Part shown: positions 1 to 53,863 of the stretch, in pieces | Position numbering within the stretch: the first letter of the stretch is position 1 | Layout of the letters: each line of letters starts with the position of its first letter | NCBI GenBank assembly: GCA_024654525.1 | Contig: JANLHI010000015.1 | Location: 1 to 53,863, forward strand | Source of the DNA: Patescibacteria group bacterium | Lineage (GTDB): Bacteria > Patescibacteriota > Minisyncoccia > UBA6257 > 2-01-FULL-56-20 | Direction: 5' to 3' | Length of the DNA: 53,863 nt | Notes under the pieces: generated by a model | What the model saw: only the letters and a program-made list of their open reading frames with translations | Databases searched by the model: none | What the model was told of the DNA's origin: nothing | Program-made: the position numbers and the translations under genes

Positions 1-1235
1 TAGCGATATATTCTCCCCGCGTTGTCCACGTACGGCATTACATCCATATGTTCGATAATCCTTGTCTTGAGCTCGTCGAAAGATTCTTTTGAGTATTGCT
101 TATTTAAAATGCAGTACTGTTTGCTACGCACTCCTACACACCCAAAAAGATTCGAAGAAGAACCACAGTGGTCGGTATATTCCACATCACTCAATCCGTT
201 AATGTTATAGCTACAAAATCGAACTCTGTTACTTCCGACGCCCCCTCCACCAATAAACTCATAGTAGAGTTCCGATCTTCCCCCATTTGTTGCATCCATT
301 GAATCTTTCAATGAGACACAGCGAAATATGAATTTTGCGTTCTCCATACCATAACAACTGAAACCCTTTATAAGATTTTTCGAATCACGTATATCGTCTC
401 CGGTAGATGCAACGACATTTTTTGTCCATGCATATTTTCGAATACTTGCCACTTTCATATCCTCAAAATTCCGCTCATATACCACATGCACATCGCGTCC
501 CGCATTCTTTATACGTATCATCTCTTTTTCATATTCCTCTTTTGTAACTTGTTTATTTCTCACGCAGTATCTCTTATTGCGCTGATTTGTGCATAATATG
601 CAGTTCTGGCAATTAATACAGTCAAACACGTAGGCGCAATCAATACAGTCATGAGAAAATTGCGCATACCGGCAATTATAGCTTTTGCTTATCGCAATAC
701 ACTGATAGCACTGTTCGGACTCTGAAACATCAAAGGAATCCATCACCCAACGTGAATGATCTATATTTTTTGAATACCATACATCCTCCGATCCAAAGAT
801 TACAGAATACGAAAGATACACATTTCTCACATTTTCGAGATAATTCGCATAGTCACAATTCAATGAATTTTTTCCTTCAAGAGCAATTCTTGGAACATTT
901 TTAAACAACTCTTCATATTGCGTAAAAAAAGGTTTTGTAAAATCATATTCCTTCCCAGACGAAAGGGGATCCCACGTATCGCTCCACCAACATGGTGCGC
1001 AATATACGGTGTAGGGACTCTGAGAATGATAAACCGAGAGAAGCGCATCGCCACAAAGCCCGCACGTTCGCTTATAGAGAGATCTTTCATTACGCCACAT
1101 AAGTCGTCTCTTTAACCGACACTCCGGACAAAATGTCGGAGGTGGAACACTTATCTTTTCATAAAACGCAAAATCTTGAGTATCTATTTGAAAACTTTGC
1201 TTACAATTTTGGCACTGACGAGATTCTTCAGGCAT
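1..1235 (-). CDS. Cys-rich Zn-ribbon/repeat protein, paralog 1 (3'-truncated by the window edge)
   Basis: Manual translation from ATG 1235: MPEESRQCQNCKQSFQIDTQDFAFYEKISVPPPTFCPECRLKRRLMWRNERSLYKRTCGLC...YDFTKPFF. The segments I translated (5' part and the last 60 nt) share one frame with no stop. It is absent from the ORF track, consistent with having no stop in the window. Confidence 0.9.
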   Translation of the reverse strand, partial: MPEESRQCQNCKQSFQIDTQDFAFYEKISVPPPTFCPECRLKRRLMWRNERSLYKRTCGLCGDALLSVYHSQSPYTVYCAPCWWSDTWDPLSSGKEYDFTKPFFTQYEELFKNVPRIALEGKNSLNCDYANYLENVRNVYLSYSVIFGSEDVWYSKNIDHSRWVMDSFDVSESEQCYQCIAISKSYNCRYAQFSHDCIDCAYVFDCINCQNCILCTNQRNKRYCVRNKQVTKEEYEKEMIRIKNAGRDVHVVYERNFEDMKVASIRKYAWTKNVVASTGDDIRDSKNLIKGFSCYGMENAKFIFRCVSLKDSMDATNGGRSELYYEFIGGGGVGSNRVRFCSYNINGLSDVEYTDHCGSSSNLFGCVGVRSKQYCILNKQYSKESFDELKTRIIEHMDVMPYVDNAGRIYR

Positions 1236-1239
1236 ATCT

Positions 1240-1371
1240 TTATATAACTATATAGGAATAAGCGAAATCCCGAGTATTCCCGAGGGATTCGGGTTTAATG
1301 GTGAATTGATTTTTACAGTTTTGGCAGGCTTGCACGGAGCTTACCGAAGTGTTTCTTGATGCTGGATTCAT
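1240..1371 (-). pseudogene. 43-aa N-terminal relic of the same Cys-rich family
   Basis: Translates MNPASRNTSVSSVQACQNCKNQFTIKPE[SLGNTR]DFAYSYIVI*, aligning with MTSEIKNTSASSVRTCQNCKNEFIIEPDDFAF of 1433..3238, with an 18-nt insert between PE and DF. Confidence 0.8.
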
Positions 1372-1432
1372 GTGAATAAGGAATGATTGAATTAAGAATC
1401 ATGTGTTATTCATACTTTATAATTCCGGATGT

Positions 1433-3238
1433 CTACGCCACTTCCGCTTGATAGCATTGTTCACAGTAAATAATCTCCTTTCGTTCCGGACCGTATGAAG
1501 TCTCGAACTCTATTTGGCAATGACCATCTCCATGGCTATGACTCACAAAGTTTTTATAAATACCGTTTTCCGAAGCAATGCCGGCACACTGACATTTCCT
1601 CACAAAAAACCTCGGGGAATTCCTCAATGCGAGCCGACTATAGTGACGACAATTCGGACAAAGACGTGGCAATGCGATATTCATCTGCTTGCAAAATGCC
1701 ACCTCTTCGGATACCACGCGGAACGCTCCGATACATTCTTCCTTGCACTCTCCCCGGTGTGCACACTCCAACACTTCTTGAACAACCTTATCACTTACCT
1801 CTTTGATGTGATCGGGAATTGAATCACTCTTTAAGGTAATGGGATATGTCTGACGCGTTGTGGGATACCACACAAATCCTTTATCTTTCGCCTCATGTTC
1901 ATCCAGCGGGAAAAACTCATATGCTTCGGTAGATTCATAAGGAAAAGGAGAAAGCTCCGATGGAAAAAATTCTCCGTAGGTATATATTCTTCCTTTCTTG
2001 TCCACGTACGGAATCTCGTGCATCTGCGCGATAATCCTTTCACGCAATTTTTCAAACTCATCCTTGGAATACTGCGTGTTGAAAATACAATATTGTTTCT
2101 TTTTAAGTCCAATACACCCGAAACAATCAGAGGAACCCGGACAGAATATGCAATACTCAAGATTTTTTACATTTGGAAAGTTATTCCAACAAAACCGAAC
2201 ATTGTATACACCCATACCCGCAATGAGAGTTTCATAGACAAGCTCGACATTCTCACCCCAATTTGAATAGTCGTAACAATCTTTGGAGGGTCCATCGAGA
2301 AAGTTCTGACAAAACTTGGAATCCTCGGTACCACGCACGCGGAAACATTGCTTCGCATTTTTCGACATGGATATATAATCCCCGCTTACGCCCAAATTTT
2401 GTCGCCCATGCATAAACTTATGCGGATACTTCTTCCAATGTGCGTATGCACGGCGCGTAAGTGCATCAAGCGATTTCGCAGAACCAATATCGAATGAGGC
2501 AAGCACTTCCGCGTAGCTCTCCTTGGTATGCGGTTCGTTCCAAATGTAATATGACTTATTCCGTAAACCAAAACATCCAAAACAATCGGAACATCCAACA
2601 CAATCTTTGGAAAGAATAACGCTCTGGCAATCTTCACAATCTACGGAGAAAAACGTCTTATAACATCGCATTGTGTTTAAATTTCCGTAACTCAATTCAC
2701 ATCGATTGGTCATATGACTATCCAAACAATGCTTTGATTCGTGATCCCAAATAAGATATATCGAATCTTCCGAACGCGTGGAAGCCCGGACAAGATAACA
2801 TCCCTTTAAATCGTTCGCATTGGTACAGTATTCACAGTTCACTAAATTCGTCACCGAATGTGCCGGCAACGGTACGGTATGGAAAAGGTCTCTAAACTGT
2901 TCGAAAAAGGGACGCTTAAAATCGTACACTCGTCCATAATCCATAGGATCCCACCCGTCTCCGTTCCAATACTCTTTCTCGTAAATTTTTATCGGACTTT
3001 CTTCGGGAAATAAAGAAAATATCTTCTCTCCCGTACGCGCATCCGTCTTCTTGAAAAGATGCCATGTATTGCGCCAACTCAATCTCCGCTGATACCGGCA
3101 ATGAGAACAAAATGTCGGTGGAGGCACCTGTATCTTCTCATAAAATGCAAAATCATCCGGTTCGATGATGAACTCATTCTTGCAATTTTGACAGGTTCGC
3201 ACTGAGCTCGCCGAAGTATTTTTTATTTCGCTGGTCAT
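1433..3238 (-). CDS. Cys-rich Zn-ribbon/repeat protein, paralog 2 (601 aa)
   Basis: CQNC...VPPPTFCSHCRYQRR, central CxxC/SxxC repeats, YGEFFP, CPNCRH, C-terminal YCEQCYQAEVA. ATGA overlap with the upstream paralog. Confidence 0.9.
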   Translation of the reverse strand: MTSEIKNTSASSVRTCQNCKNEFIIEPDDFAFYEKIQVPPPTFCSHCRYQRRLSWRNTWHLFKKTDARTGEKIFSLFPEESPIKIYEKEYWNGDGWDPMDYGRVYDFKRPFFEQFRDLFHTVPLPAHSVTNLVNCEYCTNANDLKGCYLVRASTRSEDSIYLIWDHESKHCLDSHMTNRCELSYGNLNTMRCYKTFFSVDCEDCQSVILSKDCVGCSDCFGCFGLRNKSYYIWNEPHTKESYAEVLASFDIGSAKSLDALTRRAYAHWKKYPHKFMHGRQNLGVSGDYISMSKNAKQCFRVRGTEDSKFCQNFLDGPSKDCYDYSNWGENVELVYETLIAGMGVYNVRFCWNNFPNVKNLEYCIFCPGSSDCFGCIGLKKKQYCIFNTQYSKDEFEKLRERIIAQMHEIPYVDKKGRIYTYGEFFPSELSPFPYESTEAYEFFPLDEHEAKDKGFVWYPTTRQTYPITLKSDSIPDHIKEVSDKVVQEVLECAHRGECKEECIGAFRVVSEEVAFCKQMNIALPRLCPNCRHYSRLALRNSPRFFVRKCQCAGIASENGIYKNFVSHSHGDGHCQIEFETSYGPERKEIIYCEQCYQAEVA

Positions 3239-4962
3239 ACGATTTCTGCATTATAACAAGCCTCACAATACACAATCTCCTTTCGCTCCGGCACGTACGG
3301 CGTTTCGAATTCGTTGGGGCATTGCCCCTCCGGGTGATGAGCGTGTTTCGCAGTATTCTCGTGAATCTTGTAATCGCACATACATTGACGATGCCACAGT
3401 TTTCGTGGCAATCGCAATGTAAGACGGCGGCGGTAACGGCATTCCGGACACAACCGCGGAATTGGCGTATTCGTGCGCCGATAAAAATCAAGCTCGGCTT
3501 GCACAATGTTGTAATTCCGCTTGCACCGCACACACGCAAGCGCTTCTTTCACAATTATATCGGGAACGTCTTTGATGTCGTCGGGGATACTTTCCGGTGT
3601 AAGCGTCTCCTTCCCGAACGTGCCGGGTATCACCTCTTCCCACTTGTACCCTTTCGCCGCCGCCTCCTCTTTCGTCATTGGCATATACACCTGTCCCTGC
3701 GTCTCGTTATAGCCAAAAGGCGAAAGTGTCGGTGGGAAAAATTCGCCGTATTCCCCCGTCTCTTTCATATGTGCGATAATTTTTTCTTTCAATGTCGCAT
3801 ACTCACTCTCCTCATAACGCTTGTTGAAAATGGAGTACTTCCCCTGTTTTATTCCCACGCACCCGAACAAATTTTCGCTGTTGTGGCAAGAGTCGCAATA
3901 TTCAAGATGGGAATTGTCGTAACTCAAGTGCGTAAACTTCACGTCGTAGTCGTGAATCAAGGCGTGGGACTCGTAAATCAACTCGCATGCATATCCATAA
4001 TGATAGGAATCCATGGTATTTTTCGCGTCACCGCACACGATGGCGTATTTCGAATCCTCTACTTTATGCGCGTCGAATGCATGTAGGCAACTTTTGGAAT
4101 TAATAATCGAGTTCCCGGACACCGCGGCTGACCTTTCAATAACCGCGAACCGCCGAAGCGCCCGCGCTTCAATTACCTCCCGGAACTGCACATATAACTC
4201 TTCCCGAGCACGTGCAGACCCCAACCTATATTCCACGATTTTTTTTTCGTACTCTTCTTTCGAGTATTGCTCATTCAGAATACAATACTGCTTATTCCTC
4301 AAATTCCAGCAAAGAAAACAGTTTGAGCAACCGCGAAGATCGTAGGAATAGAAACAATCAGTACAGTCTTTAAGGAGCGCACTATATTGGCAGTTATAAA
4401 TACGCAGGGAGTCCACACATTCATACGCGAGCTCCGCTCCCGCTTCAAAACTCATGAGGTAGCAATCCATACAATCTTTCGAGGGCTTGAGTACATTCGT
4501 GGAATACATAATATTCTCCGAATCGAATGTACCCATCGAAAGATAACAGTTCTTGTTGTTATTTGAGTGATTGGTATAATCCGAATTCACGCTGTTTTTG
4601 GTGAGCAACGCGATGCGCGGCACCTGAAGCTGCAATTCTTGCCATTGCGGAAAAAATGGCTTTGAGAAATCAAAGTCGTGTCCGTAATCAAAACCCGTCC
4701 ATTTATCCGACCAAAAACACGGCGGGCAATATACTTTGAACGGCTTGTTTGGCGAATAAATCGTTACCGCGCTTTTCCCGCATAAATCACAATTCCTTCG
4801 GTAGAGTACTCGCTCATTCCGCCATGCATACCTGCGACGCTGGCGGCAGTCCGGACACCGCACCGGCGCGGGAACCTTGAACTTCTCATAAAACTCAATA
4901 TCATCCGCCTCAATCGGAAATTGAATGCTACATTCTTTGCAAATTTGTTGTTCTGGAGTCAT
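3235..4962 (-). CDS. Cys-rich Zn-ribbon/repeat protein, paralog 3
   Basis: Same motif order. Start moved to MTPEQQICKEC (ATG 4962) to match paralog N-termini and avoid overlap with the divergent gene. Confidence 0.9.
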   Translation of the reverse strand: MTPEQQICKECSIQFPIEADDIEFYEKFKVPAPVRCPDCRQRRRYAWRNERVLYRRNCDLCGKSAVTIYSPNKPFKVYCPPCFWSDKWTGFDYGHDFDFSKPFFPQWQELQLQVPRIALLTKNSVNSDYTNHSNNNKNCYLSMGTFDSENIMYSTNVLKPSKDCMDCYLMSFEAGAELAYECVDSLRIYNCQYSALLKDCTDCFYSYDLRGCSNCFLCWNLRNKQYCILNEQYSKEEYEKKIVEYRLGSARAREELYVQFREVIEARALRRFAVIERSAAVSGNSIINSKSCLHAFDAHKVEDSKYAIVCGDAKNTMDSYHYGYACELIYESHALIHDYDVKFTHLSYDNSHLEYCDSCHNSENLFGCVGIKQGKYSIFNKRYEESEYATLKEKIIAHMKETGEYGEFFPPTLSPFGYNETQGQVYMPMTKEEAAAKGYKWEEVIPGTFGKETLTPESIPDDIKDVPDIIVKEALACVRCKRNYNIVQAELDFYRRTNTPIPRLCPECRYRRRLTLRLPRKLWHRQCMCDYKIHENTAKHAHHPEGQCPNEFETPYVPERKEIVYCEACYNAEIV

Positions 4963-5027
4963 TGCGTTACTTTCTATTATTCTCCATTCCACGCTATTGG
5001 GCAACCGGAGTACAATAAGACAATAGA

Positions 5028-6503
5028 ATGTCTCGTACTGCAAAAATAATCCTAATTCTTATATTCCTCCTCGCAGGATTTTTTCGCCTTTACCAACTCC
5101 CTCACACTCCCCCGGGACTCTATCCCGATGAGGCAATGAACGGGAATAACGCGATTGAAGCACTGCATACGGGAACATATAGGGTATATTATCCCGAGAA
5201 CAACGGACGCGAGGGACTCTTCATTAACATTCAGGCGATATTTCTTAAACTCATCGGCACAAACGAACCGTGGGTATTACGCCTGCCAAGCGCACTATTC
5301 GGAATCTTCACGGTGTTAGGGATATTTTTCCTTGCACGAGAACTATTCAAAACATACTCAGAAAAATATGCGGTATATGTTGGTTTACTATCTTCATTCC
5401 TCCTCGCCACGAGTTTTTGGCATATTATATTCTCCCGTATCGGTTTTCGCGCAATTCTTGCACCATTTTTCCTAGTATGGGCATTGTACTTTCTTCTCAA
5501 ATCCCTCCGCACAGAAAATTCCTCCGCGAACTGGCAGATTCCATATTCCATATTCGCCGGAATTCTCTTCGGTGCCGGCTTTCATACCTATATCGCCTAT
5601 CGCGTAACTCCCGCGCTCATCCTCATCCTTATTGCTTGGATATGGTGGCTTTATAAAGAAAACCGCAAGCGTATTCTCCTTGTTTCCTGTTTTTTTATTT
5701 TTGCTTCTGTAATAACCGTTTTTCCTCTTGGACTTCATTATCTTGGAACCCCCGACGACTTTTTCGGTCGCACCGGGCAAATCTCCGTTTTTTCTTCCCC
5801 TGCTCCTCTTCACGACTTGGGAATCAACATTATAAAAACCGCCGGAATGTTTACCATTCACGGGGATGAAAACTGGAGGCATAACTACGCAGGACGACCC
5901 GAGCTTTTCTTTCCCGTAGGAACAATGTTCCTTGTTGGGTTTATTCTTGGTATCAAAAATTTCCTCAAAAAGGAAACCACGTTCCCTTTTCTTATCCTCT
6001 TTTCATGGCTAGGACTCGCCGCGCTCCCTGTGGTCATCTCGAACGAAGGACTCCCGCACGCACTCCGCGCCATCCTCATGATTCCACCCGTAATTATCCT
6101 TGCTTCCGTGGGAACTGTCGCACTCTACAACACTCTAAAAGCTTATCTTCCAAAAATTATTTTCCTTTCTACTTTCTATATTCTCATTTCTTTAATGATT
6201 ATCGAACCCTTCAATACCTACTTCCTCCGCTGGGCACATAACTCCAATACTCAAGGTGCCTTCGCCGCCGATTACGTCGCGATAGGTCATGAAATCAACT
6301 TACTGCCCAAAAAAACCCAGAAATACATGGTGATTGAAGCCGGTGGCGTGGATATCCGGGGAATCCCCATGCCGGCACAAACAGTAATGTTTATCACAAA
6401 TTCCTTCTTGCCGGAAAACCAAATAGAAAAGAATATTCACTATATCCTTCCCGCTGACCGCATTACAATCCCCTCAAACGCCGAGATGTTCGAAATCAAA
6501 TAA
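5028..6503 (+). CDS. ArnT/PMT-like (GT-C fold) multi-pass membrane glycosyltransferase
   Basis: PPGLYPDEA near the N-terminus, LRLPSALFG, HIIFSRIGFR and many hydrophobic segments. Confidence 0.8.
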   Translation: MSRTAKIILILIFLLAGFFRLYQLPHTPPGLYPDEAMNGNNAIEALHTGTYRVYYPENNGREGLFINIQAIFLKLIGTNEPWVLRLPSALFGIFTVLGIFFLARELFKTYSEKYAVYVGLLSSFLLATSFWHIIFSRIGFRAILAPFFLVWALYFLLKSLRTENSSANWQIPYSIFAGILFGAGFHTYIAYRVTPALILILIAWIWWLYKENRKRILLVSCFFIFASVITVFPLGLHYLGTPDDFFGRTGQISVFSSPAPLHDLGINIIKTAGMFTIHGDENWRHNYAGRPELFFPVGTMFLVGFILGIKNFLKKETTFPFLILFSWLGLAALPVVISNEGLPHALRAILMIPPVIILASVGTVALYNTLKAYLPKIIFLSTFYILISLMIIEPFNTYFLRWAHNSNTQGAFAADYVAIGHEINLLPKKTQKYMVIEAGGVDIRGIPMPAQTVMFITNSFLPENQIEKNIHYILPADRITIPSNAEMFEIK

Positions 6504-6570
6504 ATGGACTCACATAAAAATCAAAATAGCGCTCATTTGCGGAGGAGAAACACAGAAAATAAGAAAAAAA

Positions 6571-6604
6571 TCTACTTATATCCGCCATGGCGGATATAAG
6601 TAGA
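6571..6604. repeat. Perfect 34-bp palindrome with no spacer
   Basis: tctacttatatccgcca|tggcggatataagtaga; arms are exact reverse complements; lies between convergent genes. Confidence 0.95.
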
Positions 6605-6663
6605 GAAAATATAAAACCGCCGTTCGCATTATTCGCTACTGGACATATAAATCTGTTGCAAAA

Positions 6664-6699
6664 AAACATTCTCACATTCTTAAGAATGTGAGAATGTTT
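6664..6699. repeat. Perfect 36-bp palindrome with no spacer
   Basis: aaacattctcacattctt|aagaatgtgagaatgttt. Confidence 0.95.
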
Positions 6700-6740
6700 A
6701 ATTTGAGAACAGATACTCTGCCAATACTAAGCGCGATCGT

Positions 6741-7052
6741 TTACACTCTCTCTATCAAAACTTCCGTAAACGACTGACGGTGCCCTTTCTTTTTTTTCTG
6801 TCGCGTCTTTGAGTGATATTTAAAAACAATTTTCTTTTTATCGCGCGCCTGTCGGATCACCTTTCCTTCCACTTTCGCATCCGCAACATAGGGCATACCG
6901 ATTTGCACCTTATCACCATCCGCAATAAGGAGCACCTTGTCGAAGGAAAAAACACCTCCCGCTTCCGCGTTGAGTTTTTCAACTTTCACCTTTGTTCCGG
7001 AAGAAACTTTATACTGTTTTCCTCCCGTTTCTATGATCGCGAACTTGCTCAT
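6741..7052 (-). CDS. rplU: 50S ribosomal protein L21
   Basis: MSKFAIIETGGKQYKV...VLLIADGDKVQIGMPYV...KKIVFKYHSKTRQKKKKGHRQSFTEVLIERV; start at ATG 7052. Confidence 0.97.
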   Translation of the reverse strand: MSKFAIIETGGKQYKVSSGTKVKVEKLNAEAGGVFSFDKVLLIADGDKVQIGMPYVADAKVEGKVIRQARDKKKIVFKYHSKTRQKKKKGHRQSFTEVLIERV

Positions 7053-7083
7053 GATGTGTATATATAGGATAGCCGAATCACTT

Positions 7084-7437
7084 TCAGTTGACGTGTATGA
7101 TAACCGCAAACCAAATAAAAATCAAGATGCTCACAAGAAGCATCCCTCCGGCAACAAAAAAGCTTAAAAAGCGATCTCTATCGACAAGTACTACCGCCAG
7201 CACACTATTTACCATACACAACAACAACCAAAAAACACTGTTTTGCATAATAGAAAAAAGAGATCCTACCTCAGTGATACCGGCACGTTCGGTAAAGTGA
7301 ATAATAAGGGGCTGTGCAATACTGTGGAGCGCTACGTATGCCCATACCATTCCCCCGATAATCAATATAAAAGAAGCAGTGAGTATAACCGCGAGTAATC
7401 GGTGATGCGCTATCCAATCATATAATCTTGTCATCAT
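7084..7437 (-). CDS. Small membrane protein (about 3 TM), unknown function
   Basis: 117-aa ORF with hydrophobic segments, overlapping the galT end and followed by rplU in the same orientation. Confidence 0.65.
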   Translation of the reverse strand: MMTRLYDWIAHHRLLAVILTASFILIIGGMVWAYVALHSIAQPLIIHFTERAGITEVGSLFSIMQNSVFWLLLCMVNSVLAVVLVDRDRFLSFFVAGGMLLVSILIFIWFAVIIHVN

Positions 7438-8431
7438 TTTTTATTATTCCCCCCTTAAGAATTGCCGAAGCTTCTTCGGGTGTTATGGTATTTACGTCAA
7501 TGCCGGTACCCAACTCAAACCCCGCAGGAATCGAGATTTTCGGCAATATTTCAATGTGCCAGTGGTAATGCGCATACGTCGCATCTTTCTCTAAGGGTGA
7601 GGTATGGATAAAAAAATTAAAATCGGGGTCGTTTAAAAATTTCTTCATACGGCGAAGCACAGACTGAAGCGCTTCCGCAATTCCCGTAAGATCACGTCGT
7701 GGCGTATCTTCAAATCGCGGCAAATGACGCGTGGGATATACACGCGCTTCGAACGGCTTACGCGAAACAAATGGCGCAACAGCAAGTGCAAACTCATTCG
7801 ATTCCACCACGCGAGTCCCCGCCTCCCATTCAAAAAGTAACATCGCGCAATGCACACATCGCTGATTTTTCGCAAAATATGAGCGCGAACCATTAAGCGA
7901 ATGCATTATGTCCGGCGGAATAATGGGAAGCGCCAAAAGCTGGTAATGAGGATGGGCTACCGATGCTCCCGCAGTAGGACCCCAATTCGCGAATGCAGAC
8001 ACGTATTTTGAACATCCATCTTTTTTAAATCTTCGATACATACGTTGCATCACCACAAGCACCTCTACCGCTTCTTTAAGAGGCAATGCCTCGAAATTTT
8101 TCGTATGATCGCGAGTAATCACTAAATCATGATGCCCGATTCCCTCGATATAGGAGTATGGCCCCTGACGCATCGCCATAGCACATCGGTCATCACGCCG
8201 AAGCGCCGGAAACTTATTGCGGATTACCGCGATACTCCACTTCCCCTTTACAGGATACCGCAACCGCAACGGTAGATTACCGGACTTGCGCAAATCCTCG
8301 AACGGACACGTTTCTTTAGACGTGGGAATGCGACGTGATTTTTTCTGGATTATATCGTGCGGACGCTTTACACGCCCCGGTGCCATGATAATCCAGTCAC
8401 CTGAAACAATATCTTGTCGGAGTTCAGACAT
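7418..8431 (-). CDS. galT: Galactose-1-phosphate uridylyltransferase (HIT superfamily)
   Basis: MSELRQDIVSGDWII..RVKRP, CPF, NKFPAL, GASVAHPHYQ (HxH motif), YHWHIEILP, AGFELGTG. Confidence 0.92.
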   Translation of the reverse strand: MSELRQDIVSGDWIIMAPGRVKRPHDIIQKKSRRIPTSKETCPFEDLRKSGNLPLRLRYPVKGKWSIAVIRNKFPALRRDDRCAMAMRQGPYSYIEGIGHHDLVITRDHTKNFEALPLKEAVEVLVVMQRMYRRFKKDGCSKYVSAFANWGPTAGASVAHPHYQLLALPIIPPDIMHSLNGSRSYFAKNQRCVHCAMLLFEWEAGTRVVESNEFALAVAPFVSRKPFEARVYPTRHLPRFEDTPRRDLTGIAEALQSVLRRMKKFLNDPDFNFFIHTSPLEKDATYAHYHWHIEILPKISIPAGFELGTGIDVNTITPEEASAILKGGIIKNDDKII

Positions 8432-8535
8432 AGAATGAAGAAGTAAGAATTACGCATATAATACCGCATTCTGCGTTATTCGTCATTCGTTTTTCATAAT
8501 TCGATTTACACCACTTACACTTGGTAACACTGCCC

Positions 8536-8556
8536 GTCCTTCGACAAGCTCAGGAC
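8536..8556. repeat. REP-like short hairpin (TTCGACAAGCTC family)
   Basis: gtcct-tcgacaagctc-aggac just downstream of the 8571..10265 stop; its core matches 26688..26699 at 11/12. Confidence 0.6.
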
Positions 8557-8570
8557 TTCGGCTTGTTTCT

Positions 8571-10265
8571 TTAAGCGACTTCATTTTGGTAACAACCCTC
8601 GCAATACACGATTTCGGGACGGCCGGGGGCATAGGAGGTTTGTATATTCACACCACACTTTGAGCATGTACGACTAAATATTTCCATCGGATTAAGCTGT
8701 GTGATGCGCGCGCGGTCGCGACAAAGAGGACATTGGCGCGGAACGGGAAGATTAAAACGTTTTAAAAATTGAAGCTCCATCGGGATAATCTGATAATTCT
8801 TACCACATTGCTCACACTTTAAAATTTCTTTTATGAGAGTGTCGGGAACGTCTTTAATATGGTCGGGAAGCACAATGGTCGCATCGCGATACTCGCGTAC
8901 ATCCTGATCCCTCCATAAAAATCCTTCTTTGATTGCTTCCTCTTTTATTGAAGGAAACCATTCCTGCGCCGCAGACTCGTTATATGTCCACGGACTCATT
9001 GCGGAAGGCAACATTTCTCCATAGCGATATTCTCTCCCTTGCGCATCACGATAAGGAATCTCTGCCATTTGCTTTTTGATACGCGCTACCAAATCCAAAT
9101 ACTCGCTTTTCGTATACTGCTTATTCAATATGCAATACTCCGCGCCTCCCCGAAGCCCCACACATCCGAAAAGGTTCCCGGAGTTCATACATCCGAAGCA
9201 ATACTCAATATCACGACACCCATAACACCATACGGAAAATTTATTATGCGACGCAGTAATTCCCGTCCACACCGTGTCATACATCCATTCACTGTTGTCA
9301 CCGAAAAACGTCCAATCATATGCATTGCGCGCCGGTCCGTTTTTCAAAAACTGGCAATACCGCAAATTCTCACCATTTGCAAGGAGATATGAATTCTTCA
9401 CATTTTTTGAAGCATAAATATACTCCCCCGAAACGTCATAATTTTTCAAACCGTGAAAGTGCCTTCGGGGATACTTAAGAAGTAACAAGTCCACTTTAGA
9501 CTTGAATTCTTCAATTCCCTGCACGGAACCGAAATCGAATTCTTTTTGCAATTTTTCGTATTCTTCTTTTGTATATTGTTCGTTGAAAATACAAAATTGT
9601 TTATTTCTCAAGTTAATGCATCCGATACAGTCGGAACATCCTGCAATATCCCGCGAAAACCATATATTATGGCAATTATCACAGTCCTGTGAGAAAAACG
9701 CCTGATAGCATTTATTTATCCGAAAAGATCCATAACATCCTTCAATATTATTCGCGAATGAAGTATCGTAGGATCCTTTTGCGTCAACGATAGTATTTAA
9801 ATATCCATCATCTTCTCCATTGGTAATTCGAAAACATAAATAACAGTTTTTGAGTCCCGATGCAGCATTGCAGTAATCACTGTTTACCATTGTGGAATGC
9901 GCAGTATAAAGATTTGGAAGCGGAACTCTGAGCTGGAGCTCATGAAATTGCTCGAAAAAAGACCTCGAAAAATCATAATCGTATCCATATCCTTTCGGAT
10001 CCCACTGATCAGACCACCATATGTCCTGCCGATACATTTTATAAGGTGACTCCGAATGATGCGTGGTAATAAGCATATCCCCCGTAATATCGCACTTTCG
10101 TTTATAGAGAATGCGATATCCCTGCCACGCAAGACGCCTCACAAGTCGGCACCGCGGACACCACGTCGGCGGCGGGACATGGATGGTTTCGTAAAACGCA
10201 AAATCATCGGGCTCGATGGTAAAATCGAATTTACAATTTTGACACTGGCGAGTTTCGCTATTCAT
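8571..10265 (-). CDS. Cys-rich Zn-ribbon/repeat protein, paralog 4 (564 aa)
   Basis: MNSETRQCQNCK...VPPPTWCPRCRLVRR ... CPLCRDRAR ... YCEGCYQNEVA. Confidence 0.9.
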   Translation of the reverse strand: MNSETRQCQNCKFDFTIEPDDFAFYETIHVPPPTWCPRCRLVRRLAWQGYRILYKRKCDITGDMLITTHHSESPYKMYRQDIWWSDQWDPKGYGYDYDFSRSFFEQFHELQLRVPLPNLYTAHSTMVNSDYCNAASGLKNCYLCFRITNGEDDGYLNTIVDAKGSYDTSFANNIEGCYGSFRINKCYQAFFSQDCDNCHNIWFSRDIAGCSDCIGCINLRNKQFCIFNEQYTKEEYEKLQKEFDFGSVQGIEEFKSKVDLLLLKYPRRHFHGLKNYDVSGEYIYASKNVKNSYLLANGENLRYCQFLKNGPARNAYDWTFFGDNSEWMYDTVWTGITASHNKFSVWCYGCRDIEYCFGCMNSGNLFGCVGLRGGAEYCILNKQYTKSEYLDLVARIKKQMAEIPYRDAQGREYRYGEMLPSAMSPWTYNESAAQEWFPSIKEEAIKEGFLWRDQDVREYRDATIVLPDHIKDVPDTLIKEILKCEQCGKNYQIIPMELQFLKRFNLPVPRQCPLCRDRARITQLNPMEIFSRTCSKCGVNIQTSYAPGRPEIVYCEGCYQNEVA

Positions 10266-10280
10266 AGTCGTTCATAAAAT

Positions 10281-10463
10281 TCAGAGTTCTCGCAATTTTC
10301 CTTCTTTGGCTTCTCGCGCGATCCTTTCAATTGCGCGCATTGTTTTCCCTTCAAGAAGAAGCGCGAGCGTCTCAAACTTACGGGGCGAAAGCCGCCGCAA
10401 ACCTTCCGCGATTTGCGGAAGGGTGATAGGAATAGTTGCTTCTTCTTTTGTAGTCGTTACCAT
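10281..10463 (-). CDS. 60-aa small protein, antitoxin-like (uncertain)
   Basis: MVTTTKEEATIPITLPQIAEGLRRLSPRKFETLALLLEGKTMRAIERIAREAKEGKLREL. The track's longer start runs through palindromic repeats. Confidence 0.5.
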   Translation of the reverse strand: MVTTTKEEATIPITLPQIAEGLRRLSPRKFETLALLLEGKTMRAIERIAREAKEGKLREL

Positions 10464-10545
10464 AGAAAAAAGTATGGATAATTTATTGTGCGAGGTCAAC
10501 TTTAGTCTATTGGGGCTTAACCCCGATAGACGGCTTTCTCTGATT

Positions 10546-10587
10546 CGGCAAGGTTGAACCTTGCCGGGATTCCTAAGGTTCAACCTT
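10546..10587. repeat. Two AAGGTT(G/C)AACCTT palindromes
   Basis: cggcaaggtt-g-aaccttgccg (10546..10566) and aaggtt-c-aacctt (10575..10587), directly after the stop of 10588..12375. An imperfect hairpin also lies at 10505..10531. Confidence 0.9.
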
Positions 10588-12375
10588 TCAGGCGACCTCG
10601 GTGTGGTAGCAATTTTCACAATACACTATCTCTGACTGATCGGGAGCATAACTCGTTTCGAATTCGTTCGGACAAGGATTTTCCCCGTGAGAGTGGGCTA
10701 CGGTATTTTTATATCTGTTTTTTTCTTGATTACACATGCAATGGCGCCGCCACAGCCGGGGCGGATTCCGCTTCTTGAAGCGCGCAAAGTGGCGTGTGTT
10801 GGGGCACTCGCGCGGGATCGGGATATTCATCCGTCGGTAAAAGGAAAGTTCTTCCGCCGTGATACGGAACGCTTTCGTGCAATTATGCTCTTCAGTGGTC
10901 TGATCGCCGCGTATCCCCCACGCCTGACATAGAATCACTTCTTTAATAATGTCATCCTTCACCGACGCGCTCTCGTCCGGCACATCTTTCCATTCGAGCG
11001 TAGGTACATGCTTCTTCTCCTGCACATCTTCCCACAACAACCTTCGCCCAAGCACTTCTTGCCTCGCAAGCGGAAAATAGTCGTACGCCGCAGTGGTGTT
11101 GTATGCCGACGCGGACAACTCCGGCGGAAAAAATTCTCCGAAGCGGTACACTATCCCGCGCGAATCGGCATAAGGCATCACATTCATGTGCTCAATAATT
11201 TTCGGGATAAGTTTCTCGTATTCTTCTTTCGCATACTGCCGGTTCAAAATGCAGTATTCCTTTTTGCGCATACCAACACATCCGAAAAGATTCGCGGACG
11301 CATAGCAGTTATCACAATACGTAAGGTCGTGGCATGCATCCCACGATTCGTTCACGAAGCGAATCCGCGTGGAGTTATATCCGCAGTTCGCAGTTTCGTA
11401 GATAAGTTCCCCGCCGCGCCCCCAATACGAGTAGTCCATGCAGTCCTTGCTCTCAATAACCGAAAGGAGATTCTTGCCGTTCTCCACTTTTCGGGATTGG
11501 TAGGAATTTTTAACGTCCTTGCAGTCGATAAGCCAGTTCCCGGAGGAATTCACGCAATTCGTGTTCGCGGCGGGCTCATGTATGGCACGCCCTAAAAGTT
11601 CTCCGAACCGTTCGGCGAATGCCACACGCCCTTCGTGCGTATGAAGACGGAGCTTTTGTACCTCCCGCTCATATTCTTCCTTTGTATACGGCCGGTTCAA
11701 AATGTAGTACTGCTTATTGCGGAGTCCCGCACATCCCGCGCATTGCATGCAGTTCCTGCAGTCAAACAAAAAAAGCGAATCGCGACATTGCCTGCACTCC
11801 TGGCAATACTGAACGTTATAACACTCCGCAACATCAACACATTGATACGAAAGCTCGGACTTGTGAGCGTTAAAGCAATCTGCGGAATCGCGGCAATCCC
11901 AAAGATTATAGGAATACCGCGAGTTTTCGTTGTAATTTGCCCGCACGAGGAGATATGAATTCTTGTTATAGCTCGCGCGATTGCAAAATGCGTTGCCCGT
12001 CGGGTCTCCCTGAATCACCCGCTCCGCCCTCGGCACGCGCAACTTCAACTCTTTAAATTGCTCGAAAAACGGCTTCGAAAAATCATATTCCGCTCCGTGG
12101 GAGAGCGGGTCCCAACGGTCGCTCCGGTAACAGTCAAGGCAATACACGGGAAACACCGTCCCCGCAGAATACATTGATACTATGTCTTTGCGGCATAGCC
12201 CGCATGCGTTTTTGTATAAATGTCGCTCGTTACAAAACGACAGCCGCCGCTGCAACCGGCATTCCGGACACCACGTCGGCGGCGGGACTTTTATTTTTTC
12301 GTAAAACGCAAAATCATCCGGCTCGATGACGAACCGGGATTTGCAGGATTGGCAAGTTTGGGTTTCGGGATTCAT
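10588..12375 (-). CDS. Cys-rich Zn-ribbon/repeat protein, paralog 5
   Basis: MNPETQTCQSCK...VPPPTWCPECRLQRR ... YCENCYHTEVA. Start placed at ATG 12375 by comparison with paralogs (track start 12393). Confidence 0.9.
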   Translation of the reverse strand: MNPETQTCQSCKSRFVIEPDDFAFYEKIKVPPPTWCPECRLQRRLSFCNERHLYKNACGLCRKDIVSMYSAGTVFPVYCLDCYRSDRWDPLSHGAEYDFSKPFFEQFKELKLRVPRAERVIQGDPTGNAFCNRASYNKNSYLLVRANYNENSRYSYNLWDCRDSADCFNAHKSELSYQCVDVAECYNVQYCQECRQCRDSLFLFDCRNCMQCAGCAGLRNKQYYILNRPYTKEEYEREVQKLRLHTHEGRVAFAERFGELLGRAIHEPAANTNCVNSSGNWLIDCKDVKNSYQSRKVENGKNLLSVIESKDCMDYSYWGRGGELIYETANCGYNSTRIRFVNESWDACHDLTYCDNCYASANLFGCVGMRKKEYCILNRQYAKEEYEKLIPKIIEHMNVMPYADSRGIVYRFGEFFPPELSASAYNTTAAYDYFPLARQEVLGRRLLWEDVQEKKHVPTLEWKDVPDESASVKDDIIKEVILCQAWGIRGDQTTEEHNCTKAFRITAEELSFYRRMNIPIPRECPNTRHFARFKKRNPPRLWRRHCMCNQEKNRYKNTVAHSHGENPCPNEFETSYAPDQSEIVYCENCYHTEVA

Positions 12376-12388
12376 GAGATTCTGTGAT

Positions 12389-12414
12389 GGCAAGGTTGAA
12401 CCTTGCAGGGATTC
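12389..12414. repeat. 26-bp direct repeat of 10547..10572 containing the AAGGTTGAACCTT palindrome
   Basis: ggcaaggttgaaccttgc[a]gggattc versus ggcaaggttgaaccttgc[c]gggattc, 25/26 identical. Confidence 0.92.
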
Positions 12415-12426
12415 ATACTAAGTAGG

Positions 12427-14313
12427 TTATAAGTTATTAATACCCTGCATTCTATTTTCATAGTACCACTTCAACACATCTCCGCCGATAGGAATCGCAT
12501 TCAAACTTCCCTCCTTCGCATCTTCCACTAACACCAAAACGATAAGTTGGGGATTATCCGCAGGCGCATACCCCACAAAAAATGCGTTTACCTTTTGGTT
12601 GTTGTGCACCTGCGCACTTCCTGTTTTTGCAGCAACCGTAAACGGCAAATTATGCAACGCATAAATAGTCGCTTTCGGGTCCGTTACCGCAAGTTCCATC
12701 CCCTTCTGCACTTCCTTGATTTCGGAGGCAAGGTACGTAAGATCGGAAATAATGTGTGAGTGGGGCGCATCGGCGTTGATCACGGGGCGAATAAGTTTTC
12801 CATTGGTTGCCACTGCATTTAAATACGTAATAAGCTGAATCGGCGTTACGAGTAAATCTCCCTGTCCTATCGAAACGTTATAGGTATCACCCAAAAGCCA
12901 TGGACTTTTGTCGCGATTCTCTTTCCATTCAACCGAAGGAAGAAAACCTTCCGCTTCTCCCGGCAAATCGATTCCCGTTTTTTCCCCGAAACCGAACAAT
13001 TGCCACCACTCTCTTAATTTTTTAATACCAAGTCCCACAGACCCCCCCGGCGCACCACCACCAACTTCATAAAAATAAACGTCGCTGGAATTTGCTATTG
13101 CCGACGCAAGATTCACATATCCCTGATAACGCCAATCCTTATATCGGGTGAACTTTGAAGGATCGAAGGGATTCGGAATATCAAGATATCCCGGAGAAAA
13201 AATTTCCCGTTTCGGATCGATAACTCCTTCGTTGAGCGCCGCGATACCCACAAGCGGTTTCACGGTAGAAGCCGGACTGTAAAATCCTGAAATTGCGCGG
13301 TTAAAAAGCGGCTTTAAGGGCGAAGTGAGTATTTCTTTCTTCTTATCATTATTACCAGACCCTGAAAGAATATTATTGTCATATGACGGTTCTTGCACCA
13401 ACGCAAGCACCTCTCCTGTGTTTGGATTCATCGCAATACCCACACCTATTTTTTTCCCCAATGAACGCAATCCCTGTGTCAGCCTATTCTGAAAATAAGA
13501 TTGCAATTCAGCATCAATAGTAAGGCGTAGCGTACGCCCGATTGAAGGTAGTCGCGTCTCCGCCGTATCAAGAACATTGCCGCGTGCATCACGTTTGAGC
13601 ACAATAATTCCTGCTTCACCCCGAAGAAGTTCATCGTAGAGATATTCGACACCGCCGCGTCCCATCATCTCACCTGCATCAATCTTCGGATTCATACGTA
13701 AATTTTCCGAATTCGGAAACCCGACATATCCCAACACATGAGAGAAAACATTGCCGTCTTTATACACACGCTCCACGCCGTCCTCAACCGTAATAGTCGA
13801 AAGACGCAATCCTTTAAGCACCACAAGAGTTCGGTCGTTCATTTCGACTTGAATCGGGATACGCTCACCCAATCGATCCGCATCAATACTCCGCATCCAT
13901 TCCCACACTTCATCCGGTTCAATACCAAGCACAAGTTTAAGTGCACTAAGCGTAGGCTCTTGCAACTCTTCATGTTTCAAGAATTCTCCGGTATTTAAAA
14001 ACGCGTAGGGCACCACACGATTATCCGCAAGTACTGTTCCGAAACGATCGGTAATAAGACCCCGCAATGGAGGCGTCATTTTCACCTGTTCCAAATTCGC
14101 TTGTGCGCGAGCGATATAGACCGAACCCATATTCATATTCAGAAACACAATCCTGCCCACACTCACCGTGGCAAGGATAAGTACCACAATCCACACATAC
14201 AAAAGCGGGCGCGCCCCAAGAGGCACCTCTACAATATCCTTATTTTCGCTCCAATCTTCACACACCGATTCTTCAAAAGCAGGACTTCCTTCTTGATAAT
14301 CTCTTCTAGCCAT
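12427..14313 (-). CDS. mrdA: Penicillin-binding protein 2 (class B transpeptidase)
   Basis: N-terminal TM, RGLITDRFG, PASTVK (SxxK), SSDVYFY, KTGSAQ; downstream of mreBCD. Confidence 0.9.
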   Translation of the reverse strand: MARRDYQEGSPAFEESVCEDWSENKDIVEVPLGARPLLYVWIVVLILATVSVGRIVFLNMNMGSVYIARAQANLEQVKMTPPLRGLITDRFGTVLADNRVVPYAFLNTGEFLKHEELQEPTLSALKLVLGIEPDEVWEWMRSIDADRLGERIPIQVEMNDRTLVVLKGLRLSTITVEDGVERVYKDGNVFSHVLGYVGFPNSENLRMNPKIDAGEMMGRGGVEYLYDELLRGEAGIIVLKRDARGNVLDTAETRLPSIGRTLRLTIDAELQSYFQNRLTQGLRSLGKKIGVGIAMNPNTGEVLALVQEPSYDNNILSGSGNNDKKKEILTSPLKPLFNRAISGFYSPASTVKPLVGIAALNEGVIDPKREIFSPGYLDIPNPFDPSKFTRYKDWRYQGYVNLASAIANSSDVYFYEVGGGAPGGSVGLGIKKLREWWQLFGFGEKTGIDLPGEAEGFLPSVEWKENRDKSPWLLGDTYNVSIGQGDLLVTPIQLITYLNAVATNGKLIRPVINADAPHSHIISDLTYLASEIKEVQKGMELAVTDPKATIYALHNLPFTVAAKTGSAQVHNNQKVNAFFVGYAPADNPQLIVLVLVEDAKEGSLNAIPIGGDVLKWYYENRMQGINNL

Positions 14314-14379
14314 GTATCACCATTATGCATCGCGCCATCACTTCGCGCAAAACAAGCATCTTGCACACATGTACGCCAA

Positions 14380-14835
14380 TTATAACGCGCGTTCTTCCGA
14401 AAATGAGTACTGCAGTATCGCAAACATCACTCCTCCATATATCACTCCTAAAAATATCTCGTACGCTATCAATGCACTGAAACGAAAAATGAGTTGAATA
14501 TCAATCAGCGCATACCATGCCGTAATCCCCACCACAAGCGCGCATATATGGGTAATAAGAGATGTGATAGAAACCCAATCTTTCACCATGCATACTGCAG
14601 TCGGAAAAACCACAAGCATTACAGACTCAACACTAAAAATCGGCTCCCAATGCAGAATATATGCCATCACCACCGCAAGCGCACACTCTTCTACGACATC
14701 AAGAAAAAAAGCGAGTGTAACAAGTACGATAAAAACCGCATTACCCAATCCAAAACCCAAAGACCCGAATCTTATTTGTACAAAAAAAGCGGCGGTGCAC
14801 ACGAGGAATCCAATAACGAAACGATAGTAATTCAT
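14380..14835 (-). CDS. MreD-like membrane protein
   Basis: 151-aa hydrophobic protein between mreC and mrdA; assigned mainly by position. Confidence 0.6.
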   Translation of the reverse strand: MNYYRFVIGFLVCTAAFFVQIRFGSLGFGLGNAVFIVLVTLAFFLDVVEECALAVVMAYILHWEPIFSVESVMLVVFPTAVCMVKDWVSITSLITHICALVVGITAWYALIDIQLIFRFSALIAYEIFLGVIYGGVMFAILQYSFSEERAL

Positions 14836-14845
14836 TGCAAAAGAT

Positions 14846-15529
14846 TTAAAGCGTTACAGGAGGTATATATCCCACGATAATTGCCACCGCGCGAATTTCT
14901 CCTAAATCATAGGAAATGTCCAACTCAGACTCTCTAAAAAGACCATCACGCGACTTTGTTAAAATGCGAAGCGTACCCAACGGCATTCCATATGGCAACA
15001 TGGGAGAAGCCATATACACCGCATCACCCACCGCTATCTGTCCATCTTTGGGAATAAGCGTGAGTAATGGCACTGTTCCGCCCGTAAGCAACGCATCCGA
15101 TCCCTTTGCACCAATTCGTACCGCATACTTCGACTGCACATCAAAAATCGTCTGTATCAGAGACACACGAGGGAAAACCTTCACCACTCGCCCTATAAAA
15201 ACATTCTTAAACGTAGCCGGCTGTCCTTCTTGCACTCCATCGTTGCTTCCCCGGTTTACTAATAATTCATTTTTCAACCCAAACGGATATTGGGAATACA
15301 CCTCGGCAATAAGCGACTTTTCTTTTTCAGGCAACATCACCTCCTCGCGCACACTATAGCGAGCAAGTTCAGTTTTAAGAACCACAAGCTCGGCGCGCTC
15401 ATCGCTACACACTGCAACACTTCCTCCTCCTTGAATTACGGCGCGCAACCAAAACGCAACATCTGGCCTGAATACGGCGATGCCGAATGTCACTATGATA
15501 AATACCCATGCAACCTGTTTTTGAGACAT
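14846..15529 (-). CDS. mreC: Rod shape-determining protein MreC
   Basis: LLVNRGSNDGVQEGQP, FIGRVVKV, GDAVY..PYGMPLG; follows mreB. Confidence 0.88.
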   Translation of the reverse strand: MSQKQVAWVFIIVTFGIAVFRPDVAFWLRAVIQGGGSVAVCSDERAELVVLKTELARYSVREEVMLPEKEKSLIAEVYSQYPFGLKNELLVNRGSNDGVQEGQPATFKNVFIGRVVKVFPRVSLIQTIFDVQSKYAVRIGAKGSDALLTGGTVPLLTLIPKDGQIAVGDAVYMASPMLPYGMPLGTLRILTKSRDGLFRESELDISYDLGEIRAVAIIVGYIPPVTL

Positions 15530-15572
15530 ACCCGTAAAAGAAAATCAAACGCTTACTCTTCCCTCTCACACA

Positions 15573-16616
15573 CTAAAGTTTTATCTCGAGGGGTTTTAAA
15601 GGATTATCCAGCAATATGCGGTATCCTTTAAAATCATCTACAATCTGCCCCAAGCCCCTCACTACGCAGGTAAGCGGCTCTTCGGCAACCGAAGTTTTTA
15701 CCGCAGTCTCCCGCTCTACAAGCTCTTCAATACCGCGTAACAATGCGCCCCCTCCGCAAAGATATATACCCTGCGCCAACATATCACCCGCAAGTTCCGG
15801 AGGAGTAAGTTCCACCACTTCATGGATTGCGTCCACAATGGAGCGAAGCGATTTGAGAGTCGCCTGCCGCACATGAGTATTCTTCACCACTACTTCTCGA
15901 GGAAGCCCCGACGTGTAGTCGCGTCCGCGAATAGCAACTTCAATCCTCCCCTCAACCGGAACCGCTGATCCCGCAGCAATTTTCAGATACTCCGCAGTCG
16001 GTTCGCCGATAGCAAGACGAAATTCCTCGCGCACGAAACGAATAATATCTTCATTCAGTTTATCACCCGCAATACGCAACGTTTTCGCCACCACGATTCC
16101 TCCCATGGAGATTACGGCAATGTCAGTGGTACCTCCCCCGATATCCACAATAAGACTTGCGGTAGGAGAAAGAATCGGCAAACGCGCACCAAGCGCAGCG
16201 GCAACGGGAGCCTCAACAAGGTATACCTTCGCACATCCTGCATCCTTTGCCGCGTCTTCAACAGATTTTCTTTCCACTTCCGTGACACCGTTCGGGATTG
16301 CAAGTACACCACGCCGGAATCCTCCGATGGAAGACCTCCCGGAACGACGCAAAAATTGACGCAACATTTCCTGCGTCATTTCAAAGTCGGAAACCACTCC
16401 TCCCACAAGCGGACGCACTACATTGATGTGCGCGGGGGTACGCCCCATCATCTTCCTCGCCTCATCACCCACCGCGATAATCTGATTCGTTTTGGTATTG
16501 ATTGCCGCTACGGAAGGTTCGTCCAACATAAGTCCACGATGACTGAGGTACACAAGAGAATTTGTGGTACCTAAATCGATTCCCACATCACTGAATAAAT
16601 AATTGAGGAGTTTCAT
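15573..16616 (-). CDS. mreB: Rod shape-determining protein MreB
   Basis: DVGIDLGTTNS, DEPSVAA, VDIGGGTTDIAVIS, GIYLCGGGALLRG. Confidence 0.97.
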   Translation of the reverse strand: MKLLNYLFSDVGIDLGTTNSLVYLSHRGLMLDEPSVAAINTKTNQIIAVGDEARKMMGRTPAHINVVRPLVGGVVSDFEMTQEMLRQFLRRSGRSSIGGFRRGVLAIPNGVTEVERKSVEDAAKDAGCAKVYLVEAPVAAALGARLPILSPTASLIVDIGGGTTDIAVISMGGIVVAKTLRIAGDKLNEDIIRFVREEFRLAIGEPTAEYLKIAAGSAVPVEGRIEVAIRGRDYTSGLPREVVVKNTHVRQATLKSLRSIVDAIHEVVELTPPELAGDMLAQGIYLCGGGALLRGIEELVERETAVKTSVAEEPLTCVVRGLGQIVDDFKGYRILLDNPLKPLEIKL

Positions 16617-16638
16617 AAGTGATAAAATTACACGCTAA

Positions 16639-17862
16639 CTAGGAAACGAGTCGCCGAATGAGCTCCTCATGACTCACCACTTCAGTCGTATCGGACGCAC
16701 GGGATTTTACCTCCACGTTTCCATCCGTTTTCGGACTTATTACTGCACGCAGAGGAATACCAAGAAGATCCGCATCTGCAAATTTTTCTCCCGCGGAACG
16801 ATCAGTATCATCATAGAGTACGTCGACACCCTTCTCCTGTAAAGCGTTATAAAGATCCTTTGCGGAAGCACTATTAAGCTCGAGAAGATGCACGCGAAAC
16901 GGCGCCACGGATTCGGGCCATATAATTCCCTTGTCATCATGAAATCGCTCTACAATAACCCCCATAAGACGTGAAATACCGATGCCATAGCACCCCATCA
17001 ATATTTCATGCATTTCCCCTTTCTCGTTACGATAACGAAGCTCGAACGGCGCGGAATATTTTGTCTTCAATTTGAAAATATTTCCCACTTCGGCACCCAT
17101 CCGCTCTTGAAGATCCGTATTGCCGCACGAAGGACACGCTGATTGTTCTTTAATAATTTCCTTATTCACTGCCACGCGGCACTTCTCACATAGATATACC
17201 GTATCCTCTCCCGAAGGAAGAAGTGTCTGAAACTCGTGCGAGTACTGCGAGAATGAACCTCCCGACGCAAACGTAAGCACAGTATCTTCCCCAAGTCCCA
17301 CACGCGCAAAAACACTCTGATAGGCGCCCTGCACTTTTTCGTAGTATGCATCCAGATCCGCATCGTCCTGATGAAACGAATAGAGATCTTTCATCAAAAA
17401 TTCGCGCCCGCGAAGAAGTCCTGATTTTGCACGCTTTTCATCGCGGAACTTTGTCTGAATCTGGAAAAGATATTTTGGCAAATCCTGATATGAAAAAATG
17501 AACTGTTTCGCAAGTGGCGCAATCACCTCTTCGTGCGTGGGACCAAGTACATATTCATTCTTTGAATAGTGGCTTGTGAAACGGAATAATGTGTCATACG
17601 CATCCCATCGTCCCGTCTGCACCCAATTCGCTTTTGGGTGTAACACGGGAAGGGAAATTTCTTCTCCTCCGATTACCACCATTTCCTCACGTACAATTTT
17701 CTCTATATTCCTGATTACTCGAAGTCCCAACGGAAGAAACGAATACACTCCTGCCATGAGCTTTTGCACAAACCCGCCACGCACCAAAAGCCGGGCATTG
17801 AGCGCCTCCTCGTCCTTCGGTGAATTTTTGGTTGTTTTCGTAAAAAGGTCAGACTGTTTCAT
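16639..17862 (-). CDS. proS: Prolyl-tRNA synthetase, short form without the INS editing domain
   Basis: LGPTHEE, QIQTKFRDEKRAKSGLLRGREFLMKDLYSF, MGCYGIGISR; 407 aa. Confidence 0.95.
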   Translation of the reverse strand: MKQSDLFTKTTKNSPKDEEALNARLLVRGGFVQKLMAGVYSFLPLGLRVIRNIEKIVREEMVVIGGEEISLPVLHPKANWVQTGRWDAYDTLFRFTSHYSKNEYVLGPTHEEVIAPLAKQFIFSYQDLPKYLFQIQTKFRDEKRAKSGLLRGREFLMKDLYSFHQDDADLDAYYEKVQGAYQSVFARVGLGEDTVLTFASGGSFSQYSHEFQTLLPSGEDTVYLCEKCRVAVNKEIIKEQSACPSCGNTDLQERMGAEVGNIFKLKTKYSAPFELRYRNEKGEMHEILMGCYGIGISRLMGVIVERFHDDKGIIWPESVAPFRVHLLELNSASAKDLYNALQEKGVDVLYDDTDRSAGEKFADADLLGIPLRAVISPKTDGNVEVKSRASDTTEVVSHEELIRRLVS

Positions 17863-17899
17863 GAAAGTATCTTATGGCAGTAAGCATACCGCGAACGGA

Positions 17900-17937
17900 A
17901 AAAGGACTCAACTTCCAGAGTGAAAACGAGTCCTTTT
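17900..17937. terminator. Hairpin with 10-bp arms, possible intrinsic terminator
   Basis: aaaaggactc...gagtcctttt with an 18-nt loop, between the dockerin gene and proS. Confidence 0.5.
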
Positions 17938-17974
17938 CTTCACCCAAAGAATCCATTTTCTTTCTTCTCCTCTC

Positions 17975-18016
17975 AAGACCTTACATCACTCACGATCGTG
18001 AGTGATGTAAGGTCTT
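17975..18016. repeat. Perfect 42-bp palindrome with no spacer
   Basis: aagaccttacatcactcacga|tcgtgagtgatgtaaggtctt. Confidence 0.95.
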
Positions 18017-18134
18017 CCACATATTGCGCTCACACGCTCCTATAAGGAATTCCGGAGCGACTCAAGCATGGTGCGCATGGAATCAAGCGTATTCGCAAAC
18101 TGACTCGTGGAAGGTGCTGCGCGTGATGACTGAT

Positions 18135-20537
18135 TTATAGAGCACATCCCGAAAGCGTGGCATCAAGACCCCCCACATACCTTCCGAGGGATACCCAATC
18201 ATTAACTATCAACTTGCCATCCCCATTGATATCTGCGCGAGAAAGAGTACTGGTGACATTCCCCGCTATCACCTGTCCAAGAAGGTCGTAGTCGGCTTTG
18301 TTAATTACATTGTTTCCATCAAGATCGCCCAAAGAACCGCAGGCAAGAGGTTTATCTGTGCTTATAGGTGAGGTTGTGGTTATATCAAACGACGAGTTGC
18401 TTTCATCCAATGCAATGGTGATTCCATCACTTCCCACTATGATAACTTGGATTGTATAGCCACTGCCATCTGGAATACTCGTACCATCTGATGCCTTGTT
18501 GATAATCCATGGGTACGACGTGTGCGTACTTCCTACAGGAGCAGTATAAAGCGGATATATTGTTTGGCTGTTTCCGGAAGTTTTAAGAAGACGAACTTTT
18601 TCTTTTTGTGGGTACCCTGAAGGAAAATCGCCCACGCGACTCCATTGAATTGCCATTATCGTGTTCCGTGTAAACGTCTCCCCTCCGTTCGGCGAAAGCA
18701 CGGTGATGGAAGACTGGGAACCGGAACATGCGGGGAATGTCTTCTGCGTCCCATTCACATAACCGTTGATATATGCGGCATCAAGCGTGGTGATGCTTCC
18801 GTCATTCGACACATCGGCGACTGCCTGCCCTTTTTCCGGCAAAGTTTCATTCCCAAGCACATGCGCGCGGATTGCTTCCACGTCTGCAAAGGAAATAAAC
18901 CCATCAAAATTTACATCTCCCGAGTTACCGCATACCAGCGACCTGTTATCAGACGCAATAAAAGTGAGCGTATTCGAGAACATATGTCCGGTGTTTCCGT
19001 TGATTGCATCTATTGGATAGATGATGACAGTGTCTAATTTTTGCATACCTGATGAATTGAAAGTAAACGCTCTTGGTACCACTACTTCTGTTGAAGCGCC
19101 TGCGTTAAGGGTAAGAATCGTAGCCGTGGTACCTTGCACAGCTATCTTAAAGGGAGTGAGGTAATCAGTAGCGCTCTGATTTTTTACCGTAACCGTTGTG
19201 GTAATCCATTCACCTGCGCGAGGAGACGCGGGAGAATACTGAACGTTGGTAATAACGATTGGCTCTGTGGTGCCATATTCGAGCGCGATAGTTGATGATG
19301 TCTCCGAAAGATTCCACTCGGCGGAATCTTCTCCAAGAAGCTGATCGGAAGAATCATATCCGCGTAATGTAAAACGCACAGAGTCGCTCGCACCAACAGA
19401 ATTATCAATAGCTGCGGTAAGAAGCGGATAATCCCGTGTAATATCAAACAAGCTTGAACTGTAAAACTTTGTTCCCGTAATATCGTTAAACGTCATATCG
19501 GAACCACAAAGATTATTTCCTTTATACGAAGGAACAACCACTCCCGCCGGACATGCTATTGAAAGTGTCCAATAAAATACGGATTTGTTCCCCGAATTTC
19601 CTTTTATGGATATTACGGCAAATGGATGTGACAAAGTTCCGGTAAACTCGGATTTTACTTTCACCGTAGGCAAAACTGGCGGAGAAGGAGGAATAGGAGG
19701 AGTCGAAGAGCTTGTGCAACTAAAGTGCGCATACTTATTTTGTCCGTTAAAAGTGTTATAAACATACCCACCGCATGAACTCTTCCAAACTATCTGCGAT
19801 CCTTGAGTGCCACTAATATCCCCTCCGGCAGTCCCTATGCCGTTAAAGGTATAGCGACCATCACTTGAGTAACAACTCTCTGAATTATCCGATCCCGAAA
19901 ACACACACTTTACCGATTCAGTAACCGTAACAGCCGGAATGGGAATCTGAGCTTTCCCACATTCATATAATTGATTCAACTTTTTTCGAGTCGAAGGACC
20001 TACGTACCCTGTGCCTTTTGTAATTCCGTAAGGCGCAAGAACCTCGGACGCATACTTTTCCTGAAATTGAGAAACTTTTGAAGCGAGCCATTCGGTAAAA
20101 TGAGTTGTTCTGAGAGAACTTCCCGCTGCTCCCGGCTGCGCAACGGATTCATAATCAAACAAACCCTCAAACTGACCAAGTGCTTGATAGAGAACGCTAA
20201 TATCTCTGTCAAAAGAGGTAGGGGCGCCTTCTATTGTCCTTCCATCACCTATCTGTAAATTCTTTGTCCAGCTGTAGCAAAAACCACTCGGCACACTTGT
20301 TGTTCCCGGATTCGTTAGTGTTACCGGCGCAGGTGTTGCGGGAGAAGAAGTATTTCCTCCCTGTTGCGTTGCGAGTTGCTGCTGGAGCGCCTGCACTTGG
20401 GAAAGCAGCGCCTGCACCTGCGCCATCAATTGTGCAAGTGTGGGATTGGTCTGTGCGCCCGCGACTCCCGGGGCAAGAAGCACCGAGTACACCATTACTG
20501 CAACGATGCCAACCGCGAGAAACCTTGAGGTTTTCAT
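18135..20537 (-). CDS. Secreted multidomain protein: peptidoglycan-binding-like, CARDB/Ig-like and two dockerin type I-like repeat pairs
   Basis: Signal peptide MKTSRFLAVG...AGA; GTGYVGPSTRKKLN; GDVNFDGFISFAD/ADVSNDGSITTLD; ITVLSPNGGE; GDLDGNNVINKAD/ADINGDGKLIVND. Confidence 0.8.
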   Translation of the reverse strand: MKTSRFLAVGIVAVMVYSVLLAPGVAGAQTNPTLAQLMAQVQALLSQVQALQQQLATQQGGNTSSPATPAPVTLTNPGTTSVPSGFCYSWTKNLQIGDGRTIEGAPTSFDRDISVLYQALGQFEGLFDYESVAQPGAAGSSLRTTHFTEWLASKVSQFQEKYASEVLAPYGITKGTGYVGPSTRKKLNQLYECGKAQIPIPAVTVTESVKCVFSGSDNSESCYSSDGRYTFNGIGTAGGDISGTQGSQIVWKSSCGGYVYNTFNGQNKYAHFSCTSSSTPPIPPSPPVLPTVKVKSEFTGTLSHPFAVISIKGNSGNKSVFYWTLSIACPAGVVVPSYKGNNLCGSDMTFNDITGTKFYSSSLFDITRDYPLLTAAIDNSVGASDSVRFTLRGYDSSDQLLGEDSAEWNLSETSSTIALEYGTTEPIVITNVQYSPASPRAGEWITTTVTVKNQSATDYLTPFKIAVQGTTATILTLNAGASTEVVVPRAFTFNSSGMQKLDTVIIYPIDAINGNTGHMFSNTLTFIASDNRSLVCGNSGDVNFDGFISFADVEAIRAHVLGNETLPEKGQAVADVSNDGSITTLDAAYINGYVNGTQKTFPACSGSQSSITVLSPNGGETFTRNTIMAIQWSRVGDFPSGYPQKEKVRLLKTSGNSQTIYPLYTAPVGSTHTSYPWIINKASDGTSIPDGSGYTIQVIIVGSDGITIALDESNSSFDITTTSPISTDKPLACGSLGDLDGNNVINKADYDLLGQVIAGNVTSTLSRADINGDGKLIVNDWVSLGRYVGGLDATLSGCAL

Positions 20538-20690
20538 AGTTGGGAAAATTCTACCATAAACAACAATTATAATCAAGAGAATGATATTGTTCAAAATTGA
20601 CACACGCTTTCTACTTCACTATCGTTCCTCCTAGTACACCACATCACCTCATAATTAATAAGGTGATATAACAATCAAATTTTTCTGTAT

Positions 20691-20891
20691 ATGAAATGGA
20701 TTATAATCTTTCTGATATGCATCATCTCTGTAATCGTTGGATTGAACTCAATGCCCTGCAAGGATTGCAAACGACGCATCTTTCTTTGGAAATGGTGGAA
20801 AGGATCTTCAAAGGAGATAAAAGTAAAAGTATGGAAGTGCCGCCGCTGTGGCACGGTAAGTACAAGGTCGTCACACCTCCACCCCTTGTGA
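20691..20891 (+). CDS. 66-aa membrane-anchored protein with two CxxC motifs
   Basis: N-terminal hydrophobic stretch, CKDC and CRRC; fills the gap between minus-strand genes. Confidence 0.5.
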   Translation: MKWIIIFLICIISVIVGLNSMPCKDCKRRIFLWKWWKGSSKEIKVKVWKCRRCGTVSTRSSHLHPL

Positions 20892-20912
20892 TGTCTTCAT
20901 AATAATCGCATC

Positions 20913-20940
20913 AAAACCCCGGACTTCGCGTTCGGGTTTT
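20913..20940. terminator. Possible bidirectional intrinsic terminator
   Basis: aaaaccc...gggtttt between convergent genes. Confidence 0.5.
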
Positions 20941-20941
20941 G

Positions 20942-22417
20942 TCATATCGTAATCTCGTTTTTCATCTTCTCGAACGTCGCATCGCCAATTCCTTTCACAT
21001 TTTTAATTTCCTCGATTGTCTGAAAATCGCCATTTTCATTTCGGTAATCGATAATCCGCTGAGCAATAGTCGTTCCCACACCGGTGATAGTATCGAGCGC
21101 ATCGAGGTTCGCAGTATTAATATTTACTTTTCCCGATACTTCCGACACTTCCGGTTCGGACGACGGTGTCAAGGACTCAACCGATACCGCACCCTCACCA
21201 ACCGTGATTTCATCCTTCATCTTTTCAAAAGTAACATCGCCGATACCGCTTACGCTTTTAATGTCTTCAACAACTTGAAATAAGCCGTTCTGGGTTCGAT
21301 AATCAATCACTTTCTGCGCAAGCGAAGGTCCTATCCCCGTAATATTCTGCAACTCGTCATATCCTGCGGTATTGATATTTATTTTCTCCTCACCTGTCGG
21401 TGACGACTCTTCGGAAGTTACGGAAGGCGAAACACCCGAAGACTCCGACACAGGAATTTGCACTGGCGGCGCGGAGAGAAGAGGCGGAGTGTTACGTGCA
21501 AACATCGAAGAATTTTTCTCGTACGGTGTACCACTCACCACTCCGCTCGTGTTCCAACTCAAATCAATCGCGCTGCGCTCCATGGTTTTCTTTGTCGCAT
21601 TATCCCCCGCCGGCCATCCATGAGAAGCATCCACTTCATCTATTAATACGCAGTGATTATCAAACAAGCGTAGCCACGCACCGCTATTTGAAAGCACGCC
21701 GGTATATATCTTATCCGCAATAACATTCGGCACTACTTCATCATTCCCACGCTCAAGCAAAAAAAGATTTCCTTCTTCGAGACGATTCGTGGCATCGAAT
21801 ATAACTTTGAATTTCCCTGCCTTATCCACTATCCGCCAATCTGCAAGCACAATATATTTTCCGGAATTGTTTTTCAGCTCGATCCACTCTCCCTGTGCAC
21901 CACCGCCACCATCCTCTTCCCCGCGAAGCGGAGATCCCATCCATGCAATCTCGTTAAGCAACACAATATGCGTCGGATTTTTCCCTTTTATAAAATCACA
22001 ATCCTCCACTATATTCGGCACTACTACAGAAGACATGTCGTTCGCAGACTCCGGCACCCCCGACGTTGCATGTAGGGAATTTGCCGGCAACAAACTTGGA
22101 ATAGGTGAACCTGCAACAGGAAGTATCACCTTGCTTTTCGAAGGTTTTGCCGGCGCACTTGCACGGGTCACTATGGGCGCTTCATCGTTCAAAGAAATAT
22201 CGTTTTTATTATCAACAGAACGTGCGCGGGGAATTTCCATCAATAATTTCATCTCCCCTCTTTTTTCACTATCTCCCGCTACATTCACTACGGTACCGGC
22301 AACAATTGCTCCCGCGTCTTTGAGCGAAACGGGGAATCCCGCAAACCGCACCACGGTTCCGTATGAAATTACTCCCGCAATCACCGTGGCCCCCAATGCC
22401 ACGAAAATAACCCGCAT
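20942..22417 (-). CDS. ComEA-like DNA-binding protein: lamin-tail domain plus two helix-hairpin-helix ComEA domains
   Basis: LLNEIAWMG..EWIELKN (LTD); twice KININTA..EL..I.GIG..AQ.IIDYR..NG.F..IE.I..V.GIG..TFEKMK.EIT. Confidence 0.88.
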   Translation of the reverse strand: MRVIFVALGATVIAGVISYGTVVRFAGFPVSLKDAGAIVAGTVVNVAGDSEKRGEMKLLMEIPRARSVDNKNDISLNDEAPIVTRASAPAKPSKSKVILPVAGSPIPSLLPANSLHATSGVPESANDMSSVVVPNIVEDCDFIKGKNPTHIVLLNEIAWMGSPLRGEEDGGGGAQGEWIELKNNSGKYIVLADWRIVDKAGKFKVIFDATNRLEEGNLFLLERGNDEVVPNVIADKIYTGVLSNSGAWLRLFDNHCVLIDEVDASHGWPAGDNATKKTMERSAIDLSWNTSGVVSGTPYEKNSSMFARNTPPLLSAPPVQIPVSESSGVSPSVTSEESSPTGEEKININTAGYDELQNITGIGPSLAQKVIDYRTQNGLFQVVEDIKSVSGIGDVTFEKMKDEITVGEGAVSVESLTPSSEPEVSEVSGKVNINTANLDALDTITGVGTTIAQRIIDYRNENGDFQTIEEIKNVKGIGDATFEKMKNEITI

Positions 22418-22445
22418 ACTATATACAATATCAAATATGAAAAAC

Positions 22446-22473
22446 TTGAAAACTCAAGCAATCACGTTATAAT
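22446..22473 (+). promoter_or_regulatory. Sigma70-type promoter for the tRNA-Asn locus
   Basis: TTGAAA (22446..22451), 16-nt spacer, TATAAT (22468..22473), 10 nt before the degenerate tRNA 5' half. Confidence 0.7.
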
Positions 22474-22483
22474 GGAAACGCAT

Positions 22484-22553
22484 TCTGGCGCCTGTCTACC
22501 GATAGGTAGATAGCTCAGCGGTACCTGCCTGCCGGCAGGCAGGGAGCGGCTCC
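22484..22553 (+). pseudogene. Degenerate 5' half of tRNA-Asn interrupted by two 20-nt insertions
   Basis: tctggcg[cctgtctaccgataggtaga]tagctcagcggta[cctgcctgccggcaggcagg]gagcggctcc. With the inserts removed it matches nt 1-30 of the intact tRNA at 29/30. Confidence 0.92.
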
Positions 22554-22560
22554 AAAGCCC

Positions 22561-22800
22561 ATGATTACAATCTATGCGCTACGAAGCCAAAAAGATGGAA
22601 GAATTTATGTCGGGATGACTGAAAATTTGCAACGCCGGATGGCAGAACATAACCAAGGATTGGTCTTTTCCACAAAAGGATTCTTACCTTGGAAAATTAT
22701 TTACCGTGAAGATGCTCCTGACCGAGTAGCCGCGAGAAAAAGAGAAAAGTTTCTGAAAGGCGGTTCGGGAAAAGAGTATCTCAAAAAGATTCCGGCGTAG
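22561..22800 (+). CDS. Small stand-alone GIY-YIG nuclease (79 aa)
   Basis: TIYAL..IYVGMTENLQRRMAEHN..YRE..ARKREKFLK. Its last codons and TAG lie in tRNA nt 1-10. Confidence 0.9.
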   Translation: MITIYALRSQKDGRIYVGMTENLQRRMAEHNQGLVFSTKGFLPWKIIYREDAPDRVAARKREKFLKGGSGKEYLKKIPA

Positions 22801-22865
22801 CTCAGCGGTAGAGCGGCTCCCTGTTAAGGAGATGGTCGCAGGTTCGATCCCTGCCGCCGGAGCCA
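22791..22865 (+). tRNA. tRNA-Asn (GTT)
   Basis: Acceptor TCCGGCG/CGCCGGA, D arm GCTC/GAGC, anticodon loop CT-GTT-AA, T arm GCAGG-TTCGATC-CCTGC, discriminator G, encoded CCA. Confidence 0.96.
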
Positions 22866-22867
22866 AG

Positions 22868-22914
22868 AAACTAGATACGAACTCATCTTCAAAAAATGAG
22901 TTCGTATCTAGTTT
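22868..22914 (+). terminator. Hairpin with 19-bp perfect arms directly after the tRNA
   Basis: aaactagatacgaactcat-cttcaaaaa-atgagttcgtatctagttt. Confidence 0.75.
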
Positions 22915-23322
22915 AACTGCTCCCGAATTAAAACTTTCGCAAACCCCGAAGGAGAACAAGTTCCCTACGGGGCATGCTTTTGAAATCATTTTGCCAAATC
23001 TGATACACAAATCCAAGACCCTTCTTCGCGTAAAGCTGCGGAAGGGCGCAGAGCGAAATCTGAAATGATGCGCCCCGCCACTATTTTTCTGGGGATATGG
23101 AGGCGGGGCGACGGACTCGCCCGCGCGGACTTCAGCTTTCTTTTTTGAAAAAATTTACGGCTATTGCCTGACTTTATCTTAAACTTTTTATCCAGTGAAA
23201 CACACAGAAAAACAGAGAATTGCTTTCTCACAACCTTGCGTTAATAAAAATATGCTGTTTCGCACAAAACTTTTTGTATCGCCGAAGGATTTTTTGCTAT
23301 GCTGAATTTATAGAACAAAAAA

Positions 23323-23958
23323 ATGGAAACGGTAATCTCACAAAGCTCAACAATGATTCAGTTCATATCCCTGCTAGTACTTGCTTTTATTTTTTGGGGT
23401 GTCCCTTCTATCCTCTACGGTAAGTTCAAAGTGCTATACATTGACCATCCTTTTGCCCACATAATTTGGCATGGACTCGGAGTGTTCATAATAATCCTGT
23501 CTTTCAAAACACGCGTGGCGGAATATTTTTCAGAAATTTCTCAAGTTCATATATCGGCCTTGCTAGTTATTACTCTCCTTTGGATGCTTGTGCCGATACT
23601 GTATAAAAGGTTTCAAACGGAGTATCTCACCACAAAAGAACGTATTGCATATCAACCGACAAAATACTCTGAAATAGTGCTTCAACAAATGGTTGTTCTG
23701 GGAGGATTATTGATATTGGACTGGAATTGGTTCATGTTTGGACTTGTGTTTTTCTCACTACACGTTGTCGCTGTTCTTTTCCTTCCTAAAAAAGCTTTTT
23801 GGAGTACCGCACCCGCCTCACTACTCGGTGGATTTTCCTTTGCTTTTTTGCAGTCGCTAGGAGTAGCCGGTTTCCTCGCATCCTTTTCATTGCATCTTTC
23901 CTTTTACGCCATTCTTCAATCGGGTATCATACCAAAATTTAAATGCTACAAAAGATAG
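23323..23958 (+). CDS. Multi-pass membrane protein, weak CPBP/CAAX-protease-like motifs
   Basis: 211-aa hydrophobic ORF; SEIVLQQ, FSLH and LHLSFY loosely resemble the E, FxxxH and H motifs. Confidence 0.55.
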   Translation: METVISQSSTMIQFISLLVLAFIFWGVPSILYGKFKVLYIDHPFAHIIWHGLGVFIIILSFKTRVAEYFSEISQVHISALLVITLLWMLVPILYKRFQTEYLTTKERIAYQPTKYSEIVLQQMVVLGGLLILDWNWFMFGLVFFSLHVVAVLFLPKKAFWSTAPASLLGGFSFAFLQSLGVAGFLASFSLHLSFYAILQSGIIPKFKCYKR

Positions 23959-24011
23959 TTCCCCTTATCGCCTTTCGATAAATCGTTGAAAGGAGGTTTT
24001 CCTCCTCCGCG

Positions 24012-24251
24012 CTACCTATGAGGACACCCGGGCCAGCAACACGGTCTCCTCTTCCCTTTCGCAAGCTCCGTGCAAGTCCTTTCAATCCGCAGACTTCTTG
24101 TTTCCATCTTCTTAGCTGAAGTAACCCAACAAATCCATTCGTTGCGAGCAAGTGGCGTGATACTTTCCCAAGCGACCATAGTGGCCTGAAAAAAAGTGAT
24201 GGCTTCTTGCAAATCTCTCGGCAACGTATGTACCACCCCTTTTTTAATCAT
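24012..24251 (-). CDS. YdeI/OmpD-associated family protein
   Basis: LPRDLQEA..WESITPLARNEWICWVTSAKKMETRSLRIER..LAKG. Confidence 0.85.
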   Translation of the reverse strand: MIKKGVVHTLPRDLQEAITFFQATMVAWESITPLARNEWICWVTSAKKMETRSLRIERTCTELAKGKRRPCCWPGCPHR

Positions 24252-24325
24252 AGCTACATTTTACATCAGTCATCTCCAGTTTTCGCATGGTACCATTACC
24301 TCATTATCCTTAAGTAATTATTGAG

Positions 24326-24544
24326 ATGAAAACTCTTAAATGCGACCTGTGTGAAGTATCCGCAGAAGGTGCTACATTCGAAGAATGGATGGAAGCGCTT
24401 CATCCTCATTACGAAAAAACTCACGCCGAGGTAATGAACGACCTCAATCACACCAAAGAAGATACGGAAAAATGGATGATTGAGAATAACGCAAGGTTTG
24501 ACGCGGTATCACACGTACATAAAAACTCGAATATCCTCCTGTAA
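24326..24544 (+). CDS. Small putative metal-binding protein (DUF1059-like)
   Basis: MKTLKCDLCE..AEGATFEEW..PHY..HA pattern. Confidence 0.65.
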   Translation: MKTLKCDLCEVSAEGATFEEWMEALHPHYEKTHAEVMNDLNHTKEDTEKWMIENNARFDAVSHVHKNSNILL

Positions 24545-24560
24545 TGCCCTTCCTTGAAGA

Positions 24561-25523
24561 ATGTATCCAAAGAAAAATATCGTAATATGGCTCAAAAGTT
24601 CCCAAAAGGAAACGTTTGCATCGAGCTATTATAAATCCGCTGCGTACAATCAGCTTGCGCGGATGCTTGCGACACGGCACGCACTTTTCTTCGCATACGA
24701 TGCCAGTAGTTATCGCGGCAACGACATCTTCGCGCCTGCCTACGAATATGCAAACGGCGCAATTTCACCAACCCCCACACAGATAACCGCCAACACAATC
24801 TATAACCTCGGAAATATCCCACAGGAAAATTTTAAGACACTTCATGCGCGCATTACCAACACTCCTGTCTTCAAAAAATTTTGCGCATCAAAATGGGACA
24901 TGTACCACTACATGCCAGAATTTTTTCCCATAACTATTTTTGTCACGACCGAGGCTGAATTCCGCTCTGCAGTGAAACACATACCTACCGAAAGAGTTGT
25001 TTTTAAGCCCAACAAAGGCACAAACGGAGTTGGGGTGCATATTTTAGAAAAGAATGAGCTATATCTCAATGATGAAATGAGAATGGATATTGCAAAAGGC
25101 GCACTCGTCCAAGAATTTATAGATACAAAAAACGGTATCCCCTCAATTTGCGAATCGTATCATGACGTTAAAATCGTCACTATCAATGGGATTATAGTGC
25201 TCACTCATGTGCGCATTCCGGAACCGGGAAGCCTGATTGCAAGTTACCAAAGGGGCGCAACCATACGAGAACTTTCGACACACACACTCCCACAGGAAAT
25301 TCTTTCGTTGTATACGACGGTACACAAAAAAATAACTGCTCGTTTTCCGAATCCGATGTATTCAATGGATATCGGGATAGGCTCCTCTTCGCGAAAAAAA
25401 TCGGGACTTCCGACCCGCCCCCTCCTCTTTGAAATGAATGGGCATACCACGTTTCCTTGGGACGAATTCGAATGTAGAGATCTGTTCATCGAAAATCTCG
25501 TCGCTCATATAGAGAATGTATGA
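24561..25523 (+). CDS. ATP-grasp ligase (YheC/D or RimK-like)
   Basis: VFKPNKGTNGVGV, LVQEFID, HDVKIV, SMDIG, LFEMNG. Confidence 0.8.
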   Translation: MYPKKNIVIWLKSSQKETFASSYYKSAAYNQLARMLATRHALFFAYDASSYRGNDIFAPAYEYANGAISPTPTQITANTIYNLGNIPQENFKTLHARITNTPVFKKFCASKWDMYHYMPEFFPITIFVTTEAEFRSAVKHIPTERVVFKPNKGTNGVGVHILEKNELYLNDEMRMDIAKGALVQEFIDTKNGIPSICESYHDVKIVTINGIIVLTHVRIPEPGSLIASYQRGATIRELSTHTLPQEILSLYTTVHKKITARFPNPMYSMDIGIGSSSRKKSGLPTRPLLFEMNGHTTFPWDEFECRDLFIENLVAHIENV

Positions 25524-25563
25524 CACAATCGCTATTTCATGAAATTCATGATAAAATGGCAAT

Positions 25564-25965
25564 ATGCAGGTATCCGAAGAGGTAAAAAAGGGACTTGAGA
25601 AGAAATTCAAGAAAGTTACAGAAACACCCGCAAGTTTCGATTTCTTTGTGGCAATCCATGATTTTATAGAGCATATCGAATCAAATACTCCTTTAATGCG
25701 CAGTCTCTCTCCCCGTCTGAAAGCAAACCGAGAACTCAAAATCCCCAACAAATATAGCCACCTAAAACAAATTTACCAAGGACTCGAAGATTCCCAAGAC
25801 ACGTCCGGAATAGACTTGGGGCACACGCGTTATGCAATACTTATTGAGCTGAACCGAATCAAAATCAACGATGTCTCGGAAAGTAATTCGTTCTGGAAAA
25901 AACGTGAATTATTCAGAAGACTGACCGAAGAAATATACAAACAACTCACGCCTGATACAAAATAA
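25564..25965 (+). CDS. Hypothetical protein (133 aa)
   Basis: Co-oriented with the upstream gene and followed by a terminator; no motif recognised. Confidence 0.65.
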   Translation: MQVSEEVKKGLEKKFKKVTETPASFDFFVAIHDFIEHIESNTPLMRSLSPRLKANRELKIPNKYSHLKQIYQGLEDSQDTSGIDLGHTRYAILIELNRIKINDVSESNSFWKKRELFRRLTEEIYKQLTPDTK

Positions 25966-25998
25966 AAACAGCCTCGCTCACGCAGGGCTGTTTTTATT
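25961..25998. terminator. Bidirectional intrinsic terminator
   Basis: aataaaaacagcc...ggctgtttttatt, 13-bp perfect arms between convergent genes. Confidence 0.8.
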
Positions 25999-26015
25999 AA
26001 AACGCTCAAAGAGCA

Positions 26016-26213
26016 TTACGCTCTCGCAACGTTGGTCGCACTAGGACCCTTTTCCCCTTCGGTAATTTCGAAAGTGACTGCGTCTCCGACTTTAAGGTCG
26101 TCGAACGCCACACCTTGCAACTCCTTTGAGTGGAAGAAAAGATCTTTCGCTTCACCTTCACGGGCAATGAAACCAAATCCCCGTTCAGTGAGCGTTTTGA
26201 TAGTTCCTGTCAT
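26016..26213 (-). CDS. Cold-shock domain protein (65 aa)
   Basis: MTGTIKTLTERGFGFI..DLFFHSKEL..GDAVTFEITEGEKGPSATNV; start at ATG 26213. Confidence 0.95.
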   Translation of the reverse strand: MTGTIKTLTERGFGFIAREGEAKDLFFHSKELQGVAFDDLKVGDAVTFEITEGEKGPSATNVARA

Positions 26214-26346
26214 GTAAATATTTTTTTCGTTGAGAAACCCGACTACGTCTCTTACATAGAACATAATAGCAAGAAATGCTAATTTTGTCCAGTCCACCCT
26301 CAAATTATACACATAACGACGCCAAGAAGGGTACAATGAATGTAGT

Positions 26347-26925
26347 ATGTATACTCCACGACGCACATCGGATATATTCCGAAAAAAAGAAAACAGCTCT
26401 ATATATCTTACTCAAGATGGCTTTCGAAGACTAAAGGAAAAACTCGCGCGACTCAAAGCGTCCCTCCCCTCGCTCATCACGGAAACCGCAAGAACCGCCG
26501 CATACGGAGATCGGTCAGAAAATGCCGAATATAAGGAAGCAAAATCCACTCTTCGGCGCACACACGGACAAATTTTCAACATCGAAAATCGTCTGAAATA
26601 CGTACAAATTATTACCGAAGGACGTAATGCCACCGGTACCGTAAGAATCGGCTCTACCGTGGTATTCGAAAAGAGCAATACAACAGATTCGACAGGCTCG
26701 CTACGAATAAGTTCGGGAAGTCCGTCACCAACAAATCCAAAACAAGAAACGGGAATAAAAAGAAAATTTCAAATTGTGGGACCTCATGAAGCAAACCCGG
26801 ACAAGGGACGTATCTCGTATCTTTCCCCCATCGGCGCGGCGCTCATGCAAAGAAAACAGGGCGATGTGGTTGCCATTAACACAGAACGCGGAATACAAGG
26901 ATATCGCATTATCGAAATACAATAG
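26347..26925 (+). CDS. greA: GreA/GreB family transcription elongation factor with a C-terminal-domain insertion
   Basis: LTQDGFRRLKEKL, AAYGDRSENAEYKEAK, VRIGSTV, IVGPHEA..GRISYLSPIGAALM. Confidence 0.9.
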   Translation: MYTPRRTSDIFRKKENSSIYLTQDGFRRLKEKLARLKASLPSLITETARTAAYGDRSENAEYKEAKSTLRRTHGQIFNIENRLKYVQIITEGRNATGTVRIGSTVVFEKSNTTDSTGSLRISSGSPSPTNPKQETGIKRKFQIVGPHEANPDKGRISYLSPIGAALMQRKQGDVVAINTERGIQGYRIIEIQ

Positions 26926-26977
26926 CGCATTATACTATTCGCATGCACATCAAAGAAATCGCCTTCGTGGCATAGGA

Positions 26978-29326
26978 TCATACATTGCAGATCACTCGCC
27001 ACACCTCACTTAAAAACAAATCCGCCCCTCTCAAGAGGGACGGTTTGTTCACATCAAGTATTGACTGTGGTGCAGAAGATTTGAATCGTTCACGTAATGT
27101 CTGGAAGAAATCCGCGACCTGTTGAAAGGAAAATTCGAATACACGCGATGTTTTTTCTAAAACCATTGCAGTACTTCGCACTCCCCACGAAAAAAAGTCG
27201 GCTACTGTCCCAAATGATGTAGCGGCAACATACGCAATAAATGTACTACGCACATTTTCTTGCGGTGCTTGTCCCACTTCGATAACCGTTGGTAATGAAG
27301 GTTCCGTGCTTGTTGCCGAAACCGATGTTTCGCCAACTAACGGACTTTCCTCGGACGGTGACGCTGATCCTACCACAGAAGAAATATCTTCACTTCCGTT
27401 GCGAGAATCTTTGTAGGCATCGAATATCGCCAATTCATCCGCAGTAAATGCTTTTGAGACACTGCATATAATCTCATTCATTTTATGCAACGTGGTGATA
27501 TAGACATATCCAGTCGGTGCTTTCGTTCCCCACGGTTCCAAAATGTCATCCGCATATCTCTCCTGAAATACACTTACCGCGTCAAATGTCGCTTGATCAA
27601 ATGTGCCGTTTACCTGCAAATTCGTCGCGCCATCATAACGCTGAAGAAAATTTTGGAGCTTCATCACCTCGAAAGGGTCGTTATCCTCCCCGATACGCAT
27701 ATAAGTCTTAAACGGTGAAGTACACAATCCTGACCCAGTCAGGTATGACGTTACACCGCCGGAAACTGTTGCGAGTCTTGGAGAATTCCCTTCGGTCCAA
27801 TTTATCGTACCTCCATATCCCACATTCACGGAAGGACCGTGTATCACAGACTGTGGTGTAAGAGATCCATCATCATCTGTAACAGGTGGGGTGGAAGTGG
27901 CAACTACTATGGGCGGAGTGGACGTAGCAACTACTATCGGTGGGGTGGAAGTGGCAATTACTATGGGCGGAGTGGACGTAGCAACTACTATCGGTGGGGT
28001 GGAAGTGGCAATTACACCACCAGTGCCTCCTCCCCCGTTCAGCGGCGGAGGTATAACAACCACCACTGCATCATCGCCGTTATCACTTCCTCCGTGTACA
28101 GGAGTAGTGTCAACCACAGTAACTCCATCATCGCCGTTTTCGGAATTTCCGTCGGAAATCGCGATAAGACTCTCACCGCCATTCTCGGACGATCCCGTGG
28201 CCGCTTCGAGTAATACGGATACTATGGCATCATCGCCGTTTTCTGATGATCCTGCCAATACCGTAAGTACTTGGGATACTGCCGCATCGTCTCCATTTCC
28301 AGATTGCGCAACGGGTTCCTCTGCAAAAGTAGCATTGTCGTCATTTCCATTCTCGGACACGCCAACTGCAACTTCAACCGCGGAAACCACTGCATCATCG
28401 CCGTTATCACTTCCTCCGTGTATAGGAGTAGTATCAACCACGGTAACATCATCATCGCCGTTTTCGGACACTGCCACAACTTCGTGAAAAGAAGAAAGTT
28501 CCGACTCTTCGCCGTTTTCGGAAAAACCCGAAGGCGCTACACCGGACACTATTACCTCTTCATCGTCTCCGTTCGCGGATGATCCTGCGGCTATCGTAAC
28601 CACCGAAAAAACTATCGCATCCTCGCCGTTCGATGACGTGTCTTCCACAACTAAAGTTTCGTCGGTATTGGGAGAAAAAAGAATTTCTTCTCCATTTTCC
28701 GAGAATCCTGTTGCAGGAAGAATCGAAACCGAAATAGTATCTTCACCATTCGATGAAATAGGGTCGGCAAGAACCGCATTGTCAGAATCAGTTCCGGAAA
28801 CCGAATCCTCATTGGCGTTTTCAGAAAAACCAATCACATCGGCAACACCAGTATTACTCGGTGAGGATACCGAAACACTTTCGGTATTCTCCGATACACC
28901 GGATGCTACACTTTCCTGCGATGGATTTGTCGAAACCGCTACGGAATCCAAATCGCCGTTCTCTGAAGAACCAGACGTTATAGAGACATCAAGTAGGGCG
29001 TCATTTCCATTTTCGGAAACAACATTTATCACTTCAATTACAGAGTTATCCGCAACTTCGGCGATACCGTCGTTACCGTTTTCAGACGCAACGCTTTGTT
29101 CCAGAAGAAACACGGGGATATCAAGTGAAATCCCTTCATCATTTTCAGACGATCCAATTATCTGCTCCACAGAAACACTGATGCTTGCCTGCTCGGTAGG
29201 CAGGCCTTCATCGCCATTCTCCGACAATGCAAACGCTTGCGCGTACGCACCAGAAGGAATGGATGCGATGATAATCATACAGACAAATGCCGCAACCGCG
29301 GCCTTGCTGCGTGTGAATATACGCAT
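26978..29326 (-). CDS. Secreted acidic protein with 20 S-x-N-G-D/E repeats, a Thr/Pro stalk and a C-terminal peptidoglycan-binding-like domain
   Basis: Signal peptide ending AYA; 20 SxN(G) motifs counted; 5x ATSTPP; EVMKLQNFL..NGTFDQATFDAVSVFQ..TGYVYITT. Confidence 0.8.
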   Translation of the reverse strand: MRIFTRSKAAVAAFVCMIIIASIPSGAYAQAFALSENGDEGLPTEQASISVSVEQIIGSSENDEGISLDIPVFLLEQSVASENGNDGIAEVADNSVIEVINVVSENGNDALLDVSITSGSSENGDLDSVAVSTNPSQESVASGVSENTESVSVSSPSNTGVADVIGFSENANEDSVSGTDSDNAVLADPISSNGEDTISVSILPATGFSENGEEILFSPNTDETLVVEDTSSNGEDAIVFSVVTIAAGSSANGDDEEVIVSGVAPSGFSENGEESELSSFHEVVAVSENGDDDVTVVDTTPIHGGSDNGDDAVVSAVEVAVGVSENGNDDNATFAEEPVAQSGNGDDAAVSQVLTVLAGSSENGDDAIVSVLLEAATGSSENGGESLIAISDGNSENGDDGVTVVDTTPVHGGSDNGDDAVVVVIPPPLNGGGGTGGVIATSTPPIVVATSTPPIVIATSTPPIVVATSTPPIVVATSTPPVTDDDGSLTPQSVIHGPSVNVGYGGTINWTEGNSPRLATVSGGVTSYLTGSGLCTSPFKTYMRIGEDNDPFEVMKLQNFLQRYDGATNLQVNGTFDQATFDAVSVFQERYADDILEPWGTKAPTGYVYITTLHKMNEIICSVSKAFTADELAIFDAYKDSRNGSEDISSVVGSASPSEESPLVGETSVSATSTEPSLPTVIEVGQAPQENVRSTFIAYVAATSFGTVADFFSWGVRSTAMVLEKTSRVFEFSFQQVADFFQTLRERFKSSAPQSILDVNKPSLLRGADLFLSEVWRVICNV
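27885..28015. repeat. 27-bp coding tandem repeat with A/B alternation (54-bp higher-order unit)
   Basis: ggtggggtggaagtggcaa(c/t)tactatg alternates with ggcggagtggacgtagcaactactatc (A-B-A-B-A partial); encodes (V/I)ATSTPPIV. Confidence 0.9.
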
Positions 29327-29347
29327 CAAAAATTTCTATGGGTTAAA

Positions 29348-29440
29348 CTCTCGACCTTGTTAGCGATCCGACAGGAATGAATCAATCGAACTCTGTTCCG
29401 TCAATTCCTGCCGACATCTCGTAATGAGATAAGCCGGGAG
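29348..29440 (-). promoter_or_regulatory. Putative structured 5' leader (three-stem junction)
   Basis: Hand-folded: P1 ctcccggctt/aaggtcgagag (9/10 paired), P2 atctc/gagat, P3 tcggcaggaat/attcctgtcgg. Ends about 20 nt before the start codon. Confidence 0.4.
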
Positions 29441-29567
29441 TTTTCAAGGAAGAACTTATTATTGAAATAAGTCCTGTGCAGTTATTTATAAAAGAGCATT
29501 ATGCAAAAAAAGATTCAGTTGCCCCCCGTGTAATAATGCACGGAGGGCCTCAGGTTAAAATATTCGT

Positions 29568-30641
29568 TTACGGAGCCGCTGTTTGCCGTAAGCGAAAGAA
29601 TGCTACATCCGAAGTGCTAAACACGTTGGTGAACACCGACCCCGGAGTATATACCCCAGGCACACTGCTTCCTGTTCCCGACAGGAAATTCTCCCACGGT
29701 CCGGACGGACGGAAGGCGTACACCACGTTATAACCGAACTCCGGTTGTCCCGTGATGCCAATTTCATATCCATCTCCGACTTTCCGAATGGATGCCCGCG
29801 GTCTCGTATCTAACACCACCTCGGCACTTCCGATTATGGTATTGTCCGCGGCCTTGAGCGTGTACCGGCACCCAACGAAAAACCCTTCCGCCGTGAGCGC
29901 ATTCCTGTCTGCGCCTATGTCCGCAAGATTCGCGGCGGAAAAGGAGCTACTCACCCCCATGTACCGCAACTCATGAACAAGCGCCGAAGGCGATATTGGC
30001 GCAGTATCGCTGTTATACCAAATATCGTCTCCCGTGTTCGGAACACTGTCGCTCCCGTAATTGTGCCCCTGGAGAATGAATTGGTACGGAATATCCGCAC
30101 CAGTCGCCGAGTTTCTGGATATTCTCCCGATGAGGTTTAGTCCCTCAAATGAGGATTTGATTTCAAACTCCACCTGATTCGCCGAAAATGGAATCCCGTT
30201 CGTTGAGAGAGCGGTGACTGTCCATTTTATCCGGTTCCCCCTCTCATTTGAGAATGTCCCTGACGGATTTGCCCTTCCCCGCCACACCTTGAACGCATTT
30301 GAGCTCGAGAGCACCATATCGCCCCACTCGAGGTAGGCGATGTTGTGCCACGCGGCAGGATTTTGGGTCCTGTCGTTCGGCACCGTTTGGTACCCGAGTC
30401 CTGTCAAGATGTTAAGTTTGTTTGCGGCGTAGTTTGGTGACGCAACGCTCACTCCCGAGACGGGAATGATTGTCACCATCACCCTCGCAGTGTGGATTAA
30501 ACTCTTCCTCACTACAGAAGGAGATGTGATAGCGGGAACGGCACTTATACCATCCTCTCCATTTTCCGACTGCGCGCTCGCCGGCGCGATGTATCCCATG
30601 GATGCGATAAACACACCCACCAACATTGTTAGTCTTTTCAT
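29568..30641 (-). CDS. Secreted protein whose mature N-terminus is QSENGEDG; unknown function
   Basis: Signal peptide MKRLTMLVGVFIASMGYIAPASA; beta-rich C-terminus ending AFFRLRQ; start at ATG 30641. Confidence 0.75.
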   Translation of the reverse strand: MKRLTMLVGVFIASMGYIAPASAQSENGEDGISAVPAITSPSVVRKSLIHTARVMVTIIPVSGVSVASPNYAANKLNILTGLGYQTVPNDRTQNPAAWHNIAYLEWGDMVLSSSNAFKVWRGRANPSGTFSNERGNRIKWTVTALSTNGIPFSANQVEFEIKSSFEGLNLIGRISRNSATGADIPYQFILQGHNYGSDSVPNTGDDIWYNSDTAPISPSALVHELRYMGVSSSFSAANLADIGADRNALTAEGFFVGCRYTLKAADNTIIGSAEVVLDTRPRASIRKVGDGYEIGITGQPEFGYNVVYAFRPSGPWENFLSGTGSSVPGVYTPGSVFTNVFSTSDVAFFRLRQTAAP

Positions 30642-31013
30642 ATTTACTTTTCCAAAATTGCAAGAACTGCGATGGATGCGCCAAACGGAAGTTCCAACTC
30701 CCATTAAAGCAGCGCGCACCTGTCGGAATCCCTACCGTACTGATAGGTAAGCCGACCGTGAAAGCATACTATTACACAACTATTACAGTCCTCCTGCAAT
30801 AGCGGTATGCCCTCCCATCAACGAAATTCTTGCTGTTCTGCCCTACTTATAGATGAAATTGGGTTGTTTTGTCAAGAAAAAACGCCACATGATATAATGG
30901 AAGCATAGGAAAGGTCGGCACACTAATAGATAGGTTTTATAGGTAAGAAAGTGAAAGGTAAAAAGGAATTTCACCTTCACCCTATGACCTTTAATCTCTT
31001 AAACTATTCAAAT

Positions 31014-31235
31014 ATGAAAAATCTCCATGTGGTCACGTTCATCCTCCTCATCATCGGGGGTTTGAACTGGCTCCTCCTTGCACTCACGGGATGGGAAGTG
31101 GGACAACTCTTCGGTGGCAGTGATACACTCGTCTCGAAAATCGTCTATATCCTTGTCGGTCTCGCGGCGATTTTTGAAGTAGCGACACACAAGAGTACTT
31201 GTAGAGCATGTCCCCCGGGAGGAAGCAGTATGTAA
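31014..31235 (+). CDS. DUF378 family membrane protein
   Basis: FILLIIGGLNWLL..LFG..IVYILVGLAAIF. Confidence 0.88.
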   Translation: MKNLHVVTFILLIIGGLNWLLLALTGWEVGQLFGGSDTLVSKIVYILVGLAAIFEVATHKSTCRACPPGGSSM

Positions 31236-31266
31236 TGTAAAACAATAAGCAAGTAATAAAGATGAC

Positions 31267-31302
31267 AACCCCCTCTCCCCGCATATGCGGGGAGAGGGGG
31301 TT
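31267..31302. repeat. Perfect 36-bp palindrome between convergent genes (probable bidirectional terminator)
   Basis: aaccccctctccccgcat|atgcggggagagggggtt. Confidence 0.92.
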
Positions 31303-31352
31303 TACGTTATTTCCGTGAAAAAGATATTTTCAGGTTTTCCGCGACAAAAATA

Positions 31353-32549
31353 CTACCCGAACGTAAAGGTAAACGCTTCAAGTTCCGGAGAATCGAAGAT
31401 AAGTTCAAGCGTATGTTCTCCCCACGCATCGTCACGGATAAGGTTATAAAGTCGCTCGTCTTTGATAAGCACCGAGGTTGCTTCACCGTCACGCACCACG
31501 TCACTCCCCGCTTCTACGCCAAGCGGTTTCCCGTCACGAAGCACCGTCACACGCACGCCTTTCGCGGCACCCGCAACAAAATGTACTGCGCGTCCGCGAT
31601 AACGATATATAATTTTTGCCCCCGCCTCTGCGGTTTCCGCATACTCCCGCGCCATATTCCACGTTCCTCCGAAATACAAAACATTCGGTTCTGCGGTATC
31701 AGGAGAAATAAATGTGAAAAGTCCTTCTGCCCGAGGAGTTCCGTTTCCCAAAAATTCGTTTCGCGCCGCGCCAAAATACACTTCGGGACTTGTTGGGCGG
31801 GAGGGATCCGGAGCACTTTCAACACTGGGAGTAACAAGTCCCCCCGGAATTGTAAGAGAACCTCCAATCTTCTTCATGCGAGCGGTAAGTAACTCTTGAA
31901 TTTTTCGCTCGGTAACGTCATACGATCCTTCTCCGATATGGTCATACACAATTTTCCCGTGTATATCAATAATATATTTCCTTGGCCAATATAAATTTTG
32001 ATATGCACTCCAGGTACCGTAATCGTTGTCAAGCACCACGGGATACTCAATGCCGAATTTTTTTGTTGCCGCCACCACATTGTCGTATTTCTTCTCAAAA
32101 GAAAATTCGGGCGTATGAACACCTATGATTTGTAATCCGTAATCGCGATATTTTGTATCCCATGCGGTGACATAGGGCAACGTGCGCTGACAGTTAATAC
32201 AGCTGTATGTCCAAAAATCCACAAGCACTACTTTATCGCCGACAAATTTTCCGAGAGTAAAAGGCTGAGAATTAATAAATCCCGAAGGATTAGTGATATC
32301 CGGTATTTGTAAACGCGCGATGGGTGCAAATTGTTCCGCGCGGGTTGAAGACGGCGCATTGTTCGGTATCTGCGCATCAACCGCGACAGACGTATCTTGA
32401 GAAACGGGAATAATGACATCGTTTTTTTGTGGAGCGCTTGCGCGCGGCGTCGCTTTGAGCGAATCAAGGTATCCTATGGCAACACCGATTGCGATGAGCG
32501 TGATAACAAGAAGTATCGTGCGGGTTCCCTTATTTAACGGAGTAGCCAT
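31353..32549 (-). CDS. Membrane-anchored redoxin with a DipZ-like C-terminal domain
   Basis: VVLVDFWTYSCINCQRTLP, IIGVHTPEF, YPVVLDN, YWPRKYIID, HIGEGSY, SPEVYFG..AFTFTFG. Confidence 0.88.
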   Translation of the reverse strand: MATPLNKGTRTILLVITLIAIGVAIGYLDSLKATPRASAPQKNDVIIPVSQDTSVAVDAQIPNNAPSSTRAEQFAPIARLQIPDITNPSGFINSQPFTLGKFVGDKVVLVDFWTYSCINCQRTLPYVTAWDTKYRDYGLQIIGVHTPEFSFEKKYDNVVAATKKFGIEYPVVLDNDYGTWSAYQNLYWPRKYIIDIHGKIVYDHIGEGSYDVTERKIQELLTARMKKIGGSLTIPGGLVTPSVESAPDPSRPTSPEVYFGAARNEFLGNGTPRAEGLFTFISPDTAEPNVLYFGGTWNMAREYAETAEAGAKIIYRYRGRAVHFVAGAAKGVRVTVLRDGKPLGVEAGSDVVRDGEATSVLIKDERLYNLIRDDAWGEHTLELIFDSPELEAFTFTFG

Positions 32550-33241
32550 TGATTGATAATTTCAAAATTGGCAATAAGCGCCAAATTTCCCGTAAATGCA
32601 AGAATACCAATAAGAATCAGCACCACACCAAACGCCACATTGATATATCCCGCAACGGATGCATACCGAGAAAAAAGCGCATCCGCACGTGAGGCAAACA
32701 ATCCCACAAGAAGAAACGGGATACCTAATCCGACTGAATATGCAATAAGTGCGAAAAATGCCGTTCCAGGCGCGCTTGCCGAAATGGCAAGCACACTTCC
32801 CAACACCGGCCCCACGCACGGAGTCCATCCGGCGGCAAATGACGCGCCAAAAAGGAACGAGGCGCCATATTTTGCCTTTACAGTACGGGGAACTTCAAAC
32901 TTCGCTTCGCGATCAAGGAACGGAATACGAAGTAATCCCGAAAGGTGCAACCCAAAAATAATAATGAATGCCCCGCCGATACGAGAAAGCCATTGTTGCG
33001 TGCTGTATGCCGCTGATGCAAGAACACTGTTCAAAAGCACGCCCGCCGCGGCAAACACCACGGAAAATCCCAATACAAAGAAAACACTTCCCAAAAACAT
33101 TTCCCGCCGTCGATTGACTGTTTCGCGAAGCGACATTCCCACAAGATGCGCGAGAAATGCCGGAATAAGCGGCAATACGCACGGCGAAAGAAACGAAACG
33201 ATTCCCGCAAAAAATGAAACGACAATGGGTATGTTATCCAT
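32534..33241 (-). CDS. ccdA: Cytochrome c biogenesis/DsbD transmembrane protein CcdA
   Basis: SFFAGIVSFLSPCVLPLIP, GWTPCVGPVLGS, YSVGLGIPF. Confidence 0.92.
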   Translation of the reverse strand: MDNIPIVVSFFAGIVSFLSPCVLPLIPAFLAHLVGMSLRETVNRRREMFLGSVFFVLGFSVVFAAAGVLLNSVLASAAYSTQQWLSRIGGAFIIIFGLHLSGLLRIPFLDREAKFEVPRTVKAKYGASFLFGASFAAGWTPCVGPVLGSVLAISASAPGTAFFALIAYSVGLGIPFLLVGLFASRADALFSRYASVAGYINVAFGVVLILIGILAFTGNLALIANFEIINQWLLR

Positions 33242-33323
33242 AATACATAATAAGTATACCAAAAAATCCCCCGAAGCACGAAGCCGGGAGATTCTCTCTA
33301 AAATGAAAAACGTGAAAAGCGTA

Positions 33324-33542
33324 CTACTTCACCGCCTTCACCACATTGACATTGTTAATATGCCAAGAGCGATAGCTCCACTTCCCGCCCGAAGCTCTGT
33401 ACCGTACCGCCACGTGCAACACAGGCACCGGTAAAAAAAGCCTTTTCGGGTGCTGCGGATGTCCGCGTACCGTACCAACTTTCTTCGTTCTTCCATTCAG
33501 CACTTTCATACCCGGATTCAAATCTTTGACTCTCACACTCAT
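33324..33542 (-). CDS. Small basic hypothetical protein (72 aa)
   Basis: Fills the gap upstream of ccdA and has an AGGAG upstream; no family recognised. Confidence 0.5.
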   Translation of the reverse strand: MSVRVKDLNPGMKVLNGRTKKVGTVRGHPQHPKRLFLPVPVLHVAVRYRASGGKWSYRSWHINNVNVVKAVK

Positions 33543-33643
33543 AACAGTAATCTCCTTTCTGTAGGCATTTTAATAATACATAAAATCGCCATTTTCTCCA
33601 TACTCTTCACGCAATCCGTGTCATCGTGGTACACTGAAAAACA

Positions 33644-34513
33644 ATGAATGAGCTTAAAATTGAATTTTCTCCGACAGAAATTGCCGGAACAATAACCACT
33701 CACGGCATGCGCATCATCCTCATTGTAATCGTTGCACTCCTTATCCGAAAATTCGGCGCCGTATTTATTGAAAAATTCATACGGAAAATCATTACCACTG
33801 ACAACTCGCAAAGCCATGATGCGGAAAGGAAGCGTGAAGATACATTGATCCGAATCTTCGGCGGCACACTCAGAATCGGCATATGGATTACCGCGGGACT
33901 CATGATACTTTCCGAAATCGGCATTGAAATCGGCCCTCTTCTCGCCGCCGCAGGCATCGCAGGACTCGCCATAGGATTCGGAGGACAATACCTCATCAGA
34001 GACGTGATTGCAGGACTTTTTATCATTATGGAAAACCAATACCGCGTAGGCGACGTGGTATGCGCCGACGGCACCTGTGGACTTGTGGAGGATATCAGTT
34101 TACGCATGACACAACTCCGCGACCTTGACGGCGTAGTACACCACATACCCCACGGAGAAATAAAGCGCGTATCAAACCTCTCAAAAAACTTCGCGCGAGT
34201 GAATTTAAATATCGGCGTGGCATACCACACCGACATTGAACACGCCATCGAAGTCATCAACCACGTCGGCAAAGAATTATCGGAAGATGCCGCATTTCGT
34301 GATTCGATTATCAAAACACCTCAATTCCTCCGCGTGGATGATTTTGCTGATTCCGCAATAACACTTAAAATAGTGGGAGATACCAAACCACTAAAACAAT
34401 GGGAGGTAACCGGCGAATTACGAAAACGCCTGAAAATCGCATTCGACAAAGAGCACATTGAGATTCCGTTTCCGCAACGCGTAATTCATTACGCAAATCC
34501 CCCACAACAATAG
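33644..34513 (+). CDS. mscS: Small-conductance mechanosensitive channel (MscS/YbiO-like)
   Basis: AGLAIGFGGQYLIRDVIAG, QYRVGDVV, GLVEDISLRMTQLRDLDG, IEIPFPQR. Confidence 0.93.
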   Translation: MNELKIEFSPTEIAGTITTHGMRIILIVIVALLIRKFGAVFIEKFIRKIITTDNSQSHDAERKREDTLIRIFGGTLRIGIWITAGLMILSEIGIEIGPLLAAAGIAGLAIGFGGQYLIRDVIAGLFIIMENQYRVGDVVCADGTCGLVEDISLRMTQLRDLDGVVHHIPHGEIKRVSNLSKNFARVNLNIGVAYHTDIEHAIEVINHVGKELSEDAAFRDSIIKTPQFLRVDDFADSAITLKIVGDTKPLKQWEVTGELRKRLKIAFDKEHIEIPFPQRVIHYANPPQQ

Positions 34514-34527
34514 CCATCATAAATATT

Positions 34528-35235
34528 ATGATTACCCGCGCGGCATTCAAGATCACCCCCGAGGAACGGGAGCACACATTACTCCGCCTCATCAAAAATT
34601 CCTACCCCGGCTCGAACTTTTACATCATGCTCATTGCATCGGTGATTATCGCCACCGCCGGTCTCATCTTGAACAATACGGCGGTTATCATCGGGAGCAT
34701 GCTAGTTGCGCCATTCCTTTCCCCGATACTTAGTTTGAGCTTGGGAATTGTACTTGCAGATTTTGATATTATTCACCGCTCACTCGTCATCATCGGAAAA
34801 TCCGCCCTTACCACACTCGTCGTTGCAACATTGTTTGCTGCATTCCTCCTTGTTCCCTATGGCTACAACACGGAAATTCTTTCCCGCGTATCACCCTCAC
34901 TCCCCTACCTTTACATCGCAATCGCCGCAGGAGTCGCCGCCGCATTCGCAATCGCGAAACCATCACTCTCCGAATTTATTGTGGGCGTTGCGGTAAGTGT
35001 CGCCATCCTTCCCCCGCTTGCGGTAAGCGGTGTCGGAATAAGTCAGCTTGATCCTTTAGTAGGAATCGGTGCCCTCCAATTGTTTGTCGTAAATCTTGTG
35101 GGAATCGTATTCGCGGGTGTTATCGTCTTTTCTCTTATGGGATTTTATCCTTCGCGCAGTAAAGCTGAAAAAGTCATTAAGGCGGAGGAAAGAAAGCTGA
35201 AGGCCGAGCAACACATCGCTGACGCAAAGCGATAA
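34528..35235 (+). CDS. DUF389/TIGR00341-type membrane protein
   Basis: IATAGLILNNTAVIIGSMLVAPFLSPI, GVAVSVAILPPLAV, LFVVNLVGI. Confidence 0.88.
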   Translation: MITRAAFKITPEEREHTLLRLIKNSYPGSNFYIMLIASVIIATAGLILNNTAVIIGSMLVAPFLSPILSLSLGIVLADFDIIHRSLVIIGKSALTTLVVATLFAAFLLVPYGYNTEILSRVSPSLPYLYIAIAAGVAAAFAIAKPSLSEFIVGVAVSVAILPPLAVSGVGISQLDPLVGIGALQLFVVNLVGIVFAGVIVFSLMGFYPSRSKAEKVIKAEERKLKAEQHIADAKR

Positions 35236-35248
35236 CCTGAATCCCATC

Positions 35249-36145
35249 ATGACGCGAGCGACAATCATCGGTGTAGGAGCAATAGGAACGGCAATCGCTC
35301 ATGCACTTGGGCGGCGCAGTGATATGCATATCACGCTATGGGACATTGATTCCTCAAAAATGCCTCGCGCAATAGAACTCTCCGATGCTCTTACCAACAC
35401 CGACATCGTATGCATGTGCGTACCGTCATGGGTAATGCGTCCCGCACTTACCTCAATACTCCCCTTTCTTCCAAAACATGCGTTGGTAATCTCTCTCGCA
35501 AAAGGAATCGAACGCGACACGCTCCTTACCATGGACATGCTTCTCAAAAAAATACTTCCCCGAGGACAACACTTTGGAATTCTAGGAGGCGCAATGCTTG
35601 CAAAAGAGATCATGCAAAATAAAGGAGGCGCGGGAATTATCGGGGTATCCTCTCCGCGCGCGCTTATACTTGCACGAAAACTTCTTAAAAAAACCGATGT
35701 TGCACTTGAATATTCACTGAACGCAAAAGGCATAGCACTCTCCGGAGTTTTAAAAAATATATATGCCTTGGCACTTGGACTTGCGGACGGATTGGAATGG
35801 AGCGGAAACAGAAAAGGATGGATTGCTTCCTGTGCTATACAAGAAATGGAGGAGATAATAAAAAATCTTGGCGGAAAATCCGGAGTCGCATGCGGACTTG
35901 CGGGATTGGGAGATATGATTGCAACGGGATACAGTATCTATTCAAAAAATCGCCAAACGGGGCACGATCTTGCGATGGGAAAACCGTGCTGTCCCACAAG
36001 CGAAGGAGTTGTTTCCCTTCCTTCATTACTCGCAATACTTGGGAAAAAACGCTCTCAATTTCCACTTCTCTCCGCACTTACCCATATCATTATCCATAAA
36101 AAGGATGCCCGAACTACCTTTGAAAAACTTATCCCAAAAACATAG
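35249..36145 (+). CDS. gpsA: NAD(P)H-dependent glycerol-3-phosphate dehydrogenase
   Basis: GVGAIG Rossmann motif, SLAKGIE, ALSGVLKNIYAL, GLAGLGDMIATG.SKNRQTG, SEG. Confidence 0.9.
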   Translation: MTRATIIGVGAIGTAIAHALGRRSDMHITLWDIDSSKMPRAIELSDALTNTDIVCMCVPSWVMRPALTSILPFLPKHALVISLAKGIERDTLLTMDMLLKKILPRGQHFGILGGAMLAKEIMQNKGGAGIIGVSSPRALILARKLLKKTDVALEYSLNAKGIALSGVLKNIYALALGLADGLEWSGNRKGWIASCAIQEMEEIIKNLGGKSGVACGLAGLGDMIATGYSIYSKNRQTGHDLAMGKPCCPTSEGVVSLPSLLAILGKKRSQFPLLSALTHIIIHKKDARTTFEKLIPKT

Positions 36146-37334
36146 CGCCCCTTATGCGCTGGTGCTTGATGTGGGTACCACTGGTGTAAAAGCGTTGGTA
36201 TTTGATAAAAATTTCTCCGTAGTCGCACGCTCCTACGCTCTCCTCAATAAACAATTTCCTCTTTGTTCCACTTCTCGTAATGATTGTAAATGTGTGGAAC
36301 AGGATCCATGCGAACTTATCACACGCTCTGCCGAAGTGTTGCGCCACGTATTGCACACCACCCATATCCCCCACAAGGCGTGGGCGGGATTCGGCATCAC
36401 TACACAACGCGAAACATTTGTATGTTGGGACGCACATACCGGAAACCCCATATATCCCGCAATCGTGTGGGAAGACACGCGCACTTCGCGCATATGCGCG
36501 TCACTAAACAAAAAACACTATGCTTCCGTAAAGGAAAAAACGGGTCTTTCGATTGATCCGTATTTCTCCGCGTCTAAAATAAAATGGGTATTAGACAATG
36601 TTCCCGCCGCACAGACACTCCTTTCTCAAAATCGACTCGCGTGCGGCACCGTAGACAGCTGGATACTCCGAAGTTTTGCCGATAAAAATCCCCATACTAC
36701 CGATTACACCAATGCATCCCGTACTCTTCTCTTCAATATAAGAACACTTTCATGGGATAACGCACTTCTTGAAATATTTGACATACCTGAATCGATACTT
36801 CCTCGCGCACTTCCCTCCTCCTCACGATTCGGTGCGCTCGATAAAAAAATACTGGGATTTTCACTTCCTATACTTGCCATGTGTGGAGACCAACAAGCAA
36901 GTCTCTATGCCGCGGGAACCGCACTTGGAACCACAAAAGTTACCTATGGCACCGGCACATTCCTTATGCAAACACTGGGAAAAAAAATGATTACTTCTTC
37001 CTCGTTTTTCACTACGCTTACCGCCGATTCGAAAAAAAATGCTCCGCGCTATGCCGCAGAAATAAAAATTGCCTGTTGTGGACAAAAGATACAAGCGGCA
37101 CTCGCCAATCCCCCCGAAATGTACGGCATTATGAATGGATTAGCGCATACCGTAGCAAAAAAACTTCCCTTATTTCCAATGCCCGCAAAAAAACTCATCC
37201 TTGACGGAGGTGCCACACAAAGCCCTTATCTTGTTGCCATACAAAGCACGCTGGCACATCTTCCCACGAAAAAGCAACCAACACATGACGGCACCGCCCT
37301 TGGCATTGCAAAACTTATTCTAAAAAACGCGTAA
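36105..37334 (+). CDS. glpK: FGGY-family kinase, glycerol kinase-like, with a shortened C-terminal domain (409 aa)
   Basis: LVLDVGTTG, VEQDP, GITTQRET, VWEDTRT, DPYFSASKIKW, TDYTNASRTLLFN, GDQQASL, TYGTGTF; start at ATG 36105. Confidence 0.8.
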   Translation: MPELPLKNLSQKHSAPYALVLDVGTTGVKALVFDKNFSVVARSYALLNKQFPLCSTSRNDCKCVEQDPCELITRSAEVLRHVLHTTHIPHKAWAGFGITTQRETFVCWDAHTGNPIYPAIVWEDTRTSRICASLNKKHYASVKEKTGLSIDPYFSASKIKWVLDNVPAAQTLLSQNRLACGTVDSWILRSFADKNPHTTDYTNASRTLLFNIRTLSWDNALLEIFDIPESILPRALPSSSRFGALDKKILGFSLPILAMCGDQQASLYAAGTALGTTKVTYGTGTFLMQTLGKKMITSSSFFTTLTADSKKNAPRYAAEIKIACCGQKIQAALANPPEMYGIMNGLAHTVAKKLPLFPMPAKKLILDGGATQSPYLVAIQSTLAHLPTKKQPTHDGTALGIAKLILKNA

Positions 37335-37379
37335 TGTGCAAAAGGTCGCAATAACACATCTATTACAAACACAAATATC

Positions 37380-37664
37380 ATGGCACAAGAAGTAATCAAG
37401 AAAAACGGCTCGCGCCAACCATTTGACACGGAAAAACTTCGCCGATCCATTGAAGACGCAATGTCCGATGCGGGAATGGAACAAAACTCCGATACCGTAA
37501 ACTCGGTAGCCGGTAACGCACTCGCGATTGCAGACAACAAGGATATCATCACCACTGCCGAACTAAAAGCCGCAATTATAGAAGGACTTACCATTTCCGC
37601 CTCTGCCGCCGCGGAGGCATGGAAAAAATACGAGGCGTCACGAAACACTCCTCCCGCGCAATAA
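37380..37664 (+). CDS. Stand-alone ATP-cone domain protein (94 aa)
   Basis: VIKKNGSRQPFDTEKLRRSIEDA..ITTAELKAAI; no Zn ribbon, so not a full NrdR. Confidence 0.85.
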   Translation: MAQEVIKKNGSRQPFDTEKLRRSIEDAMSDAGMEQNSDTVNSVAGNALAIADNKDIITTAELKAAIIEGLTISASAAAEAWKKYEASRNTPPAQ

Positions 37665-37685
37665 ATCACCAGCCGGATATCGAAC

Positions 37686-37726
37686 AAACCGCCCATATGC
37701 TTGATTATCAAGCATATGGGCGGTTT
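37686..37726. repeat. 41-nt palindrome, 20-bp perfect arms with a 1-nt centre
   Basis: aaaccgcccatatgcttgat-t-atcaagcatatgggcggttt. Confidence 0.92.
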
Positions 37727-38015
37727 TATTGTATGTCCCTCACCTCCCCTTTCTTCAAGAAACAAAAAATACTCTTTTATATACCTAAACTTTCAAAAAA
37801 CCGCTTCTTCGATTCGAAAGAAATACATGGCCAAGTCCCCAAAATCCCATCATCTCACACGCTCTTCCCCCAAAAACACTACAGGGAAAATAAAACGCTT
37901 TATAAGGAGTAAAACTACTCTATTCTCGTTATAAAAGCACCTTGGAGGCATAGAAAAATACCTTAGAAAAGAGTCATGTTTGATTTTTTTTCACAACATG
38001 GTGAAACACACTTAC

Positions 38016-38024
38016 TTATCCACA
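38016..38024 (+). promoter_or_regulatory. Consensus DnaA box upstream of nrdA
   Basis: TTATCCACA, 74 nt before the nrdA ATG. A single 9-mer could be chance. Confidence 0.5.
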
Positions 38025-38098
38025 GCGCAACTGTATTTTGAAAAAAATCGGGGTGTATACTAGGTATACGACAAAGAAAATTTCATATATTTATCATT

Positions 38099-40978
38099 AT
38101 GGCTATCGAGCAAATCAAGAAAAGAAACGGAAGCATAGTTGCATTTGACCGAGTACGCATCACTCGCGCCATAGACAAAGCATTCATTGCAACCGGCGTA
38201 ACGGTTGAGGAAAAAAAACTATTAGATCTTACCAATGAAGTTATCGATGAAGTTAACGCAAAATTTGAAGAAAAAATCCCAAGCGTTGAGGATATTCAAG
38301 ATGTCGTAGAACAAAAACTTGCTGATGCGGGAAACTTTAGTGTTGCAAAATCATACATTGTATACCGTCGCGAACGGGAAAAAGTACGCGAGCGCAAAAA
38401 ATGGGAAACGCTTGAGCGCGTAGAAAAGCGTGAGTTGAATGTAAAACGTCGCGACGGTTCCGTGGCATTGTTTGATATCGTTGAAATTGAACACGCGGTG
38501 CGTAATGTCGCGAATGCATATCCGGAAGTCGCCATGAACGTGTACGAAGTTTTGGAAGATGTAAAAAACGGACTCTACGACGGCATTACTACCAGTGAAA
38601 TCAATCAGGTGGTGCTCATGGTGTTGAAAGCACGCATCGAAAAAGATCCGGTATACTCATCCGTTGCCGCACGATTCCTAATCAATGATCTTTACAAAGA
38701 AATTCTTGATACTGATGAATTTGAAAAAGGTTTCGAAAACGCGCACAAAATAGGATTTGCGCAATCAATTCGTCGCGGTGTGAAATGTGGACGTTTCGAT
38801 AAACGACTTCTTGAAGTAGATCTGGATACACTTGGCGAGGCTCTTTCTTTTTCGAGAGATCGGCTGTTTGAATATATGGGAGTACAAACGCTCTTTGATC
38901 GTTACTTTATGAAAGATTATGAACAAAACACATTTGAAGTACCTCAATACTTCTGGATGCGTGTGGCGCTTGGACTTGCATTGAACGAAAAAAATAGAGA
39001 ATCGCGCGCTATCGAGTTCTATGAAGTAATGTCAACACTTCGTTATGTTCCTTCTACGCCGACACTGCTCCATTCTGGCACCACTCACCCGCAAATGAGC
39101 TCGTGCTACCTCACTACTATCGAAGACGATCTCAGTCATATTTTTAAATGCGTGGGCGACAATGCCCAACTCTCGAAATGGTCGGGGGGTATCGGCAATG
39201 ACTGGTCAAATCTCCGTGCGGTAGGATCACTTATTAAAAGCACGAATACCACCAGCCAAGGCGTTATTCCCTTCTTGAAAGTCATTGATGCTACCACTGC
39301 ATCCATTAATCGGAGCGGGAAACGACGCGGTGCGACATGCGCATACCTTGAAATATGGCATTACGAAATAGAAGATTTCCTCGAACTTCGTAAAAATACC
39401 GGAGATGAGCGTCGTCGGACGCACGATATCAATACCGCGAACTGGATTCCTGATCTTTTTATGAAACGGCTTCGCGAAAACGGAATGTGGACGCTTTTCT
39501 CTCCCGATGAAACACCCGAGCTACATCATATATTCGGGAAAAGATTTGAAGAGAAATATGCGGAATACGAAGCGGCGGCGGACCGAGGGGAAATGCGTCT
39601 TTGGAAACGCATAAAAGCACAAGATCTTTGGAAAAAAATGGTGACAATGCTTTTCGAAACAGGGCATCCGTGGATCACCTTTAAAGACTCGTGTAACATT
39701 CGCAGTCCACAAGATCACGTGGGAGTAGTACACAGTTCCAACCTTTGCACCGAAATTACCCTAAACACTTCTGCCGAAGAAACCGCGGTATGTAATCTTG
39801 GGTCTCTGAATCTTGTGCGTCACCTCTCTTCACCAAAGATCGCGAACGAAGGATTTGAGAGTAGTGCGATAAATTATGACCTTCTTGCCGAATCGATTTC
39901 TACCGCGGTACGCATGCTCGACAACGTAATTGATTTGAACTACTACCCCACCATGGAAGCCAAGAACTCGAACATGCGACACCGACCCGTGGGCATGGGA
40001 ATCATGGCGTTTCAAGATATCCTCTATAAACTCGGACTTCAGTTTGCGAGTAAAGAGGCAGTCACGCTCTCGGATGAATTGATGGAATTTGTGTCATATC
40101 ACGCGATATTCACTTCATCAAAACTTGCGGAAGAACGCGGAACGTATTCAAGCTATAAAGGATCAAAGTGGGATCGCAACCTCTTCCCTATCGACACGCT
40201 TAAACTTCTTGAAGAAGAGCGCGGAATCCCCACAGGAATAGATATATCATCGCAACTCGATTGGACTCCAGTACGGGAATCGGTAAGAAAACACGGCATG
40301 CGGAATTCAAACTGTCTTGCCATAGCTCCAACCGCAACAATCGCGAATATTTCCGGATGCCTTCCCTCCATTGAACCTATTTACAAAAATCTCTACGTAA
40401 AATCGAATTTTAGCGGAGAATTTACCATAATAAACAGGTATCTTGTGGAAGATTTGAAAGCACTGAATTTATGGAATGATGACATTGCCGATAAAATAAA
40501 ATACTACGACGGGAGCGTACAAAAAATACAAGATATTCCCGAAGAACTCCGCGCACGCTACAAAGAAGTTTTTGAAATTGATTCTCACTGGATTATTGCG
40601 CATGCGGCACAACGCGGAAAGTGGATTGATCAAAGCCAGTCGGTAAATATATTCACCTCAAGCGAATCCGGCGCTCGCATTGCAAACGTATATATGGATG
40701 CATGGGAGAAGGGTATGAAAACAACCTACTACCTTCGTACCCTTGGCGCTTCATCAGTTGAAAAAAGCACGCTCGATATCAACAAGCAATACGACACGCC
40801 AAAAATAGAAGCTTCGGCAGTTGCCACTCCCACGAACGCAGATCTTCCGATTGCAACGGAAAAACAACCCCACGCGGAATTTGCAGTCGCCCCTGCTCCG
40901 GGAAAAGATCCTTCTATTATTTCCGCAAGCGCAGTGATTCATGTTGCTGAAGACGGCATATGCGAAGCATGTCAATAG
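38099..40978 (+). CDS. nrdA: Class I ribonucleotide reductase alpha subunit with two N-terminal ATP cones
   Basis: IKKRNGSIVAFD and VKRRDGSVALFD cones; PSTPTLLHSG, SSCYL, SNLCTEI, CNLGSLNL, APTATIANISG, TTYYLR, C-terminal CEACQ. Confidence 0.96.
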   Translation: MAIEQIKKRNGSIVAFDRVRITRAIDKAFIATGVTVEEKKLLDLTNEVIDEVNAKFEEKIPSVEDIQDVVEQKLADAGNFSVAKSYIVYRREREKVRERKKWETLERVEKRELNVKRRDGSVALFDIVEIEHAVRNVANAYPEVAMNVYEVLEDVKNGLYDGITTSEINQVVLMVLKARIEKDPVYSSVAARFLINDLYKEILDTDEFEKGFENAHKIGFAQSIRRGVKCGRFDKRLLEVDLDTLGEALSFSRDRLFEYMGVQTLFDRYFMKDYEQNTFEVPQYFWMRVALGLALNEKNRESRAIEFYEVMSTLRYVPSTPTLLHSGTTHPQMSSCYLTTIEDDLSHIFKCVGDNAQLSKWSGGIGNDWSNLRAVGSLIKSTNTTSQGVIPFLKVIDATTASINRSGKRRGATCAYLEIWHYEIEDFLELRKNTGDERRRTHDINTANWIPDLFMKRLRENGMWTLFSPDETPELHHIFGKRFEEKYAEYEAAADRGEMRLWKRIKAQDLWKKMVTMLFETGHPWITFKDSCNIRSPQDHVGVVHSSNLCTEITLNTSAEETAVCNLGSLNLVRHLSSPKIANEGFESSAINYDLLAESISTAVRMLDNVIDLNYYPTMEAKNSNMRHRPVGMGIMAFQDILYKLGLQFASKEAVTLSDELMEFVSYHAIFTSSKLAEERGTYSSYKGSKWDRNLFPIDTLKLLEEERGIPTGIDISSQLDWTPVRESVRKHGMRNSNCLAIAPTATIANISGCLPSIEPIYKNLYVKSNFSGEFTIINRYLVEDLKALNLWNDDIADKIKYYDGSVQKIQDIPEELRARYKEVFEIDSHWIIAHAAQRGKWIDQSQSVNIFTSSESGARIANVYMDAWEKGMKTTYYLRTLGASSVEKSTLDINKQYDTPKIEASAVATPTNADLPIATEKQPHAEFAVAPAPGKDPSIISASAVIHVAEDGICEACQ

Positions 40979-41036
40979 AAAGCGGTTGTAGAGTCATCAG
41001 TTATACGTTATAAGTTAATTACATATCAATTCATCT

Positions 41037-42119
41037 ATGTCACACGATCCATCATTCGCGATCCCTTCGTCCGCTTCTAAAAATTCAGAGAAGCGGATTT
41101 TAAACTCTCAAGCAACCGATCCGAATAAAATCCTGCCCATGAAATATAAATGGGCGCGTGAACACTATAAAAAAGGAGTTGCAAACAACTGGATTCCGGA
41201 AGAGGTAAACATGCAAAAAGACGTGGAAACGTGGAAAAATCCAAAAGCGCTCTCCGACGACGAACGCCGGCTTATCCTTTGGAACATGGGATTTTTCTCA
41301 ACCGCAGAGTCACTTACTGCAAACAATATTGTACTCATCCTTTATCGGCATATTACCAACCCTGAATGTCGACAATATCTCTTGCGACAAGCATACGAAG
41401 AAGCGGTACACACCGACACATTTATTTATTCCTGCGACACCTTAGGACTAAATCCGGACGAAGTGTATAACATGTACAGCACCATTCCCTCTATCAGAGA
41501 AAAAGATGAATTTGTCGTAAACATGACAAAATCAATTATTGACCCCAACTTCTCTACCGAAGGAACCGAAAATATTCAGCGATTTGTACATGATCTTGTG
41601 GGGTTTTATGTCATTATGGAAGGTATATTTTTCTACGCGGGATTCGTAATGATGCTCTCATTCCTCCGTCAAAACCGCATGGCGGGTGTGGGAGAACAAT
41701 TCCAATTCATTCTCCGCGATGAATCCGTGCACCTCGCATTCGGTTCGGACCTTATTAACACTATCGCGCAAGAAAACCCCGCAATTTGGACACAAGAATT
41801 CAAAGCAACGCTCACTGAAAATATAAAGAAAGCGGTGGAGCTTGAGTATGCGTACACAAAAGATTGCCTCCCTCGAGGTATCATGGGGCTAAACGCAGAC
41901 GCAATCTACGAATACATTAAATATATTGCGGACCGTCGTCTTGAGCGCATCAGACTCGAAAAGGTATATAATGCCACAAATCCATTTCCATGGATGAGCG
42001 AAGTGATAGACCTCCGTAAAGAAAAGAATTTTTTCGAAACGCGCGTAACCGAATATAAGAGTGGTGTATTAAATTGGGATGACGAATCACCCGCCAACCC
42101 CACTACTCCAACACAGTAA
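41037..42119 (+). CDS. nrdB: Ribonucleotide reductase beta subunit with class Ic-type residues
   Basis: WIPEEV, FFSTAESL, EEAVHTDTF, MEGIFFY, RDESVH, NPFPWM, KEKNFFETRV. Confidence 0.95.
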   Translation: MSHDPSFAIPSSASKNSEKRILNSQATDPNKILPMKYKWAREHYKKGVANNWIPEEVNMQKDVETWKNPKALSDDERRLILWNMGFFSTAESLTANNIVLILYRHITNPECRQYLLRQAYEEAVHTDTFIYSCDTLGLNPDEVYNMYSTIPSIREKDEFVVNMTKSIIDPNFSTEGTENIQRFVHDLVGFYVIMEGIFFYAGFVMMLSFLRQNRMAGVGEQFQFILRDESVHLAFGSDLINTIAQENPAIWTQEFKATLTENIKKAVELEYAYTKDCLPRGIMGLNADAIYEYIKYIADRRLERIRLEKVYNATNPFPWMSEVIDLRKEKNFFETRVTEYKSGVLNWDDESPANPTTPTQ

Positions 42120-42223
42120 AGAAACATGCGTCTTGTAAAATAAAAACCCGCGCTGAAATCTGCATAGAGCAGACGCACGGGTTCATGATTCCTGCTATTG
42201 TTACCGGGCAGGAAATCCCTCCT

Positions 42224-42934
42224 TTAGAATTTTCTTGATGCACCAATGCCCACATCGGTATCAATCATATCATCGTTCAACGATGATTGACTGATCTCGA
42301 TCCCCACATCATCAGAGCATCCGATTTCAATCCATTCACCATACGTGGTTTTCGTCCGACATCGCACGTAGCGAGAAGGAGAGAGGTATCGACGATGCTT
42401 CCGAAAATAAAATGCATGCATCATCGCGTTTTCAATCGGAAGTGGCGCTTCATACTCCGGATACTTCTCGTGAAGAAGCGCAACCTGTCCCTCGGATGAA
42501 TATAAATTCGAGTGAGGTACAATCCCCCGGAAAGTAAGGTACCATCGCAACCCTCCGATATCCCTCTTTGAAACAGGATCGTCGAGAACGATTCCCGCGT
42601 TGAAATGAGGTATTCGGCCATACGGATGCACCCCCACAAACCGCGCAAGTGTCAAAGGTTTTCCACCAAGCGTTTTAAGCCCAAGAGACACAAAATGAGT
42701 GTCGCGAATTCGAATTCTGTCCTCATCGCTGAATGGACATGGATAGTTGAGAATACTCATATCCCATGGAAATTCAGGAATAGAGAGACAATCACATTCC
42801 CTAAAATTCGCTTTGTAAAACCCACTCCAATCTTCGAGGAGAAAACAATTTTTCCCCATCGTGGAGCGAATTTCCCTCAAAAGAGTGACCCCTTTCCCCT
42901 CCGATAACATCAGAGGATATTGCAATCTTTTCAT
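42224..42934 (-). CDS. Hypothetical protein
   Basis: Long ORF; GGAGG 6 nt before ATG 42934; ends GIGASRKF. Confidence 0.65.
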   Translation of the reverse strand: MKRLQYPLMLSEGKGVTLLREIRSTMGKNCFLLEDWSGFYKANFRECDCLSIPEFPWDMSILNYPCPFSDEDRIRIRDTHFVSLGLKTLGGKPLTLARFVGVHPYGRIPHFNAGIVLDDPVSKRDIGGLRWYLTFRGIVPHSNLYSSEGQVALLHEKYPEYEAPLPIENAMMHAFYFRKHRRYLSPSRYVRCRTKTTYGEWIEIGCSDDVGIEISQSSLNDDMIDTDVGIGASRKF

Positions 42935-43116
42935 ATCGATTCCTCCGTTGTTGATTATTGTCAATTTTCCAAACTTCTCAAATTACCTCCCTTATTATAA
43001 CGCATTCAAAATCTTCGAATTATTGAGGTTTAACCTCAATAATTCGATAAAAAAATGCACCGCATTATGGGGATACCATAAGAGACGGCGCAGTTTTGCT
43101 TGGTTTATTTTTTATT

Positions 43117-43320
43117 TTATTGGACAGGAACTCCCGTGTCTCTCCCATACCATACGAGAAAAGACAAGAAAATCACCATTCCCAATAAAACCCAAGTTAA
43201 TGAATCGAATAAGGGAGGATTTCGCTCTCCCATGAGAAGATGCTTTTGCTCTTCACTCCCCAAATCCTCGAAAGGATAACCCGCATCTCCCACATCGTTT
43301 CTACCTTTGAGTCGTTTCAT
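43117..43320 (-). CDS. Small membrane protein (67 aa)
   Basis: AAAGGAG before the ATG; C-terminal hydrophobic helix. Confidence 0.5.
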   Translation of the reverse strand: MKRLKGRNDVGDAGYPFEDLGSEEQKHLLMGERNPPLFDSLTWVLLGMVIFLSFLVWYGRDTGVPVQ

Positions 43321-43442
43321 AAAACTCCTTTCTTAATGAACAATCTATTAATATCACATAATCAATATGATGTCAAATATAGAGTTTATCCCCAAATTTG
43401 CCTTGTAGTGCAAGATTGTTGCGTGATATAATTTCCCCGCTT

Positions 43443-45731
43443 ATGGCGGTCACACTTACCACACCGCTTTCCGAATTTTCTCACGTCACCAAACGCATTT
43501 TGGGACATCTTGGACGCATGGGAATATACACCGTGCATGACCTCCTCTACCACTTCCCCGTCCGTTACGAGGATTTTTCCGAAATCCGTCCAATTGCCGA
43601 ACTTGATGCGGGAGAACAAGTCACCATACAAGGAATAGTTGAGAATGTTTCCATGCGCCGGAGCTGGCGACGTCACATGACCATTATCGAAGCGACAATC
43701 AGCGATCAAAACGACACTATCCGCGCAATATGGTTCAACCAACCATATCTCGCACACACATTCAAACAAGGAATGTGGTACAACTTTTCCGGAAAAGTTT
43801 CAATAAAAGAAGAGGGAGTTTTCCTTACTAATCCCTCATTTGAATTCCTTCCCCACGGACCCGACGAGATATCCGAACAAAACCTACCCACAAATAATTT
43901 ACGTCACACCGGAAGATTGGTACCGATTTATCCCGAAACCCGCGGACTCACTTCGAAGGGAATCCGTTTTGTTATCTTCCCCATCTTGGAACATCTTTTG
44001 AAAATTCCCGACTATATACCGGAATCAATACGCGCGCGGGAAAAACTCCCCGGCATTGCAGAAGCACTCAATGCAATCCACTTCCCCAACACACTCGATG
44101 ATGCACTCACCGCGAAGCGAAGATTCTCTTTCGAAAACCTTTTCCTATTACAAATGGTTAATCTTCGGGATCGTATGATGCTTGCGCACGAATCCGCCCC
44201 CGCAATTCCCGTATCCATAGAAACAATCAAAGAAAAATTGGGATTACTTCCCTACACCCTCACCACATCTCAAAAAAAATCATTGTGGGAAATATGCCAA
44301 GACATTGCGGAACCTCATCCCATGAACCGCCTTCTCCAAGGCGATGTCGGATCGGGTAAGACGGCACTTGCCGCAATCGCGGCGCTCCTTACTTCGGATG
44401 CCGGATTTCAAGCCGCATTTATGGCTCCTACAGAAATTCTTGCACGCCAACATTACGCAACATTCATGCACCTTCTTTCAAACTCTCCTCTCAAAGTCAC
44501 GATAGCCCTCTTCACATCGAAGGAATCGAAAATATGCTATGGACAAGATCTTGAACAAGAAATTCCAAAAAAGAAAATGTTGCAATGTATCGAAAAAAAA
44601 GATGCGCAGATTGTTATCGGAACTCACGCTCTTCTTGGAAACACGGTTCACTGGAATAAATTGGGACTTGTCGTAATCGACGAACAGCATCGTTTTGGCG
44701 TGAAGCAAAGAGCTGCACTTATTCATTATGATGACGACAATAAAAAACAAAATCGCCGTCGCAACCAGACATCATATTCCATGCCTCATTTTTTAAGCAT
44801 GTCAGCAACACCAATTCCAAGAACGCTCACCCTCACGGTTTTTGGTGACCTAGACCTTTCCACAATCACCGAACTTCCCCCGGGAAGAAAACCGATAAAA
44901 ACATATAGTATCCCTCCGGAAAAACGCGCAGCAACTTATGCATTTATCCGAAAAAGTATAAAAGAAGGACGCCAAGTATTCGTGATATGTCCCCGTATAG
45001 AAAAAACCAACCCCGCGTCCGAATCAAATGTACCCAAAAAAAATATAAAGCCTTTCGGATCGTTTGGATGGAACTCTCATGCGACAAATACATTAGAGGT
45101 GAAAACAGTTACTGAAGAATATGAAAAACTTTCAAAAAGGATATTCCCTGACCTCCGCGTCGCAATGTTGCATGGAAAAATGCCCGCAAAAAAAACTCCC
45201 GCGTCCGCAGGAAAACCGACAAAGGAAAGCGTAATGAGAAACTTTAGAGAGGGGAAAATAGATATTCTCGTCTCCACAACGGTAATTGAAGTGGGTGTCG
45301 ATGTTCCAAATGCCACCATCATGATGATAGAAGGAGCGGAGCGTTTCGGACTTGCACAGCTCTACCAACTTCGCGGACGCGTAGGACGCGGCGCCCATGA
45401 ATCATATTGCTTCCTTTTTACCGACTCTCCTTCCGCCACGGGAACTTCGAAATCGGGAGGCATCAACGCACGTCTTAACGCAATTACCACCGCAAAAAAC
45501 GGATTTGAGCTTGCGGAATACGACCTTAAACAACGCGGACCCGGGGAATTTTTGGGCACCACACAAACCGGATTCCCCGATATTGCCATGGAGGCACTGA
45601 TGGATCCGCCTCTCATAAGCGCCTCACGTGAAGCAGCGAAGGAAACTCTTCGTAGTGATCCAGAGTTAAAAAAGAATATTCCCCTTCAAAAGAAGCTCTC
45701 TCAATTTGCAACGTCGCTTCACTTAGAATAG
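43443..45731 (+). CDS. recG: ATP-dependent DNA helicase RecG, with several loop insertions
   Basis: HFPVRYED, RLLQGDVGSGKT, MAPTEILARQH, IDEQHRFG, SATPIPRT, STTVIEVGVDVPNA, FGLAQLYQLRGRVGRG, RGPGEFLG. Confidence 0.96.
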   Translation: MAVTLTTPLSEFSHVTKRILGHLGRMGIYTVHDLLYHFPVRYEDFSEIRPIAELDAGEQVTIQGIVENVSMRRSWRRHMTIIEATISDQNDTIRAIWFNQPYLAHTFKQGMWYNFSGKVSIKEEGVFLTNPSFEFLPHGPDEISEQNLPTNNLRHTGRLVPIYPETRGLTSKGIRFVIFPILEHLLKIPDYIPESIRAREKLPGIAEALNAIHFPNTLDDALTAKRRFSFENLFLLQMVNLRDRMMLAHESAPAIPVSIETIKEKLGLLPYTLTTSQKKSLWEICQDIAEPHPMNRLLQGDVGSGKTALAAIAALLTSDAGFQAAFMAPTEILARQHYATFMHLLSNSPLKVTIALFTSKESKICYGQDLEQEIPKKKMLQCIEKKDAQIVIGTHALLGNTVHWNKLGLVVIDEQHRFGVKQRAALIHYDDDNKKQNRRRNQTSYSMPHFLSMSATPIPRTLTLTVFGDLDLSTITELPPGRKPIKTYSIPPEKRAATYAFIRKSIKEGRQVFVICPRIEKTNPASESNVPKKNIKPFGSFGWNSHATNTLEVKTVTEEYEKLSKRIFPDLRVAMLHGKMPAKKTPASAGKPTKESVMRNFREGKIDILVSTTVIEVGVDVPNATIMMIEGAERFGLAQLYQLRGRVGRGAHESYCFLFTDSPSATGTSKSGGINARLNAITTAKNGFELAEYDLKQRGPGEFLGTTQTGFPDIAMEALMDPPLISASREAAKETLRSDPELKKNIPLQKKLSQFATSLHLE

Positions 45732-45816
45732 TTTTCTGAAAACGACACACCGTCGCTTGCATCGCTGTTTGCGGCGGTGTATTCAGTGTCTTTTTTCACA
45801 CACTCTCAGGCATTGA

Positions 45817-46533
45817 TCACTCCCACCATTTTATAACAACAACTCCTGCGCTTCCTGCGGTACTTATATAATTTCCTCCATTCCCACCACTCCCATAGCC
45901 CCCGAGAGGACCTTTTGCTCCTGGACCACCCTGAGAAGTATACTCAACCGAGTTTTGCCCCCCTGCTCCTCCCGCCGCAGCAAATCCCGTGCTCTGCAGT
46001 ATAGAGCGACCTCCAACCCCCCCCGCGACCGCAAGAGATCCGAAATAAGAAGCACTTCCACTTGTTCCAGGTTGACCTGGCCCACAACTACTACAATAAC
46101 TCCCCCCTCCGCCTCCTCCGCCCACTGTCACTGGAACTGTGCTTGATGTTGAGACGTCCACGGGAAAATCAAGCGCAAAATAACCGCTCCCACCGCCACT
46201 TGAGTTACAGTTGACTCCCGTACAGCCCCCCCCTCCTCCGCCACCACCGCCGATGAGAGACACAAAAACGACTGTCACTCCCGAAGGACGTGTCCATGTG
46301 CCATCTGCGGTGAATACTTGAGCCTTTGGGGATTTCCCTGCTGCGTCCACATACGATTTACTTGCAGCATCCGTATTATCTGATGGCGTTGAAAGGCCGC
46401 GAATATAAACACCGGAGCCAAGACTAATCACCCCCCCGTTTGAACCCAATGTCGAATTTGCGTACCACACCATGCCACCGATAATCAACAACATTCCCAC
46501 TACACTCCCAAAAAAAAGTATATGTTTCTGCAT
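45817..46533 (-). CDS. Secreted or anchored Gly-rich fibre-like protein
   Basis: N-terminal hydrophobic helix, DAASKSYVD, FTADGTWTRPSGVTVVFVSLIGGGGGGG...GSAGVVVIKW (tail-fibre Gly-rich type). Confidence 0.75.
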   Translation of the reverse strand: MQKHILFFGSVVGMLLIIGGMVWYANSTLGSNGGVISLGSGVYIRGLSTPSDNTDAASKSYVDAAGKSPKAQVFTADGTWTRPSGVTVVFVSLIGGGGGGGGGCTGVNCNSSGGGSGYFALDFPVDVSTSSTVPVTVGGGGGGGSYCSSCGPGQPGTSGSASYFGSLAVAGGVGGRSILQSTGFAAAGGAGGQNSVEYTSQGGPGAKGPLGGYGSGGNGGNYISTAGSAGVVVIKWWE

Positions 46534-46557
46534 AGGTTTTCTTTAGTATACCATATG

Positions 46558-47178
46558 CTATCTTTTGACCTTTCCTATAAAATCATTCTTAGTAACCATT
46601 CCAAAAGAGGTACTATCGAGTGACCCAGTCGGAATATTCCCCAAGATCAAATGCCCGCCGCCGGTAACTACTCCCCCTCCGCGCGCATAATCCTGCACGT
46701 AGAGATTGAGTATTTTATACGCGTTCCCTGCAATGAGATAGGGCACTCTTTGAGAATTCTTTACTATTTCTCCGTTTACTACGACATTCCAGCCATCATT
46801 ACTTTTTTTGAGTTCCAGTTTATCTCCAGGTATTGCCTTTACCACTTTCACTATCGGATCTACCGTTCCAGAATAGTTATATACCACAATATCGCCACGT
46901 TTTGCGTCATTGCACGCATAGTAGCCCTTTATCACTTTCACCTTTTCTCCGTTTTCCACCACTCCGGTAAGCGATCCGCCCACTACAGTTACTTCTTCTT
47001 CACTTGTGATGCAATCCGCTTCTCCTGCCGCGCCGCCGCCTTTAAAACTGAATCCGGATGAAGATTGCGGCGCACTCGCGGAACCGCCGCCGCCAAAACT
47101 GCCCATCAGAAACGCCCCAATCACGCCGCCAATAATCGCCGCGAGAAGAAGAGGAAGATGTTGTTTGAGAATATTCAT
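46558..47178 (-). CDS. Divergent signal peptidase I (S26)-like protein
   Basis: VVGGSL (Ser), RGDIVVY, IVKVVKAIPGD (Lys), VNG, LGN..SLDSTSFG..IGKV. Confidence 0.8.
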   Translation of the reverse strand: MNILKQHLPLLLAAIIGGVIGAFLMGSFGGGGSASAPQSSSGFSFKGGGAAGEADCITSEEEVTVVGGSLTGVVENGEKVKVIKGYYACNDAKRGDIVVYNYSGTVDPIVKVVKAIPGDKLELKKSNDGWNVVVNGEIVKNSQRVPYLIAGNAYKILNLYVQDYARGGGVVTGGGHLILGNIPTGSLDSTSFGMVTKNDFIGKVKR

Positions 47179-47184
47179 AAATAA

Positions 47185-47367
47185 CTACCGCTTTCGTGTT
47201 GTAATTTTTTCATTATCAAGAAGTTTTTCGCGAGAGAGAAAGAGCTCTATCGGCTTCCCGCACTGCGCACATAACATGAGCGATGCATACGCTCCTTTCC
47301 CGACCGATATCATCTCCCCTCGACTACGAATCTCTTTTTTGCATTTATCACACTGATATTTAAGCAC
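47185..47367 (-). CDS. 60-aa Zn-ribbon protein
   Basis: CDKC...CAQC; co-oriented and tightly packed with its neighbours. Confidence 0.6.
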   Translation of the reverse strand: MLKYQCDKCKKEIRSRGEMISVGKGAYASLMLCAQCGKPIELFLSREKLLDNEKITTRKR

Positions 47368-47375
47368 AATACTAA

Positions 47376-47675
47376 TTATCGCCTTCGTTCCAACTTCGCG
47401 ACTCTTTCCTCTAACCGTTTCATTTGCATGCCAAACGCCGCAAGTTCTTTCTTTTGATCTTCGTACATTGAAATAAACCGATCAAGTTTCGAAAAAAGCT
47501 CGCCAGAATTTTCCTTCATCCATTGCACATCATTCTTTACTTCCCGAAATTCCCTCTCCACATCATCAAGCTGCTTATTAAGCATACCAAAATCCGTCTG
47601 AACCGCTTTCGCAAACGGCTCAAACACTTCTGTTACTGTGCCTTTTATTTGAACGAGATCTTTTTTAGTGAGCAT
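47376..47675 (-). CDS. 99-aa coiled-coil hypothetical protein
   Basis: Heptad-rich C-terminus (MKRLEERVAKLE); TATAAT just upstream. Confidence 0.7.
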   Translation of the reverse strand: MLTKKDLVQIKGTVTEVFEPFAKAVQTDFGMLNKQLDDVEREFREVKNDVQWMKENSGELFSKLDRFISMYEDQKKELAAFGMQMKRLEERVAKLERRR

Positions 47676-47736
47676 TAAAATAAATTATATCACTCGCCCT
47701 CTTCGGGAACAATCAACCCCTCCACGCCGTCATGGA

Positions 47737-47763
47737 ACTCGTCGCCCCCGTGCCGATATTGCC
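47737..47763 (-). repeat. Intergenic copy of the GNVGIGT junction sequence
   Basis: ggcaatatcggcacgggggcgacgagt versus ggcaacgtcggcatcgggacgacgagt (52137->52111), 22/27 identical. It also forms a 17/18 inverted repeat with 48290..48307. Confidence 0.7.
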
Positions 47764-47811
47764 TGCGCGTTGAACCATACCTCATCTCCATATTGTTACA
47801 GTATACCAAAT

Positions 47812-48222
47812 CTACTTTTTCGGGGGTGTGAATTTCTGCCACGCCTTCTCGAGCCGGAAAATCTTTGACCGCACCGCTTCGTACCGCGCCATAAGGTTGT
47901 CGAGAAGGGAAATATCCAGCTTCTCGCCGTAGATTCCCTTCATGTGTTCGAGGTACACCACCATCTTGTTGCACCCCGCCATTGCCCGCTCAAGAAGCAA
48001 AATCCCCGTTGCATGGTCGCCGAAGCGCAATGAGTGTGCGGTTGCAAGTGTAAGCGGAACCCCCCGCGCCGTGTCCGCCATCCCTTCTCCAAAAGGGCAC
48101 TTTGACTTCTCGAGTTGAGGGAGAATGTCCTTCGCTACAATCACAGAACACGCAAGGGTCGCTTGATACACTTCCAGATCACGAAAGCTACGAACTGGTT
48201 TTTTTGGTTGGTATTTGTACAT
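47812..48222 (-). CDS. Four-helix-bundle protein (23S rRNA IVP/Avd-like)
   Basis: VRSFRDLEVYQ..VPLTLATAHSLRF..AMAGCNKMVVYLE. Confidence 0.8.
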   Translation of the reverse strand: MYKYQPKKPVRSFRDLEVYQATLACSVIVAKDILPQLEKSKCPFGEGMADTARGVPLTLATAHSLRFGDHATGILLLERAMAGCNKMVVYLEHMKGIYGEKLDISLLDNLMARYEAVRSKIFRLEKAWQKFTPPKK

Positions 48223-48307
48223 CGCAGTGCCGACGTTGTCTTATGTTTTACAATCCGTCCCTTTGTCTTCTCGGCTCAACGCACAATAAAATATCGGCAC
48301 GGAGGCG

Positions 48308-49558
48308 TCACACCACTATCACTTTTTCTCTTTTCTCCAAAGGAATTTCGACCTTTGTACCATCCTTGAATCGCACTCTTTTCTTTGGGCGTTTTAGCTT
48401 CCGCACCACATGGAGCGGGTAAAACTCAAAGTATTCTTTCTCGTCGAACCACGCGCACTTGAATTCAAAAAGCCGCAGGCCTGTCAAGCGCGACAAAGCA
48501 AGCGCGTACCACGTGAGTTGTTCAATGGGACGCTCCTTCGCGGCATTCGGTTTGTAGTCCAGAATGTGCACGCACCCATTGCGGACTTGGACTAAATCTA
48601 TGTGCCCGGTGAGGAGATTGGGCAACCCCGTGCCACGATTGTCCTGCCGCTTTTGCGCGGTCCCCTCGGACGGCTCAATGCGAGCATCAATATCGGCACC
48701 GGGACGCGCACGCCTTCCTCCTTTGAGTTGCATTCCTTCCTCTCCTAATATGTTGAATCCAAGCTCGTTTTGGAGATGTTTAATATCTTCCCGGCGTATA
48801 TACACCGGCACTTCCGTCGCCACCATCACGCTGTCGTTCGCAATCATAAACCGTTGGATTTGTTCGTGCCGCTCCTTATTCTCGCGCACGGAGGCAAGCA
48901 CGAACGCCGCGAGCCGGTTTGCGTAGTTGGTTTTTCCCTTCACAATCATTTGCGCCTTATCGAACCGCGATTTCACTTCCGACATCCGCGCACCGTCTTG
49001 GAAATACTGGTGCGGCGTTTCCGTGGAAACCGCATCAAGATAGTCCTTGAGGCGCGAGAGACGCCGGTTGCCAAATTCCTGAAGCATCAAGGCAATTTTT
49101 GCGCGGTGGTAACGGAAACGATACAGCTGACGGTGCGCGAGCGTGACCACTTCGACCGTTTCGCGGGGCTTGCAATACTTTACTGCGTAAGGACGAAGTC
49201 TCGCATAACGGCAAAGGTCTTCGTGCTCGTCAATCCATGCGGAGAGCGTGGCGGGCTCCGGCGAAACACCAAACTTTTTCTTCACAAGCGCGCACGCCTC
49301 CTCGCGCGTGAAGCCAAGATTGTAATAACTCATCGCCTCGATCACGATGGCAAGCGGAAAATGTTTGCCCTTCACATCGCTCCACGTGAATGTCCGCCCG
49401 CACTCCGGGTTTTTGCAAAGGTAGAGTTGCACCGTGCGATGCTTGTTATCCCGCAAGCCGCGCTTTACGAATTCTTTCGATTCGCAATACGGACACGCGA
49501 GCGCGGCGACATCGGGATCGCGCTCACGGCGGGCCGACATTGCCACAATTCGCGTCAT
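48308..49558 (-). CDS. IS1-InsA-like Zn ribbon/HTH fused to a C-terminal PD-(D/E)XK nuclease
   Basis: CPYCES..VKRG..QLYLCKNPECGRTF; helical HTH-like segment (TLSAWI); TEVPVY, GHIDLVQ, ILDYKP, QLTWYALAL. The start could be 49540. Confidence 0.8.
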   Translation of the reverse strand: MTRIVAMSARRERDPDVAALACPYCESKEFVKRGLRDNKHRTVQLYLCKNPECGRTFTWSDVKGKHFPLAIVIEAMSYYNLGFTREEACALVKKKFGVSPEPATLSAWIDEHEDLCRYARLRPYAVKYCKPRETVEVVTLAHRQLYRFRYHRAKIALMLQEFGNRRLSRLKDYLDAVSTETPHQYFQDGARMSEVKSRFDKAQMIVKGKTNYANRLAAFVLASVRENKERHEQIQRFMIANDSVMVATEVPVYIRREDIKHLQNELGFNILGEEGMQLKGGRRARPGADIDARIEPSEGTAQKRQDNRGTGLPNLLTGHIDLVQVRNGCVHILDYKPNAAKERPIEQLTWYALALSRLTGLRLFEFKCAWFDEKEYFEFYPLHVVRKLKRPKKRVRFKDGTKVEIPLEKREKVIVV

Positions 49559-49830
49559 CGATAGAGGTCATGCGTTCCCACATCATGGAGCAACGCCACG
49601 CCATCACGGGGAAACGAAACAAGGATTCGGTAAGCCTGTACTACAGAAAACGACCAAAAGCCGGAGAGCTTGCCGCCGAGCTTGTGTGTTTTGAGAAATA
49701 GGCTGAAAGGATTATTTTCAAACATCCTCACCCGCGCCACAACATTGCGGCGGAATTCCGGAGGAAGTCTCCCGAACGCACGCTCGAAATGCGAAGTTGT
49801 TTCAACGCGAACGCCGTGCGCCTCGTGCAT
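49555..49830 (-). CDS. RelE/YafQ-type mRNA interferase toxin
   Basis: TTSHFERAFGRL..FENNPF..LKTHKLGGKLSGFWSFSV..YRILVSF..LHDVGTHDLYR; start at ATG 49830. Confidence 0.88.
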   Translation of the reverse strand: MHEAHGVRVETTSHFERAFGRLPPEFRRNVVARVRMFENNPFSLFLKTHKLGGKLSGFWSFSVVQAYRILVSFPRDGVALLHDVGTHDLYR

Positions 49831-50023
49831 GGAGGGGATGTGAAGTAGTAAGAAACGTCTCAAAGGTGCGGGTTTCCCCTCTGCGAAATTCCCGTGTTCC
49901 TTCACGAGCAATGCGAAGCACGTCCTCCACGCCAAAACTACGGCCACCCTGACGCCATCCTTTAGGAATACGAATGATGATTTCCTTTTTTGTTTCGGTA
50001 ATTGTAGGTACTCCTGTTTCCAT
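49802..50023 (-). CDS. Probable cognate antitoxin (73 aa)
   Basis: Small ORF directly upstream of and overlapping the toxin; a TTGACG-16-TACAGT promoter-like sequence lies 6 nt before its ATG. Confidence 0.7.
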   Translation of the reverse strand: METGVPTITETKKEIIIRIPKGWRQGGRSFGVEDVLRIAREGTREFRRGETRTFETFLTTSHPLHARGARRSR

Positions 50024-50084
50024 ATCCTTACTGTATCAAAATGTGGCATGACGTCAAACAAGACCATTTCACGATTTTCTTATA

Positions 50085-50141
50085 ATCAAATCGCACGAGT
50101 TTTTAGCTTTTATGCCTTCGTTGTGGCTATTCGTGAGACCC
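50085..50141 (-). repeat. ~57-bp imperfect direct repeat, copy 1 (copy 2 at 51057..51113)
   Basis: The first 18 nt (gggtctcacgaatagcca) are identical; about three-quarters identity overall by hand alignment. Confidence 0.8.
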
Positions 50142-50189
50142 AAGCGAGAAGAAAGGAGAAAGGAAATCCGTTCCACTCTCAAAATCATC

Positions 50190-50444
50190 TCATACTCTTT
50201 TTGAAGATTTTATAAGACCGTTGATCAATTTATGGACGTGTACTGATTGATCGTACATTGTATGGAAATCGCTCTGGGAAAGAAAACTGGCATCGCGTGC
50301 CACATGTAATTGGCTTTGAACCTCTCCAACAGAACCGCGCGCCATCGCATAAAACTGAACTTTTTCTTTGGAATGCTCCCGATTAAATTCCTCGGCGATG
50401 TTTGAAGTAACGGAAACCGCAGCACGCCGCATCTGATTCGCCAA
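50190..50444 (-). pseudogene. 5'-truncated four-helix-bundle (23S IVP-type) gene
   Basis: QMRRAAVSVTSNIAEEFNR..KEKVQFYAMARGSVGEVQSQL. The N-terminal FRDL/VWQ helix is missing and an in-frame TAG lies just upstream. Confidence 0.8.
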
Positions 50445-50492
50445 ACAATTTATGATTGGCTTTCTTACGGTGACACCCGACTATGAGGAAAA

Positions 50493-50534
50493 GGAAAGGT
50501 TCAACCTTGCCAAATGGCAAGGTTGAACCTTTCC
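50493..50534. repeat. Nested palindrome: 20-bp perfect arms, each containing AAGGTT(C/G)AACCTT
   Basis: ggaaaggttcaaccttgcca-aa-tggcaaggttgaacctttcc. Confidence 0.95.
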
Positions 50535-50621
50535 GGATTTCCACTTGACTTTTCTTTTTCGGTTGGTAACATGGAGGTACAAGTGCCTTCGGGCTCGCCC
50601 TGCGCAAGCAGGGAGATAAGT

Positions 50622-50658
50622 CAAAAAGCCGTCAAAACAACCCTTTGACGGCTTTTTG
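50622..50658 (-). terminator. Hairpin with 15-bp arms spanning the 3' end of the PemK gene
   Basis: caaaaagccgtcaaa...tttgacggctttttg. Confidence 0.65.
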
Positions 50659-51030
50659 TATACGCTCGAACACATCCTTCTCAAGGAAACCGACTTTATT
50701 AGTAAACCGCTTTGTATCTACAACGCGGACTTGAGAAATCAATGCGGATGCGCTCTGTCCCTCTACAATCCCCGCTGGCACACGCATTTTGTGTTTTTTT
50801 GAAGAAGTCGTGAGCGGTACCACTAGGCACGTGTGCGGACCGAGTCCTTTCAAAATAAGCACCGGGCGCTCGAATTCCATCCCCGTGCCATCCTCCTCAA
50901 AGCCGACGTTTGCTCCAAGTGAGCACCACCACACCTCCCGCTCATGATAAAGTTTACCCACACGGGCGTGATGAATCTCTTTTTTCTTCTCATTCCACCC
51001 ATCAAAGTCTTTTTTGTGCTTTTTCTCCAT
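50632..51030 (-). CDS. PemK/MazF-family toxin with no adjacent antitoxin
   Basis: HEREVWWCSLGANVGFEEDG..RPVLIL..VVPLTT..ISQVRVVDTKRF. Confidence 0.88.
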   Translation of the reverse strand: MEKKHKKDFDGWNEKKKEIHHARVGKLYHEREVWWCSLGANVGFEEDGTGMEFERPVLILKGLGPHTCLVVPLTTSSKKHKMRVPAGIVEGQSASALISQVRVVDTKRFTNKVGFLEKDVFERIQKAVKGLF

Positions 51031-51064
51031 ATCACACATATCACGAGTCCTTTGATATCCAATC

Positions 51065-51370
51065 TCACGACTTTCTCGCTTTTAAATCCTTATTATGGCT
51101 ATTCGTGAGACCCCGCACCTTGTCCAAACCACACCGCTTCTTCAGTTCCTGATACGCCTTCCCGAAATATTTTAGTTGCTTTTCTCGCTTCCGCGCACAC
51201 CATTCGTGAAGATACGCTTCGTAATACACGAGTGATACGGGAAGGCGATACTTCGTAGCAAATACCGAGCCTTGGCGATGTTCATCAAAGCGCCTCTGTA
51301 AGTCGTTCGTTGAACCGATATATAATTTCTCATCGCGCTGGCTCTTCAACACATACACATAGTACATCAT
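51065..51370 (-). CDS. Small stand-alone GIY-YIG nuclease (101 aa including read-through tail)
   Basis: MMYYVYVLKS..LYIGSTNDLQRRFDEH..YYEAY..ARKREKQLK. Confidence 0.92.
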   Translation of the reverse strand: MMYYVYVLKSQRDEKLYIGSTNDLQRRFDEHRQGSVFATKYRLPVSLVYYEAYLHEWCARKREKQLKYFGKAYQELKKRCGLDKVRGLTNSHNKDLKARKS

Positions 51371-51385
51371 GGACAAGGTGCGGGG
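51111..51385 (-). mobile_element. Putative 275-bp GIY-YIG mini-element with 16-bp terminal inverted repeats and 5-bp flanking direct repeats
   Basis: TGAGA[ccccgcaccttgtcca ... tggacaaggtgcgggg]TGAGA. The inverted repeats are perfect and overlap the ATG and the C-terminal LDKVRG codons. Confidence 0.75.
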
Positions 51386-51420
51386 TGAGATAAAAACGGG
51401 ATTAACAAGCTCAACACGAA

Positions 51421-51546
51421 GGCAAACTCGGCATCGGGACGGTAAATTTCGGAACCAGACCAAGCATGAAAATCACTACTCCTCAAACCCGCACCACAGT
51501 TCTATACAAACGATTTTACGACCTTGCGCTACCAAAGGTAGCATAG
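51421..51546 (+). other. Inverted copy of the GNVGIGT junction heading a start-less 41-codon frame (possible silent C-terminal cassette)
   Basis: ggcaaactcggcatcgggacg matches the junction at 19/21. It reads GKLGIGTVNFG...LPKVA*, with TAG at 51544..51546 abutting the giant gene's stop at 51547..51549. Confidence 0.55.
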
Positions 51547-53863
51547 TTATTTTCTTCCTGGAGGAACCTCCTGTGATGCAGGGTCAAACTCCCTTACGTC
51601 AATCCCGTTCACACCGTCATGGTTGAGATTTCCCCATTTCGTGTAATCCACGCGCGGAGCGGAAAGTTGGTAGGAAACCGAAACGGGGCGGTCAGCATAA
51701 AGCGTAATCTCCTCCCGCACAGGATTCAGCTCATACCACACCTTTGCTTCTCCTTCCGGCGTAAGGAACACCGAGAGCCGATTCCATGCGGTTTTAACCC
51801 CGAAATTGCTGGTTTTCTTGAAAAGCCACAGGTCAGAACCTTCTGACTCGTTTCCGAACGCAATCACATGTGTGTAGACGTTTTTCTCTGATTTTGTGAG
51901 TGCGACCTTCCCCGTCGTCTGCGTCCGCACTCCGCCCACATTATCGGGGCTGTACGTCGCGTAATTGATTCCCTCGATGGTGAATACCGGGTCAAAGGTT
52001 CCTGCGGTGATTTTACCCGCACCTCCCCCCACCACCAACACGTCCGTGGAAGTTGCTCCGACACGCGCGGTAGTCGCCCCACCGCTCGCAATGTCAAGTT
52101 TATAACTGGGACTCGTCGTCCCGATGCCGACGTTGCCGCTGCCTAAAATAGTCATTTTCTCTACAAATCCACTTCCCGAAGTGTATCCAAAAAAGTCTAA
52201 ACCGTATGTGTCACCTGTATCTCTCATTTTAATTGCAGCTACATTGGTAGGTGATCCACCATCAGTAGAAAAGTAAAGACCACCATTATATGCGGTGCCA
52301 CCTGTCGCATCATGTCGTATCCTAATACCAGACGAACCATCTGTTCCCGACTTATACACATCAAGAGCATATCCCGGCGCCGTCATCCCGATGCCGACGT
52401 TGCCGTTTGTATCGATAACCTCTCTTACTAAATTATTAGTAATGAAAGCTAAACTTTCGCTGCCTGCCGTATATATTCCATGTCTGAACGCGGCACCAAA
52501 TCCTTGAATATCGGCGGCGTCGTTTATGGCAAATTTAATGCCCCCATTTGTAGCAGGGTCTACTACATAAAATTGAGCTAAACCCGTAACTGATGTTTTG
52601 CCGACAGGTGTTGAAGCTACTTGTAATTTAGCAGTGCTTGGCGCCGTCGTCCCGATGCCGACGTTGCCGGAGGTATCTATCACCATTTTTGAGCCAGCGA
52701 CTGTTTCACCGCCACCTGTAATGAATGAAATACCTCTCTGAGTTCCCGTTCCATTTTTGTTCGTCCCTATTTTGAACCAGCCTGCTTCGTTGCTCATTCC
52801 CAAAAACATATAGCTAGAATTGTTGGGGTCAGATGCCGCCCAATTTATAAGGCCATACGATTCAGCTCCATGCCCTACATCCACGCGGCCGACTACATCA
52901 AGTTTCGCTCCCGGACTCGTCGTCCCAATCCCGACGTTGCCGTTGAATGCAAAAGTTCCAGGCTGTGCATTGTAACCCGTAAAATAGAGCAGGGCACTCG
53001 CACTAAACGCCTGGTTACCGCTTTCGATATAGTTCTTCCCGCCGCTCCCGCCAAACCAAACTTTGCTTGTCCCATCGCCGACATAAAGCCCACTTCCTCC
53101 GGAAAATACCGCGGAGGTGCCCACAACTGCGCCACTACTACTGACGGTAAATTGATTACTAGCCCCAACTGACAACAATGCCGTCGGCCCCGTCGTCCCG
53201 ATGCCGACGTTGCCGCTCGTATCCATGAACATGCCAGTGTTGAAAGTCCCCGAAGCGCTTGAATGAGTTTGGATCTGTAAAGTTGAAGCATAAGAAGTGA
53301 CCGAAGACATCCGGCTGGTAAACTTGGTGCTATAATCCCCCGCGACCGCGTCATCACGTCCCATAGAAAATACAATATCGCGGTTTGTGCCATGCCCCAG
53401 CGAAAGATGCATAAGATTTGTGGCCGTGCTGTCCGCGCCTGCACGGTGGATTTGCAAAGGTGCGTTCGGTCCCGCCGTCCCAATGCCGACGTTGCCGGAA
53501 GTTGCCAAAATCGTAACTCTCGGGTTATAAGTTGTTCCGTTATAGTCTCCGATAACCTGCCTACCTTGACCCGATGACCCCGTAGAAAAATACAAGTCAT
53601 GTTCATAAGAATTTCCTGCCATATCCGTTCCCAAACCCATCCATGCTTGGGAGTCTGCATCCAGTCCGTAAGTTTGTATTCTTGGACCGCCGGCAAAAGC
53701 TCCCCCAACCATAATAGCCGGCGCGGCAGTGCTGGTTTTCTGAACTTGCAACTTATACGATGGTCCCGTCGTCCCTATCCCAACCCGGTCATTCGTGGCA
53801 TCGATATACATCACATCCGCAGTGGAGTTGTAGTGCTGGAATTCATAGTTTCCTTTGGTGGAA
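51547..53863 (-). CDS. Giant GNVGIGT-module surface/fibre protein, C-terminal part (5'-truncated by the window edge)
   Basis: The frame is open to the window end (STKGNYEFQHYNSTADVMYIDATNDRVGIGTT...). Seven VGIG junctions are spaced 264-294 bp apart, followed by a distinct C-terminal domain (DPVFTI..SDLWLF..VSYQLSAPR). Confidence 0.9.
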   Translation of the reverse strand, partial: STKGNYEFQHYNSTADVMYIDATNDRVGIGTTGPSYKLQVQKTSTAAPAIMVGGAFAGGPRIQTYGLDADSQAWMGLGTDMAGNSYEHDLYFSTGSSGQGRQVIGDYNGTTYNPRVTILATSGNVGIGTAGPNAPLQIHRAGADSTATNLMHLSLGHGTNRDIVFSMGRDDAVAGDYSTKFTSRMSSVTSYASTLQIQTHSSASGTFNTGMFMDTSGNVGIGTTGPTALLSVGASNQFTVSSSGAVVGTSAVFSGGSGLYVGDGTSKVWFGGSGGKNYIESGNQAFSASALLYFTGYNAQPGTFAFNGNVGIGTTSPGAKLDVVGRVDVGHGAESYGLINWAASDPNNSSYMFLGMSNEAGWFKIGTNKNGTGTQRGISFITGGGETVAGSKMVIDTSGNVGIGTTAPSTAKLQVASTPVGKTSVTGLAQFYVVDPATNGGIKFAINDAADIQGFGAAFRHGIYTAGSESLAFITNNLVREVIDTNGNVGIGMTAPGYALDVYKSGTDGSSGIRIRHDATGGTAYNGGLYFSTDGGSPTNVAAIKMRDTGDTYGLDFFGYTSGSGFVEKMTILGSGNVGIGTTSPSYKLDIASGGATTARVGATSTDVLVVGGGAGKITAGTFDPVFTIEGINYATYSPDNVGGVRTQTTGKVALTKSEKNVYTHVIAFGNESEGSDLWLFKKTSNFGVKTAWNRLSVFLTPEGEAKVWYELNPVREEITLYADRPVSVSYQLSAPRVDYTKWGNLNHDGVNGIDVREFDPASQEVPPGRK

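Follow-up and report, generated by a model that had tools for sequence, protein, structure and literature searches.

A GIY-YIG nuclease gene between a hairpin-broken 5' copy and the intact tRNA-Asn gene of a Patescibacteria bacterium: a probable selfish cassette with tRNA-derived homology arms

The only tRNA gene called by ARAGORN in the window (the whole stretch analyzed, 53,863 nt of contig JANLHI010000015.1 from a Patescibacteria group bacterium) is tRNA-Asn(GTT), and its transcription unit also houses the gene of a small GIY-YIG nuclease. In the direction of transcription, a promoter is followed by a copy of tRNA-Asn nt 1-30 (the arm, 29/30 identical and broken by two 20-nt inserts), a 7-nt spacer, the GIY-YIG ORF and the intact tRNA-Asn gene:

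22446..22473, + strand: sigma-70-type promoter TTGAAA-16-TATAAT, 11/12 matches, aligning with the TTGAAAA promoter of the related locus L212
22484..22490, + strand: arm piece a, tRNA-Asn nt 1-7, TCTGGCG, one mismatch (C3 to T)
22491..22510, + strand: HP2-type hairpin module of 20 nt, CCTGTCTACCGATAGGTAGA, one mismatch from CCTGTCTACCGACAGGTAGA
22511..22523, + strand: arm piece b, tRNA-Asn nt 8-20, 13/13 matches
22524..22543, + strand: HP1, perfect 20-nt palindrome CCTGCCTGCCGGCAGGCAGG, inserted where D loop and D stem of the arm meet
22544..22553, + strand: arm piece c, tRNA-Asn nt 21-30, 10/10 matches
22554..22560, + strand: 7-nt spacer AAAGCCC ahead of the start codon
22561..22800, + strand: GIY-YIG nuclease gene, 79 aa, minimal SLX1/UPF0213-like type
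22791..22865, + strand: intact tRNA-Asn(GTT) with encoded CCA (ARAGORN; Rfam tRNA, 66.8 bits)
22868..22914, + strand: long terminator-like hairpin with a 19-bp perfect stem, directly 3' of the tRNA and kept in the orthologous locus

The promoter, the 5' fragment, the ORF and the complete tRNA-Asn had been described in an earlier note on this DNA, and all of them are confirmed. Likewise reproduced were the 29/30 match, which appears once the inserts are removed, the 237-bp gap from the end of the arm to the tRNA start, and the run of the final ORF codons (ATT CCG GCG TAG) into the tRNA, where the TAG is tRNA nt 8-10. Arm piece a is preceded by the leader ..ACGCAT, the same leader as that before the tRNA start of L212, and the arm ends 2 nt short of the anticodon. 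The spacer 22554..22560 lacks a Shine-Dalgarno sequence, and the hairpin at 22868..22914 was not called by the terminator scan because it has no T run. The MFE fold predicted for the precursor has the leader paired with the 5' portion of the real tRNA; an Rfam search of the upstream arm and spacer returned no known RNA family. The neighboring genes encode a dockerin protein, a ComEA/LTD protein, a membrane protein, OmdA and an ATP-grasp protein, with no integrase among them, as the note had observed. A second GIY-YIG gene in the window is bounded by a 16-nt perfect inverted repeat.

The likeness of the arm to the tRNA was assessed by gapped alignment of tRNA nt 1-50 with the 263 nt ending at the ORF start codon. 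The alignment score of 39.2 compares with a mean of 14.6 (sd 2.4, maximum 27.4) over 1000 shuffles, giving z = 10, and with a maximum of 25.2 over about 500 random window segments.

Locus L212, from a Liptonbacteria relative of a different genus-level group, is an orthologous tRNA-Asn locus that lacks both the ORF and the hairpin modules. Promoter, leader, tRNA exons and terminator are common to L212 and the window, the tRNA exons being identical, and the ComEA/LTD neighbor of L212 is 53% identical to that of the window. By this sequence comparison the L212 arrangement represents the ancestral state, and the window's arm begins exactly at the ancestral tRNA start. The promoter at 22446..22473 is the native tRNA-Asn promoter, now driving arm, ORF and tRNA. 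Although empty of the cassette, the L212 tRNA-Asn gene bears a group I intron, situated about 4 nt from the position of the window's arm end. Empty alleles had been proposed in the earlier note as a check, and this expectation was borne out in part: homologous sites with and without the gene, the hallmark of a homing gene, exist by virtue of the distant relative L212 only, whereas exact-protein look-ups with the window's two flanking genes and with a neighbor of the Roizmanbacteria copy gave no match, and no within-species presence/absence polymorphism came to light. A homology search with that neighbor matched only itself, and L216, a second locus with a ComEA/LTD orthologue, has no adjoining tRNA.

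The encoded protein matches Pfam PF01541 over residues 2-71 (E 9.5e-14; 51.9 bits, cut-off 22.6). Y5, R26, H30 and E62 do not vary among 18 relatives, in which Y16 is conserved to at least 90%; we take Y5, Y16, R26 and E62 to be equivalent to I-TevI Y6, Y17, R27 and E75. The AF2 model (pLDDT 95.2) has the secondary structure order E-E-H-E-H-H of the GIY-YIG fold, a three-stranded sheet with helices beside it, and its Foldseek matches comprise SLX1, UPF0213, I-TevI and UvrC, with TM scores of 0.67-0.72 for SLX1 (0.57-0.72 for SLX1/UPF0213 together) versus 0.52 for I-TevI. A profile search of the PDB ranked 1zg2 (1.5e-9) before SLX1 (5e-5) and I-TevI (7e-3), and UPF0213 proteins (BH0048, EF2693, YhbQ-type) and SLX1 are the best sequence matches (E 1.5e-9 to 3e-4); NCBIfam gives a weak match to TIGR01453. 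The SLX1/UPF0213 branch is marked by the lack of an invariant Asn after the Glu (PMC1564403), and no invariant Asn was found downstream of E62 in the 18 relatives. Sequence and predicted structure together place the protein in this branch and not in the UvrC/homing-endonuclease branch. With dN/dS of 0.10-0.23 against its relatives, and dS of 1.2 or more among the ORFs of the Asn clade, the intact ORF is under purifying selection. With 6,099 representative clusters at E <=1e-10, the family is a large one. Bacterial standalone Slx1-like proteins have been viewed as vertically inherited, non-selfish housekeeping proteins, and a role in RNA metabolism has been suggested on the strength of a reported protein in which a prokaryotic Slx1-like domain is fused with a tRNA methyltransferase of the TrmH type (PMC1564403).

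The architecture recurs widely. The earlier note had proposed to collect small GIY-YIG genes with a stop overlapping a tRNA 5' end and to examine them for 5'-half duplications and tandem expansions, and these checks favor its reading. Among the loci of 80 metagenomic relatives, 44 have a same-strand tRNA overlapping the ORF stop or within 30 nt of it, the tRNAs being of the Arg, Leu, Asn, Gly, Lys, Phe, Met, Tyr and Cys types, and an upstream copy of the 5' part of the same tRNA is present (z > 4) at 46 of the 48 testable loci. All close homologues (50-73% identity; L001, L002-L011 and L257) combine arm, HP1, ORF and tRNA-Asn, and each of their arms matches the tRNA of its own locus. A copy of 67% identity lies in a MAG called Weeksellaceae by its source. 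Tandem or decayed cassette units are common, with tandem expansions in L001, L132, L133, L135 and L150, and ORF-less arms occur. A mirror class of 8-9 loci has the reverse order, an intact tRNA followed by the ORF and a hairpin-broken 3' copy. In neighbor-joining (NJ) trees the clades of the nuclease follow tRNA type, the Leu clade covering all four Leu isoacceptors and both orientations. We take the tandem and decayed units, this tracking of tRNA type, the Weeksellaceae copy and the variable presence of HP2 described below as signs of mobility. In L142, cassette and group I intron (90.8 bits) are found together in one tRNA-Asn gene, and relatives of the ORF also occur within a tyrosine-recombinase gene. 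Related ORFs, termed class C, lie in units of 277-330 bp with terminal inverted repeats CCCCGTTAGAG/CTCTAACGGGG and flanking direct repeats of 5-7 nt. A search of 2.9 million viral contigs found no more than 5 ORF relatives and 35 stretches with the hairpin, making a phage origin unlikely.

Arms and local tRNAs are 97.6% identical (43 mismatches in 1815 nt), which, set against the dS among the Asn-clade ORFs, indicates at the sequence level that the arms are maintained. Mismatches amount to 1.65% in the arm segments outside the first hairpin versus 3.0% in the segments from hairpin to ORF (p = 0.06, a trend). Cleavage near the anticodon arm, suggested in the note, agrees with the location of most arm ends (within 7 nt of the anticodon in 32/52 arms), but the fixed site implied by it was not established: arm ends range over tRNA nt 15-74 and so define no single insertion point.

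The two inserts in the window's arm, set aside in the earlier note when the match was counted, are indeed present, but by their sequences they are members of a family of conserved, independently mobile 20-nt hairpin modules. Arm copies are nearly always interrupted by palindromes of about 20 nt, most often exactly CCTGCCTGCCGGCAGGCAGG; the 59 arm inserts include 36 with a length of exactly 20 nt and 19 identical to HP1. A single exact copy of HP1 is found in the window (0 expected), and the 20-mer is present in more than 120 genomes of many phyla, isolate genomes among them. HP2 (CCTGTCTACCGACAGGTAGA) is also found in 4 further loci, within their arms, and L151 has it in reverse orientation; it is present in L136 and missing from the same locus of L133, indicating gain or loss between close relatives. 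Insertion proceeds without target duplication (L075; L136 versus L133), so that these palindromes with clean insertion differ from IS and MITE elements, which have terminal inverted repeats and target-site duplications. Versions with cargo between the two 10-nt halves of the hairpin exist. A GIY-YIG ORF is nearby at 6/120 hairpin loci, the other 114 being far from any GIY-YIG gene, and at tRNA loci the hairpin accompanies the disabled copy, whichever side of the ORF this copy occupies, rather than the ORF ends. The flanks show no clear target motif except that T is depleted at -1 and A at +1. Hairpin sites fall within the loops of larger hairpins (stems of at least 6 bp) in 9.9% of cases versus 1.9% of controls; the idea that hairpins always insert into such loops finds weak support in these values of roughly 10% and 2%. 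Nor was there support for the idea that each hairpin consists of the two ends, joined together, of a unit bearing an ORF, as no unit with CCTGCCTGCC...GGCAGGCAGG ends around an ORF was present among the fetched loci (about 250).

We propose that the locus probably holds a selfish, free-standing, homing-type nuclease cassette that resides in the tRNA-Asn unit and carries tRNA-derived homology arms. The earlier note had put forward a minimal selfish element with a tRNA gene as its target, in which a duplicated 5' half preserves tRNA function, and the checks that we ran support it. Found with many types of tRNA and in dozens of bacteria that are not related to each other, the design looks like a widespread family of selfish DNA. 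According to this proposal, the upstream copy would be the original 5' end at its native promoter, truncated at nt 30 and broken by the two hairpin modules, and the complete downstream copy would supply the cell with tRNA-Asn. The nuclease gene, having no promoter of its own, would be transcribed from the tRNA promoter, and normal processing would free the tRNA from the shared transcript, with RNase P cleavage taking the stop codon off the ORF. The cutting of DNA, the position of the cut, homing and the part played by the hairpins are inferred. The nuclease would cut a cassette-free tRNA-Asn gene, the break would be repaired with the cassette-bearing gene as template, and the tRNA-derived repeats on either side would give the cassette homology arms of its own. 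The conservation of tRNA sequences among taxa could let it enter the same tRNA gene in distant genomes. The hairpin modules would be separately mobile 20-nt inserts that disable the spare copy and shorten the uninterrupted homology, such that deletion of the ORF from repeat to repeat would leave a hairpin-broken, useless tRNA.

Several observations fit less easily. Since the intact tRNA copy equals the naive target sequence, a homing nuclease specific for that sequence would be expected to cut the genome that carries it, and no mechanism of immunity in the cassette-bearing host is evident: hairpins interrupt the upstream copy, but the downstream tRNA is whole and has the same sequence as the L212 exons. 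In three tandem arrays, moreover, the decayed unit is the one adjoining the intact tRNA, the opposite of what simple repeated insertion into the intact copy would produce. The proposal is further weakened by the failure to find a within-species polymorphism, the one empty site being that of the intron-bearing L212, by the wide spread of arm ends, by the marginal difference in mismatches between outer and inner arm segments, by the earlier view of bacterial Slx1-like proteins as vertically inherited (PMC1564403) and by the 114/120 hairpin loci distant from GIY-YIG genes.

A bolder extension, which we regard as speculative and doubtful, takes CCTGCCTGCCGGCAGGCAGG and related 20-nt palindromes for the smallest mobile DNA so far observed, identical across bacterial phyla and either moved in trans by SLX1-like GIY-YIG nucleases or left as their footprints. 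They would then form with the nuclease a two-part selfish system in tRNA genes, in which the tRNA serves as portable cross-taxon homology arms and the palindrome, as a 'poison pill', turns any loss of the nuclease gene into a lethal event. If so, the 277-330-bp units would be the first prokaryotic transposon-like elements based on a GIY-YIG enzyme.

Among the alternatives to the homing-type cassette, an unlikely one holds that mobility resides in the palindromic or inverted-repeat ends, with the GIY-YIG protein as their transposase-like mobilizer that cuts stem-loops or cruciforms, and not as a homing enzyme; tRNA genes would be hit for being rich in hairpins, and the duplication would be a repair by-product that survives by rescuing an essential gene. 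The protein's fold is indeed closest to SLX1, a structure-specific nuclease, and HP1 and HP2 are clean 20-nt insertions in many phyla, HP2 in both orientations. The cargo-bearing hairpins, the class C units with their inverted and direct repeats, the inverted repeat around the second GIY-YIG gene of the window and the above-chance frequency in larger hairpin loops point the same way. However, this explanation sits poorly with the scarcity of GIY-YIG ORFs near hairpin loci, the lack of a CCTGCCTGCC...GGCAGGCAGG-ended ORF unit among the fetched loci and the insertion of hairpins without target duplication. At tRNA loci, furthermore, the hairpins accompany the disabled copy, and most hairpin sites are outside hairpin loops.

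Less probable still is that the ORF is a domesticated factor of benefit to the host, acting in tRNA or RNA metabolism or as a guard against introns and integrating elements, with the upstream fragment as a regulatory leader. Such a function would suit the tight co-transcription with tRNAs in many lineages, the purifying selection on the ORF, the Slx1-like/TrmH-type fusion (PMC1564403) and the pairing of the leader with the 5' part of the true tRNA in the MFE fold. It is at odds with the absence of the ORF from the orthologous locus L212, its patchy distribution over tRNA types, the tandem arrays with decayed ORFs, the ORF-less arms, the mirror orientation and the relatives within a tyrosine-recombinase gene. 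Arm length and hairpin number are too variable for a defined leader RNA, and the occurrence of HP2 in both orientations argues for a feature at the level of DNA, not RNA.

GIY-YIG genes are common passengers of introns, and the locus could be imagined as the decayed remnant of a group I intron with a GIY-YIG homing gene, or of an integrase-type island. The intron of the L212 tRNA-Asn gene close to the window's arm-end position, the clustering of arm ends near the anticodon and the weak TIGR01453 match would be in line with this, but we consider it very improbable and largely refuted. A group I intron origin is ruled out by the absence of a ribozyme and by L142: an Rfam search of window positions 21500-24000 at E up to 10 gave no match to RF00028, which was found in L212 (42.1 bits) and in L142 (90.8 bits), where intron and cassette coexist. 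With a 7-nt spacer and an ORF that abuts the tRNA there is no room for a ribozyme, and the protein resembles SLX1, not I-TevI. An integrase island is likewise ruled out, as no integrase is encoded by the flanking genes and the duplication is of nt 1-30, at the 5' end and not the 3' end. Apart from the shortness of the repeats (7, 13 and 10 nt), nothing speaks for chance similarity, for a simple local duplication that has no link with the ORF or for an assembly artefact, and such explanations are refuted by the shuffles and by the recurrence of the architecture across loci in dozens of independent assemblies and sources.

A literature search, with subscription journals mostly outside its reach, found no earlier description of a GIY-YIG/partial tRNA cassette or of the exact hairpin sequences. 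If the homing-type cassette is real, bacterial tRNA genes, those of tiny Patescibacteria genomes included, would be a new habitat of free-standing nuclease genes, and the cassette would represent a compact route for selfish DNA into an essential single-copy gene that the host survives. Part of the 'housekeeping' bacterial SLX1/UPF0213 family, with its thousands of sequence clusters, would be reassigned to mobile DNA. For annotation, the cassette accounts for small 'GIY-YIG family protein' genes that overlap tRNA genes, for truncated tRNA-like fragments upstream of them and for the extension of such ORFs through hairpin sequence by gene callers. A 79-aa nuclease with an apparent preference for particular tRNA genes offers a tractable model of how a minimal GIY-YIG domain finds its target, and a 20-nt palindrome kept across phyla is an unexplained object that points to a protein-DNA recognition.

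The closest analogues are the mitochondrial mobile endonuclease ORFs (mORFs) that duplicate a gene end, together with phage T4 SegB. The mORF 'gene hybrids' of fungal mitochondria (Allomyces atp6; Glomus atp6, atp9, cox2 and nad3) resemble the cassette in placing a free-standing endonuclease ORF in a host gene, duplicating one gene end, leaving a functional and a remnant copy, and co-transcribing ORF and gene (PMC3630166). As described there, they differ in residing in organellar protein-coding genes, in having C-terminal duplications, in endonucleases that are LAGLIDADG-type where named, and in an inserted copy that is clearly foreign (64-81% identity; PMC3630166), whereas the cassette combines a bacterial tRNA gene, usually a 5'-end duplication, copies about 97% identical, a 79-aa SLX1-like GIY-YIG protein and a remnant with conserved 20-nt hairpin modules. 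Measured by the features in that account, an ORF within a gene with one end duplicated and one copy functional is what we find here and in general (46/48 relatives), but the inserted copy is not foreign, with 29/30 identity at this locus and 97.6% overall. SegB is a free-standing GIY-YIG homing endonuclease encoded in the T4 tRNA gene cluster that cleaves the tRNA gene region of a related SegB-less genome and is inherited with flanking tRNA genes (PMC2330249). It shares with the cassette the position of a GIY-YIG nuclease gene among tRNA genes, but it is a larger phage enzyme encoded between different tRNA genes, with neither a duplication of the target tRNA nor hairpin modules, whereas the cassette protein is nearer to UPF0213/SLX1 than to the I-TevI catalytic domain. 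With standalone SLX1/UPF0213 proteins the cassette protein shares the minimal domain without auxiliary DNA-binding domains; they have been considered vertically inherited in bacteria (PMC1564403), whereas the cassette subfamily would act as mobile DNA.

Other likenesses are more distant. Integrase-type tRNA islands encode a tyrosine or serine integrase, duplicate the tRNA 3' end around a fixed att core and are kilobases long. Such islands and prophages, like the cassette, land in a tRNA gene, preserve the tRNA through a replacement segment and leave a direct repeat, but the cassette, about 300 bp in size, has no integrase, and its duplication varies in length and mostly involves the 5' end. 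In eukaryotes SLX1 acts together with SLX4 as a structure-specific repair nuclease. Small mobile GC-rich palindromes are familiar as the GC clusters of yeast mitochondria, the double-hairpin elements of Allomyces and the REP/MITE-like repeats of bacteria, and show clean insertions at many sites, structural RNA genes included. The hairpin modules differ from these in their size of 20 nt, their identity across several phyla, the lack of target duplication and their concentration in disabled tRNA copies beside a family of GIY-YIG nucleases.

The window holds a single tRNA gene, a tRNA-Asn(GTT) at 22791-22865 on the plus strand (ARAGORN; Rfam tRNA, 66.8 bits), together with an ORF of 79 aa that constitutes a GIY-YIG domain (22561-22800, plus strand; Pfam E-value 9.5e-14). 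Downstream of a near-consensus promoter, TTGAAA-16-TATAAT (22446-22473), lies an interrupted duplicate of the tRNA 5' part (the arm), laid out as follows, with tRNA positions given as a linear count from the ARAGORN start.

Layout of the arm between the promoter and the ORF
22484-22490, arm piece a, tRNA nt 1-7 with 1 mismatch
22491-22510, first 20-nt insert
22511-22523, arm piece b, tRNA nt 8-20
22524-22543, perfect palindrome CCTGCCTGCCGGCAGGCAGG (HP1)
22544-22553, arm piece c, tRNA nt 21-30
22554-22560, 7-nt spacer, followed by the ATG of the ORF

The gapped match of arm to tRNA gave z = 10 against 1000 shuffles, above all random window segments tried. Nucleotides 1-10 of the tRNA double as the final ORF codons, ATT CCG GCG TAG, so that the stop codon is tRNA nt 8-10. 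An earlier note, made from the sequence alone, had reported both the tRNA-Asn duplicate upstream of the ORF and the terminal codons running into the tRNA, and its description of the locus was correct in every detail. The end of HP1 with the adjoining arm (22540-22552, CAGGGAGCGGCTC) matches the complement of intact tRNA nt 21-33 (22811-22823) at 12 of 13 positions. When the entire precursor is folded, the MFE structure has this long-range pairing in place of the D and anticodon arms of the cloverleaf.

The opposite-strand neighbour of the cassette is a ComEA/lamin-tail protein, and the contigs of its best relative (53% identical, named Candidatus Liptonbacteria by the source) yield L212, the orthologous tRNA-Asn locus. 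Alignment with the window revealed a common -35 box, a common leader ending ..ACGCAT, tRNA-Asn exons identical to the window's tRNA and a common long hairpin 3' of the tRNA, while both the GIY-YIG gene and the 20-nt inserts are absent from L212. Because L212 shares these elements and lacks the ORF and inserts, the tRNA fragment in the window lies at the original tRNA gene start. By this alignment, all DNA from the first hairpin up to the start of the intact tRNA is an addition, a total of 307 nt (30 duplicated, 40 hairpin, 237 spacer-plus-ORF). The native tRNA promoter is now separated from a complete tRNA copy by the nuclease gene, and the original tRNA 5' end remains as a disabled repeat.

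Close homologues (50-73% identity) have a common order in all loci fetched, namely the 5' part of the local tRNA-Asn, CCTGCCTGCCGGCAGGCAGG, a few tRNA bases, the ORF and the intact tRNA-Asn, and differences between acceptor stems (TCCCCTG vs TCCGGCG) are reflected in the arm, which matches the tRNA of its own locus. The earlier note had looked to small GIY-YIG genes ending at a tRNA 5' end, upstream 5'-part duplications and tandem expansions, and all three occur. Among 80 loci sampled by a metagenome profile scan, 44 have a same-strand tRNA (Arg, Leu, Asn, Gly, Lys, Phe, Met, Tyr or Cys) overlapping the ORF stop or at most 30 nt after it; the 5' part of the tRNA in question recurs within the 260 nt upstream (z > 4) in 46 of the 48 loci that could be tested, making the duplication a general feature; and tandem units with one ORF decayed or lost are found at loci L001, L150, L132, L133 and L135. 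The arms are almost always interrupted, by inserts of exactly 20 nt in 36/59; 19/59 inserts are identical to HP1 and 4/59 are HP2, CCTGTCTACCGACAGGTAGA, which is one change from the window's first insert and whose reverse complement occurs in the L151 arm. Arm ends range from tRNA nt 15 to nt 74, no more than 7 nt from the anticodon in 32/52, with the ATG mostly 2-25 nt beyond. Contigs attributed to different phyla carry 67% identical proteins at their tRNA-Asn genes. At two loci the cassette-bearing tRNA-Asn is closely followed by another GIY-YIG gene, a more distant one (L008 3412-3680, L010 688-957), so that nuclease genes stand on either side of one tRNA.

Residues Y5, R26, H30 and E62 of the protein show no variation, and Y16 almost none. 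Against the PDB, a profile search returned UPF0213 BH0048 (1.5e-9), EF2693, SLX1 (5e-5) and I-TevI (7e-3), and the AF2 model (pLDDT 95) most resembles the SLX1 nuclease domain (TM 0.67-0.72). The family comprises 6,099 representative clusters at E <= 1e-10. Among the database members P0148-P0297, many are annotated at 100-145 aa and have the domain towards the C-terminus. Gene callers have probably started these ORFs too far upstream, running through arm and hairpin, where the palindrome is translated as PACRQAG.

The exact HP1 20-mer pattern, CCTGCCTGCC(GGC/GGT)AGGCAGG, occurs in reference genomes (L012-L131) and viral contigs (L217-L251), the matches listed covering more than 120 species-representative genomes from Patescibacteria, Bacteroidota (cultured strains included), Omnitrophota, Planctomycetota, Proteobacteria and others. 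Copies are mainly intergenic, far from tRNAs and GIY-YIG genes and often amid short tandem repeats, and some contigs carry several (at least six on the viral contig behind L237, L244 and L245). Among the matches listed, a family ORF is close by in 6/120 HP1 loci and a tRNA lies within 800 bp in 16/120. In seven of these 16 inspected by reading (L014, L019, L036, L040, L060, L070, L118), the hairpin breaks an upstream duplicate of the following tRNA, with the ORF present in some and absent in others. Of two 260-nt repeat copies at L075, one contains the hairpin, inserted cleanly as 20 nt with no target duplication; in longer variants, additional sequence separates the two 10-nt halves. The flanks are depleted of T at -1 and A at +1, with nothing else seen; hairpins lie in loops of larger hairpins above chance, yet at only ~10% of sites. 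A 92-nt viral-contig tRNA-Met (L241 2239-2330) has the 20-nt palindrome at the variable-loop position, with neither a duplicate copy nor a GIY-YIG gene found nearby; here the palindrome would fold into an additional arm that a functional tRNA might tolerate. At L036 4020-4225 a hairpin-broken tRNA 5' part is followed by a complete tRNA-Met and an apparent 3' part of the first tRNA (..GGTTCGATTCCCACCCCTGACACCA), an arrangement that looks as though the tRNA-Met gene divided the first tRNA gene in two.

The family also occurs in a mirror form (8-9 loci, frequent among those lacking a downstream tRNA), in which the intact tRNA is followed by the ORF and a copy of the tRNA 3' part to the last base; a hairpin breaks this copy in either the T loop or the anticodon stem. 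Further relatives (class C; L152, L165, L169, L170, L189, L191, L200, L205, L206) occupy units of 277-330 bp whose termini are inverted repeats, (A)CCCCGTTAGAG / CTCTAACGGGG(T), flanked by direct repeats of 5-7 nt such as GTCAAC (L206) and GTAGC (L165). Such an arrangement is transposon-like, and two of the units (L170, L191) split a tyrosine-recombinase gene at its conserved RHSFATHLL motif. The window holds a second family member, not adjacent to a tRNA:

51065-51370, minus strand, second family GIY-YIG gene (family profile E-value 1e-24; Pfam PF01541, 5.5e-13)

A perfect 16-nt inverted repeat, ACCCCGCACCTTGTCC / GGACAAGGTGCGGGGT (arms 51371-51386 and 51110-51125), encloses this gene and spans 277 bp, and genes nearby encode a PemK/MazF-like toxin, a 23S rRNA intervening-sequence protein and a PD-(D/E)XK nuclease. 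In an NJ tree (no support values) nuclease clades track tRNA type, the window's ORF falling in the Asn clade and class C apart; one Leu clade includes all four Leu isoacceptors and both orientations.

L133 and L136 are one locus in close relatives, with HP2 as a clean 20-nt insertion in L136 only and an extra ORF-less arm in L133 only. Asn-clade ORFs have dN/dS of 0.10-0.23 at dS >= 1.2, and the identity of arms to the intact tRNA of their own locus is 97.6%. Had the arms been neutral remnants dating back to the ORF divergence, they would have decayed, so they are either renewed or under constraint.

The cassette design is heritable, recurrent, absent from the orthologous site and tied to particular tRNA types. 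Our preferred explanation, which we hold to be rather probable, is a selfish cassette: the nuclease would break a cassette-free tRNA gene, and repair would copy the cassette in with the tRNA-derived repeats as homology arms. Being tRNA sequence, such arms could function in distant genomes, which would explain near relatives at tRNA-Asn across phyla. The hairpins may cut the length of uninterrupted homology. Were a crossover to occur on the ORF side of a hairpin, the ORF would be lost and the tRNA left hairpin-broken. RNase P, by cutting at tRNA nt 1, would remove the ORF stop codon, which may hold the nuclease level down. Against this model, arm ends vary, a decayed unit adjoins the intact tRNA in three arrays, and most hairpins are far from any GIY-YIG gene. 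The intact downstream copy is an unaltered target, no immunity mechanism being evident at the cassette locus, and no presence/absence polymorphism of the cassette was found inside one species.

Integrase islands likewise restore the tRNA gene they enter, but they do so at the 3' end and encode an integrase, whereas the window's cassette duplicates the 5' part and has none. The nearest described design is a mitochondrial mobile endonuclease ORF that enters a gene and duplicates its C-terminal end, with examples in Allomyces atp6 and Glomus atp6, atp9, cox2 and nad3 (PMC3630166); the 20-nt palindromes are an unexplained extra component beyond it. T4 SegB is a GIY-YIG homing enzyme within a tRNA cluster (PMC2330249). 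A superfamily survey took bacterial standalone Slx1-like proteins to be vertically inherited and assigned selfish members to the other branch (PMC1564403). No prior description was found in the literature (hairpin sequence and UPF0213/YhbQ names included; most subscription journals outside scope).

In an unlikely alternative, the enzyme is a structure-specific mobiliser of palindromes and inverted-repeat units; the class C units speak for it, the distance of most hairpins from family genes against it. We think it improbable that the ORF is a domesticated tRNA-linked factor. That the cassette is what remains of a group I intron or integrase island is very improbable, because Rfam detected no ribozyme at 21500-24000 of the window, the genes flanking the cassette include no integrase, and one tRNA gene, tRNA-Asn(GTT) of L142, holds both a GIY-YIG cassette and a bona fide group I intron in the anticodon loop (2310-2583, plus strand; RF00028, 90.8 bits). 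Chance or artefact we regard as negligible. The L212 anticodon loop is also split, by a ~232-nt group I intron (2886-2671, minus strand; RF00028, 42.1 bits, E-value 2e-9, under the gathering score of 50). Both introns are inserted after ..CTGT in Patescibacteria-type contigs, and both tRNA-Asn genes were missed by ARAGORN.

Follow-up and report, generated by a model that had tools for sequence, protein, structure and literature searches.

A precisely inserted 20-nucleotide DNA hairpin with a likely link to small GIY-YIG nuclease genes lodged in tRNA genes

Introduction

REPs are short GC-rich palindromes, and the palindromes of REP/BIME and IS200/IS605 systems are recognized as single-stranded hairpins; insertion of the IS200/IS605 type takes place 3' of a specific tetra- or pentanucleotide and leaves no target duplication. 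Among GIY-YIG nucleases, T4 SegB is a free-standing homing endonuclease encoded in a tRNA gene cluster. Seg proteins are multidomain and about 200 amino acids or more in length, and we know of no signature hairpin or rebuilt tRNA half at seg genes. The closest precedent for hairpin-sized mobile DNA is provided by the SDRs, which to our knowledge are confined to one cyanobacterial group, are unrelated in sequence to the hairpin described here, and have no known enzyme. These small dispersed repeats of the Nostocaceae (SDR1-8), reportedly described by Elhai et al. in 2008, are said to be hairpin-forming sequences of 21 to 27 nt that are precisely inserted, can sit inside tandem heptamers, other repeats, or further copies of themselves, and carry compensatory mutations.

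Single-domain GIY-YIG enzymes of the Ssn family bind hairpin repeats in single-stranded DNA (ssDNA) (Chenal et al. 2025, Nat Commun 16:2388, PMC11893778). They cut just 5' of the hairpin repeat, and SsnA-type enzymes do not bind RNA; ssn genes are flanked by hairpin repeats, homologues differ in specificity, and the authors likened the arrangement to an insertion sequence (PMC11893778). That paper nowhere mentions tRNA and does not describe precise insertion polymorphism of the hairpins (PMC11893778).

Two hairpins in a displaced tRNA-Asn half

The window, a stretch of 53,863 nucleotides, is contig C20 of a 0.99-Mb genome with 45% G+C in 33 contigs. The locus considered here comprises the following features:

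22446-22473, + strand: sigma-70-like promoter, TTGAAA-16-TATAAT (11 of 12 positions match), just 5' of the displaced tRNA half
22483-22490, + strand: displaced tRNA-Asn 5' half, piece 1, position -1 and acceptor-strand nucleotides 1 to 7, TTCTGGCG
22491-22510, + strand: insert 1 (P2), CCTGTCTACCGATAGGTAGA, CCTG followed by TCTACC-GATA-GGTAGA, a covarying variant of the hairpin element
22511-22523, + strand: displaced half, piece 2, nucleotides 8 to 20, the 5' strand of the D-stem and the D-loop, TAGCTCAGCGGTA
22524-22543, + strand: insert 2 (P), CCTGCCTGCCGGCAGGCAGG, the canonical 20-nt perfect palindrome
22544-22553, + strand: displaced half, piece 3, nucleotides 21 to 30, GAGCGGCTCC
22561-22800, + strand: open reading frame for a single-domain GIY-YIG nuclease of 79 amino acids (PF01541, E value of 9.5e-14, 51.9 bits)
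22791-22865, + strand: intact, intron-less tRNA-Asn(GTT), the single tRNA found in the window by ARAGORN

From 22482 to 22553 the sequence thus reads ATTCTGGCG, CCTGTCTACCGATAGGTAGA, TAGCTCAGCGGTA, CCTGCCTGCCGGCAGGCAGG, GAGCGGCTCC. When both 20-mers are removed, the joined flanks give ATTCTGGCGTAGCTCAGCGGTAGAGCGGCTCC, which matches the start of the intact tRNA-Asn (22788-22820) at 31 of 32 positions; piece 1 carries one C-to-T change, and the homology stops where the anticodon loop starts. No base is duplicated or missing at either insert, and neither junction can be slid. An earlier note on this DNA had proposed two precise 20-nt insertions into a dead tRNA half whose ancestral state lies nearby. 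The coordinates are correct, and the intact tRNA-Asn supplies the uninterrupted 5' half.

The second insert, P, consists of CCTG and the 16-nt core hairpin CCTGCC-GGCA-GGCAGG and sits at the boundary of D-loop and D-stem, 17 nt 5' of the GIY-YIG start codon. Insert 1 is, as had been claimed, its relative by six transitions (positions 5, 8, 12, 13, 17, and 20). The calculated chance expectation for a variant of P with six transitions and no transversion is about 0.03 per genome, and 100 dinucleotide shuffles of the window gave no match. Folded as DNA, insert 1 has an energy of -4.5 kcal/mol (z of -4.6) and insert 2 one of -8.0 kcal/mol. The two are members of a single family of hairpin micro-elements. 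Two other places that the note had listed as related cores fall outside it: the sequence at 50590 is a different 16-nt hairpin (CCCTGC-GCAA-GCAGGG), and there is no palindrome at 45198.

In the 79-amino-acid protein, the Pfam match covers residues 2 to 71 and is to PF01541 alone; NCBIfam gave only subthreshold matches, and the closest PDB sequences, Slx1 and UPF0213, are weak (E value of about 0.05). Y5, Y16, R26, and E62 are its invariant active-site residues. Its C-terminal ARKREKFLKGGSGKEYLKK motif is common to other P-linked copies, and it is 51% identical to the corresponding protein of G014, the two that were compared. The TAG stop codon of the gene falls within the first bases of the rebuilt tRNA. 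The window holds a second small GIY-YIG gene (51065-51370, - strand) with neither P nor a tRNA close by; its core lies between the two arms of a 16-bp inverted repeat, ACCCCGCACCTTGTCC (51110-51125 and 51371-51386).

A conserved cassette that rebuilds the tRNA gene

In two genomes of the same genus, G001 and G004, the orthologous position is occupied by a tRNA-Asn that shares the upstream flank (acgcattccggcg) and has no cassette; the flank "acgcattc" upstream of the window locus is orthologous to that of the uninterrupted tRNA-Asn of G001. This comparison identifies the "dead" half as the chromosome's own former 5' half and the working one as having come in with the GIY-YIG gene. The promoter at 22446-22473 probably served the original tRNA-Asn gene and would by now drive the GIY-YIG gene as well. 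The cassette order is a tRNA promoter, the original 5' half split by one or more hairpins, 13 to 24 nt, a GIY-YIG gene of about 80 codons, and the rebuilt tRNA. The same layout is present in decayed form at a tRNA-Leu cassette of the window's genome (C18:28071-28325) and also in G014, G005, six metagenome contigs, one viral contig, and across phyla. The two 20-mers of the window are fixed parts of this conserved cassette and not random hits.

Other inserts were seen in tRNA genes. The tRNA-Asn of G001 and G004 has an intron of about 210 nt in the anticodon loop, an intron-like insert placed after anticodon nucleotide 34 (L141, G001:C4:32200-32900; L142, G004:C12:2150-2850). Two further tRNA-Asn loci, L168 and L205, have both the intron-like insert and the GIY-YIG cassette; in the window's genome, tRNA-Asn has the cassette but lacks the intron. 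Elsewhere in that genome, a tRNA(CAT) without annotation (C1:34091-34355) holds a 209-nt insert. In its tRNA-Ser and tRNA-Val GIY-YIG cassettes (C2:7199-7290, - strand, and C16:13250-13312), the dead 5' half is interrupted in the D-arm by hairpins of about 41 to 42 nt that are unrelated to P, in tRNA-Val exactly between ttag and ctcag; dead halves thus generally hold a hairpin, of a type that varies with the nuclease subfamily. Four more tRNA genes of the same genome (Leu, Pro, Arg, and Ser) are followed 120 to 155 nt downstream by a 16- to 22-nt copy of their own 3' end (C2:10980-11243, C2:18434-18644, C25:53231-53439, and C15:3771-4010). The Leu, Pro, and Arg repeats bracket a conserved element of about 110 nt (..GGGTCGGG.AAACGGGAG...GGAG.GTAGCGACGT), and the tRNA-Ser insert differs from it in look; the bracketed element seems to represent another type of insert lodged in tRNA genes, one that lacks an open reading frame.

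The upstream hairpin is conserved and covaries

All eight tRNA-Asn cassettes carry CCTG-TCT(A/G)CC-GA(C/T)A-GGTAGA at one and the same site. Three pairing registers are open to P. Insert 1 has lost the full one but retains the two shifted registers of 6 bp each (1-6/11-16 and 5-10/15-20). In its most frequent form, insert 1 has five transitions, and of the 15,504 possible sets of changes only 16 (about 0.1%) would retain both. Triple covariation at positions 5/12/20 was found in L211 (CCTGACTACCGTCAGGTAGT) and L271, and intermediates with G-T pairs are present in G014 and the window. The upstream copy, read from these alignments, is a long-lived variant with compensatory base changes, which points to constraint on the hairpin itself. 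The note had taken the two inserts to be of different ages, but insert 1 is not decaying, and its conservation in eight diverged cassettes together with the compensatory pattern rules out a randomly decayed old copy. The variant is present in 5 of 151 genomes, with at most one copy each, and the exact insert-1 20-mer of the window also occurs as a solo copy in the genome of an unrelated family.

Copy number and distribution of P

The suggestion that the 20-mer represents an ultra-short palindrome family is borne out by its multiple copies, its presence in many phyla, and its precise insertion. A scan of the window's genome with variants allowed found 4 perfect copies and about 13 variants (about 17 in all), so that the sequence is not unique to this site; 13 of the 17 are identical to the consensus or differ by transitions only. 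Exact P was found in at least 120 genome stretches in a scan of one genome per species, against about 0.5 expected. These belong to Patescibacteria, Bacteroidota (isolates included), Omnitrophota, Planctomycetota, Pseudomonadota, Chloroflexota, and others, and none of the 80 listed record titles was labeled cyanobacterial. Among the isolates are Winogradskyella echinorum, Flagellimonas yonaguniensis, and Longitalea luteola. Viral contigs contributed 35 stretches with exact P. Across the order, 73 of 151 genomes hold P at up to one mismatch, with 0 to 43 copies each and a patchy distribution even inside genera; the reversed-sequence control gave no match in the 151 genomes. About 90% of the copies have neither a GIY-YIG gene nor a tRNA anywhere near them.

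Several individual copies are unusual in form or setting. In G076, 13 of the 18 one-mismatch copies are altered at the same base pair, the loop-closing G8/C13, which reflects either a mutation hot spot or a propagating subfamily; the same 8/13 variant is dominant in G098 and G057. The G076 copies (e.g., C34:6200-6239; L289, L292, and L294) include one locus with a head-to-head dimer of P that forms a 40-nt perfect palindrome, and several are carried within a larger repeat of about 100 nt (L289, L292, and L294). In one viral contig (L198:2239-2330), P lies exactly in the variable loop of a tRNA-Met(CAT) that is intact in all other respects. There it would make an extra arm like that of class II tRNAs, and ARAGORN recognizes the gene all the same, as a 92-nt tRNA.

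Precise insertion, targets, and turnover

P enters DNA precisely, with no duplication or deletion of the target, as shown by more than 10 pairs of filled and empty sites that were compared with paralogous tRNAs and with orthologous sites in relatives. Insertion is precise relative to an adjacent intact tRNA in the window, in L037 (tRNA-Lys), L106 (Gly), and L083 (Ser), and also in L118, L001, and L004 (Leu). The inserted unit can be the 16-nt core alone: in the groES-groEL spacer of the window's genome, the core CCTGCCGGCAGGCAGG stands between gcatta and ttcgcg, and the same-genus genome G002 has the precise empty site. Target duplications typical of MITEs, which would have pointed to another kind of element, were found at none of the more than 10 sites whose empty state is known. 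P is a dispersed repeat whose presence or absence differs between close relatives; G001 has a copy at a site that is empty in the window's genome and a decayed copy at a site that is full there. Directly left of the groES-groEL core, a 74-nt sequence (C16:167450-167528) is itself a repeat, with dozens of copies in G002 and G004.

Landing sites include tRNA-gene fragments, the tips of other hairpins, short tandem repeats (at unit boundaries in L050, L058, L082, and L101), and genes, where P is in frame; nested or tandem copies of P also occur. The apex of a perfect inverted repeat of at least 6 bp holds 12% of exact copies, against 3% of controls (p = 1e-5), an enrichment and no rule that P always lies in hairpin loops. 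Next to 124 exact copies, position -1 is A in 44% and position +1 is T in 39%, and the flanks contain neither a conserved word nor an oriented, nonpalindromic sequence. The target rule that the note had hoped to derive from empty sites thus came to many precise pairs but only this weak A/T preference; a sequence-specific target for solo copies was rejected, with several trinucleotides enriched about 3-fold at most. Inside the cassettes, insert 2 is canonical in sequence yet turning over. Depending on the cassette, it follows either ggta or ggtaga; the L172 and L173 copies have decayed, and nested hairpins split the one in L170.

Within coding sequence of the window's genome, P was seen with the frame kept at C16:107509-107748 and C32:9420-9439. 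A disordered N-terminal extension of RNase J contains four copies (4 x 20 + 1 = 81 nt, reading PAYRQAG three times), and an alpha/beta-hydrolase contains a 21-nt version that is missing in G004 and variant in G001.

Association with small GIY-YIG genes

Five of the eight GIY-YIG matches in the 120 loci listed lie at most 101 bp from P, about 20-fold above expectation, and in 331 kb of viral contigs the sole GIY-YIG match is 19 bp from P. When 60 small GIY-YIG genes were sampled across the order, P was upstream of 9, in each case within a tRNA 5' half, where it lies at the D-loop's 3' end, 13 to 24 nt from the start codon. All nine proteins share AR(K/E)REK(F/Y)LKSGxG(K/R)E and fall in a few related clades; with P as a label, the protein tree requires 4 changes, against 8.6 in shuffles, and none of 500 shuffles was as low. 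The separation of P-linked from other GIY-YIG genes is clear only with the 60-gene sample and was not so with the first small set. GIY-YIG subfamilies without P have upstream motifs of their own.

Co-occurrence points the same way, with P in 67 of 119 genomes that have a small GIY-YIG gene and 6 of 32 that have none (odds ratio of 5.6, p = 1.4e-4, kinship ignored). The PF01541 count had been tried as a proxy for small GIY-YIG genes and was rejected because of contamination by UvrC, so the genes were counted with a profile built from small proteins; 12 genomes with at least six PF01541 matches hold no P. In the other direction, G076, which is 99% complete, has 25 perfect and 18 one-mismatch copies of P with no small GIY-YIG gene or remnant of one, only UvrC, and no gene was found to recur beside P there. 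G081, G130, and G054 likewise have UvrC-type matches only and no small GIY-YIG gene. The 43 copies in G076 contradict the GIY-YIG protein as an obligate factor.

The adjacent GIY-YIG protein had been named as one candidate enzyme. That proposal is favored by cis linkage, clade specificity, and co-occurrence and fails, on G076, in its obligate form. From these genomic patterns, a link between P and the small GIY-YIG genes is likely, and the clade specificity could be mere co-inheritance of P with the cassette lineage. Outside the tRNA genes, at one locus (L060:3861-4169) P and a GIY-YIG domain interrupt, in frame, the conserved central part of a type I restriction specificity gene (hsdS), with P at the left junction of the GIY-YIG insertion, which implies that the unit of P and GIY-YIG is not restricted to tRNA genes.

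Proposed role of the hairpin and alternative explanations

By analogy with the Ssn nucleases, P may be the cognate ssDNA hairpin site of the P-linked clade of mini GIY-YIG proteins, a tentative reading to which we give a probability of roughly 0.45. The enzyme is predicted to bind the extruded hairpin and to nick beside it; host repair or ligation would then lead to precise gain and loss of solo hairpins, and the same nicking and repair would help the cassette persist or move. A bolder proposal, which we consider unlikely, is that the 16- to 20-nt hairpin is a complete mobile unit, cut and pasted in single-stranded form by the GIY-YIG protein of about 80 amino acids that recognizes it. The same enzyme-hairpin pair would drive or stabilize the lodging of the nuclease gene in tRNA genes, and coevolution of enzyme and site together with horizontal transfer would account for an identical 20-mer from Patescibacteria to Bacteroidota and phage contigs. 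Against the reading of P as a cognate nuclease site, GIY-YIG enzymes hydrolyze DNA, and we know of none that joins strands, so that the insertion chemistry has no basis known to us.

Doubtful, though a possibility to be reckoned with, is that P spreads independently of GIY-YIG proteins, by another enzyme, by replication or repair acting on hairpins, or by hitchhiking in larger repeats. Its copies in tRNA halves would then be there by descent; the inserts break the 32-nt direct repeat that flanks the gene and would guard against deletion, so that interrupted cassettes would survive preferentially. G076 fits such spread well, with 43 copies, some of them in the repeat of about 100 nt, and neither a small GIY-YIG gene nor a recurrent open reading frame, as do the 6 of 32 genomes that hold P without a small GIY-YIG gene and the preponderance of solo copies. 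Each of the four upstream-type cassettes of the window's genome has its dead half interrupted by some hairpin, and in two the hairpin has no relation to P, so that an interruption of any kind may be enough. The shift of the second insert between ggta and ggtaga suggests repeated independent hits. Yet the place of P is constant across tRNA species (Asn, Lys, and Leu by ARAGORN, and class-II-type halves), whereas solo copies have no comparable target word, and P is limited to a few related GIY-YIG clades. The copy at the GIY-YIG junction in hsdS has no tRNA repeat to protect. Elsewhere in the window's genome (C1:34883), an uninterrupted direct repeat of about 70 nt persists around another GIY-YIG gene, which shows that interruption is not required.

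It is also conceivable, but rather improbable, that P is mainly a functional cis-element, an RNA leader hairpin or a DNA site for protein binding, whose copies arise from selection and conversion. At the RNA level, a hairpin in the 5' leader would stabilize or gate GIY-YIG translation and block pairing of the dead half with the real tRNA. The compensatory changes pass through G-T (G-U) intermediates on the sense strand in G014 and the window, the distance from P to the start codon is fixed, a promoter-like site lies upstream, and the junction of P with the D-stem creates AGGGAG, a Shine-Dalgarno-like sequence 13 nt 5' of the ATG. Insert 2 is, in addition, identical at 20 of 20 positions in cassettes whose genes have strongly diverged. 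A cis-element nevertheless leaves unexplained the solo copies in open reading frames, tandem repeats, hairpin tips, and spacers with precise empty orthologous sites, as well as the identical sequence across phyla; against an RNA-level role, SsnA-type enzymes lack RNA binding (PMC11893778). The other enzyme that the note had put forward, a RAYT/HUH (Y1) transposase encoded elsewhere in the genome that would move P as a REP-type element, is very improbable. The window's genome does have one Y1_Tnp (PF01797) match (C7:5818-6054), but contig C7 holds no P; order-wide, Y1_Tnp occurs in 23 of 73 P-bearing and 21 of 78 P-free genomes (p = 0.59), which leaves 50 of the 73 P-bearing genomes with none, among them the P-rich G008 (28 copies), G021 (24), G155 (23), and G053 (18). 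REPs, as in textbook accounts, share with P the short GC-rich palindrome, and IS200/IS605 insertion the lack of target duplication, but no specific tetra- or pentanucleotide target was found for P. That the 20-mers are an artifact of assembly, adapters, or chimeras, a thought raised by the same 20-mer in many unrelated metagenome-assembled genomes, has a negligible probability given the copies in isolate genomes, the lineage-specific variants and compensatory changes, the open frames kept inside genes, and the empty reversed-sequence control in 151 genomes.

Implications

If the link to GIY-YIG proteins holds, the nuclease-hairpin pairs known from Ssn would extend to a new class of hairpin with a clean 16- to 20-nt palindromic site, and such hairpins would themselves be gained and lost precisely, which bears on how repeats multiply. 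It would also tie the hairpins to an undescribed cassette that colonizes tRNA genes yet leaves them intact. In practical terms, an ssDNA nuclease this small that acts at a defined palindromic site would be a candidate for use as a molecular tool. Should the hairpin by itself prove to be mobile as a whole, no smaller transposable element would be known, and the GIY-YIG fold would gain a new transposition chemistry. Annotators should be alert to in-frame inserts and to spurious peptide segments (PACRQAG/LPAGRQ) that stem from copies of P, and dead tRNA halves with P can serve as markers of the cassette in metagenomes.

Comparison with known systems

Searches of the literature for the 20-mer and for GIY-YIG with tRNA in Patescibacteria found no description of P or of the tRNA-lodged cassette. 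MITEs have terminal inverted repeats and target-site duplications, are about 50 to 500 bp long, and derive from insertion sequences, whereas P is 20 or 16 nt long and makes no duplication. T4 SegB resembles the present system in that a GIY-YIG gene with the behavior of selfish DNA lies among or next to tRNA genes, but Seg has a DNA-binding domain for a long double-stranded target, and the P-linked protein of 79 amino acids is the catalytic domain only. With REP/BIME-RAYT and IS200/IS605 systems, P shares a short palindrome, the lack of target duplication, and one gene for many solo copies. It differs from them in having no association with a Y1 transposase and no defined tetra- or pentanucleotide target, and its unit is a single hairpin of 16 to 20 nt, neither a doublet (REPIN) nor an element with two distinct ends. 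P resembles the SDRs in precise hairpin insertion, nesting in repeats, and compensatory mutations; unlike them, it is identical across many phyla and viral contigs and has ties with a nuclease gene and with tRNA halves.

The Ssn systems (NTS/dRS3 and the "Ssn-related motifs" [SRM]) have in common with P a single-domain GIY-YIG protein of about 80 to 95 amino acids, a gene linked to a short GC-rich hairpin repeat that has many solo copies besides, a correspondence of different protein subfamilies to different hairpins, and some repeat-rich genomes without the gene. Ssn-related motifs are 20- to 50-nt multicopy hairpin inverted repeats, and P, with about 17 copies in the window's genome, is a stable DNA hairpin of this kind; they flank a single-domain GIY-YIG gene of about 80 to 100 codons, as P does on the upstream side only. 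The published search sequence, HGTCWYN(0-2)YYVSBRHN(0-5)WNVSBRGN(0-2)RNCYNB, has no match on either strand of window positions 22440 to 22600 and a single match in the window's genome, away from GIY-YIG genes, and P was rejected as a member of that motif. SsnA needs an oriented flank, whereas P is a perfect palindrome without one, and the P system further differs from Ssn in that its gene is lodged in a duplicated tRNA gene.

Follow-up and report, generated by a model that had tools for sequence, protein, structure and literature searches.

Why should the DNA word that joins the modules of a fibre-like gene be repeated around, and even inside, the genes of a neighbouring nuclease and its small helical partner? 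The question arises from a stretch of Patescibacteria DNA of 53,863 nucleotides (~54 kb; hereafter, the window). The comparison set comprised 82 loci of Paceibacteria, in which the order of the four-helix-bundle (4HB) gene was scored in 78 and the gene upstream in 58. Chance levels for the motif scans were taken from shuffled sequence. The literature on the junction peptide, on palindromic elements of CPR bacteria and on their split inteins contained no description of this system. The nuclease and the 4HB protein form a putative DNA-cutting module that is probably aimed at the junction word, the link between proteins and motif being one of position.

A junction word clustered at one locus

The genes concerned, together with the junctions of the fibre-like gene, are the following:

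51547..53814, minus strand: GNVGIGT-repeat fibre-like gene, 755 aa, with six junctions spaced at ~270 bp
52117-52137, 52384-52404, 52648-52668, 52921-52941, 53194-53214 and 53476-53496, minus strand: fibre-gene junctions, matches to the consensus
50632..51039, minus strand: PemK/MazF-like gene (PF02452, E = 4.6e-13)
48308..49558, minus strand: nuclease, 416 aa, with a four-Cys zinc ribbon (residues ~22-58), a helical middle and a C-terminal RecB/Cas4-type PD-(D/E)XK domain
47812..48222, minus strand: 4HB protein, 136 aa, a divergent member of the 23S-rRNA-IVS-protein/Avd superfamily

The fibre-like gene matched no Pfam family. Its junction 24-mer is GGCAACGTCGGCATCGGGACGACG. The 54 kb contain 9 copies of GGCAAYRTCGGCA with at most one mismatch, whereas shuffles lead one to expect 0.18 and never reached 9. 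All 9 matches lie on the minus strand and are confined to 47.7-53.5 kb; six are GNVGIGT junctions (52125-53496), and the other three are located at 47751, 48228 and 49532. A scan with the 21-nt consensus, in which 17 bases are fixed, allowed up to 3 mismatches and yielded 12 matches in the window, 10 of them in 47.7-53.5 kb, compared with 0-1 in shuffled sequence. Positions 1-47,000 contained none except two 3-mismatch ones, which is the chance level. The repeat unit is about 21 nt long, GGCAA-NN-TCGGCA(C/T)-N-GGGACG, and is near-identical to the junction-coding DNA. Its variants include a TCGGCAC type and forms with or without CTCAACGC.

The original prediction had listed several motif-like copies around the nuclease and 4HB genes, and all of them were present where it had placed them. 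The segment 47737-47763 is identical to the junction at 52111-52137 in 22 of 27 positions (corrected chance probability ~8e-4), and 48227-48240 agrees with the motif in 12 of 14, ending 5 nt 5' of the 4HB ATG. The copy at 48621-48643 fits only with a 1-nt indel, and we counted it because it occupies the place of an element's second arm. The motif is clustered at this locus both in the window and in the relatives rather than evenly spread.

The linkage also holds among the relatives: 45 of the 58 loci have a GNVGIGT-type gene upstream of the nuclease in the same orientation, and 75/78 have the 4HB gene directly 3' of the nuclease. The PemK/MazF-like gene is a frequent, not a constant, neighbour, with homologues in 26 loci and a place directly 5' of the nuclease in 18 of 58.

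A zinc ribbon fused to a PD-(D/E)XK nuclease

Two parts of the predicted nuclease architecture were borne out by profile searches. The zinc ribbon belongs to the IS1/IS1595 type and passed the cut-offs of NF050000 (30.0 bits, cut-off 28, E = 5.7e-7) and NF048018 (27.1 bits, cut-off 27). Among 20 members of the family, it was matched by Ogr_Delta in 19 and weakly by Zn_ribbon_InsA in 3. The C-terminal domain matched PF12705 (24.4 bits, cut-off 22, E = 3.3e-5), as it did in all 20 members, and the catalytic residues are intact: D321, D334, K336, Q347 and Y351 are invariant among 20 homologues (D...D-x-K...Q-x-x-x-Y). The helix-turn-helix (HTH) that had been proposed to accompany the zinc ribbon is less firm. 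It rests on three predicted helices at residues 69-111 (pLDDT ~64-77) and on a sole, weak profile match to HTH_33 (E = 0.13). The helical middle region matched no family, the AF2 model of the whole nuclease has a pLDDT of 51, and a PDB sequence search with the nuclease and 4HB family profiles returned nothing meaningful.

No DDE domain was found, since NF033558 scored 14.9 bits against a cut-off of 100, over the zinc ribbon only, and the C-terminus is PD-(D/E)XK. The nuclease gene is not enclosed by any repeat pair, nor were target-site duplications observed. A Cas4 identity was not supported either: PF01930 matched 1 of 20 members (E = 0.056), C368 is the sole invariant Cys in the C-terminal half, and the annotated neighbourhoods contained no cas genes. 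PADLOC returned a weak, generic match to a Cas4-like nuclease and no membership in a defence system.

At E <= 0.001, more than 2400 database members are homologous to the nuclease and more than 400 to the 4HB protein, and both families are annotated as 'hypothetical protein'. The nuclease homologues, at 55-87% identity, are found in Paceibacteria/Parcubacteria. An assembly carries one copy, rarely two (of 80 genome loci, two come from an assembly that has another of them as well). With a GC3 that follows host GC (r = 0.86) and an amino-acid identity of 55-70%, the gene has the look of an old, strongly constrained resident rather than of an invader. An origin as a phage-borne module was rejected, since IMG/VR contained no relative of the nuclease.

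The four-helix-bundle partner

The original prediction had assigned the partner to the Avd-type four-helix bundles, and its fold agrees with this. The protein of the window had no Pfam match at E <= 0.1, and of 20 family members, 15 matched PF05635 at E <= 1, the best of them at 1.4e-5. Its AF2 model (pLDDT 87) consists of four helices. In a fold search the top eight PDB matches were chains of 2RLD and 2GSC (TM 0.65-0.86, rmsd ~2.2 A), followed by bAvd of a diversity-generating retroelement (DGR) with TM 0.5-0.6. The protein is basic (pI 9.5).

The analogy with DGRs stops at the fold. Gene calls in L001-L005, L442, L443 and the P0008 contig included no reverse transcriptase, and 10 large ORFs of the window yielded none either; we rejected the DGR reading on this ground. 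No recombinase was present in any annotated neighbourhood. The original prediction had also suggested a check for inversion of the 4HB segment (47761..48289). Such an inversion is unlikely, since the 4HB gene has the same strand as the nuclease in all 79 loci that possess it.

Units and palindromic elements

Outside the fibre gene, the units occur solo or paired as palindromic elements of about 85-130 bp. The window contains:

47737..47775, minus strand: solo forward unit, GTTCAACGCGCA-GGCAATATCGGCACGGGGGCGACGAGT, 50 nt 3' of the 4HB stop codon
48223..48307 (85 bp), no strand assigned: palindromic element spanning from the nuclease stop codon to the 4HB ATG
48621..48706 (86 bp), no strand assigned: palindromic element, in frame in the nuclease gene; its minus strand encodes RARPGADIDARIEPSEGTAQKRQDNRGTG
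49505..49544, minus strand: head-to-head unit pair covering nuclease codons 5-18, GGCAATGTCGGCC (1 mismatch) and the reverse copy GGCGACATCGGGATCGCG
51409..51441, plus strand: full unit, GCTCAACACGAA-GGCAAACTCGGCATCGGGACG, between the GNVGIGT gene and a GIY-YIG gene, with 0 mismatches to the 21-nt consensus

The element at 48621..48706 lies between the conserved VPVYIRRED segment (E249) and the catalytic D321. The prediction that the motif copies at 48621 and 48688 bracket an insert in the nuclease domain was right, and both arms (48621-48643 and 48686-48706, with a centre of GTCC..GGAC) together make up the insert. It is missing from an 82%-identical homologue (P0002), and unit-derived peptides were found in the nuclease loop of 24 of 104 homologues, at two distinct positions.

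On the minus strand, the element at 48223..48307 reads CGCCTCCGTGCCGATATTTTATTGTGCGTTGAG ... GACAACGTCGGCACTGCG, then immediately ATG. Its single-palindrome layout is common to elements of 29 relatives, the unit-then-ATG order recurs in L017 and L012, and the nuclease-4HB spacer of the closest relative, L001, contains an unrelated repeat instead. The inverted repeat reported between 47743-47760 and 48290-48307 is real (17/18), but the 48290 arm pairs more naturally with 48223-48240. The solo unit downstream of the 4HB gene is conserved with L001 in 25 of 26 positions, whereas the flanking spacer is not, and its equivalent in L003 encodes a C-terminal tail of the 4HB protein, GNIGTGTTSFKY. Unit pairs similar to that at 49505..49544 were found at the 5' end of the nuclease gene in L012 and L017, and 26 of 78 loci have a unit at most 260 nt 5' of the zinc ribbon. 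As for the hairpin claimed at 49505/49533, the motif copies are there, but the fold is no better than that of shuffles; for this and the other copies in the window, folding z ranged from +0.97 to -0.74 relative to shuffled sequence.

In general, at least one unit was present in 60 of the 82 loci. In the relatives, the density of strict units is 0.35-0.44 per kb between -2 kb and the 4HB gene, and the flanks of the 82 loci contained no strict unit more than 3 kb from the operon. Elements turn over: they are missing from the nuclease and the spacer of L001, and P0187, a 4HB homologue, carries an insert. In-frame elements are tolerated in the nuclease loop, a 4HB loop and an N-intein. The arms are ~33 nt long, they showed no co-variation at the NN positions, and in hosts of 31% GC the units keep a high GC content. 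Copies in reverse orientation code for unrelated peptides (for example RPxADI), an indication that identity is held at the DNA level. In AT-rich hosts, an N-terminal extension of the 4HB protein retains GNFGxG with changed codons.

We tried several readings of the units that did not hold. Selection for structured RNA was not supported, as the arms lack co-variation and excess stability; Rfam had no family at the units and gave only sub-threshold matches to miRNA models on an unrelated palindrome (50479-50550). A DNA-uptake sequence does not agree with a motif confined to one locus, nor an integron-like attC site with the lack of units between the toxin-antitoxin cassettes of L008. The likeness to a CRISPR repeat (GTCGCCCCC...GTTGAAC) was discarded because the copies are solo or inverted and form no array. 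The elements share with MITEs and Rickettsia palindromic elements (RPEs) their shortness, inverted ends, variable presence and in-frame tolerance, but not dispersal over the genome.

Split inteins and fixed junction codons

Nineteen of the 82 loci, distributed over three deep clades in the nuclease tree, have the nuclease-4HB pair flanked by the halves of a split intein, which interrupts a GNVGIGT gene. The order, on one strand, is host gene with N-intein, endonuclease gene, and C-intein with the rest of the host gene. The upstream gene ends with ...KLxVEGQ/CVTGDT...TxxHP and the downstream gene begins with ...AHN/TY... (slash, boundary). The operon occupies the place of a homing endonuclease, behind intein block B, following 'TSTHPYL' in L003 and 18 others, and in L025/P0088 the extein, N-intein and nuclease are a single reading frame. 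This location in 19 relatives points to an origin of the homing-endonuclease type. The window copy is a stand-alone version without intein halves: neither half was matched in the window (best E = 0.15, elsewhere in the window), and its fibre gene ends in a non-intein domain. The pair also persists beside complete fibre genes without an intein.

Junction codons are ~90% fixed in nuclease-selected loci, whose hosts range from 31 to 62% GC, whereas the same amino acids elsewhere in the fibre genes use all codons. The three nuclease-bearing metagenome contigs belong to the same fixed-codon class. In viral junctions sampled codon-blind by degenerate-pattern scans, which replaced an exact-23-mer scan biased by its own seed, codon fixation was near background. 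A query of viral contigs with the fibre-gene protein picked non-junction patterns and returned one weak locus.

Two 13.3-kb contigs were identical save for four synonymous sites in one junction, and identical modules are duplicated within fibre genes, where the junctions are without exception direct repeats. Fixation is lacking in the junction that immediately follows the intein, with ~2/7 of third positions matching compared with ~6/7 elsewhere (hand count). This degenerate junction may be taken as an indirect hint of homing.

Discussion

Our preferred explanation, to which we give an even chance, is that the pair is a conserved Paceibacteria operon that behaves as a free-standing module of the homing-endonuclease type, tied to GNVGIGT fibre genes and targeting the junction word. 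The zinc ribbon, perhaps with an HTH, would read the 21-nt word, and the PD-(D/E)XK domain would cut near it. Repair from another junction copy would then spread the operon or the intein, with the exchange of fibre modules as a by-product. The units at the nuclease 5' end and before the 4HB ATG may serve as operator or translation-control sites, and the 4HB protein could be a cofactor or a restrainer of the nuclease.

Several observations were counted against homing. A nuclease that freely cut the consensus junction would break its own fibre genes, and no homing endonuclease is known to have an obligatory 4HB partner. The window lacks intein halves, and the gene looks long resident and is nearly single-copy. 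The arms do not co-vary, the hairpins of the window are not unusually stable, and the nuclease model is poor. Nor does a selfish endonuclease account for the fixation of junction codons.

That fixation, its lack in the codon-blind viral sample and the use of all codons at other sites speak for a module domesticated for diversification, a reading that corresponds to the 'site-specific DNA-rearranging module' of the original prediction. The junction (21-24 nt) would be a recombination signal at which a regulated nuclease, together with the 4HB protein, makes breaks, and repair would shuffle, add or remove modules in frame for the host. The strong conservation and compositional amelioration of both genes, their persistence beside complete intein-free fibre genes, the duplicated modules and the contigs that differ in a single junction are all consistent with it. 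However, no rearranged alleles were observed, simple cutting and rejoining at direct repeats would mostly delete modules, a lineage effect may account for the fixation, as may nuclease-free gene conversion, and the location within split inteins favours a selfish origin. We regard diversification as a minority reading, rather doubtful. A more far-reaching version is also unlikely: as a domesticated homing endonuclease, the nuclease-4HB pair would programme the shuffling, in frame, of host-attachment fibre modules of CPR bacteria, with the codon-fixed 21-24-nt junction as recombination signal and the local palindromes as control sites or as footprints left by the repair of its breaks. Such a nuclease-based diversity generator would be distinct from DGRs, shufflons and invertases.

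The units might instead act on RNA or protein, as translation-control or terminator hairpins or through selected G-N-x-G-x-G peptides, next to a nuclease that is a general repair or defence neighbour. The free-standing endonuclease genes of fractured loci do carry 5' regulatory hairpins (PMC2677866), one unit abuts the 4HB start codon, the extension in AT-rich hosts keeps its peptide with other codons, and PADLOC weakly matched the nuclease domain to a Cas4-like nuclease. This is nevertheless improbable, given hairpins no stabler than shuffles, arms without co-variation, reverse copies with unrelated peptides, a unit sequence kept in 31% GC hosts and no membership in known defence systems. We give even less credence to a non-DDE transposon, also raised by the original prediction, with the nuclease as transposase and the units and palindromes as terminal inverted repeats and MITE-like derivatives. 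The IS1/IS1595-type zinc ribbon, the ~33-nt arms, the presence or absence of elements between close relatives and their in-frame insertion at differing positions speak for it. It fits poorly with one, rarely two, copies per assembly, a conserved position adjacent to the fibre gene, a GC3 that follows the host and units never more than 3 kb away, as well as with the lack of enclosing repeats, target-site duplications and a DDE domain (the IS1 transposase model stayed far below its cut-off).

The CPR/Patescibacteria have a host-attached way of life, in which their large modular surface fibres are leading candidates for recognising the host. If the homing-type explanation is true, it offers the first functional handle on two families of 'hypothetical protein', a new endonuclease architecture, a structural gene as host for the split-intein 'fractured gene' arrangement, and a module-boundary word conserved at the DNA rather than the protein level. 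It would also provide a testable candidate for a sequence-specific nuclease together with its 21-nt site. Should the module drive fibre shuffling, it would represent a new bacterial route to adhesin diversification.

Comparison with known systems

Shufflons, tail-fibre invertases and T-even tail fibres have a conserved short word at module boundaries and an adjacent enzyme gene. The present locus resembles them, and the recombination of T-even tail fibres, in having a short DNA word at the boundaries of adhesin or fibre modules and an adjoining enzyme gene. It differs from shufflons and invertases in that no tyrosine or serine recombinase was found, the sites are direct rather than inverted, and no inversion was seen.

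Short palindromes tolerated in frame in coding genes are known from Rickettsia palindromic elements and MITE- or REP-like repeats. The in-frame palindromes described here are alike in this respect, but they are not genome-wide: all lie within ~3 kb of one operon, and the ends of the elements are the same as a coding motif in the adjacent gene.

The zinc domain of InsA/IS1595-type transposases reads the inverted repeats of the element. The four-Cys zinc ribbon of the nuclease passes the NCBIfam cut-offs for this domain, and its putative reading of the units would be the parallel; the nuclease, however, lacks a DDE domain, enclosing repeats and multi-copy dispersal. With RecB, AddB and Cas4 (PF12705) it shares the invariant motif set D...D-x-K...Q-x-x-x-Y, but it has neither a helicase partner nor the four-Cys Fe-S cluster. 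Its PD-(D/E)XK domain is fused to a putative sequence-reading zinc ribbon, and a variable loop accepts palindromic inserts. Like the IVS protein and Avd, the 4HB protein is a four-helix bundle encoded beside a selfish or diversity-linked element. Unlike the former, its gene is not within an rRNA gene, and unlike the Avd of DGRs, its locus has no reverse transcriptase and no template or variable repeat, and the partner is a nuclease.

The closest counterpart in gene order is the 'fractured gene', a split intein whose halves flank a free-standing endonuclease gene, described in 2009, for which stand-alone copies and 5' hairpins of the endonuclease genes were also reported (PMC2677866). The same-strand order in 19/82 loci, the stand-alone copy of the window and the hairpin-forming motifs at the endonuclease gene's 5' end all have their equivalents there. 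The host gene is a phage DNA-metabolism enzyme in those loci and a repetitive CPR fibre gene in ours, and the endonuclease combines a zinc ribbon with a RecB/Cas4-type PD-(D/E)XK domain instead of being GIY-YIG or Vsr-like. In addition, a 4HB gene travels along in 75/78 loci, often with MazF too, and the nuclease gene is compositionally ameliorated and highly conserved.

Genomic context of the nuclease operon

The window is a bacterial chromosome, which its relatives place in Paceibacteria/Parcubacteria (part of the CPR). Besides the genes listed below, it carries housekeeping genes (ribonucleotide reductase, RecG, class-II tRNA synthetase). GC content is 0.52–0.54 over 48–50 kb vs ~0.45 in other parts.

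Features around the nuclease operon of the window. A junction is the DNA word at module boundaries of the fibre gene; a unit is a similar ~21-nt word near the operon.
53814-51547, minus: GNVGIGT-repeat (fibre-like) gene with six junctions ~270 bp apart
51065-51463, minus: small GIY-YIG gene, between the fibre gene and MazF
51039-50632, minus: PemK/MazF-like gene
50444-50190, minus: N-terminally truncated 23S_rRNA_IVP gene, the second four-helix-bundle gene (clear PF05635/TIGR02436 match)
49555-50067, minus: antitoxin/RelE-like pair (small antitoxin-like ORF at 49802-50023; weak RelE/YoeB-like toxin, TIGR02116 E = 0.012)
49558-48308, minus: nuclease, 416 aa
48621-48706: palindromic element, in frame within the nuclease gene (reverse arm encoding RPGADIDARIE, forward arm DNRGTG)
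48223-48307: palindromic element, the whole spacer from nuclease stop codon to 4HB ATG
48222-47812, minus: four-helix-bundle protein (4HB), 136 aa
after the 4HB gene in minus-strand order, minus: coiled-coil gene
47737-47775, 51409-41 and 49505-49544 (head-to-head pair): remaining copies, as solo units

The IVP gene is regarded as truncated because its match covers profile positions 28-109 only. Together with the RelE-like pair it forms a ~1-kb insert between MazF and nuclease, absent from the closest relative, L001. The toxin stop codon shares 4 nt (ATGA) with the nuclease ATG, which suggests that the two genes are co-transcribed. The nuclease homologue P0112 also has a GIY-YIG domain, fused N-terminally; a second nuclease of the selfish type thus appears repeatedly at this location. 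Further along, a 238-aa protein (45817-46533, minus) has a signal-like N-terminus, a Gly_rich_2 domain (PF21722, E = 1.5e-9) and glycine runs of 7-9; a signal peptidase gene adjoins it.

Among relatives, 78 loci extend far enough to reveal the gene order, and 75 of them have the 4HB gene directly after the nuclease and on its strand. The 4HB gene is never inverted relative to the nuclease, which speaks against the originally proposed invertible segment. The expected linkage to GNVGIGT genes was also found: in 45/58 loci a gene with consensus junctions precedes the nuclease on its strand. MazF is directly upstream of the nuclease in 18/58. In annotated neighbourhoods, the stretch from fibre gene to nuclease has collected toxin-antitoxin pairs and genes for Bro-N, IVP and GIY-YIG proteins. 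Neither a reverse transcriptase nor a recombinase turned up in these neighbourhoods, so that the parallel with DGRs does not extend beyond the fold.

Nuclease and four-helix-bundle proteins

The nuclease scores above curated cut-offs for both the IS1/IS1595 zinc-binding domain and PDDEXK_1, in agreement with the original prediction; the predicted HTH is only weakly indicated. Among 20 aligned homologues, PDDEXK_1 is matched in all and an Ogr/Delta-type zinc finger in 19. The invariant residues D321, D334, K336, Q347 and Y351 form the D / D-x-K / Q-x-x-x-Y set typical of RecB/Cas4 nucleases.

The 4HB protein itself has no Pfam match, and 15/20 of its relatives match PF05635. Its AF2 model (pLDDT 87) is a four-helix bundle, as had been proposed; the best structural matches are 2RLD and 2GSC (IVS-protein family), followed by DGR bAvd. 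Both proteins are basic.

Junction-like units and palindromic elements

The motif copies are real and locally concentrated. With at most one mismatch, GGCAAYRTCGGCA has 9 sites in the window vs 0.18 expected, all on the minus strand (the six junctions, 47751, 48228 and 49532). The 21-nt consensus (17 fixed bases, ≤3 mismatches) matches 10 times within 47.7-53.5 kb (0-1 in shuffles) and twice, at chance level, across the other 47 kb. The copy at 47737-47763 is identical to a junction at 22/27 positions (corrected P ~8e-4).

Alignment of every AANNTCGGCA site across 82 related loci gave two classes: the in-gene junction, GGCAACGTCGGCATCGGGACG, and the unit, (CTCAACGC-N3)-GGCAA-NN-TCGGCA(C/G)-N-GGGACG. 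Units, at least one of which occurs in 60/82 loci, are solo or paired reverse-then-forward; the 29 pairs are palindromic elements of ~85-130 bp with a small central GTCCC...GGGAC hairpin. Two complete elements lie in the window. The predicted 17/18 inverted repeat does exist, but since 48223-48307 is one complete element, the 48290 arm pairs with 48228 and not with 47743 across the 4HB gene.

Palindromic elements turn over between relatives. The L001 nuclease, 82% identical, lacks the in-frame element, and its nuclease-4HB spacer holds a different repeat (3200-3300; two copies of a 40-nt palindrome, TCTCCCTT..AAGGGAGTGGCC.AAGGCCGAGGGATTT). Unit-derived peptides occur in the same nuclease loop in 24/104 homologues, at two different positions; in-frame copies are also found in a 4HB homologue (P0187) and an N-intein. 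L001 additionally has an IS200/IS605-type Y1 transposase gene 0.9 kb downstream (4609-5313).

A second hairpin family is unrelated to the units. It comprises a perfect 19-bp palindrome, GGAAAGGTTCAACCTTGCC-ATTT-GGCAAGGTTGAACCTTTCC, between the MazF-like and truncated IVP genes (50479-50550, core 50493-50534; fold z = -6.6 for the surrounding 201 nt), and similar AAGGTTCAACCTT hairpins after the 4HB gene of locus L012.

Codon constraint at junctions

In 41 nuclease-selected loci, 240 junctions were located at the protein level. Each of the codons GGC AAC GTC GGC ATC GGG ACG is used at 87-96%; elsewhere in those genes all codons are used for the same residues. In codon-blind samples, viral junctions (n=284) show near-background codon use, and metagenome junctions are bimodal, with all three nuclease-bearing contigs in the fixed class. 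Nuclease GC3 (0.23-0.91) tracks host GC (r = 0.86); drift at synonymous sites is thus unhindered in these lineages, and junction and units keep their sequence all the same.

Two side observations concern the junction word. The 13,335-bp contigs L003 and L004/L005, from different samples, are identical save four synonymous third-position changes in one junction (9107, 9110, 9113, 9116; GGC ATT GGC GAT vs GGT ATC GGG GAC); the difference stems from gene conversion local to that junction or else from misassembly at a repeated word. At least 120 IMG/VR viral contigs (L086-L205; 29-65% GC, two giant-virus bins among them) contain the exact 23-mer GGCAACGTCGGCATCGGGACGAC, none of them with the nuclease, 4HB gene or palindromic units; these contigs may be CPR phages, CPR DNA placed in the wrong bin or independent carriers.

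Split inteins and a homing-type reading

The giant gene upstream in L003 terminates in intein blocks A and B ('...GNVGIGTTNPLQKLHVEGQ/CVTGDTLL...TSTHPYL'). The first 89 residues of the gene after 4HB match Intein_splicing profile positions 69-155; this C-intein half closes with 'IFAHN/TYINGNVGIGTT...', and the gene extends to a Peptidase_S74 domain. HMMs made from both halves, run on the 82 loci, revealed this arrangement flanking the (MazF)-nuclease-4HB block in 19, spread over three deep clades of the nuclease tree. In L025 (P0088), one reading frame comprises extein, N-intein and nuclease. The same HMMs found no intein half in the window, where the fibre gene terminates in its own C-terminal domain; in other non-intein loci its end is a Peptidase_S74-like domain that carries the motif S-x-x-R-x-K.

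The intein of one clade has a consensus junction 12 codons before it and the next junction 4 codons after it. This next junction is degenerate (~2/7 third positions match, by our count), as would be expected if a site has to avoid being cut. Units also mark intein/extein borders, since one is inserted in frame directly after block A in the L003 N-intein (4641-4952, encoding ...AEGNIGSGTWDY...) and a full unit encoding SSAQRTGNLGTGTT starts the L030 C-extein (6597).

A homing-endonuclease-type module with the junction word as putative site is favoured by the intein position, the intact catalytic core, the zinc ribbon as predicted reader and the close proximity of a conserved 21-nt word. The zinc ribbon would read the sequence of this word and the nuclease would act there. 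Since the module is long resident and strongly conserved and the junction codons are fixed, it has probably been domesticated at least in part.

A system shuffling fibre modules is a rival reading, and what chiefly sets it apart is the beneficiary. A transposon, proposed originally as a non-DDE mobile element, fits less well: strict units occur at 0.35-0.44 per kb from -2 kb through the operon, and none lies beyond 3 kb on either side in related loci. Action of the units through RNA only is likewise a poorer fit. The window copies form hairpins no more stable than shuffled sequence, and the arms of the 29 pairs lack co-variation at the NN positions, which argues for units conserved as sequence to be read rather than as a maintained helix.

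For the homing-endonuclease-type module there is a known counterpart: the 19 split-intein loci have the layout of the 'fractured gene', broken by a split intein and a free-standing endonuclease (Dassa et al. 2009, PMC2677866). Unlike it, they have a structural gene as host, an endonuclease of a new type and an additional 4HB gene.

Follow-up and report, generated by a model that had tools for sequence, protein, structure and literature searches.

A GIY-YIG nuclease gene enclosed by inverted and direct repeats in a Patescibacteria genome: a candidate insertable unit related to the Ssn nucleases

It has long been asked how short palindromic repeats gain copies in bacterial genomes, and the question has been solved for REP sequences only, through the RAYT transposases. 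A second class of enzyme has since been tied to palindromic repeats, with the matter of mobility left open (PMC11893778). SsnA (NMB0047) of Neisseria is a 94-aa single-domain GIY-YIG protein of family cd10448 which binds the hairpin repeat NTS (CGTCATTCCCGCGMAVGCGGGAATCYRG) and cuts single-stranded DNA (ssDNA) only, just upstream of the NTS (Chenal et al. 2025, PMC11893778). Bacterial Ssn homologues were found to be flanked by ‘Ssn-related motifs’, and the NTS-ssnA-NTS arrangement was likened both to an insertion sequence and to RAYT/REP, with no mobility reported (PMC11893778). A small GIY-YIG Ssn nuclease with cognate hairpin repeats in an insertion-sequence-like layout has thus been known since 2025 (PMC11893778). 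The words ‘duplication’ and ‘Patescibacteria’ are absent from the text of that paper, and a literature search for GIY-YIG-only elements with target duplications found nothing beyond it. The units described here add sequence evidence on mobility.

The window, by which is meant the whole stretch of DNA that was analysed, comprises 53,863 nt of contig JANLHI010000015.1 (GCA_024654525.1) from a Patescibacteria group bacterium, and relatives from genomes and metagenomes were used for comparison. An earlier reading, made from the sequence alone (the sequence-only reading), had described a 275-bp unit with perfect 16-bp inverted repeats and TGAGA on both sides, and this description proved exact on re-examination. 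The repeat can be parsed in two ways: as 17-nt arms at 51110-51126 (ACCCCGCACCTTGTCCA) and 51370-51386 (TGGACAAGGTGCGGGGT), which are 100% complementary with 243 nt between them, or as equally exact 16-bp arms on the forward strand, CCCCGCACCTTGTCCA at 51111-51126 and TGGACAAGGTGCGGGG at 51370-51385, with TGAGA lying outside both arms at 51106-51110 and 51386-51390. Because the direct repeats of relatives usually take the form T-N-N-A, the A...T extension (A51110 and T51386) is assigned to the duplication, and 16-bp arms plus TGAGA are taken to be the better parse. The left TGAGA forms the final 5 nt of a conserved flank (..TTCGTGAGA), whilst the right one is followed by TAAAAAC; relatives of the same clade have GGGG/TGAKATATG at this place (here and below, a slash marks a unit boundary). 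The reconstructed empty junction of the window site reads ..GGCTATTCGTGAGATAAAAACGGG... The outer 9 nt of the left arm (CCCCGCACC) are kept in relatives and its inner part covaries with the opposite arm. When the unit was folded as ssDNA, a terminal stem formed by both arms was predicted to close the whole unit (-47.1 kcal/mol, z -3.3).

The 16-mer has only two exact copies in the 53.9 kb, and three matches were found at up to three mismatches against 0.32 expected; by our own estimate, about 0.004 perfect 17-bp repeats at such a spacing are expected per window. A chance palindrome round an ordinary gene would fit the single occurrence of the motif in the window, but these expectations speak against it, and the recurrence of the same architecture on ~85 independent contigs, with covarying arms (see below), refutes it, leaving it a negligible probability. 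Beyond the arm pair, the only copies of the motif in the 53.9 kb were two 11-nt half-sites. One of these, already reported as a partial repeat copy near 51487, is AAACCCGCACC at 51485-51495 on the forward strand, which may be a remnant of another end and for which no partner arm was found in the window; its complement lies on the opposite strand at 49861-49875. Pairing of 49861-49875 with CCCGCAC at 49397, around a neighbouring ORF, was rejected, as the inner bases are non-complementary. The segments 49865-49875 and 51485-51495 were also considered as the ends of a larger island; their 11-nt complementarity is outward-facing and of near-chance length, and its status is uncertain.

The sole plausible gene in the unit, in agreement with the sequence-only reading, is a minus-strand ORF of 101 aa (51370..51065) whose only true domain is a GIY-YIG nuclease (Pfam PF01541, E 5.6e-13), with core residues 1-81 at 51128-51370. 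There is no extra domain beside this ~81-aa core, and no DNA-binding domain. The right arm had been said to overlap the start codon, and it does meet the first ATG, but by one base only (51370, the A of that ATG), and the second Met is equally likely to be the true start. At the other end the ORF passes through the left arm, which encodes ..GLDKVRG.. as reported, and stops at a TGA in the flank, outside the unit and 20 codons beyond the point (about residue 81) at which homologues end. Among 62 database proteins retrieved at E <= 1e-10, most are 81 aa long and end where the left arm starts, and because of this the 20-aa tail is best read as the result of a stop codon lost in the window copy and no trait of the family. 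The absence of an internal stop, to which the sequence-only reading had drawn attention, therefore holds for the window copy and a few other homologues that also read through (e.g. P0008, ending ..GTKVRGITETP), not for the family at large. Residues Y6, Y17, I18, G19, R27, R62 and E63 are invariant among the homologues; in the window copy the catalytic residues are intact and both the arms and the duplication are perfect. By sequence, the closest proteins of solved structure are BH0048 (1zg2) and EF2693 (1ywl) of UPF0213, at E 1.8e-8 and 1e-4, followed by Slx1. NCBIfam returned no specific family for the window protein, and Rfam at gathering thresholds returned tRNA-Asn only.

For comparison with the Ssn family, the SsnA orthologue was taken from the chromosome of Neisseria gonorrhoeae, where it lies among nine exact NTS copies. 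The window protein shares 40% identity with it over 72 aa (50.8 bits), and the family profile gives 54 bits for SsnA against 38 and 25 for UPF0213 fragments. In the reverse direction, the best match of SsnA in the window is the nuclease gene of the unit (E 1e-10), and the two are reciprocal best hits. Like Ssn nucleases, the protein has a single GIY-YIG domain of ~80-100 aa with conserved Tyr, Arg and Glu, and by these comparisons it is an Ssn-like relative of SsnA and a candidate member of cd10448. The published SRM pattern (HGTCWY..RNCYNB) and the NTS pattern each have 0 matches in the window, whilst both find nine sites near the gonococcal ssnA; the termini of the window arms nevertheless fit the stem classes YYVSBRH / WNVSBRG of Ssn-related motifs, and complete small hairpins are carried by three relatives (L005, L008 and L011). 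The core intuition of the sequence-only reading was right, but its proposal of a candidate new class of element was overstated, the protein being related to SsnA and the Ssn family with its insertion-sequence-like layout having been described in 2025 (PMC11893778).

Out of 454 relatives, loci were fetched for 19 from species-representative genomes and 80 from metagenomes. The genome loci belong to Doudnabacteria, other Patescibacteria, Elusimicrobia, Nitrospira, Syntrophaceae, Omnitrophota, WOR-3 and Hadesarchaea; no relatives were found on IMG/VR viral contigs. A bracketing inverted repeat was present in about 85 of 100 loci and in many phyla (Patescibacteria, Elusimicrobia, Nitrospirota, Omnitrophota, WOR-3 and others), its outer bases reading CCCC(C)[GA]CAC(C) at one end and GTGYG(G)GGG, the complement, at the other. 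The upstream arm lies 8-130 nt 5' of the start codon and the downstream arm at the stop codon or just past it. The subtype of the repeat tracks the protein tree, clade by clade. Across 62 non-redundant units, arm positions 1-13 form Watson-Crick pairs in 82-100% of units, as against 35-60% when partners are shuffled among loci; positions 5-13 occur as two to four pair types and are still paired. Versions of 26-170 bp that have these arms but lack the gene are found on the same contigs; for example, in L004 there are several, at least four of them within 3 kb; in L008 there is one on either side of the gene; in L011 they are likewise present; and in L025 there are two of ~100 bp that carry the window's own repeat subtype. 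It is demonstrated by this covariation, as far as the compared sequences go, that arms and gene are inherited and diversify together. The view that an inverted repeat plus a duplication marks the boundary of an insertable unit, put forward from the window alone, is borne out by this recurrence and by the insertions in relatives described below.

These data also bear on whether the repeat acts as RNA only, with long-range pairing between the 5' and 3' parts of the mRNA hiding the start codon or stabilizing the transcript of a potentially toxic nuclease, and with no DNA mobility. The position of the arms would suit such a role, since the upstream arm of the window unit ends at the ATG, whilst in most loci this arm is found 8-50 nt 5' of the start codon and the other arm lies at or just past the stop codon. 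However, only one G-T pair (at position 5) was seen in arm positions 1-12, and because G-T pairs are almost absent from the arms, the Watson-Crick-only pairing, unlike that of RNA helices, agrees better with a constraint on DNA, both strands of which must fold, than with one on RNA. The gene-less copies with the same arms, the occurrence of the gene in both orientations relative to its flanks, the direct repeats and presence/absence alleles described below and the lack of any Rfam match at the unit all stand against this explanation as well, and we regard it as highly improbable, although the repeat may have an added regulatory role.

It had been suggested from the window that the flanks of other copies be inspected for duplicated pentamers, and duplicated flanks were found. 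Each unit was anchored on its C-run and G-run, giving 65 non-redundant gene-bearing units, and a null was generated by permuting the downstream flanks among loci in 5000 trials. In 29 of the 65 units the arms are abutted by an exact direct repeat of 4 nt or more, compared with 3.9 +/- 1.8 after permutation (maximum 11), a comparison in which clade structure in the flanks partly remains. About half of the units have no exact direct repeat, and repeat length ranges from 3 to 5 nt. Six of the direct repeats are palindromic and hence ambiguous (TATA, CATG), whilst non-palindromic ones include TAGA, TTTA, TAAA, TTGA, TAAAA, TGATA, TATCA and TCTCA, with further variable repeats, TACA and TTAA, in sister clades. 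T-N-N-A is the usual form, and the gene-less versions show the same pattern.

Members of the window's own clade (L021-L029, 68-73% protein identity) have TGAKA as their pentamer without exception, within conserved flanks, ..TCGTGAKA/CCCC....GGGG/TGAKATATG.., and TGAKA or TMTCA is seen on both sides of the unit in L021, L022, L023, L024 and L029. Unoccupied CGTGATAT sites occur near units of this clade. Relative to the asymmetric flanks the gene is in sense orientation in five loci (L021, L022, L024, L025 and L027) and antisense in the window, L023 and L029. Such a pattern would be expected if units enter a preferred CGTGAKAT site in either orientation and duplicate 5 bp. Alternatively, TGAKA could be a fixed directional recognition tail, comparable to the CGTCAT of NTS, if the segment between the arms had also been inverted; the sister clades, with their variable tetramers, favour insertion with duplication over such a fixed tail.

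Evidence for insertion comes from several relatives. In L002, a Patescibacteria MAG, and in L036, two units with diverged 86-aa genes both lie in one ORF6N-type gene, and in L058, from another metagenome, the first unit is present and the second is absent, with the ORF6N gene uninterrupted (..KYDGKIADIYRVLDLFDKEEKNNKKQEIGFKCG). To the left of the site the filled and empty alleles show 0 mismatches over 847 nt and then five in 9 nt; to the right there are two mismatches in the first 4 nt and then four in ~1370 nt. The junction thus has a patch of ~21 nt of replaced flank and no clean duplication. This patch accompanies the insertion and looks like co-conversion from a diverged donor, which points to recombination or gene conversion over classical transposition. 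A second filled/empty pair, L046 and L044, lends weak support; its flanks are 80-92% identical, with no clean duplication and no restored frame. In L014 and L082, taking out the unit and one TATA gives an uninterrupted tyrosine-recombinase motif, and the integrase site RY/IQELLGH is occupied at the same codon position in L007, L010, L042 and L057 and is empty in the distant homologue L048. In L063, removal of the unit restores the N-terminus of a dnaE-like gene at codon 3 (MKF/THLHVHSHYSLLDG). Several units lie at the extreme 5' end of genes, and in L002 the arm provides the interrupted gene with an in-frame ATG (MLKRCGV-). It can be seen from these alleles and reconstructed frames that units of the family get inserted into new sites, and because the filled/empty pair, the restored frames, the duplications, the gene-less versions and the co-evolving termini concur, they indicate that it is the repeat-nuclease unit itself that is inserted. 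On present sequences the evidence for movement lies in relatives, on metagenomic contigs, and none of it comes from the window copy.

In the window, the unit is bordered on one side by the 3' end of the gene for a 755-aa repeat protein and on the other by a ~75-nt repeat, D1b (51037-51105), which leads into a MazF-like toxin gene. This conserved flank contains TCACGA and TCGTGAKA motifs and separates the unit from the start codon of the MazF-like gene. The repeat recurs 1 kb off as D1a (50065-50141, 74-81% identity to D1b), where it follows a truncated 23S-rRNA-IVP-family gene and leads into another ORF. Because D1-like sequence adjoins the unit in L001, L022 and L023 too, D1 may belong to the unit as an accessory, or it may be a target that the unit favours. 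The proposed search for an empty site succeeded for a relative, L058; no empty allele or second copy was found for the window unit, and exact-protein look-up of the MazF-like neighbour returned no second assembly of the locus.

It has been shown that SsnA limits transformation by NTS-bearing DNA, and domestication has been proposed (PMC11893778), so the window locus might likewise represent a domesticated, immobile Ssn system, fixed and vertically inherited, in which the arms are a recognition hairpin round the nuclease's own gene for self-marking or autoregulation and the host function is to restrict or shape ssDNA that enters the cell, a role proposed in Neisseria. In agreement with this, the window has one copy and no further repeat, and TGAKA and the adjoining flank are conserved across the window's clade. 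It is harder to reconcile with the filled/empty polymorphism, with the interruption of ORF6N, integrase and dnaE-like genes and the two diverged copies on the L002 contig, with the variable non-palindromic direct repeats of sister clades (TAGA, TTTA, TAAA, TTGA, TACA and TTAA), or with a patchy spread over unrelated phyla in place of simple vertical inheritance, and we consider it unlikely, though worth weighing.

Terminal repeats with 4-5-bp duplications are also the classical signature of DDE-type elements, and the unit might be a non-autonomous shell whose ends (CCCCGCAC...) are recognized by an unlinked transposase or recombinase, e.g. a tyrosine recombinase, with the GIY-YIG gene as cargo; a hydrolytic nuclease cannot rejoin DNA, and many relatives lie in or beside tyrosine-recombinase genes. 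Those recombinase genes are, however, interrupted targets and not intact partners, and at their termini the arms match Ssn-related motifs in stem class. The search for a DDE transposase that the sequence-only reading had proposed gave a negative result, no transposase domain being present in 10 ORFs sampled over 24.5-53.8 kb, six of them less than 10 kb from the unit and its closest neighbours among them; the sampled ORFs include RecG, the RNR small chain, signal peptidase and a PD-(D/E)XK protein. In ~85 loci it is this gene family that the repeat encloses, and over these loci repeat type and nuclease clade co-vary, which makes the related suggestion of a MITE-like shell with a captured gene unlikely and recognition by an unlinked enzyme improbable.

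The explanation that we prefer, with a little better than even confidence, is that the window copy belongs to a family of selfish insertable units, each consisting of one Ssn-type nuclease gene in the loop of its own cognate DNA hairpin, of which the arms would be the two halves. The comparisons demonstrate, at the level of sequence, that units occur in either orientation, many of them between what appear to be short target direct repeats, that they give rise to gene-less derivatives and, in relatives, are present or absent in otherwise near-identical alleles, and that the genes they occupy are often hit at the 5' end or at a conserved motif. Where DNA becomes single-stranded, in replication, repair or uptake, the arms would fold; the nuclease of the unit would then bind the base of the hairpin and nick beside it, as SsnA does beside the NTS; and host replication or recombination would finish the copy into a new T-N(2-3)-A site or a homologous site. 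Completion by the host would be needed because a GIY-YIG enzyme hydrolyses DNA and cannot rejoin it. A homing-like, recombination-assisted route is suggested, at least as strongly as classical transposition, by the conserved target motifs, the repeated use of sites in conserved genes and the conversion-like patch. A hydrolytic nuclease by itself offers no explanation for strand joining, which weighs against the preferred explanation.

More tentatively, and as something we think possible though doubtful, such units could be autonomous elements that possess a ~80-aa hydrolytic ssDNA nuclease alone. They would then form a transposase-less class of insertion sequence which makes 4-5-bp duplications, targets gene 5' ends and conserved motifs, moves by host-completed hairpin nicking and spawns the hairpin repeats scattered over many bacterial genomes; if so, elements of this kind might be a source of NTS/dRS3-type and other palindromic repeats. 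Whether the repeat-nuclease unit itself is inserted is testable with a tiny system, an 81-aa protein and a 16-nt arm, and the units are predicted to be a natural source of candidate ssDNA-specific nucleases with differing hairpin specificities.

Compared with insertion sequences at large, the unit has terminal inverted repeats, and its relatives provide presence/absence alleles and multiple copies (L002/L036 versus L058), neither of which was found for the window copy; it encodes no transposase (DDE, HUH, serine or tyrosine), its sole ORF being a GIY-YIG hydrolase. With RAYT/REPIN and IS200/IS605 systems it shares a small gene with flanking inverted hairpin repeats, gene-less doublets and an enzyme that acts, here by prediction, on folded ssDNA. 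In RAYT/REPIN, however, an HUH/Y1 transesterase rejoins the DNA, whereas here the enzyme is a hydrolytic GIY-YIG nuclease, so the gene is not that of a REPIN-RAYT system. We know of no target duplication or terminal inverted repeats in IS200/IS605 elements, whereas units of the window's family have terminal inverted repeats and, in many cases, apparent duplications. Like MITEs and the palindromic elements of the Correia and Rickettsia types, the units are short, with terminal inverted repeats and small duplications, and sometimes lie in-frame in genes; to our knowledge no dedicated enzyme gene lies inside Correia or Rickettsia palindromic elements, whereas the window unit is coding, with an intact nuclease ORF, and it is the gene-less relatives of 26-170 bp that do qualify as MITEs. 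The stand-alone UPF0213/Slx1-like GIY-YIG proteins (BH0048, EF2693, YhbQ) are similar in size and fold class, but in comparison with the window protein UPF0213 fragments reach 30-32 bits, below the 50.8 bits of SsnA, and we know of no flanking repeats associated with them.

GIY-YIG homing genes (I-TevI and the free-standing Seg type) resemble the units in their catalytic domain, in the reoccupation of one precise site, seen here in integrase, dnaE and ORF6N genes, and in the short patch of flank replacement, which recalls co-conversion. The homing endonucleases are ~245 aa in length, whilst the protein here has 81 aa and no DNA-binding domain, there is no intron or intein, and the bounds are inverted and direct repeats, which homing genes are not known to have. 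The closest resemblance in layout is to Ssn/NTS, with which the units share a single-domain GIY-YIG protein of ~80-95 aa, G+C-rich hairpin repeats that bracket the gene, gene-less copies nearby, stems of the form YCCCGC.../...GCGGGR and a short conserved 5' tail (CGTGAKA here, CGTCAT in NTS); indeed one relative, L008, has the published hairpin-gene-hairpin layout. The two differ in their hosts, which are uncultivated phyla here and mainly Pseudomonadati there, and in the lack of repeat expansion in the 54-kb window. They differ too in architecture, the gene lying inside one split hairpin (arm-gene-arm) here and between two complete 28-nt hairpins there. As far as the literature searched shows, the arm-gene-arm arrangement, the direct repeats or duplications of 4-5 nt, the insertion into coding genes with restored frames and the filled/empty allele pair are seen here and not in the published account of the Ssn family (PMC11893778).

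The unit, the 275-bp inverted-repeat-bounded segment that carries the small GIY-YIG nuclease gene, has relatives at loci on other contigs (L numbers). Comparison of the filled (L002) and empty (L058) alleles of one insertion in an ORF6N-type gene revealed seven substitutions in ~21 nt round the insertion point (L002 1447-1455 and 1765-1767), whilst the surrounding ~2.2 kb contains only four; judged from this alignment, the cluster is a conversion-like patch that accompanied insertion. At four further loci, L006 and L013 (~2950-3300) and L021 and L027 (around the unit), sequence upstream of the unit duplicates the opening codons of the gene that follows it, reading IIVAAARPNF (an epimerase-like gene) and ATGCGTGATA. 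The two versions differ by synonymous changes only, as if a replacement for the target gene's 5' end had come in with the unit.

Tyrosine-recombinase genes are found as insertion sites in several of these relatives. The RY|IQELLGH codon position is occupied in six independent contigs (L014, L007, L010, L042, L057 and L082), in which the right flank reads GGGGTATATYCARGA..; in L010, another unit end lies directly after ..TTEIY, and the units of L089 and L005 lie inside the N-terminal part of such genes. An outward-reading ATG is present in the arms, the two halves of the terminal inverted repeat (L002 1033-1053; window 51369-51385), which may mean that genes downstream of an insertion are still translated: in L002, ATGCTTAAAAGGTGCGGGGT yields MLKRCGV, in frame with the interrupted ORF6N gene, and in the window ATGGACAAGGTGCGGGG opens an ORF at 51369..51626. 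No bracketing inverted repeat was found within 160 nt of the nuclease gene in L015 and L017 (Hadesarchaea), nor in the clade of L037, L040, L043, L047, L049, L052, L061 and L073; either the layout differs in these relatives or the repeat has been lost, both being possibilities.

Beside the window unit lies D1, a direct repeat of ~77 nt (50065-50141 and 51037-51113; 74-81% identity between copies), and D1-like sequence also adjoins the unit in L001, L022 and L023. Read on the minus strand, the D1 copies stop at the start codons (ATG) of two different genes, an ORF at 49555..50067 and a MazF-like gene at 50632..51039, and three TCACGA/TCGTGAKA motifs lie within D1. The terminus of the first copy, D1a, reads ..CGTGAGACCC|aagcg, as if it were a truncated hairpin end.

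Between the D1 copies, a minus-strand gene of the 23S_rRNA_IVP family (PF05635, E 4e-22; 50190-50444) lacks ~31 N-terminal residues, and a perfect palindrome (50493-50534; 20 bp, 2-nt loop) is found immediately upstream. A second IVP-like fragment occurs at 29718-29783. The minus-strand gene at 48308-49558 encodes a 416-aa protein with a PD-(D/E)XK nuclease domain (PF12705, E 3e-5) and a Cys-rich, zinc-ribbon-like N-terminal segment, and the stretch holding it is the only one in the window with G+C >50%. The genes for this protein and for the MazF-like one, the IVP fragment and the GIY-YIG unit have the look of a small selfish/defence gene island. The 755-aa minus-strand ORF at 51547-53814 has no Pfam match; its ..SGNVGIGTT.P.. 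motif is repeated many times, and the repeats are also seen in the DNA as 21-nt matches at 52117, 52648, 53194 and 53475.

The window has another small GIY-YIG gene at 22561..22800, which shares 48% identity with the first and continues into tRNA-Asn (22791-22865). On its upstream side, 22510-22553 repeats the tRNA D-arm and the 5' strand of the anticodon stem; a perfect 20-nt palindrome (22524-22543) interrupts this repeat. The layout of the whole region (22510-22865) is matched in L012, there with tRNA-Trp and a CCCCGCCC hairpin.

Follow-up and report, generated by a model that had tools for sequence, protein, structure and literature searches.

The window analysed here is a whole contig of 53,863 nucleotides. 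At its far end, the − strand carries the last 2.3 kb (3′ part) of a gene for a modular fibre (51547–53863, delineated from the open reading frame and its translation), which terminates in a TAA stop codon at 51547–51549. The 5′ end of the gene is lost because the contig ends there, leaving 771 residues of the protein. The translated portion consists of seven modules of ~90 residues, each headed by the sequence GNVGIGTT. The gene was originally predicted to encode a giant protein, a size that is not borne out: homologues with the same C-terminal tip are ~1,080–1,300 residues long.

GNVGIGTT is encoded by the 24-mer GGCAACGTCGGCATCGGGACGACG, which is present in three exact and three near-exact copies, all on the − strand. 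In the direction of translation, a degenerate copy on the same strand (53767–53790, encoding DRVGIGTT) opens module 1 (53497–53790) and a copy with two mismatches (53473–53496, GNVGIGTA) opens module 2 (53215–53496). Module 3 (52942–53214) starts with an exact copy (53191–53214), module 4 (52669–52941) with a copy carrying two synonymous mismatches (52918–52941), module 5 (52405–52668) with the second exact copy (52645–52668), and module 6 (52138–52404) with a copy carrying a single mismatch (52381–52404, GNVGIGMT). The third exact copy (52114–52137) opens the C-terminal tip region. The junctions are spaced 264–294 nt apart, and none of 100 shuffled sequences contained a match to the motif. 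Positions, mismatch counts and spacing all agree with the original prediction, which was also correct in describing the modules as AT-richer than the junctions (GC 0.42–0.54, compared to 0.71 for the 24-mer).

The fibre protein matches the PHROG tail-fibre families 9942 (E = 1e-22) and 18345, as well as solved MAT fibres of Bdellovibrio (8OND, E = 4.9e-6; 8OJN, E = 1.9e-3). In the MAT fibres of Bdellovibrio bacteriovorus and in S74-type phage tail fibres, a capping-loop motif marks off the repeated β-helical units (Caulton et al. 2024, PMC10769870). Each module in the window aligns to one β-helix unit of these structures, and the seven motif copies, ~90 residues apart, align to loop regions of Bd2133 (8OND). 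Judged by its sequence, the motif (S)GNVGIGTTxPxxKL is the predicted capping loop opening each module; it reads V-G-I-G-T-T-x-P-x-x-K-L and is one residue longer than the published MAT consensus (V-G-G/N-pi-x-x-P-x-x-x-L). The modules between the junctions had been regarded as unrelated. They are indeed divergent, with 5–25% protein identity, but every one of them resembles the same Bdellovibrio β-helical unit and, therefore, they are not unrelated.

At least 2,810 homologues of the fibre protein were identified, many of which carry PF13884. No close relatives were identified: the top full-length homologue is 35% identical, and exact-sequence look-ups with the fibre fragment and with the MazF-like protein of the window retrieved no entry. 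One homologue (P0002) opens with a hydrophobic leader. The S74 chaperone has no Pfam match in the fibre protein, which we therefore placed outside the S74 subgroup, with a tip domain of its own. This domain (51550–52113, − strand; residues 584–771) has a β-rich fold, is always C-terminal in its relatives, and shares 35–47% identity with the C-terminal part in 37 of the 120 top homologues. The core of an AF2 monomer model of the last 217 residues has a pLDDT >90, and a PDB fold search with the tip domain gave no match at E < 0.001. The fibre is probably a β-helical trimer, as predicted from these comparisons, with stalk modules of ~90 residues followed by the 188-residue tip domain. The window most likely contains the C-terminal part of a chromosomal Patescibacteria (Paceibacteria-type) gene for a modular surface fibre of the MAT/phage-tail-fibre superfamily. 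The resemblance to MAT fibres extends from the sequence and the repeated, capping-loop-delimited β-helical units to the mosaic design, in which the stalk is constant and the C-terminal tip diversified, and to the setting, a chromosomal gene of a bacterium living on other bacteria. The genome is that of a Patescibacteria member rather than Bdellovibrio and, compared to the S74 subgroup of MAT fibres, the window fibre is without the chaperone and its tip has a different fold with no solved relative.

Downstream of the fibre gene, a start-less open frame on the + strand (51406–51546) contains an orphan, inverted junction. The 21-mer at 51421–51441 matches the junction at 19 of 21 positions, with an exact core of 14 nt. 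The agreement of the orphan with the family consensus continues beyond the 21-mer, motif-like codons being found over ~51412–51459 (HEGKLGIGTVNFGTR). No comparable match occurred in 100 shuffles, and our whole-window estimate of the chance probability is ~5e-5. From 51406 on, the GKLGIGT frame stays open until a TAG (51544–51546) that abuts the fibre TAA, and it has no start codon ahead of the motif. Both the inverted copy and the start-less tail, with its stop tail-to-tail with that of the fibre gene, are thus present as first described. No relatives were found for the 34 residues past the motif, IMG/VR contains no match to the orphan's variant 20-mer, and the 24 nt flanking the orphan gave no matches in an exact-match scan of JGI metagenomes. 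A palindromic hairpin (GCTACCAAAGGTAGC, 51528–51542) lies just outside the fibre stop and has a terminator-like score on the + strand only. No promoter was found from which the orphan could be transcribed on the + strand, and known RNA families yielded just sub-threshold, miRNA-like noise on palindromes between 50000 and 53863.

The orphan is situated at one edge of a ~4.4-kb insertion (47179–51546, − strand), recognized by Pfam and synteny, that separates the fibre stop from a signal-peptidase gene. According to Pfam, it carries genes for a GIY-YIG protein (51068–51373), a MazF/PemK-like toxin (50632–51039), a PD-(D/E)XK nuclease (48308–49558) and a 23S-IVP protein, together with small ORFs. 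No repeat was found at the opposite edge of the insertion. At the syntenic loci L242, L275 and L278, the tip adjoins the signal-peptidase gene (S26), followed by a gene for a Gly-rich protein (L275 and L278) and RecG, and the insertion genes are absent. Only 31 nt separate the fibre stop from the next gene in L242, and L275 and L278 share the gene order. The inverted 21-mer is absent from all three loci, an observation that the original prediction had itself named among those that would count against it. The RecG-anchored comparison is informative for gene order only: a tip-domain fibre occurs in only 3 of the 80 loci, and canonical motifs are few in these. The closest RecG among GTDB genomes shows 54% identity. 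Most likely, the inverted 21-mer is what remains of a decayed junction, orphaned at one end of the 4.4-kb insertion with its mobile or defence genes, and not a working inversion site.

The junctions are conserved at synonymous positions to a degree that codon usage does not explain. Codon shares in the genes of the window are 18% for GGC, 10% for GTC, 19% for GGG and 28% for ACG, so that the probability of the exact 24-mer, given GNVGIGTT, is 6e-6 to 2e-5 per site. The synonymous constancy noted originally thus exceeds the codon usage of the window genes, and codon bias is ruled out as its cause at P ~1e-5 per site. Recent tandem duplication is ruled out by the low protein identity among the modules (5–25%). 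Every third position of the 24-mer haplotype is G or C. Homologues from loci of 30–40% GC carry the same junction codons, and one 24-nt haplotype spans viral contigs of 29–65% GC and cellular Patescibacteria genomes. GC3 is 0.61–0.95 in the motif, compared to 0.19–0.47 in the remainder of the same gene and 0.10–0.33 in the neighbouring genes of four homologue loci (L237–L240). As GC3 outside the motifs is in line with that of the neighbouring genes, horizontal transfer of the whole gene is ruled out as the source of the GC-rich motif. At 228 unselected viral sites, the haplotype codons are enriched 1.4–2.8-fold at seven of the eight positions relative to each ORF's own usage, and 38 sites are within three codons of the haplotype, compared to ~4 expected. 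Across the family, and irrespective of genome GC, the 24-mer is kept as a GC3-rich haplotype of codons. The GC3 of the modules has drifted to the host level and that of the motifs has not; recombination alone would therefore be insufficient unless accompanied by GC-biased conversion or selection on DNA.

The fibre genes of this family are mosaics. In the window, each module has its own separate relatives, and the alignments stop at the motifs. Among viral contigs with the same 24-mer, single modules are 97–99% identical, while their flanks are 68–82% identical or cannot be aligned, and two of these contigs (L058 and L090) have a permuted module order. Of 66 ends of segments with ≥90% identity, 22 fall inside the 24-mer ±6 nt, compared to 4.8 expected, although these counts derive from metagenome assemblies, and conserved motifs of any kind draw alignments into themselves, so that ends falling there are overcounted. 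Recombinant joints in conserved motifs are found in the viral relatives that share the 24-mer, but are not detectable in the window gene, in which no recent exchange could be detected: its DNA matches elsewhere are only 50–70 nt long around the motifs, or up to 164 nt at 70% identity. The junction had been proposed as a recombination site. This holds in that it marks evolutionary module exchange, as indicated by the module-bounded segments in relatives, but not in the sense of a programmed switch.

We infer that the haplotype is maintained by recombination, which has also acted on the window gene; the 24-mer most likely marks where homologous recombination swaps modules over evolutionary time. 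The short identical stretch would provide homology for general recombination, by RecA-type or phage annealing proteins, through which modules could be exchanged, reordered, duplicated or deleted on evolutionary time scales. Repeated conversion at such a hotspot, possibly GC-biased, would keep the synonymous sites fixed. The best overall explanation, which we regard as fairly probable, combines a chromosomal MAT-like fibre, recombination at the 24-mer homology and an inverted 21-mer that is a decayed orphan junction. It is possible, though doubtful, that the 24-mer is a dedicated DNA-level linker, held by selection or GC-biased conversion, that defines a cross-phylum exchange of adhesin modules among phages and episymbiotic Patescibacteria, in which case the orphan at 51421 would be the footprint of one event.

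Motifs could also be homogenised as a by-product of neutral concerted evolution, through intragenic or inter-paralogue conversion, possibly GC-biased, with no role in module exchange. Third positions differ at 2.66 of 7 sites within a locus, compared to 4.35 between GC-matched loci, which fits this explanation, as do the exclusively G or C third positions of the haplotype and a motif GC3 far above the gene background. However, one specific haplotype, rather than any G/C choice, recurs across genomes of 29–65% GC, and module-bounded exchange is seen directly in relatives, making this explanation unlikely.

That the synonymous sites are conserved because mRNA or single-stranded DNA forms a small hairpin (CGTCG-N9-CGACG), which might, for instance, pause translation at module boundaries, and not because of recombination, appears quite unlikely. 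The 24-mer does fold as a 5-bp stem (−6 kcal/mol), and the third bases of the Val and first Thr codons are complementary in 194 cases, compared to 131.5 expected (Watson–Crick fraction 0.61, where the codon usage of each ORF predicts 0.50; in the A/T subset, the odds ratio is 0.40). This excess survives a cluster bootstrap by locus and stratification, but becomes marginal with one site per locus (16–21 of 500 shuffles reach it) and, in a formal covariation test, is not above that of partners slid by ±3 columns. Roughly half of the sequences leave the two variable pairs unpaired, the complementarity signal remains when codon 8 is not Thr, and AT-rich versions would hardly fold. Additionally, positions outside the stem (GGC of codon 1 and GGG of codon 6) are equally enriched.

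Programmed inversion has well-characterized precedents. The R64 shufflon relies on the tyrosine recombinase Rci, encoded next to the invertible region, and on sfx sites in pilV. The Gin, Cin and Min systems invert tail-fibre segments of Mu, P1 and p15B with an adjacent serine invertase and two inverted crossover sites that flank alternative fibre C-termini. Like these systems, the window has an adhesin or fibre gene with short internal repeats and, downstream of it, a start-less frame on the opposite strand. A site-specific flip between 51421 and a junction, of the R64 or Gin/Cin/Min type, would exchange the tip for the 34-residue tail and so turn the fibre off. The inverted copy is not due to chance, its similarity to the junction is sharp-edged and site-like, and its frame remains open up to the stop abutting that of the fibre. 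Nevertheless, we consider such a switch very unlikely. As the original prediction had stated, no recombinase is visible: a Pfam scan of ~40 longer, mostly non-overlapping ORFs identified no tyrosine or serine recombinase, integrase, invertase or RT in the 54-kb contig, to which the scan is confined, the region 5′ of the fibre gene lying past its end, and in the loci of cellular homologues none adjoins the fibre gene. The systems above use pairs of inverted sites, whereas the window has a single inverted copy against seven direct ones, and this copy has two mismatches in a variant unseen elsewhere. The 24-mer is never on the opposite strand in 236 motif-bearing viral loci (2.16 Mb) or in eight cellular loci (five homologue loci and the syntenic loci), and no relatives have such an arrangement. 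Alternative folded C-termini are lacking; the window contains no start-less C-terminal segments beyond the tail, which is itself without relatives. A test for a diversity-generating retroelement found neither an RT domain nor a long, near-identical repeat pair involving the tip in the window. Neither an R64-type shufflon, with the C-terminal switching proposed originally, nor any other programmed inversion is supported. An inverted repeat beside an adhesin gene is, by itself, insufficient for calling a shufflon.

Two further roles for the orphan are highly improbable. A read-through fibre transcript, in which the anti-motif pairs with the coding-region motifs and affects stability or GIY-YIG expression, agrees with the lack of a − strand terminator past the fibre stop and with a minimum-free-energy fold of 52160–51380 that pairs the last motif with the anti-motif, but this pairing is trivial given the complementarity, the fold is not significant (z-score −1.47), and such a copy is absent in all relatives examined. 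Likewise, the orphan could be a homing footprint, the protected remnant (with two mismatches) of a 24-mer targeted by the adjacent GIY-YIG endonuclease, whose gene starts 48 nt away and for which a DNA sequence conserved across many genomes would be a good target, but the protein has 102 residues and no DNA-binding domain, no motif adjoins any of five further GIY-YIG genes from the window and other loci, and a comparable interruption of a fibre gene occurs in none of more than 240 loci.

Recombination at the 24-mer homology, the reading that we prefer, has partial parallels elsewhere. Cassettes of Borrelia vlsE are bounded by 17-bp repeats and work by gene conversion. The junctions are similar, as short DNA repeats that bound variable cassettes and would act as recombination homology without a dedicated site-specific recombinase, but the window has no silent cassette array and, outside the gene, contains the motif only as the orphan. 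The T-even long-tail-fibre and gp38 adhesins form chimeras by exchanges within or near conserved glycine-rich motifs, according to Trojet et al. (2011, PMC3157838), citing Tetart et al. (1996, 1998). In the family studied here, segment ends cluster at the 24-mer. The T-even motifs are shared by closely related phages within a single host group, whereas one 24-nt haplotype is found here across viral contigs of 29–65% GC and cellular Patescibacteria genomes, keeping its synonymous sites in spite of the local composition.

Patescibacteria spend their lives attached to other microbes. In this setting, a MAT-like fibre that is encoded on the chromosome, has a diversified tip and is conserved beside a signal-peptidase gene is a plausible candidate for host attachment. 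The junction 24-mer, whose codons stay constant in genomes of ~30–57% GC and in many viral contigs and at which near-identical modules end, is a concrete, testable sequence for the natural reshuffling of receptor-binding fibres, and a natural splice point when fibre modules are compared. A term search of the text of PMC10769870 found no mention of motif conservation at the DNA level, and a literature search with the motif string retrieved no paper. Among cultured phages, the sole match to a 61-nt junction query is in the tail-fibre gene of Synechococcus phage S-CBP1.

The fibre gene is a minus-strand ORF (51547–53863, with a TAA stop at 51547–51549) that is still open at the window edge; since the window is the entire 53,863-nt contig, the 5′ part of the gene is beyond reach. 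The 771 residues seen form seven units, each opening with (S)GNVGIGTTxPxxKL: six stalk modules of 88–98 residues and a last unit of 196 residues, consisting of the motif and a 188-residue tip. A Pfam scan of the protein returned no domain. It matches phage tail-fibre PHROGs and two Bdellovibrio fibres of solved structure, Bd2133 (8OND) and 8OJN; in the latter matches, one β-helix unit is aligned per window module. These fibres are described as mosaic adhesive trimers, whose β-helix units are edged by capping loops; the capping-loop consensus published there is very close to the window motif (Caulton et al. 2024, PMC10769870). Many of the more than 2,800 fibre homologues have an S74 chaperone as their C-terminal end, whereas the window fibre ends in its own tip domain, which is found in 37 of the 120 top homologues (35–47% identity), C-terminal every time. 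The tip model has a core pLDDT above 90, and its structure comparison found no solved relative. The gene adds a new member to the mosaic fibres, a kind already known. GC content differs between modules (42–43% in modules 5 and 6, 52138–52668; 52–54% in modules 2 and 3, 52942–53496, and in the tip, 51550–52137), which fits separate module histories. The assembly stops within the gene, at 53863, as would fit strain-level variation or repeats there in the source community.

Each unit starts at a junction, a GC3-rich 24-mer encoding GNVGIGTT. On re-scanning, all junction coordinates of the original prediction were correct, and the synonymous constancy that it described withstood comparison with codon usage. 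GTC, the rarest Val codon in window genes (10%), is written six of six times in the junctions, and GGC (18%) 11 of 12 times; given a GNVGIGTT site, the exact 24-mer has a probability of ∼1e-5 under window codon usage, so that the junction codons are not the genome's choice. Recent duplication as the source of the copies is ruled out by the protein identity of only 5–25% between inter-junction modules. Immediately outside the 24-mer, third positions of conserved residues vary within the gene (the Thr of IDT[SN] is ACC, ACA or ACG, and the conserved Pro is CCG, CCA or CCC), and the codon constancy is therefore sharply edged.

This codon haplotype belongs to the fibre family rather than to the window locus alone. 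A scan of IMG/VR identified the exact 24-mer in more than 120 contigs, ranging from 29% to 65% GC. In a second scan, with a pattern free at every third position and each ORF's own codon usage as reference, the haplotype is a minority, yet it is strongly over-represented: its codons are enriched 1.4–2.8-fold at seven of the eight positions, and 38 sites lie within three codon changes of it, compared to ∼4 expected. Among cellular homologues sharing the tip domain, the haplotype is dominant even at loci of 30–40% GC. In the window and the four low-GC homologue loci L237–L240, GC3 is 0.61–0.95 in the motif versus 0.19–0.47 in the rest of the same gene, with 0.10–0.33 in neighbouring genes of L237–L240; at L242, a locus of 56% GC, the values are 0.88 and 0.69. 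Thus, the fibre genes fit the composition of their genomes, and the 24 nucleotides do not.

The original prediction proposed the junction as a recombination site for module exchange and C-terminal switching, in a shufflon-like architecture. The module boundaries of relatives support module exchange at the junction, as general recombination over evolution. Every window module has a separate set of relatives, differently placed in otherwise unrelated proteins, and alignments to these relatives end at motifs. Among four viral loci (L051, L058, L070 and L090), single modules of ∼300 nt are 97–99% identical, whereas their flanks are 68–82% identical or unalignable. The order of common modules differs between L058 and L090, and their adjacent module matches overlap precisely on the 24-mer. 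Over all pairs, segments with at least 90% identity inside fibre regions have 66 internal ends, of which 22 lie in the 24-mer or within 6 nt of it, compared to 4.8 expected from local motif density (p ∼7e-10). Two cautions attach to these results: alignments tend to extend into any conserved motif, and the loci are from metagenome assemblies, although the k-mers on which final contigs usually depend are longer than a 24–30-nt repeat. Comparison of the window fibre DNA with other loci showed no recent exchange in that gene itself. A similar pattern is reported for T-even adhesin genes, where exchanges are located in or close to conserved motifs, as in the relatives of the window fibre (PMC3157838).

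The inverted copy of the junction, a plus-strand 21-mer (51421–51441, 19 of 21 matching), was confirmed in presence and position and is not a chance match. It is unique among the loci compared: the 236 viral loci that bear the motif (2.16 Mb) contain no opposite-strand copy with at most two mismatches, and none is present at five cellular homologue loci or at the syntenic loci. Apart from the fibre junctions and this copy, no frame of the window contains a motif-like sequence. Pfam scans of about 40 of the longer window ORFs found no recombinase or reverse transcriptase, and at the cellular homologue loci none lies next to the fibre gene. The shufflon mechanism is thus not supported.

At all three syntenic loci (L242, L275 and L278), the fibre gene is followed by S26 signal peptidase and then RecG; 31 nt lie between the fibre stop and S26 in L242, and a Gly-rich protein gene separates S26 from RecG at L275 and L278. 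The window keeps this order, but an additional 4.4 kb separates the fibre gene from S26. The genes in it, namely GIY-YIG, a MazF-like toxin, a 23S-IVP protein, a PD-(D/E)XK nuclease and small ORFs, are absent from the three loci. The inverted copy lies at the end of the insertion that faces the fibre gene, 48 nt upstream of where the GIY-YIG gene starts. Its translation, HEGKLGIGTVNFGTR, follows the family consensus [ND]xG[NK]VGIGTTNPGT[KR] for about six residues past the 21-mer, with the invariant Pro lost, and its DNA variant was not found in IMG/VR, in contrast to the canonical form. We read it as a decayed fibre-junction fragment, left by the rearrangement that brought the insertion.

Recombination accounts for the shared module boundaries; alone, it does not account for the persistence of a GC-rich haplotype in AT-rich genomes, for which either selection on the DNA or GC-biased conversion at a hotspot would be sufficient. 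A weak candidate is a hairpin, CGTCG-N9-CGACG, that keeps the synonymous sites, Val and Thr codons being complementary by nature. Complementary third bases were counted in excess; however, when one site is taken per locus, the excess over shuffles in the formal test is marginal, the pairing is no better than with partners displaced by ±3 columns, and about half of the sequences leave the two variable pairs unpaired. The family-wide codon haplotype is the part worth following. In IMG/VR loci, the Val and first Thr third bases (24-mer positions 9 and 21) are complementary beyond codon-usage prediction (GTA-ACT, GTT-ACA, GTC-ACG), an excess that is marginal at one per locus.

Several further repeats were observed. 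A perfect 17-nt inverted repeat (ACCCCGCACCTTGTCCA/TGGACAAGGTGCGGGGT, 51110–51126 and 51370–51386) brackets the GIY-YIG gene of the insertion, with one arm over the start codon and the other just past the domain; it may mark the boundary of a cassette or form an mRNA stem concealing the start. None of comparable length is present at the window's second GIY-YIG gene or at four in other loci, one of which, L319, has a 13-nt inverted repeat. A 77-nt repeat (74% identical; 50065–50141 and 51037–51113) lies directly upstream of the minus-strand genes 49555–50067 and 50632–51039 (MazF-like). The copies diverge after GGCTATTCGTGAGACCC, with which both close, as would suit duplication of a promoter or leader; a third, looser copy of the repeat's end lies at ∼51474–51497. 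In L238, a 750-residue protein with an intein-splicing domain match (3801–6053) is encoded just upstream of the fibre and overlaps its start.

The contig is cellular, not viral. Its genes include those for MreB, MreC, a PBP2-type transpeptidase, a class II tRNA synthetase, GreA, ribonucleotide reductase and RecG. The closest RecG genes are all from Patescibacteria/Paceibacteria-type genomes (at most 54% identity). Four paralogues of ∼560–600 residues (1433–3238, 3235–5043, 8571–10265 and 10588–12393) share DNA blocks that reappear at 1–1235; the C-terminus of one gave a weak, sub-threshold Pfam match to a treble-clef zinc finger, and the other three have no Pfam match. A palindromic element, GGCAAGGTTGAACCTTGCC, occurs three times downstream of genes (10543–10575, 12388–12417 and 50493–50544, with perfect 20-nt arms at 50493–50534) and resembles a REP-like element or a terminator; it produced spurious miRNA matches in the window. 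The second GIY-YIG gene (22561–22758), with 50% identity in the domain, directly precedes tRNA-Asn (22791–22865), and an inverted repeat with 31-nt arms (22859–22923) begins within the tRNA 3′ end. A 783-residue ORF (26978–29329) with tandem 27-nt units (54-nt double unit, 27885–28019), other short repeats dispersed in it and a weak peptidoglycan-binding match is probably another repetitive surface protein.
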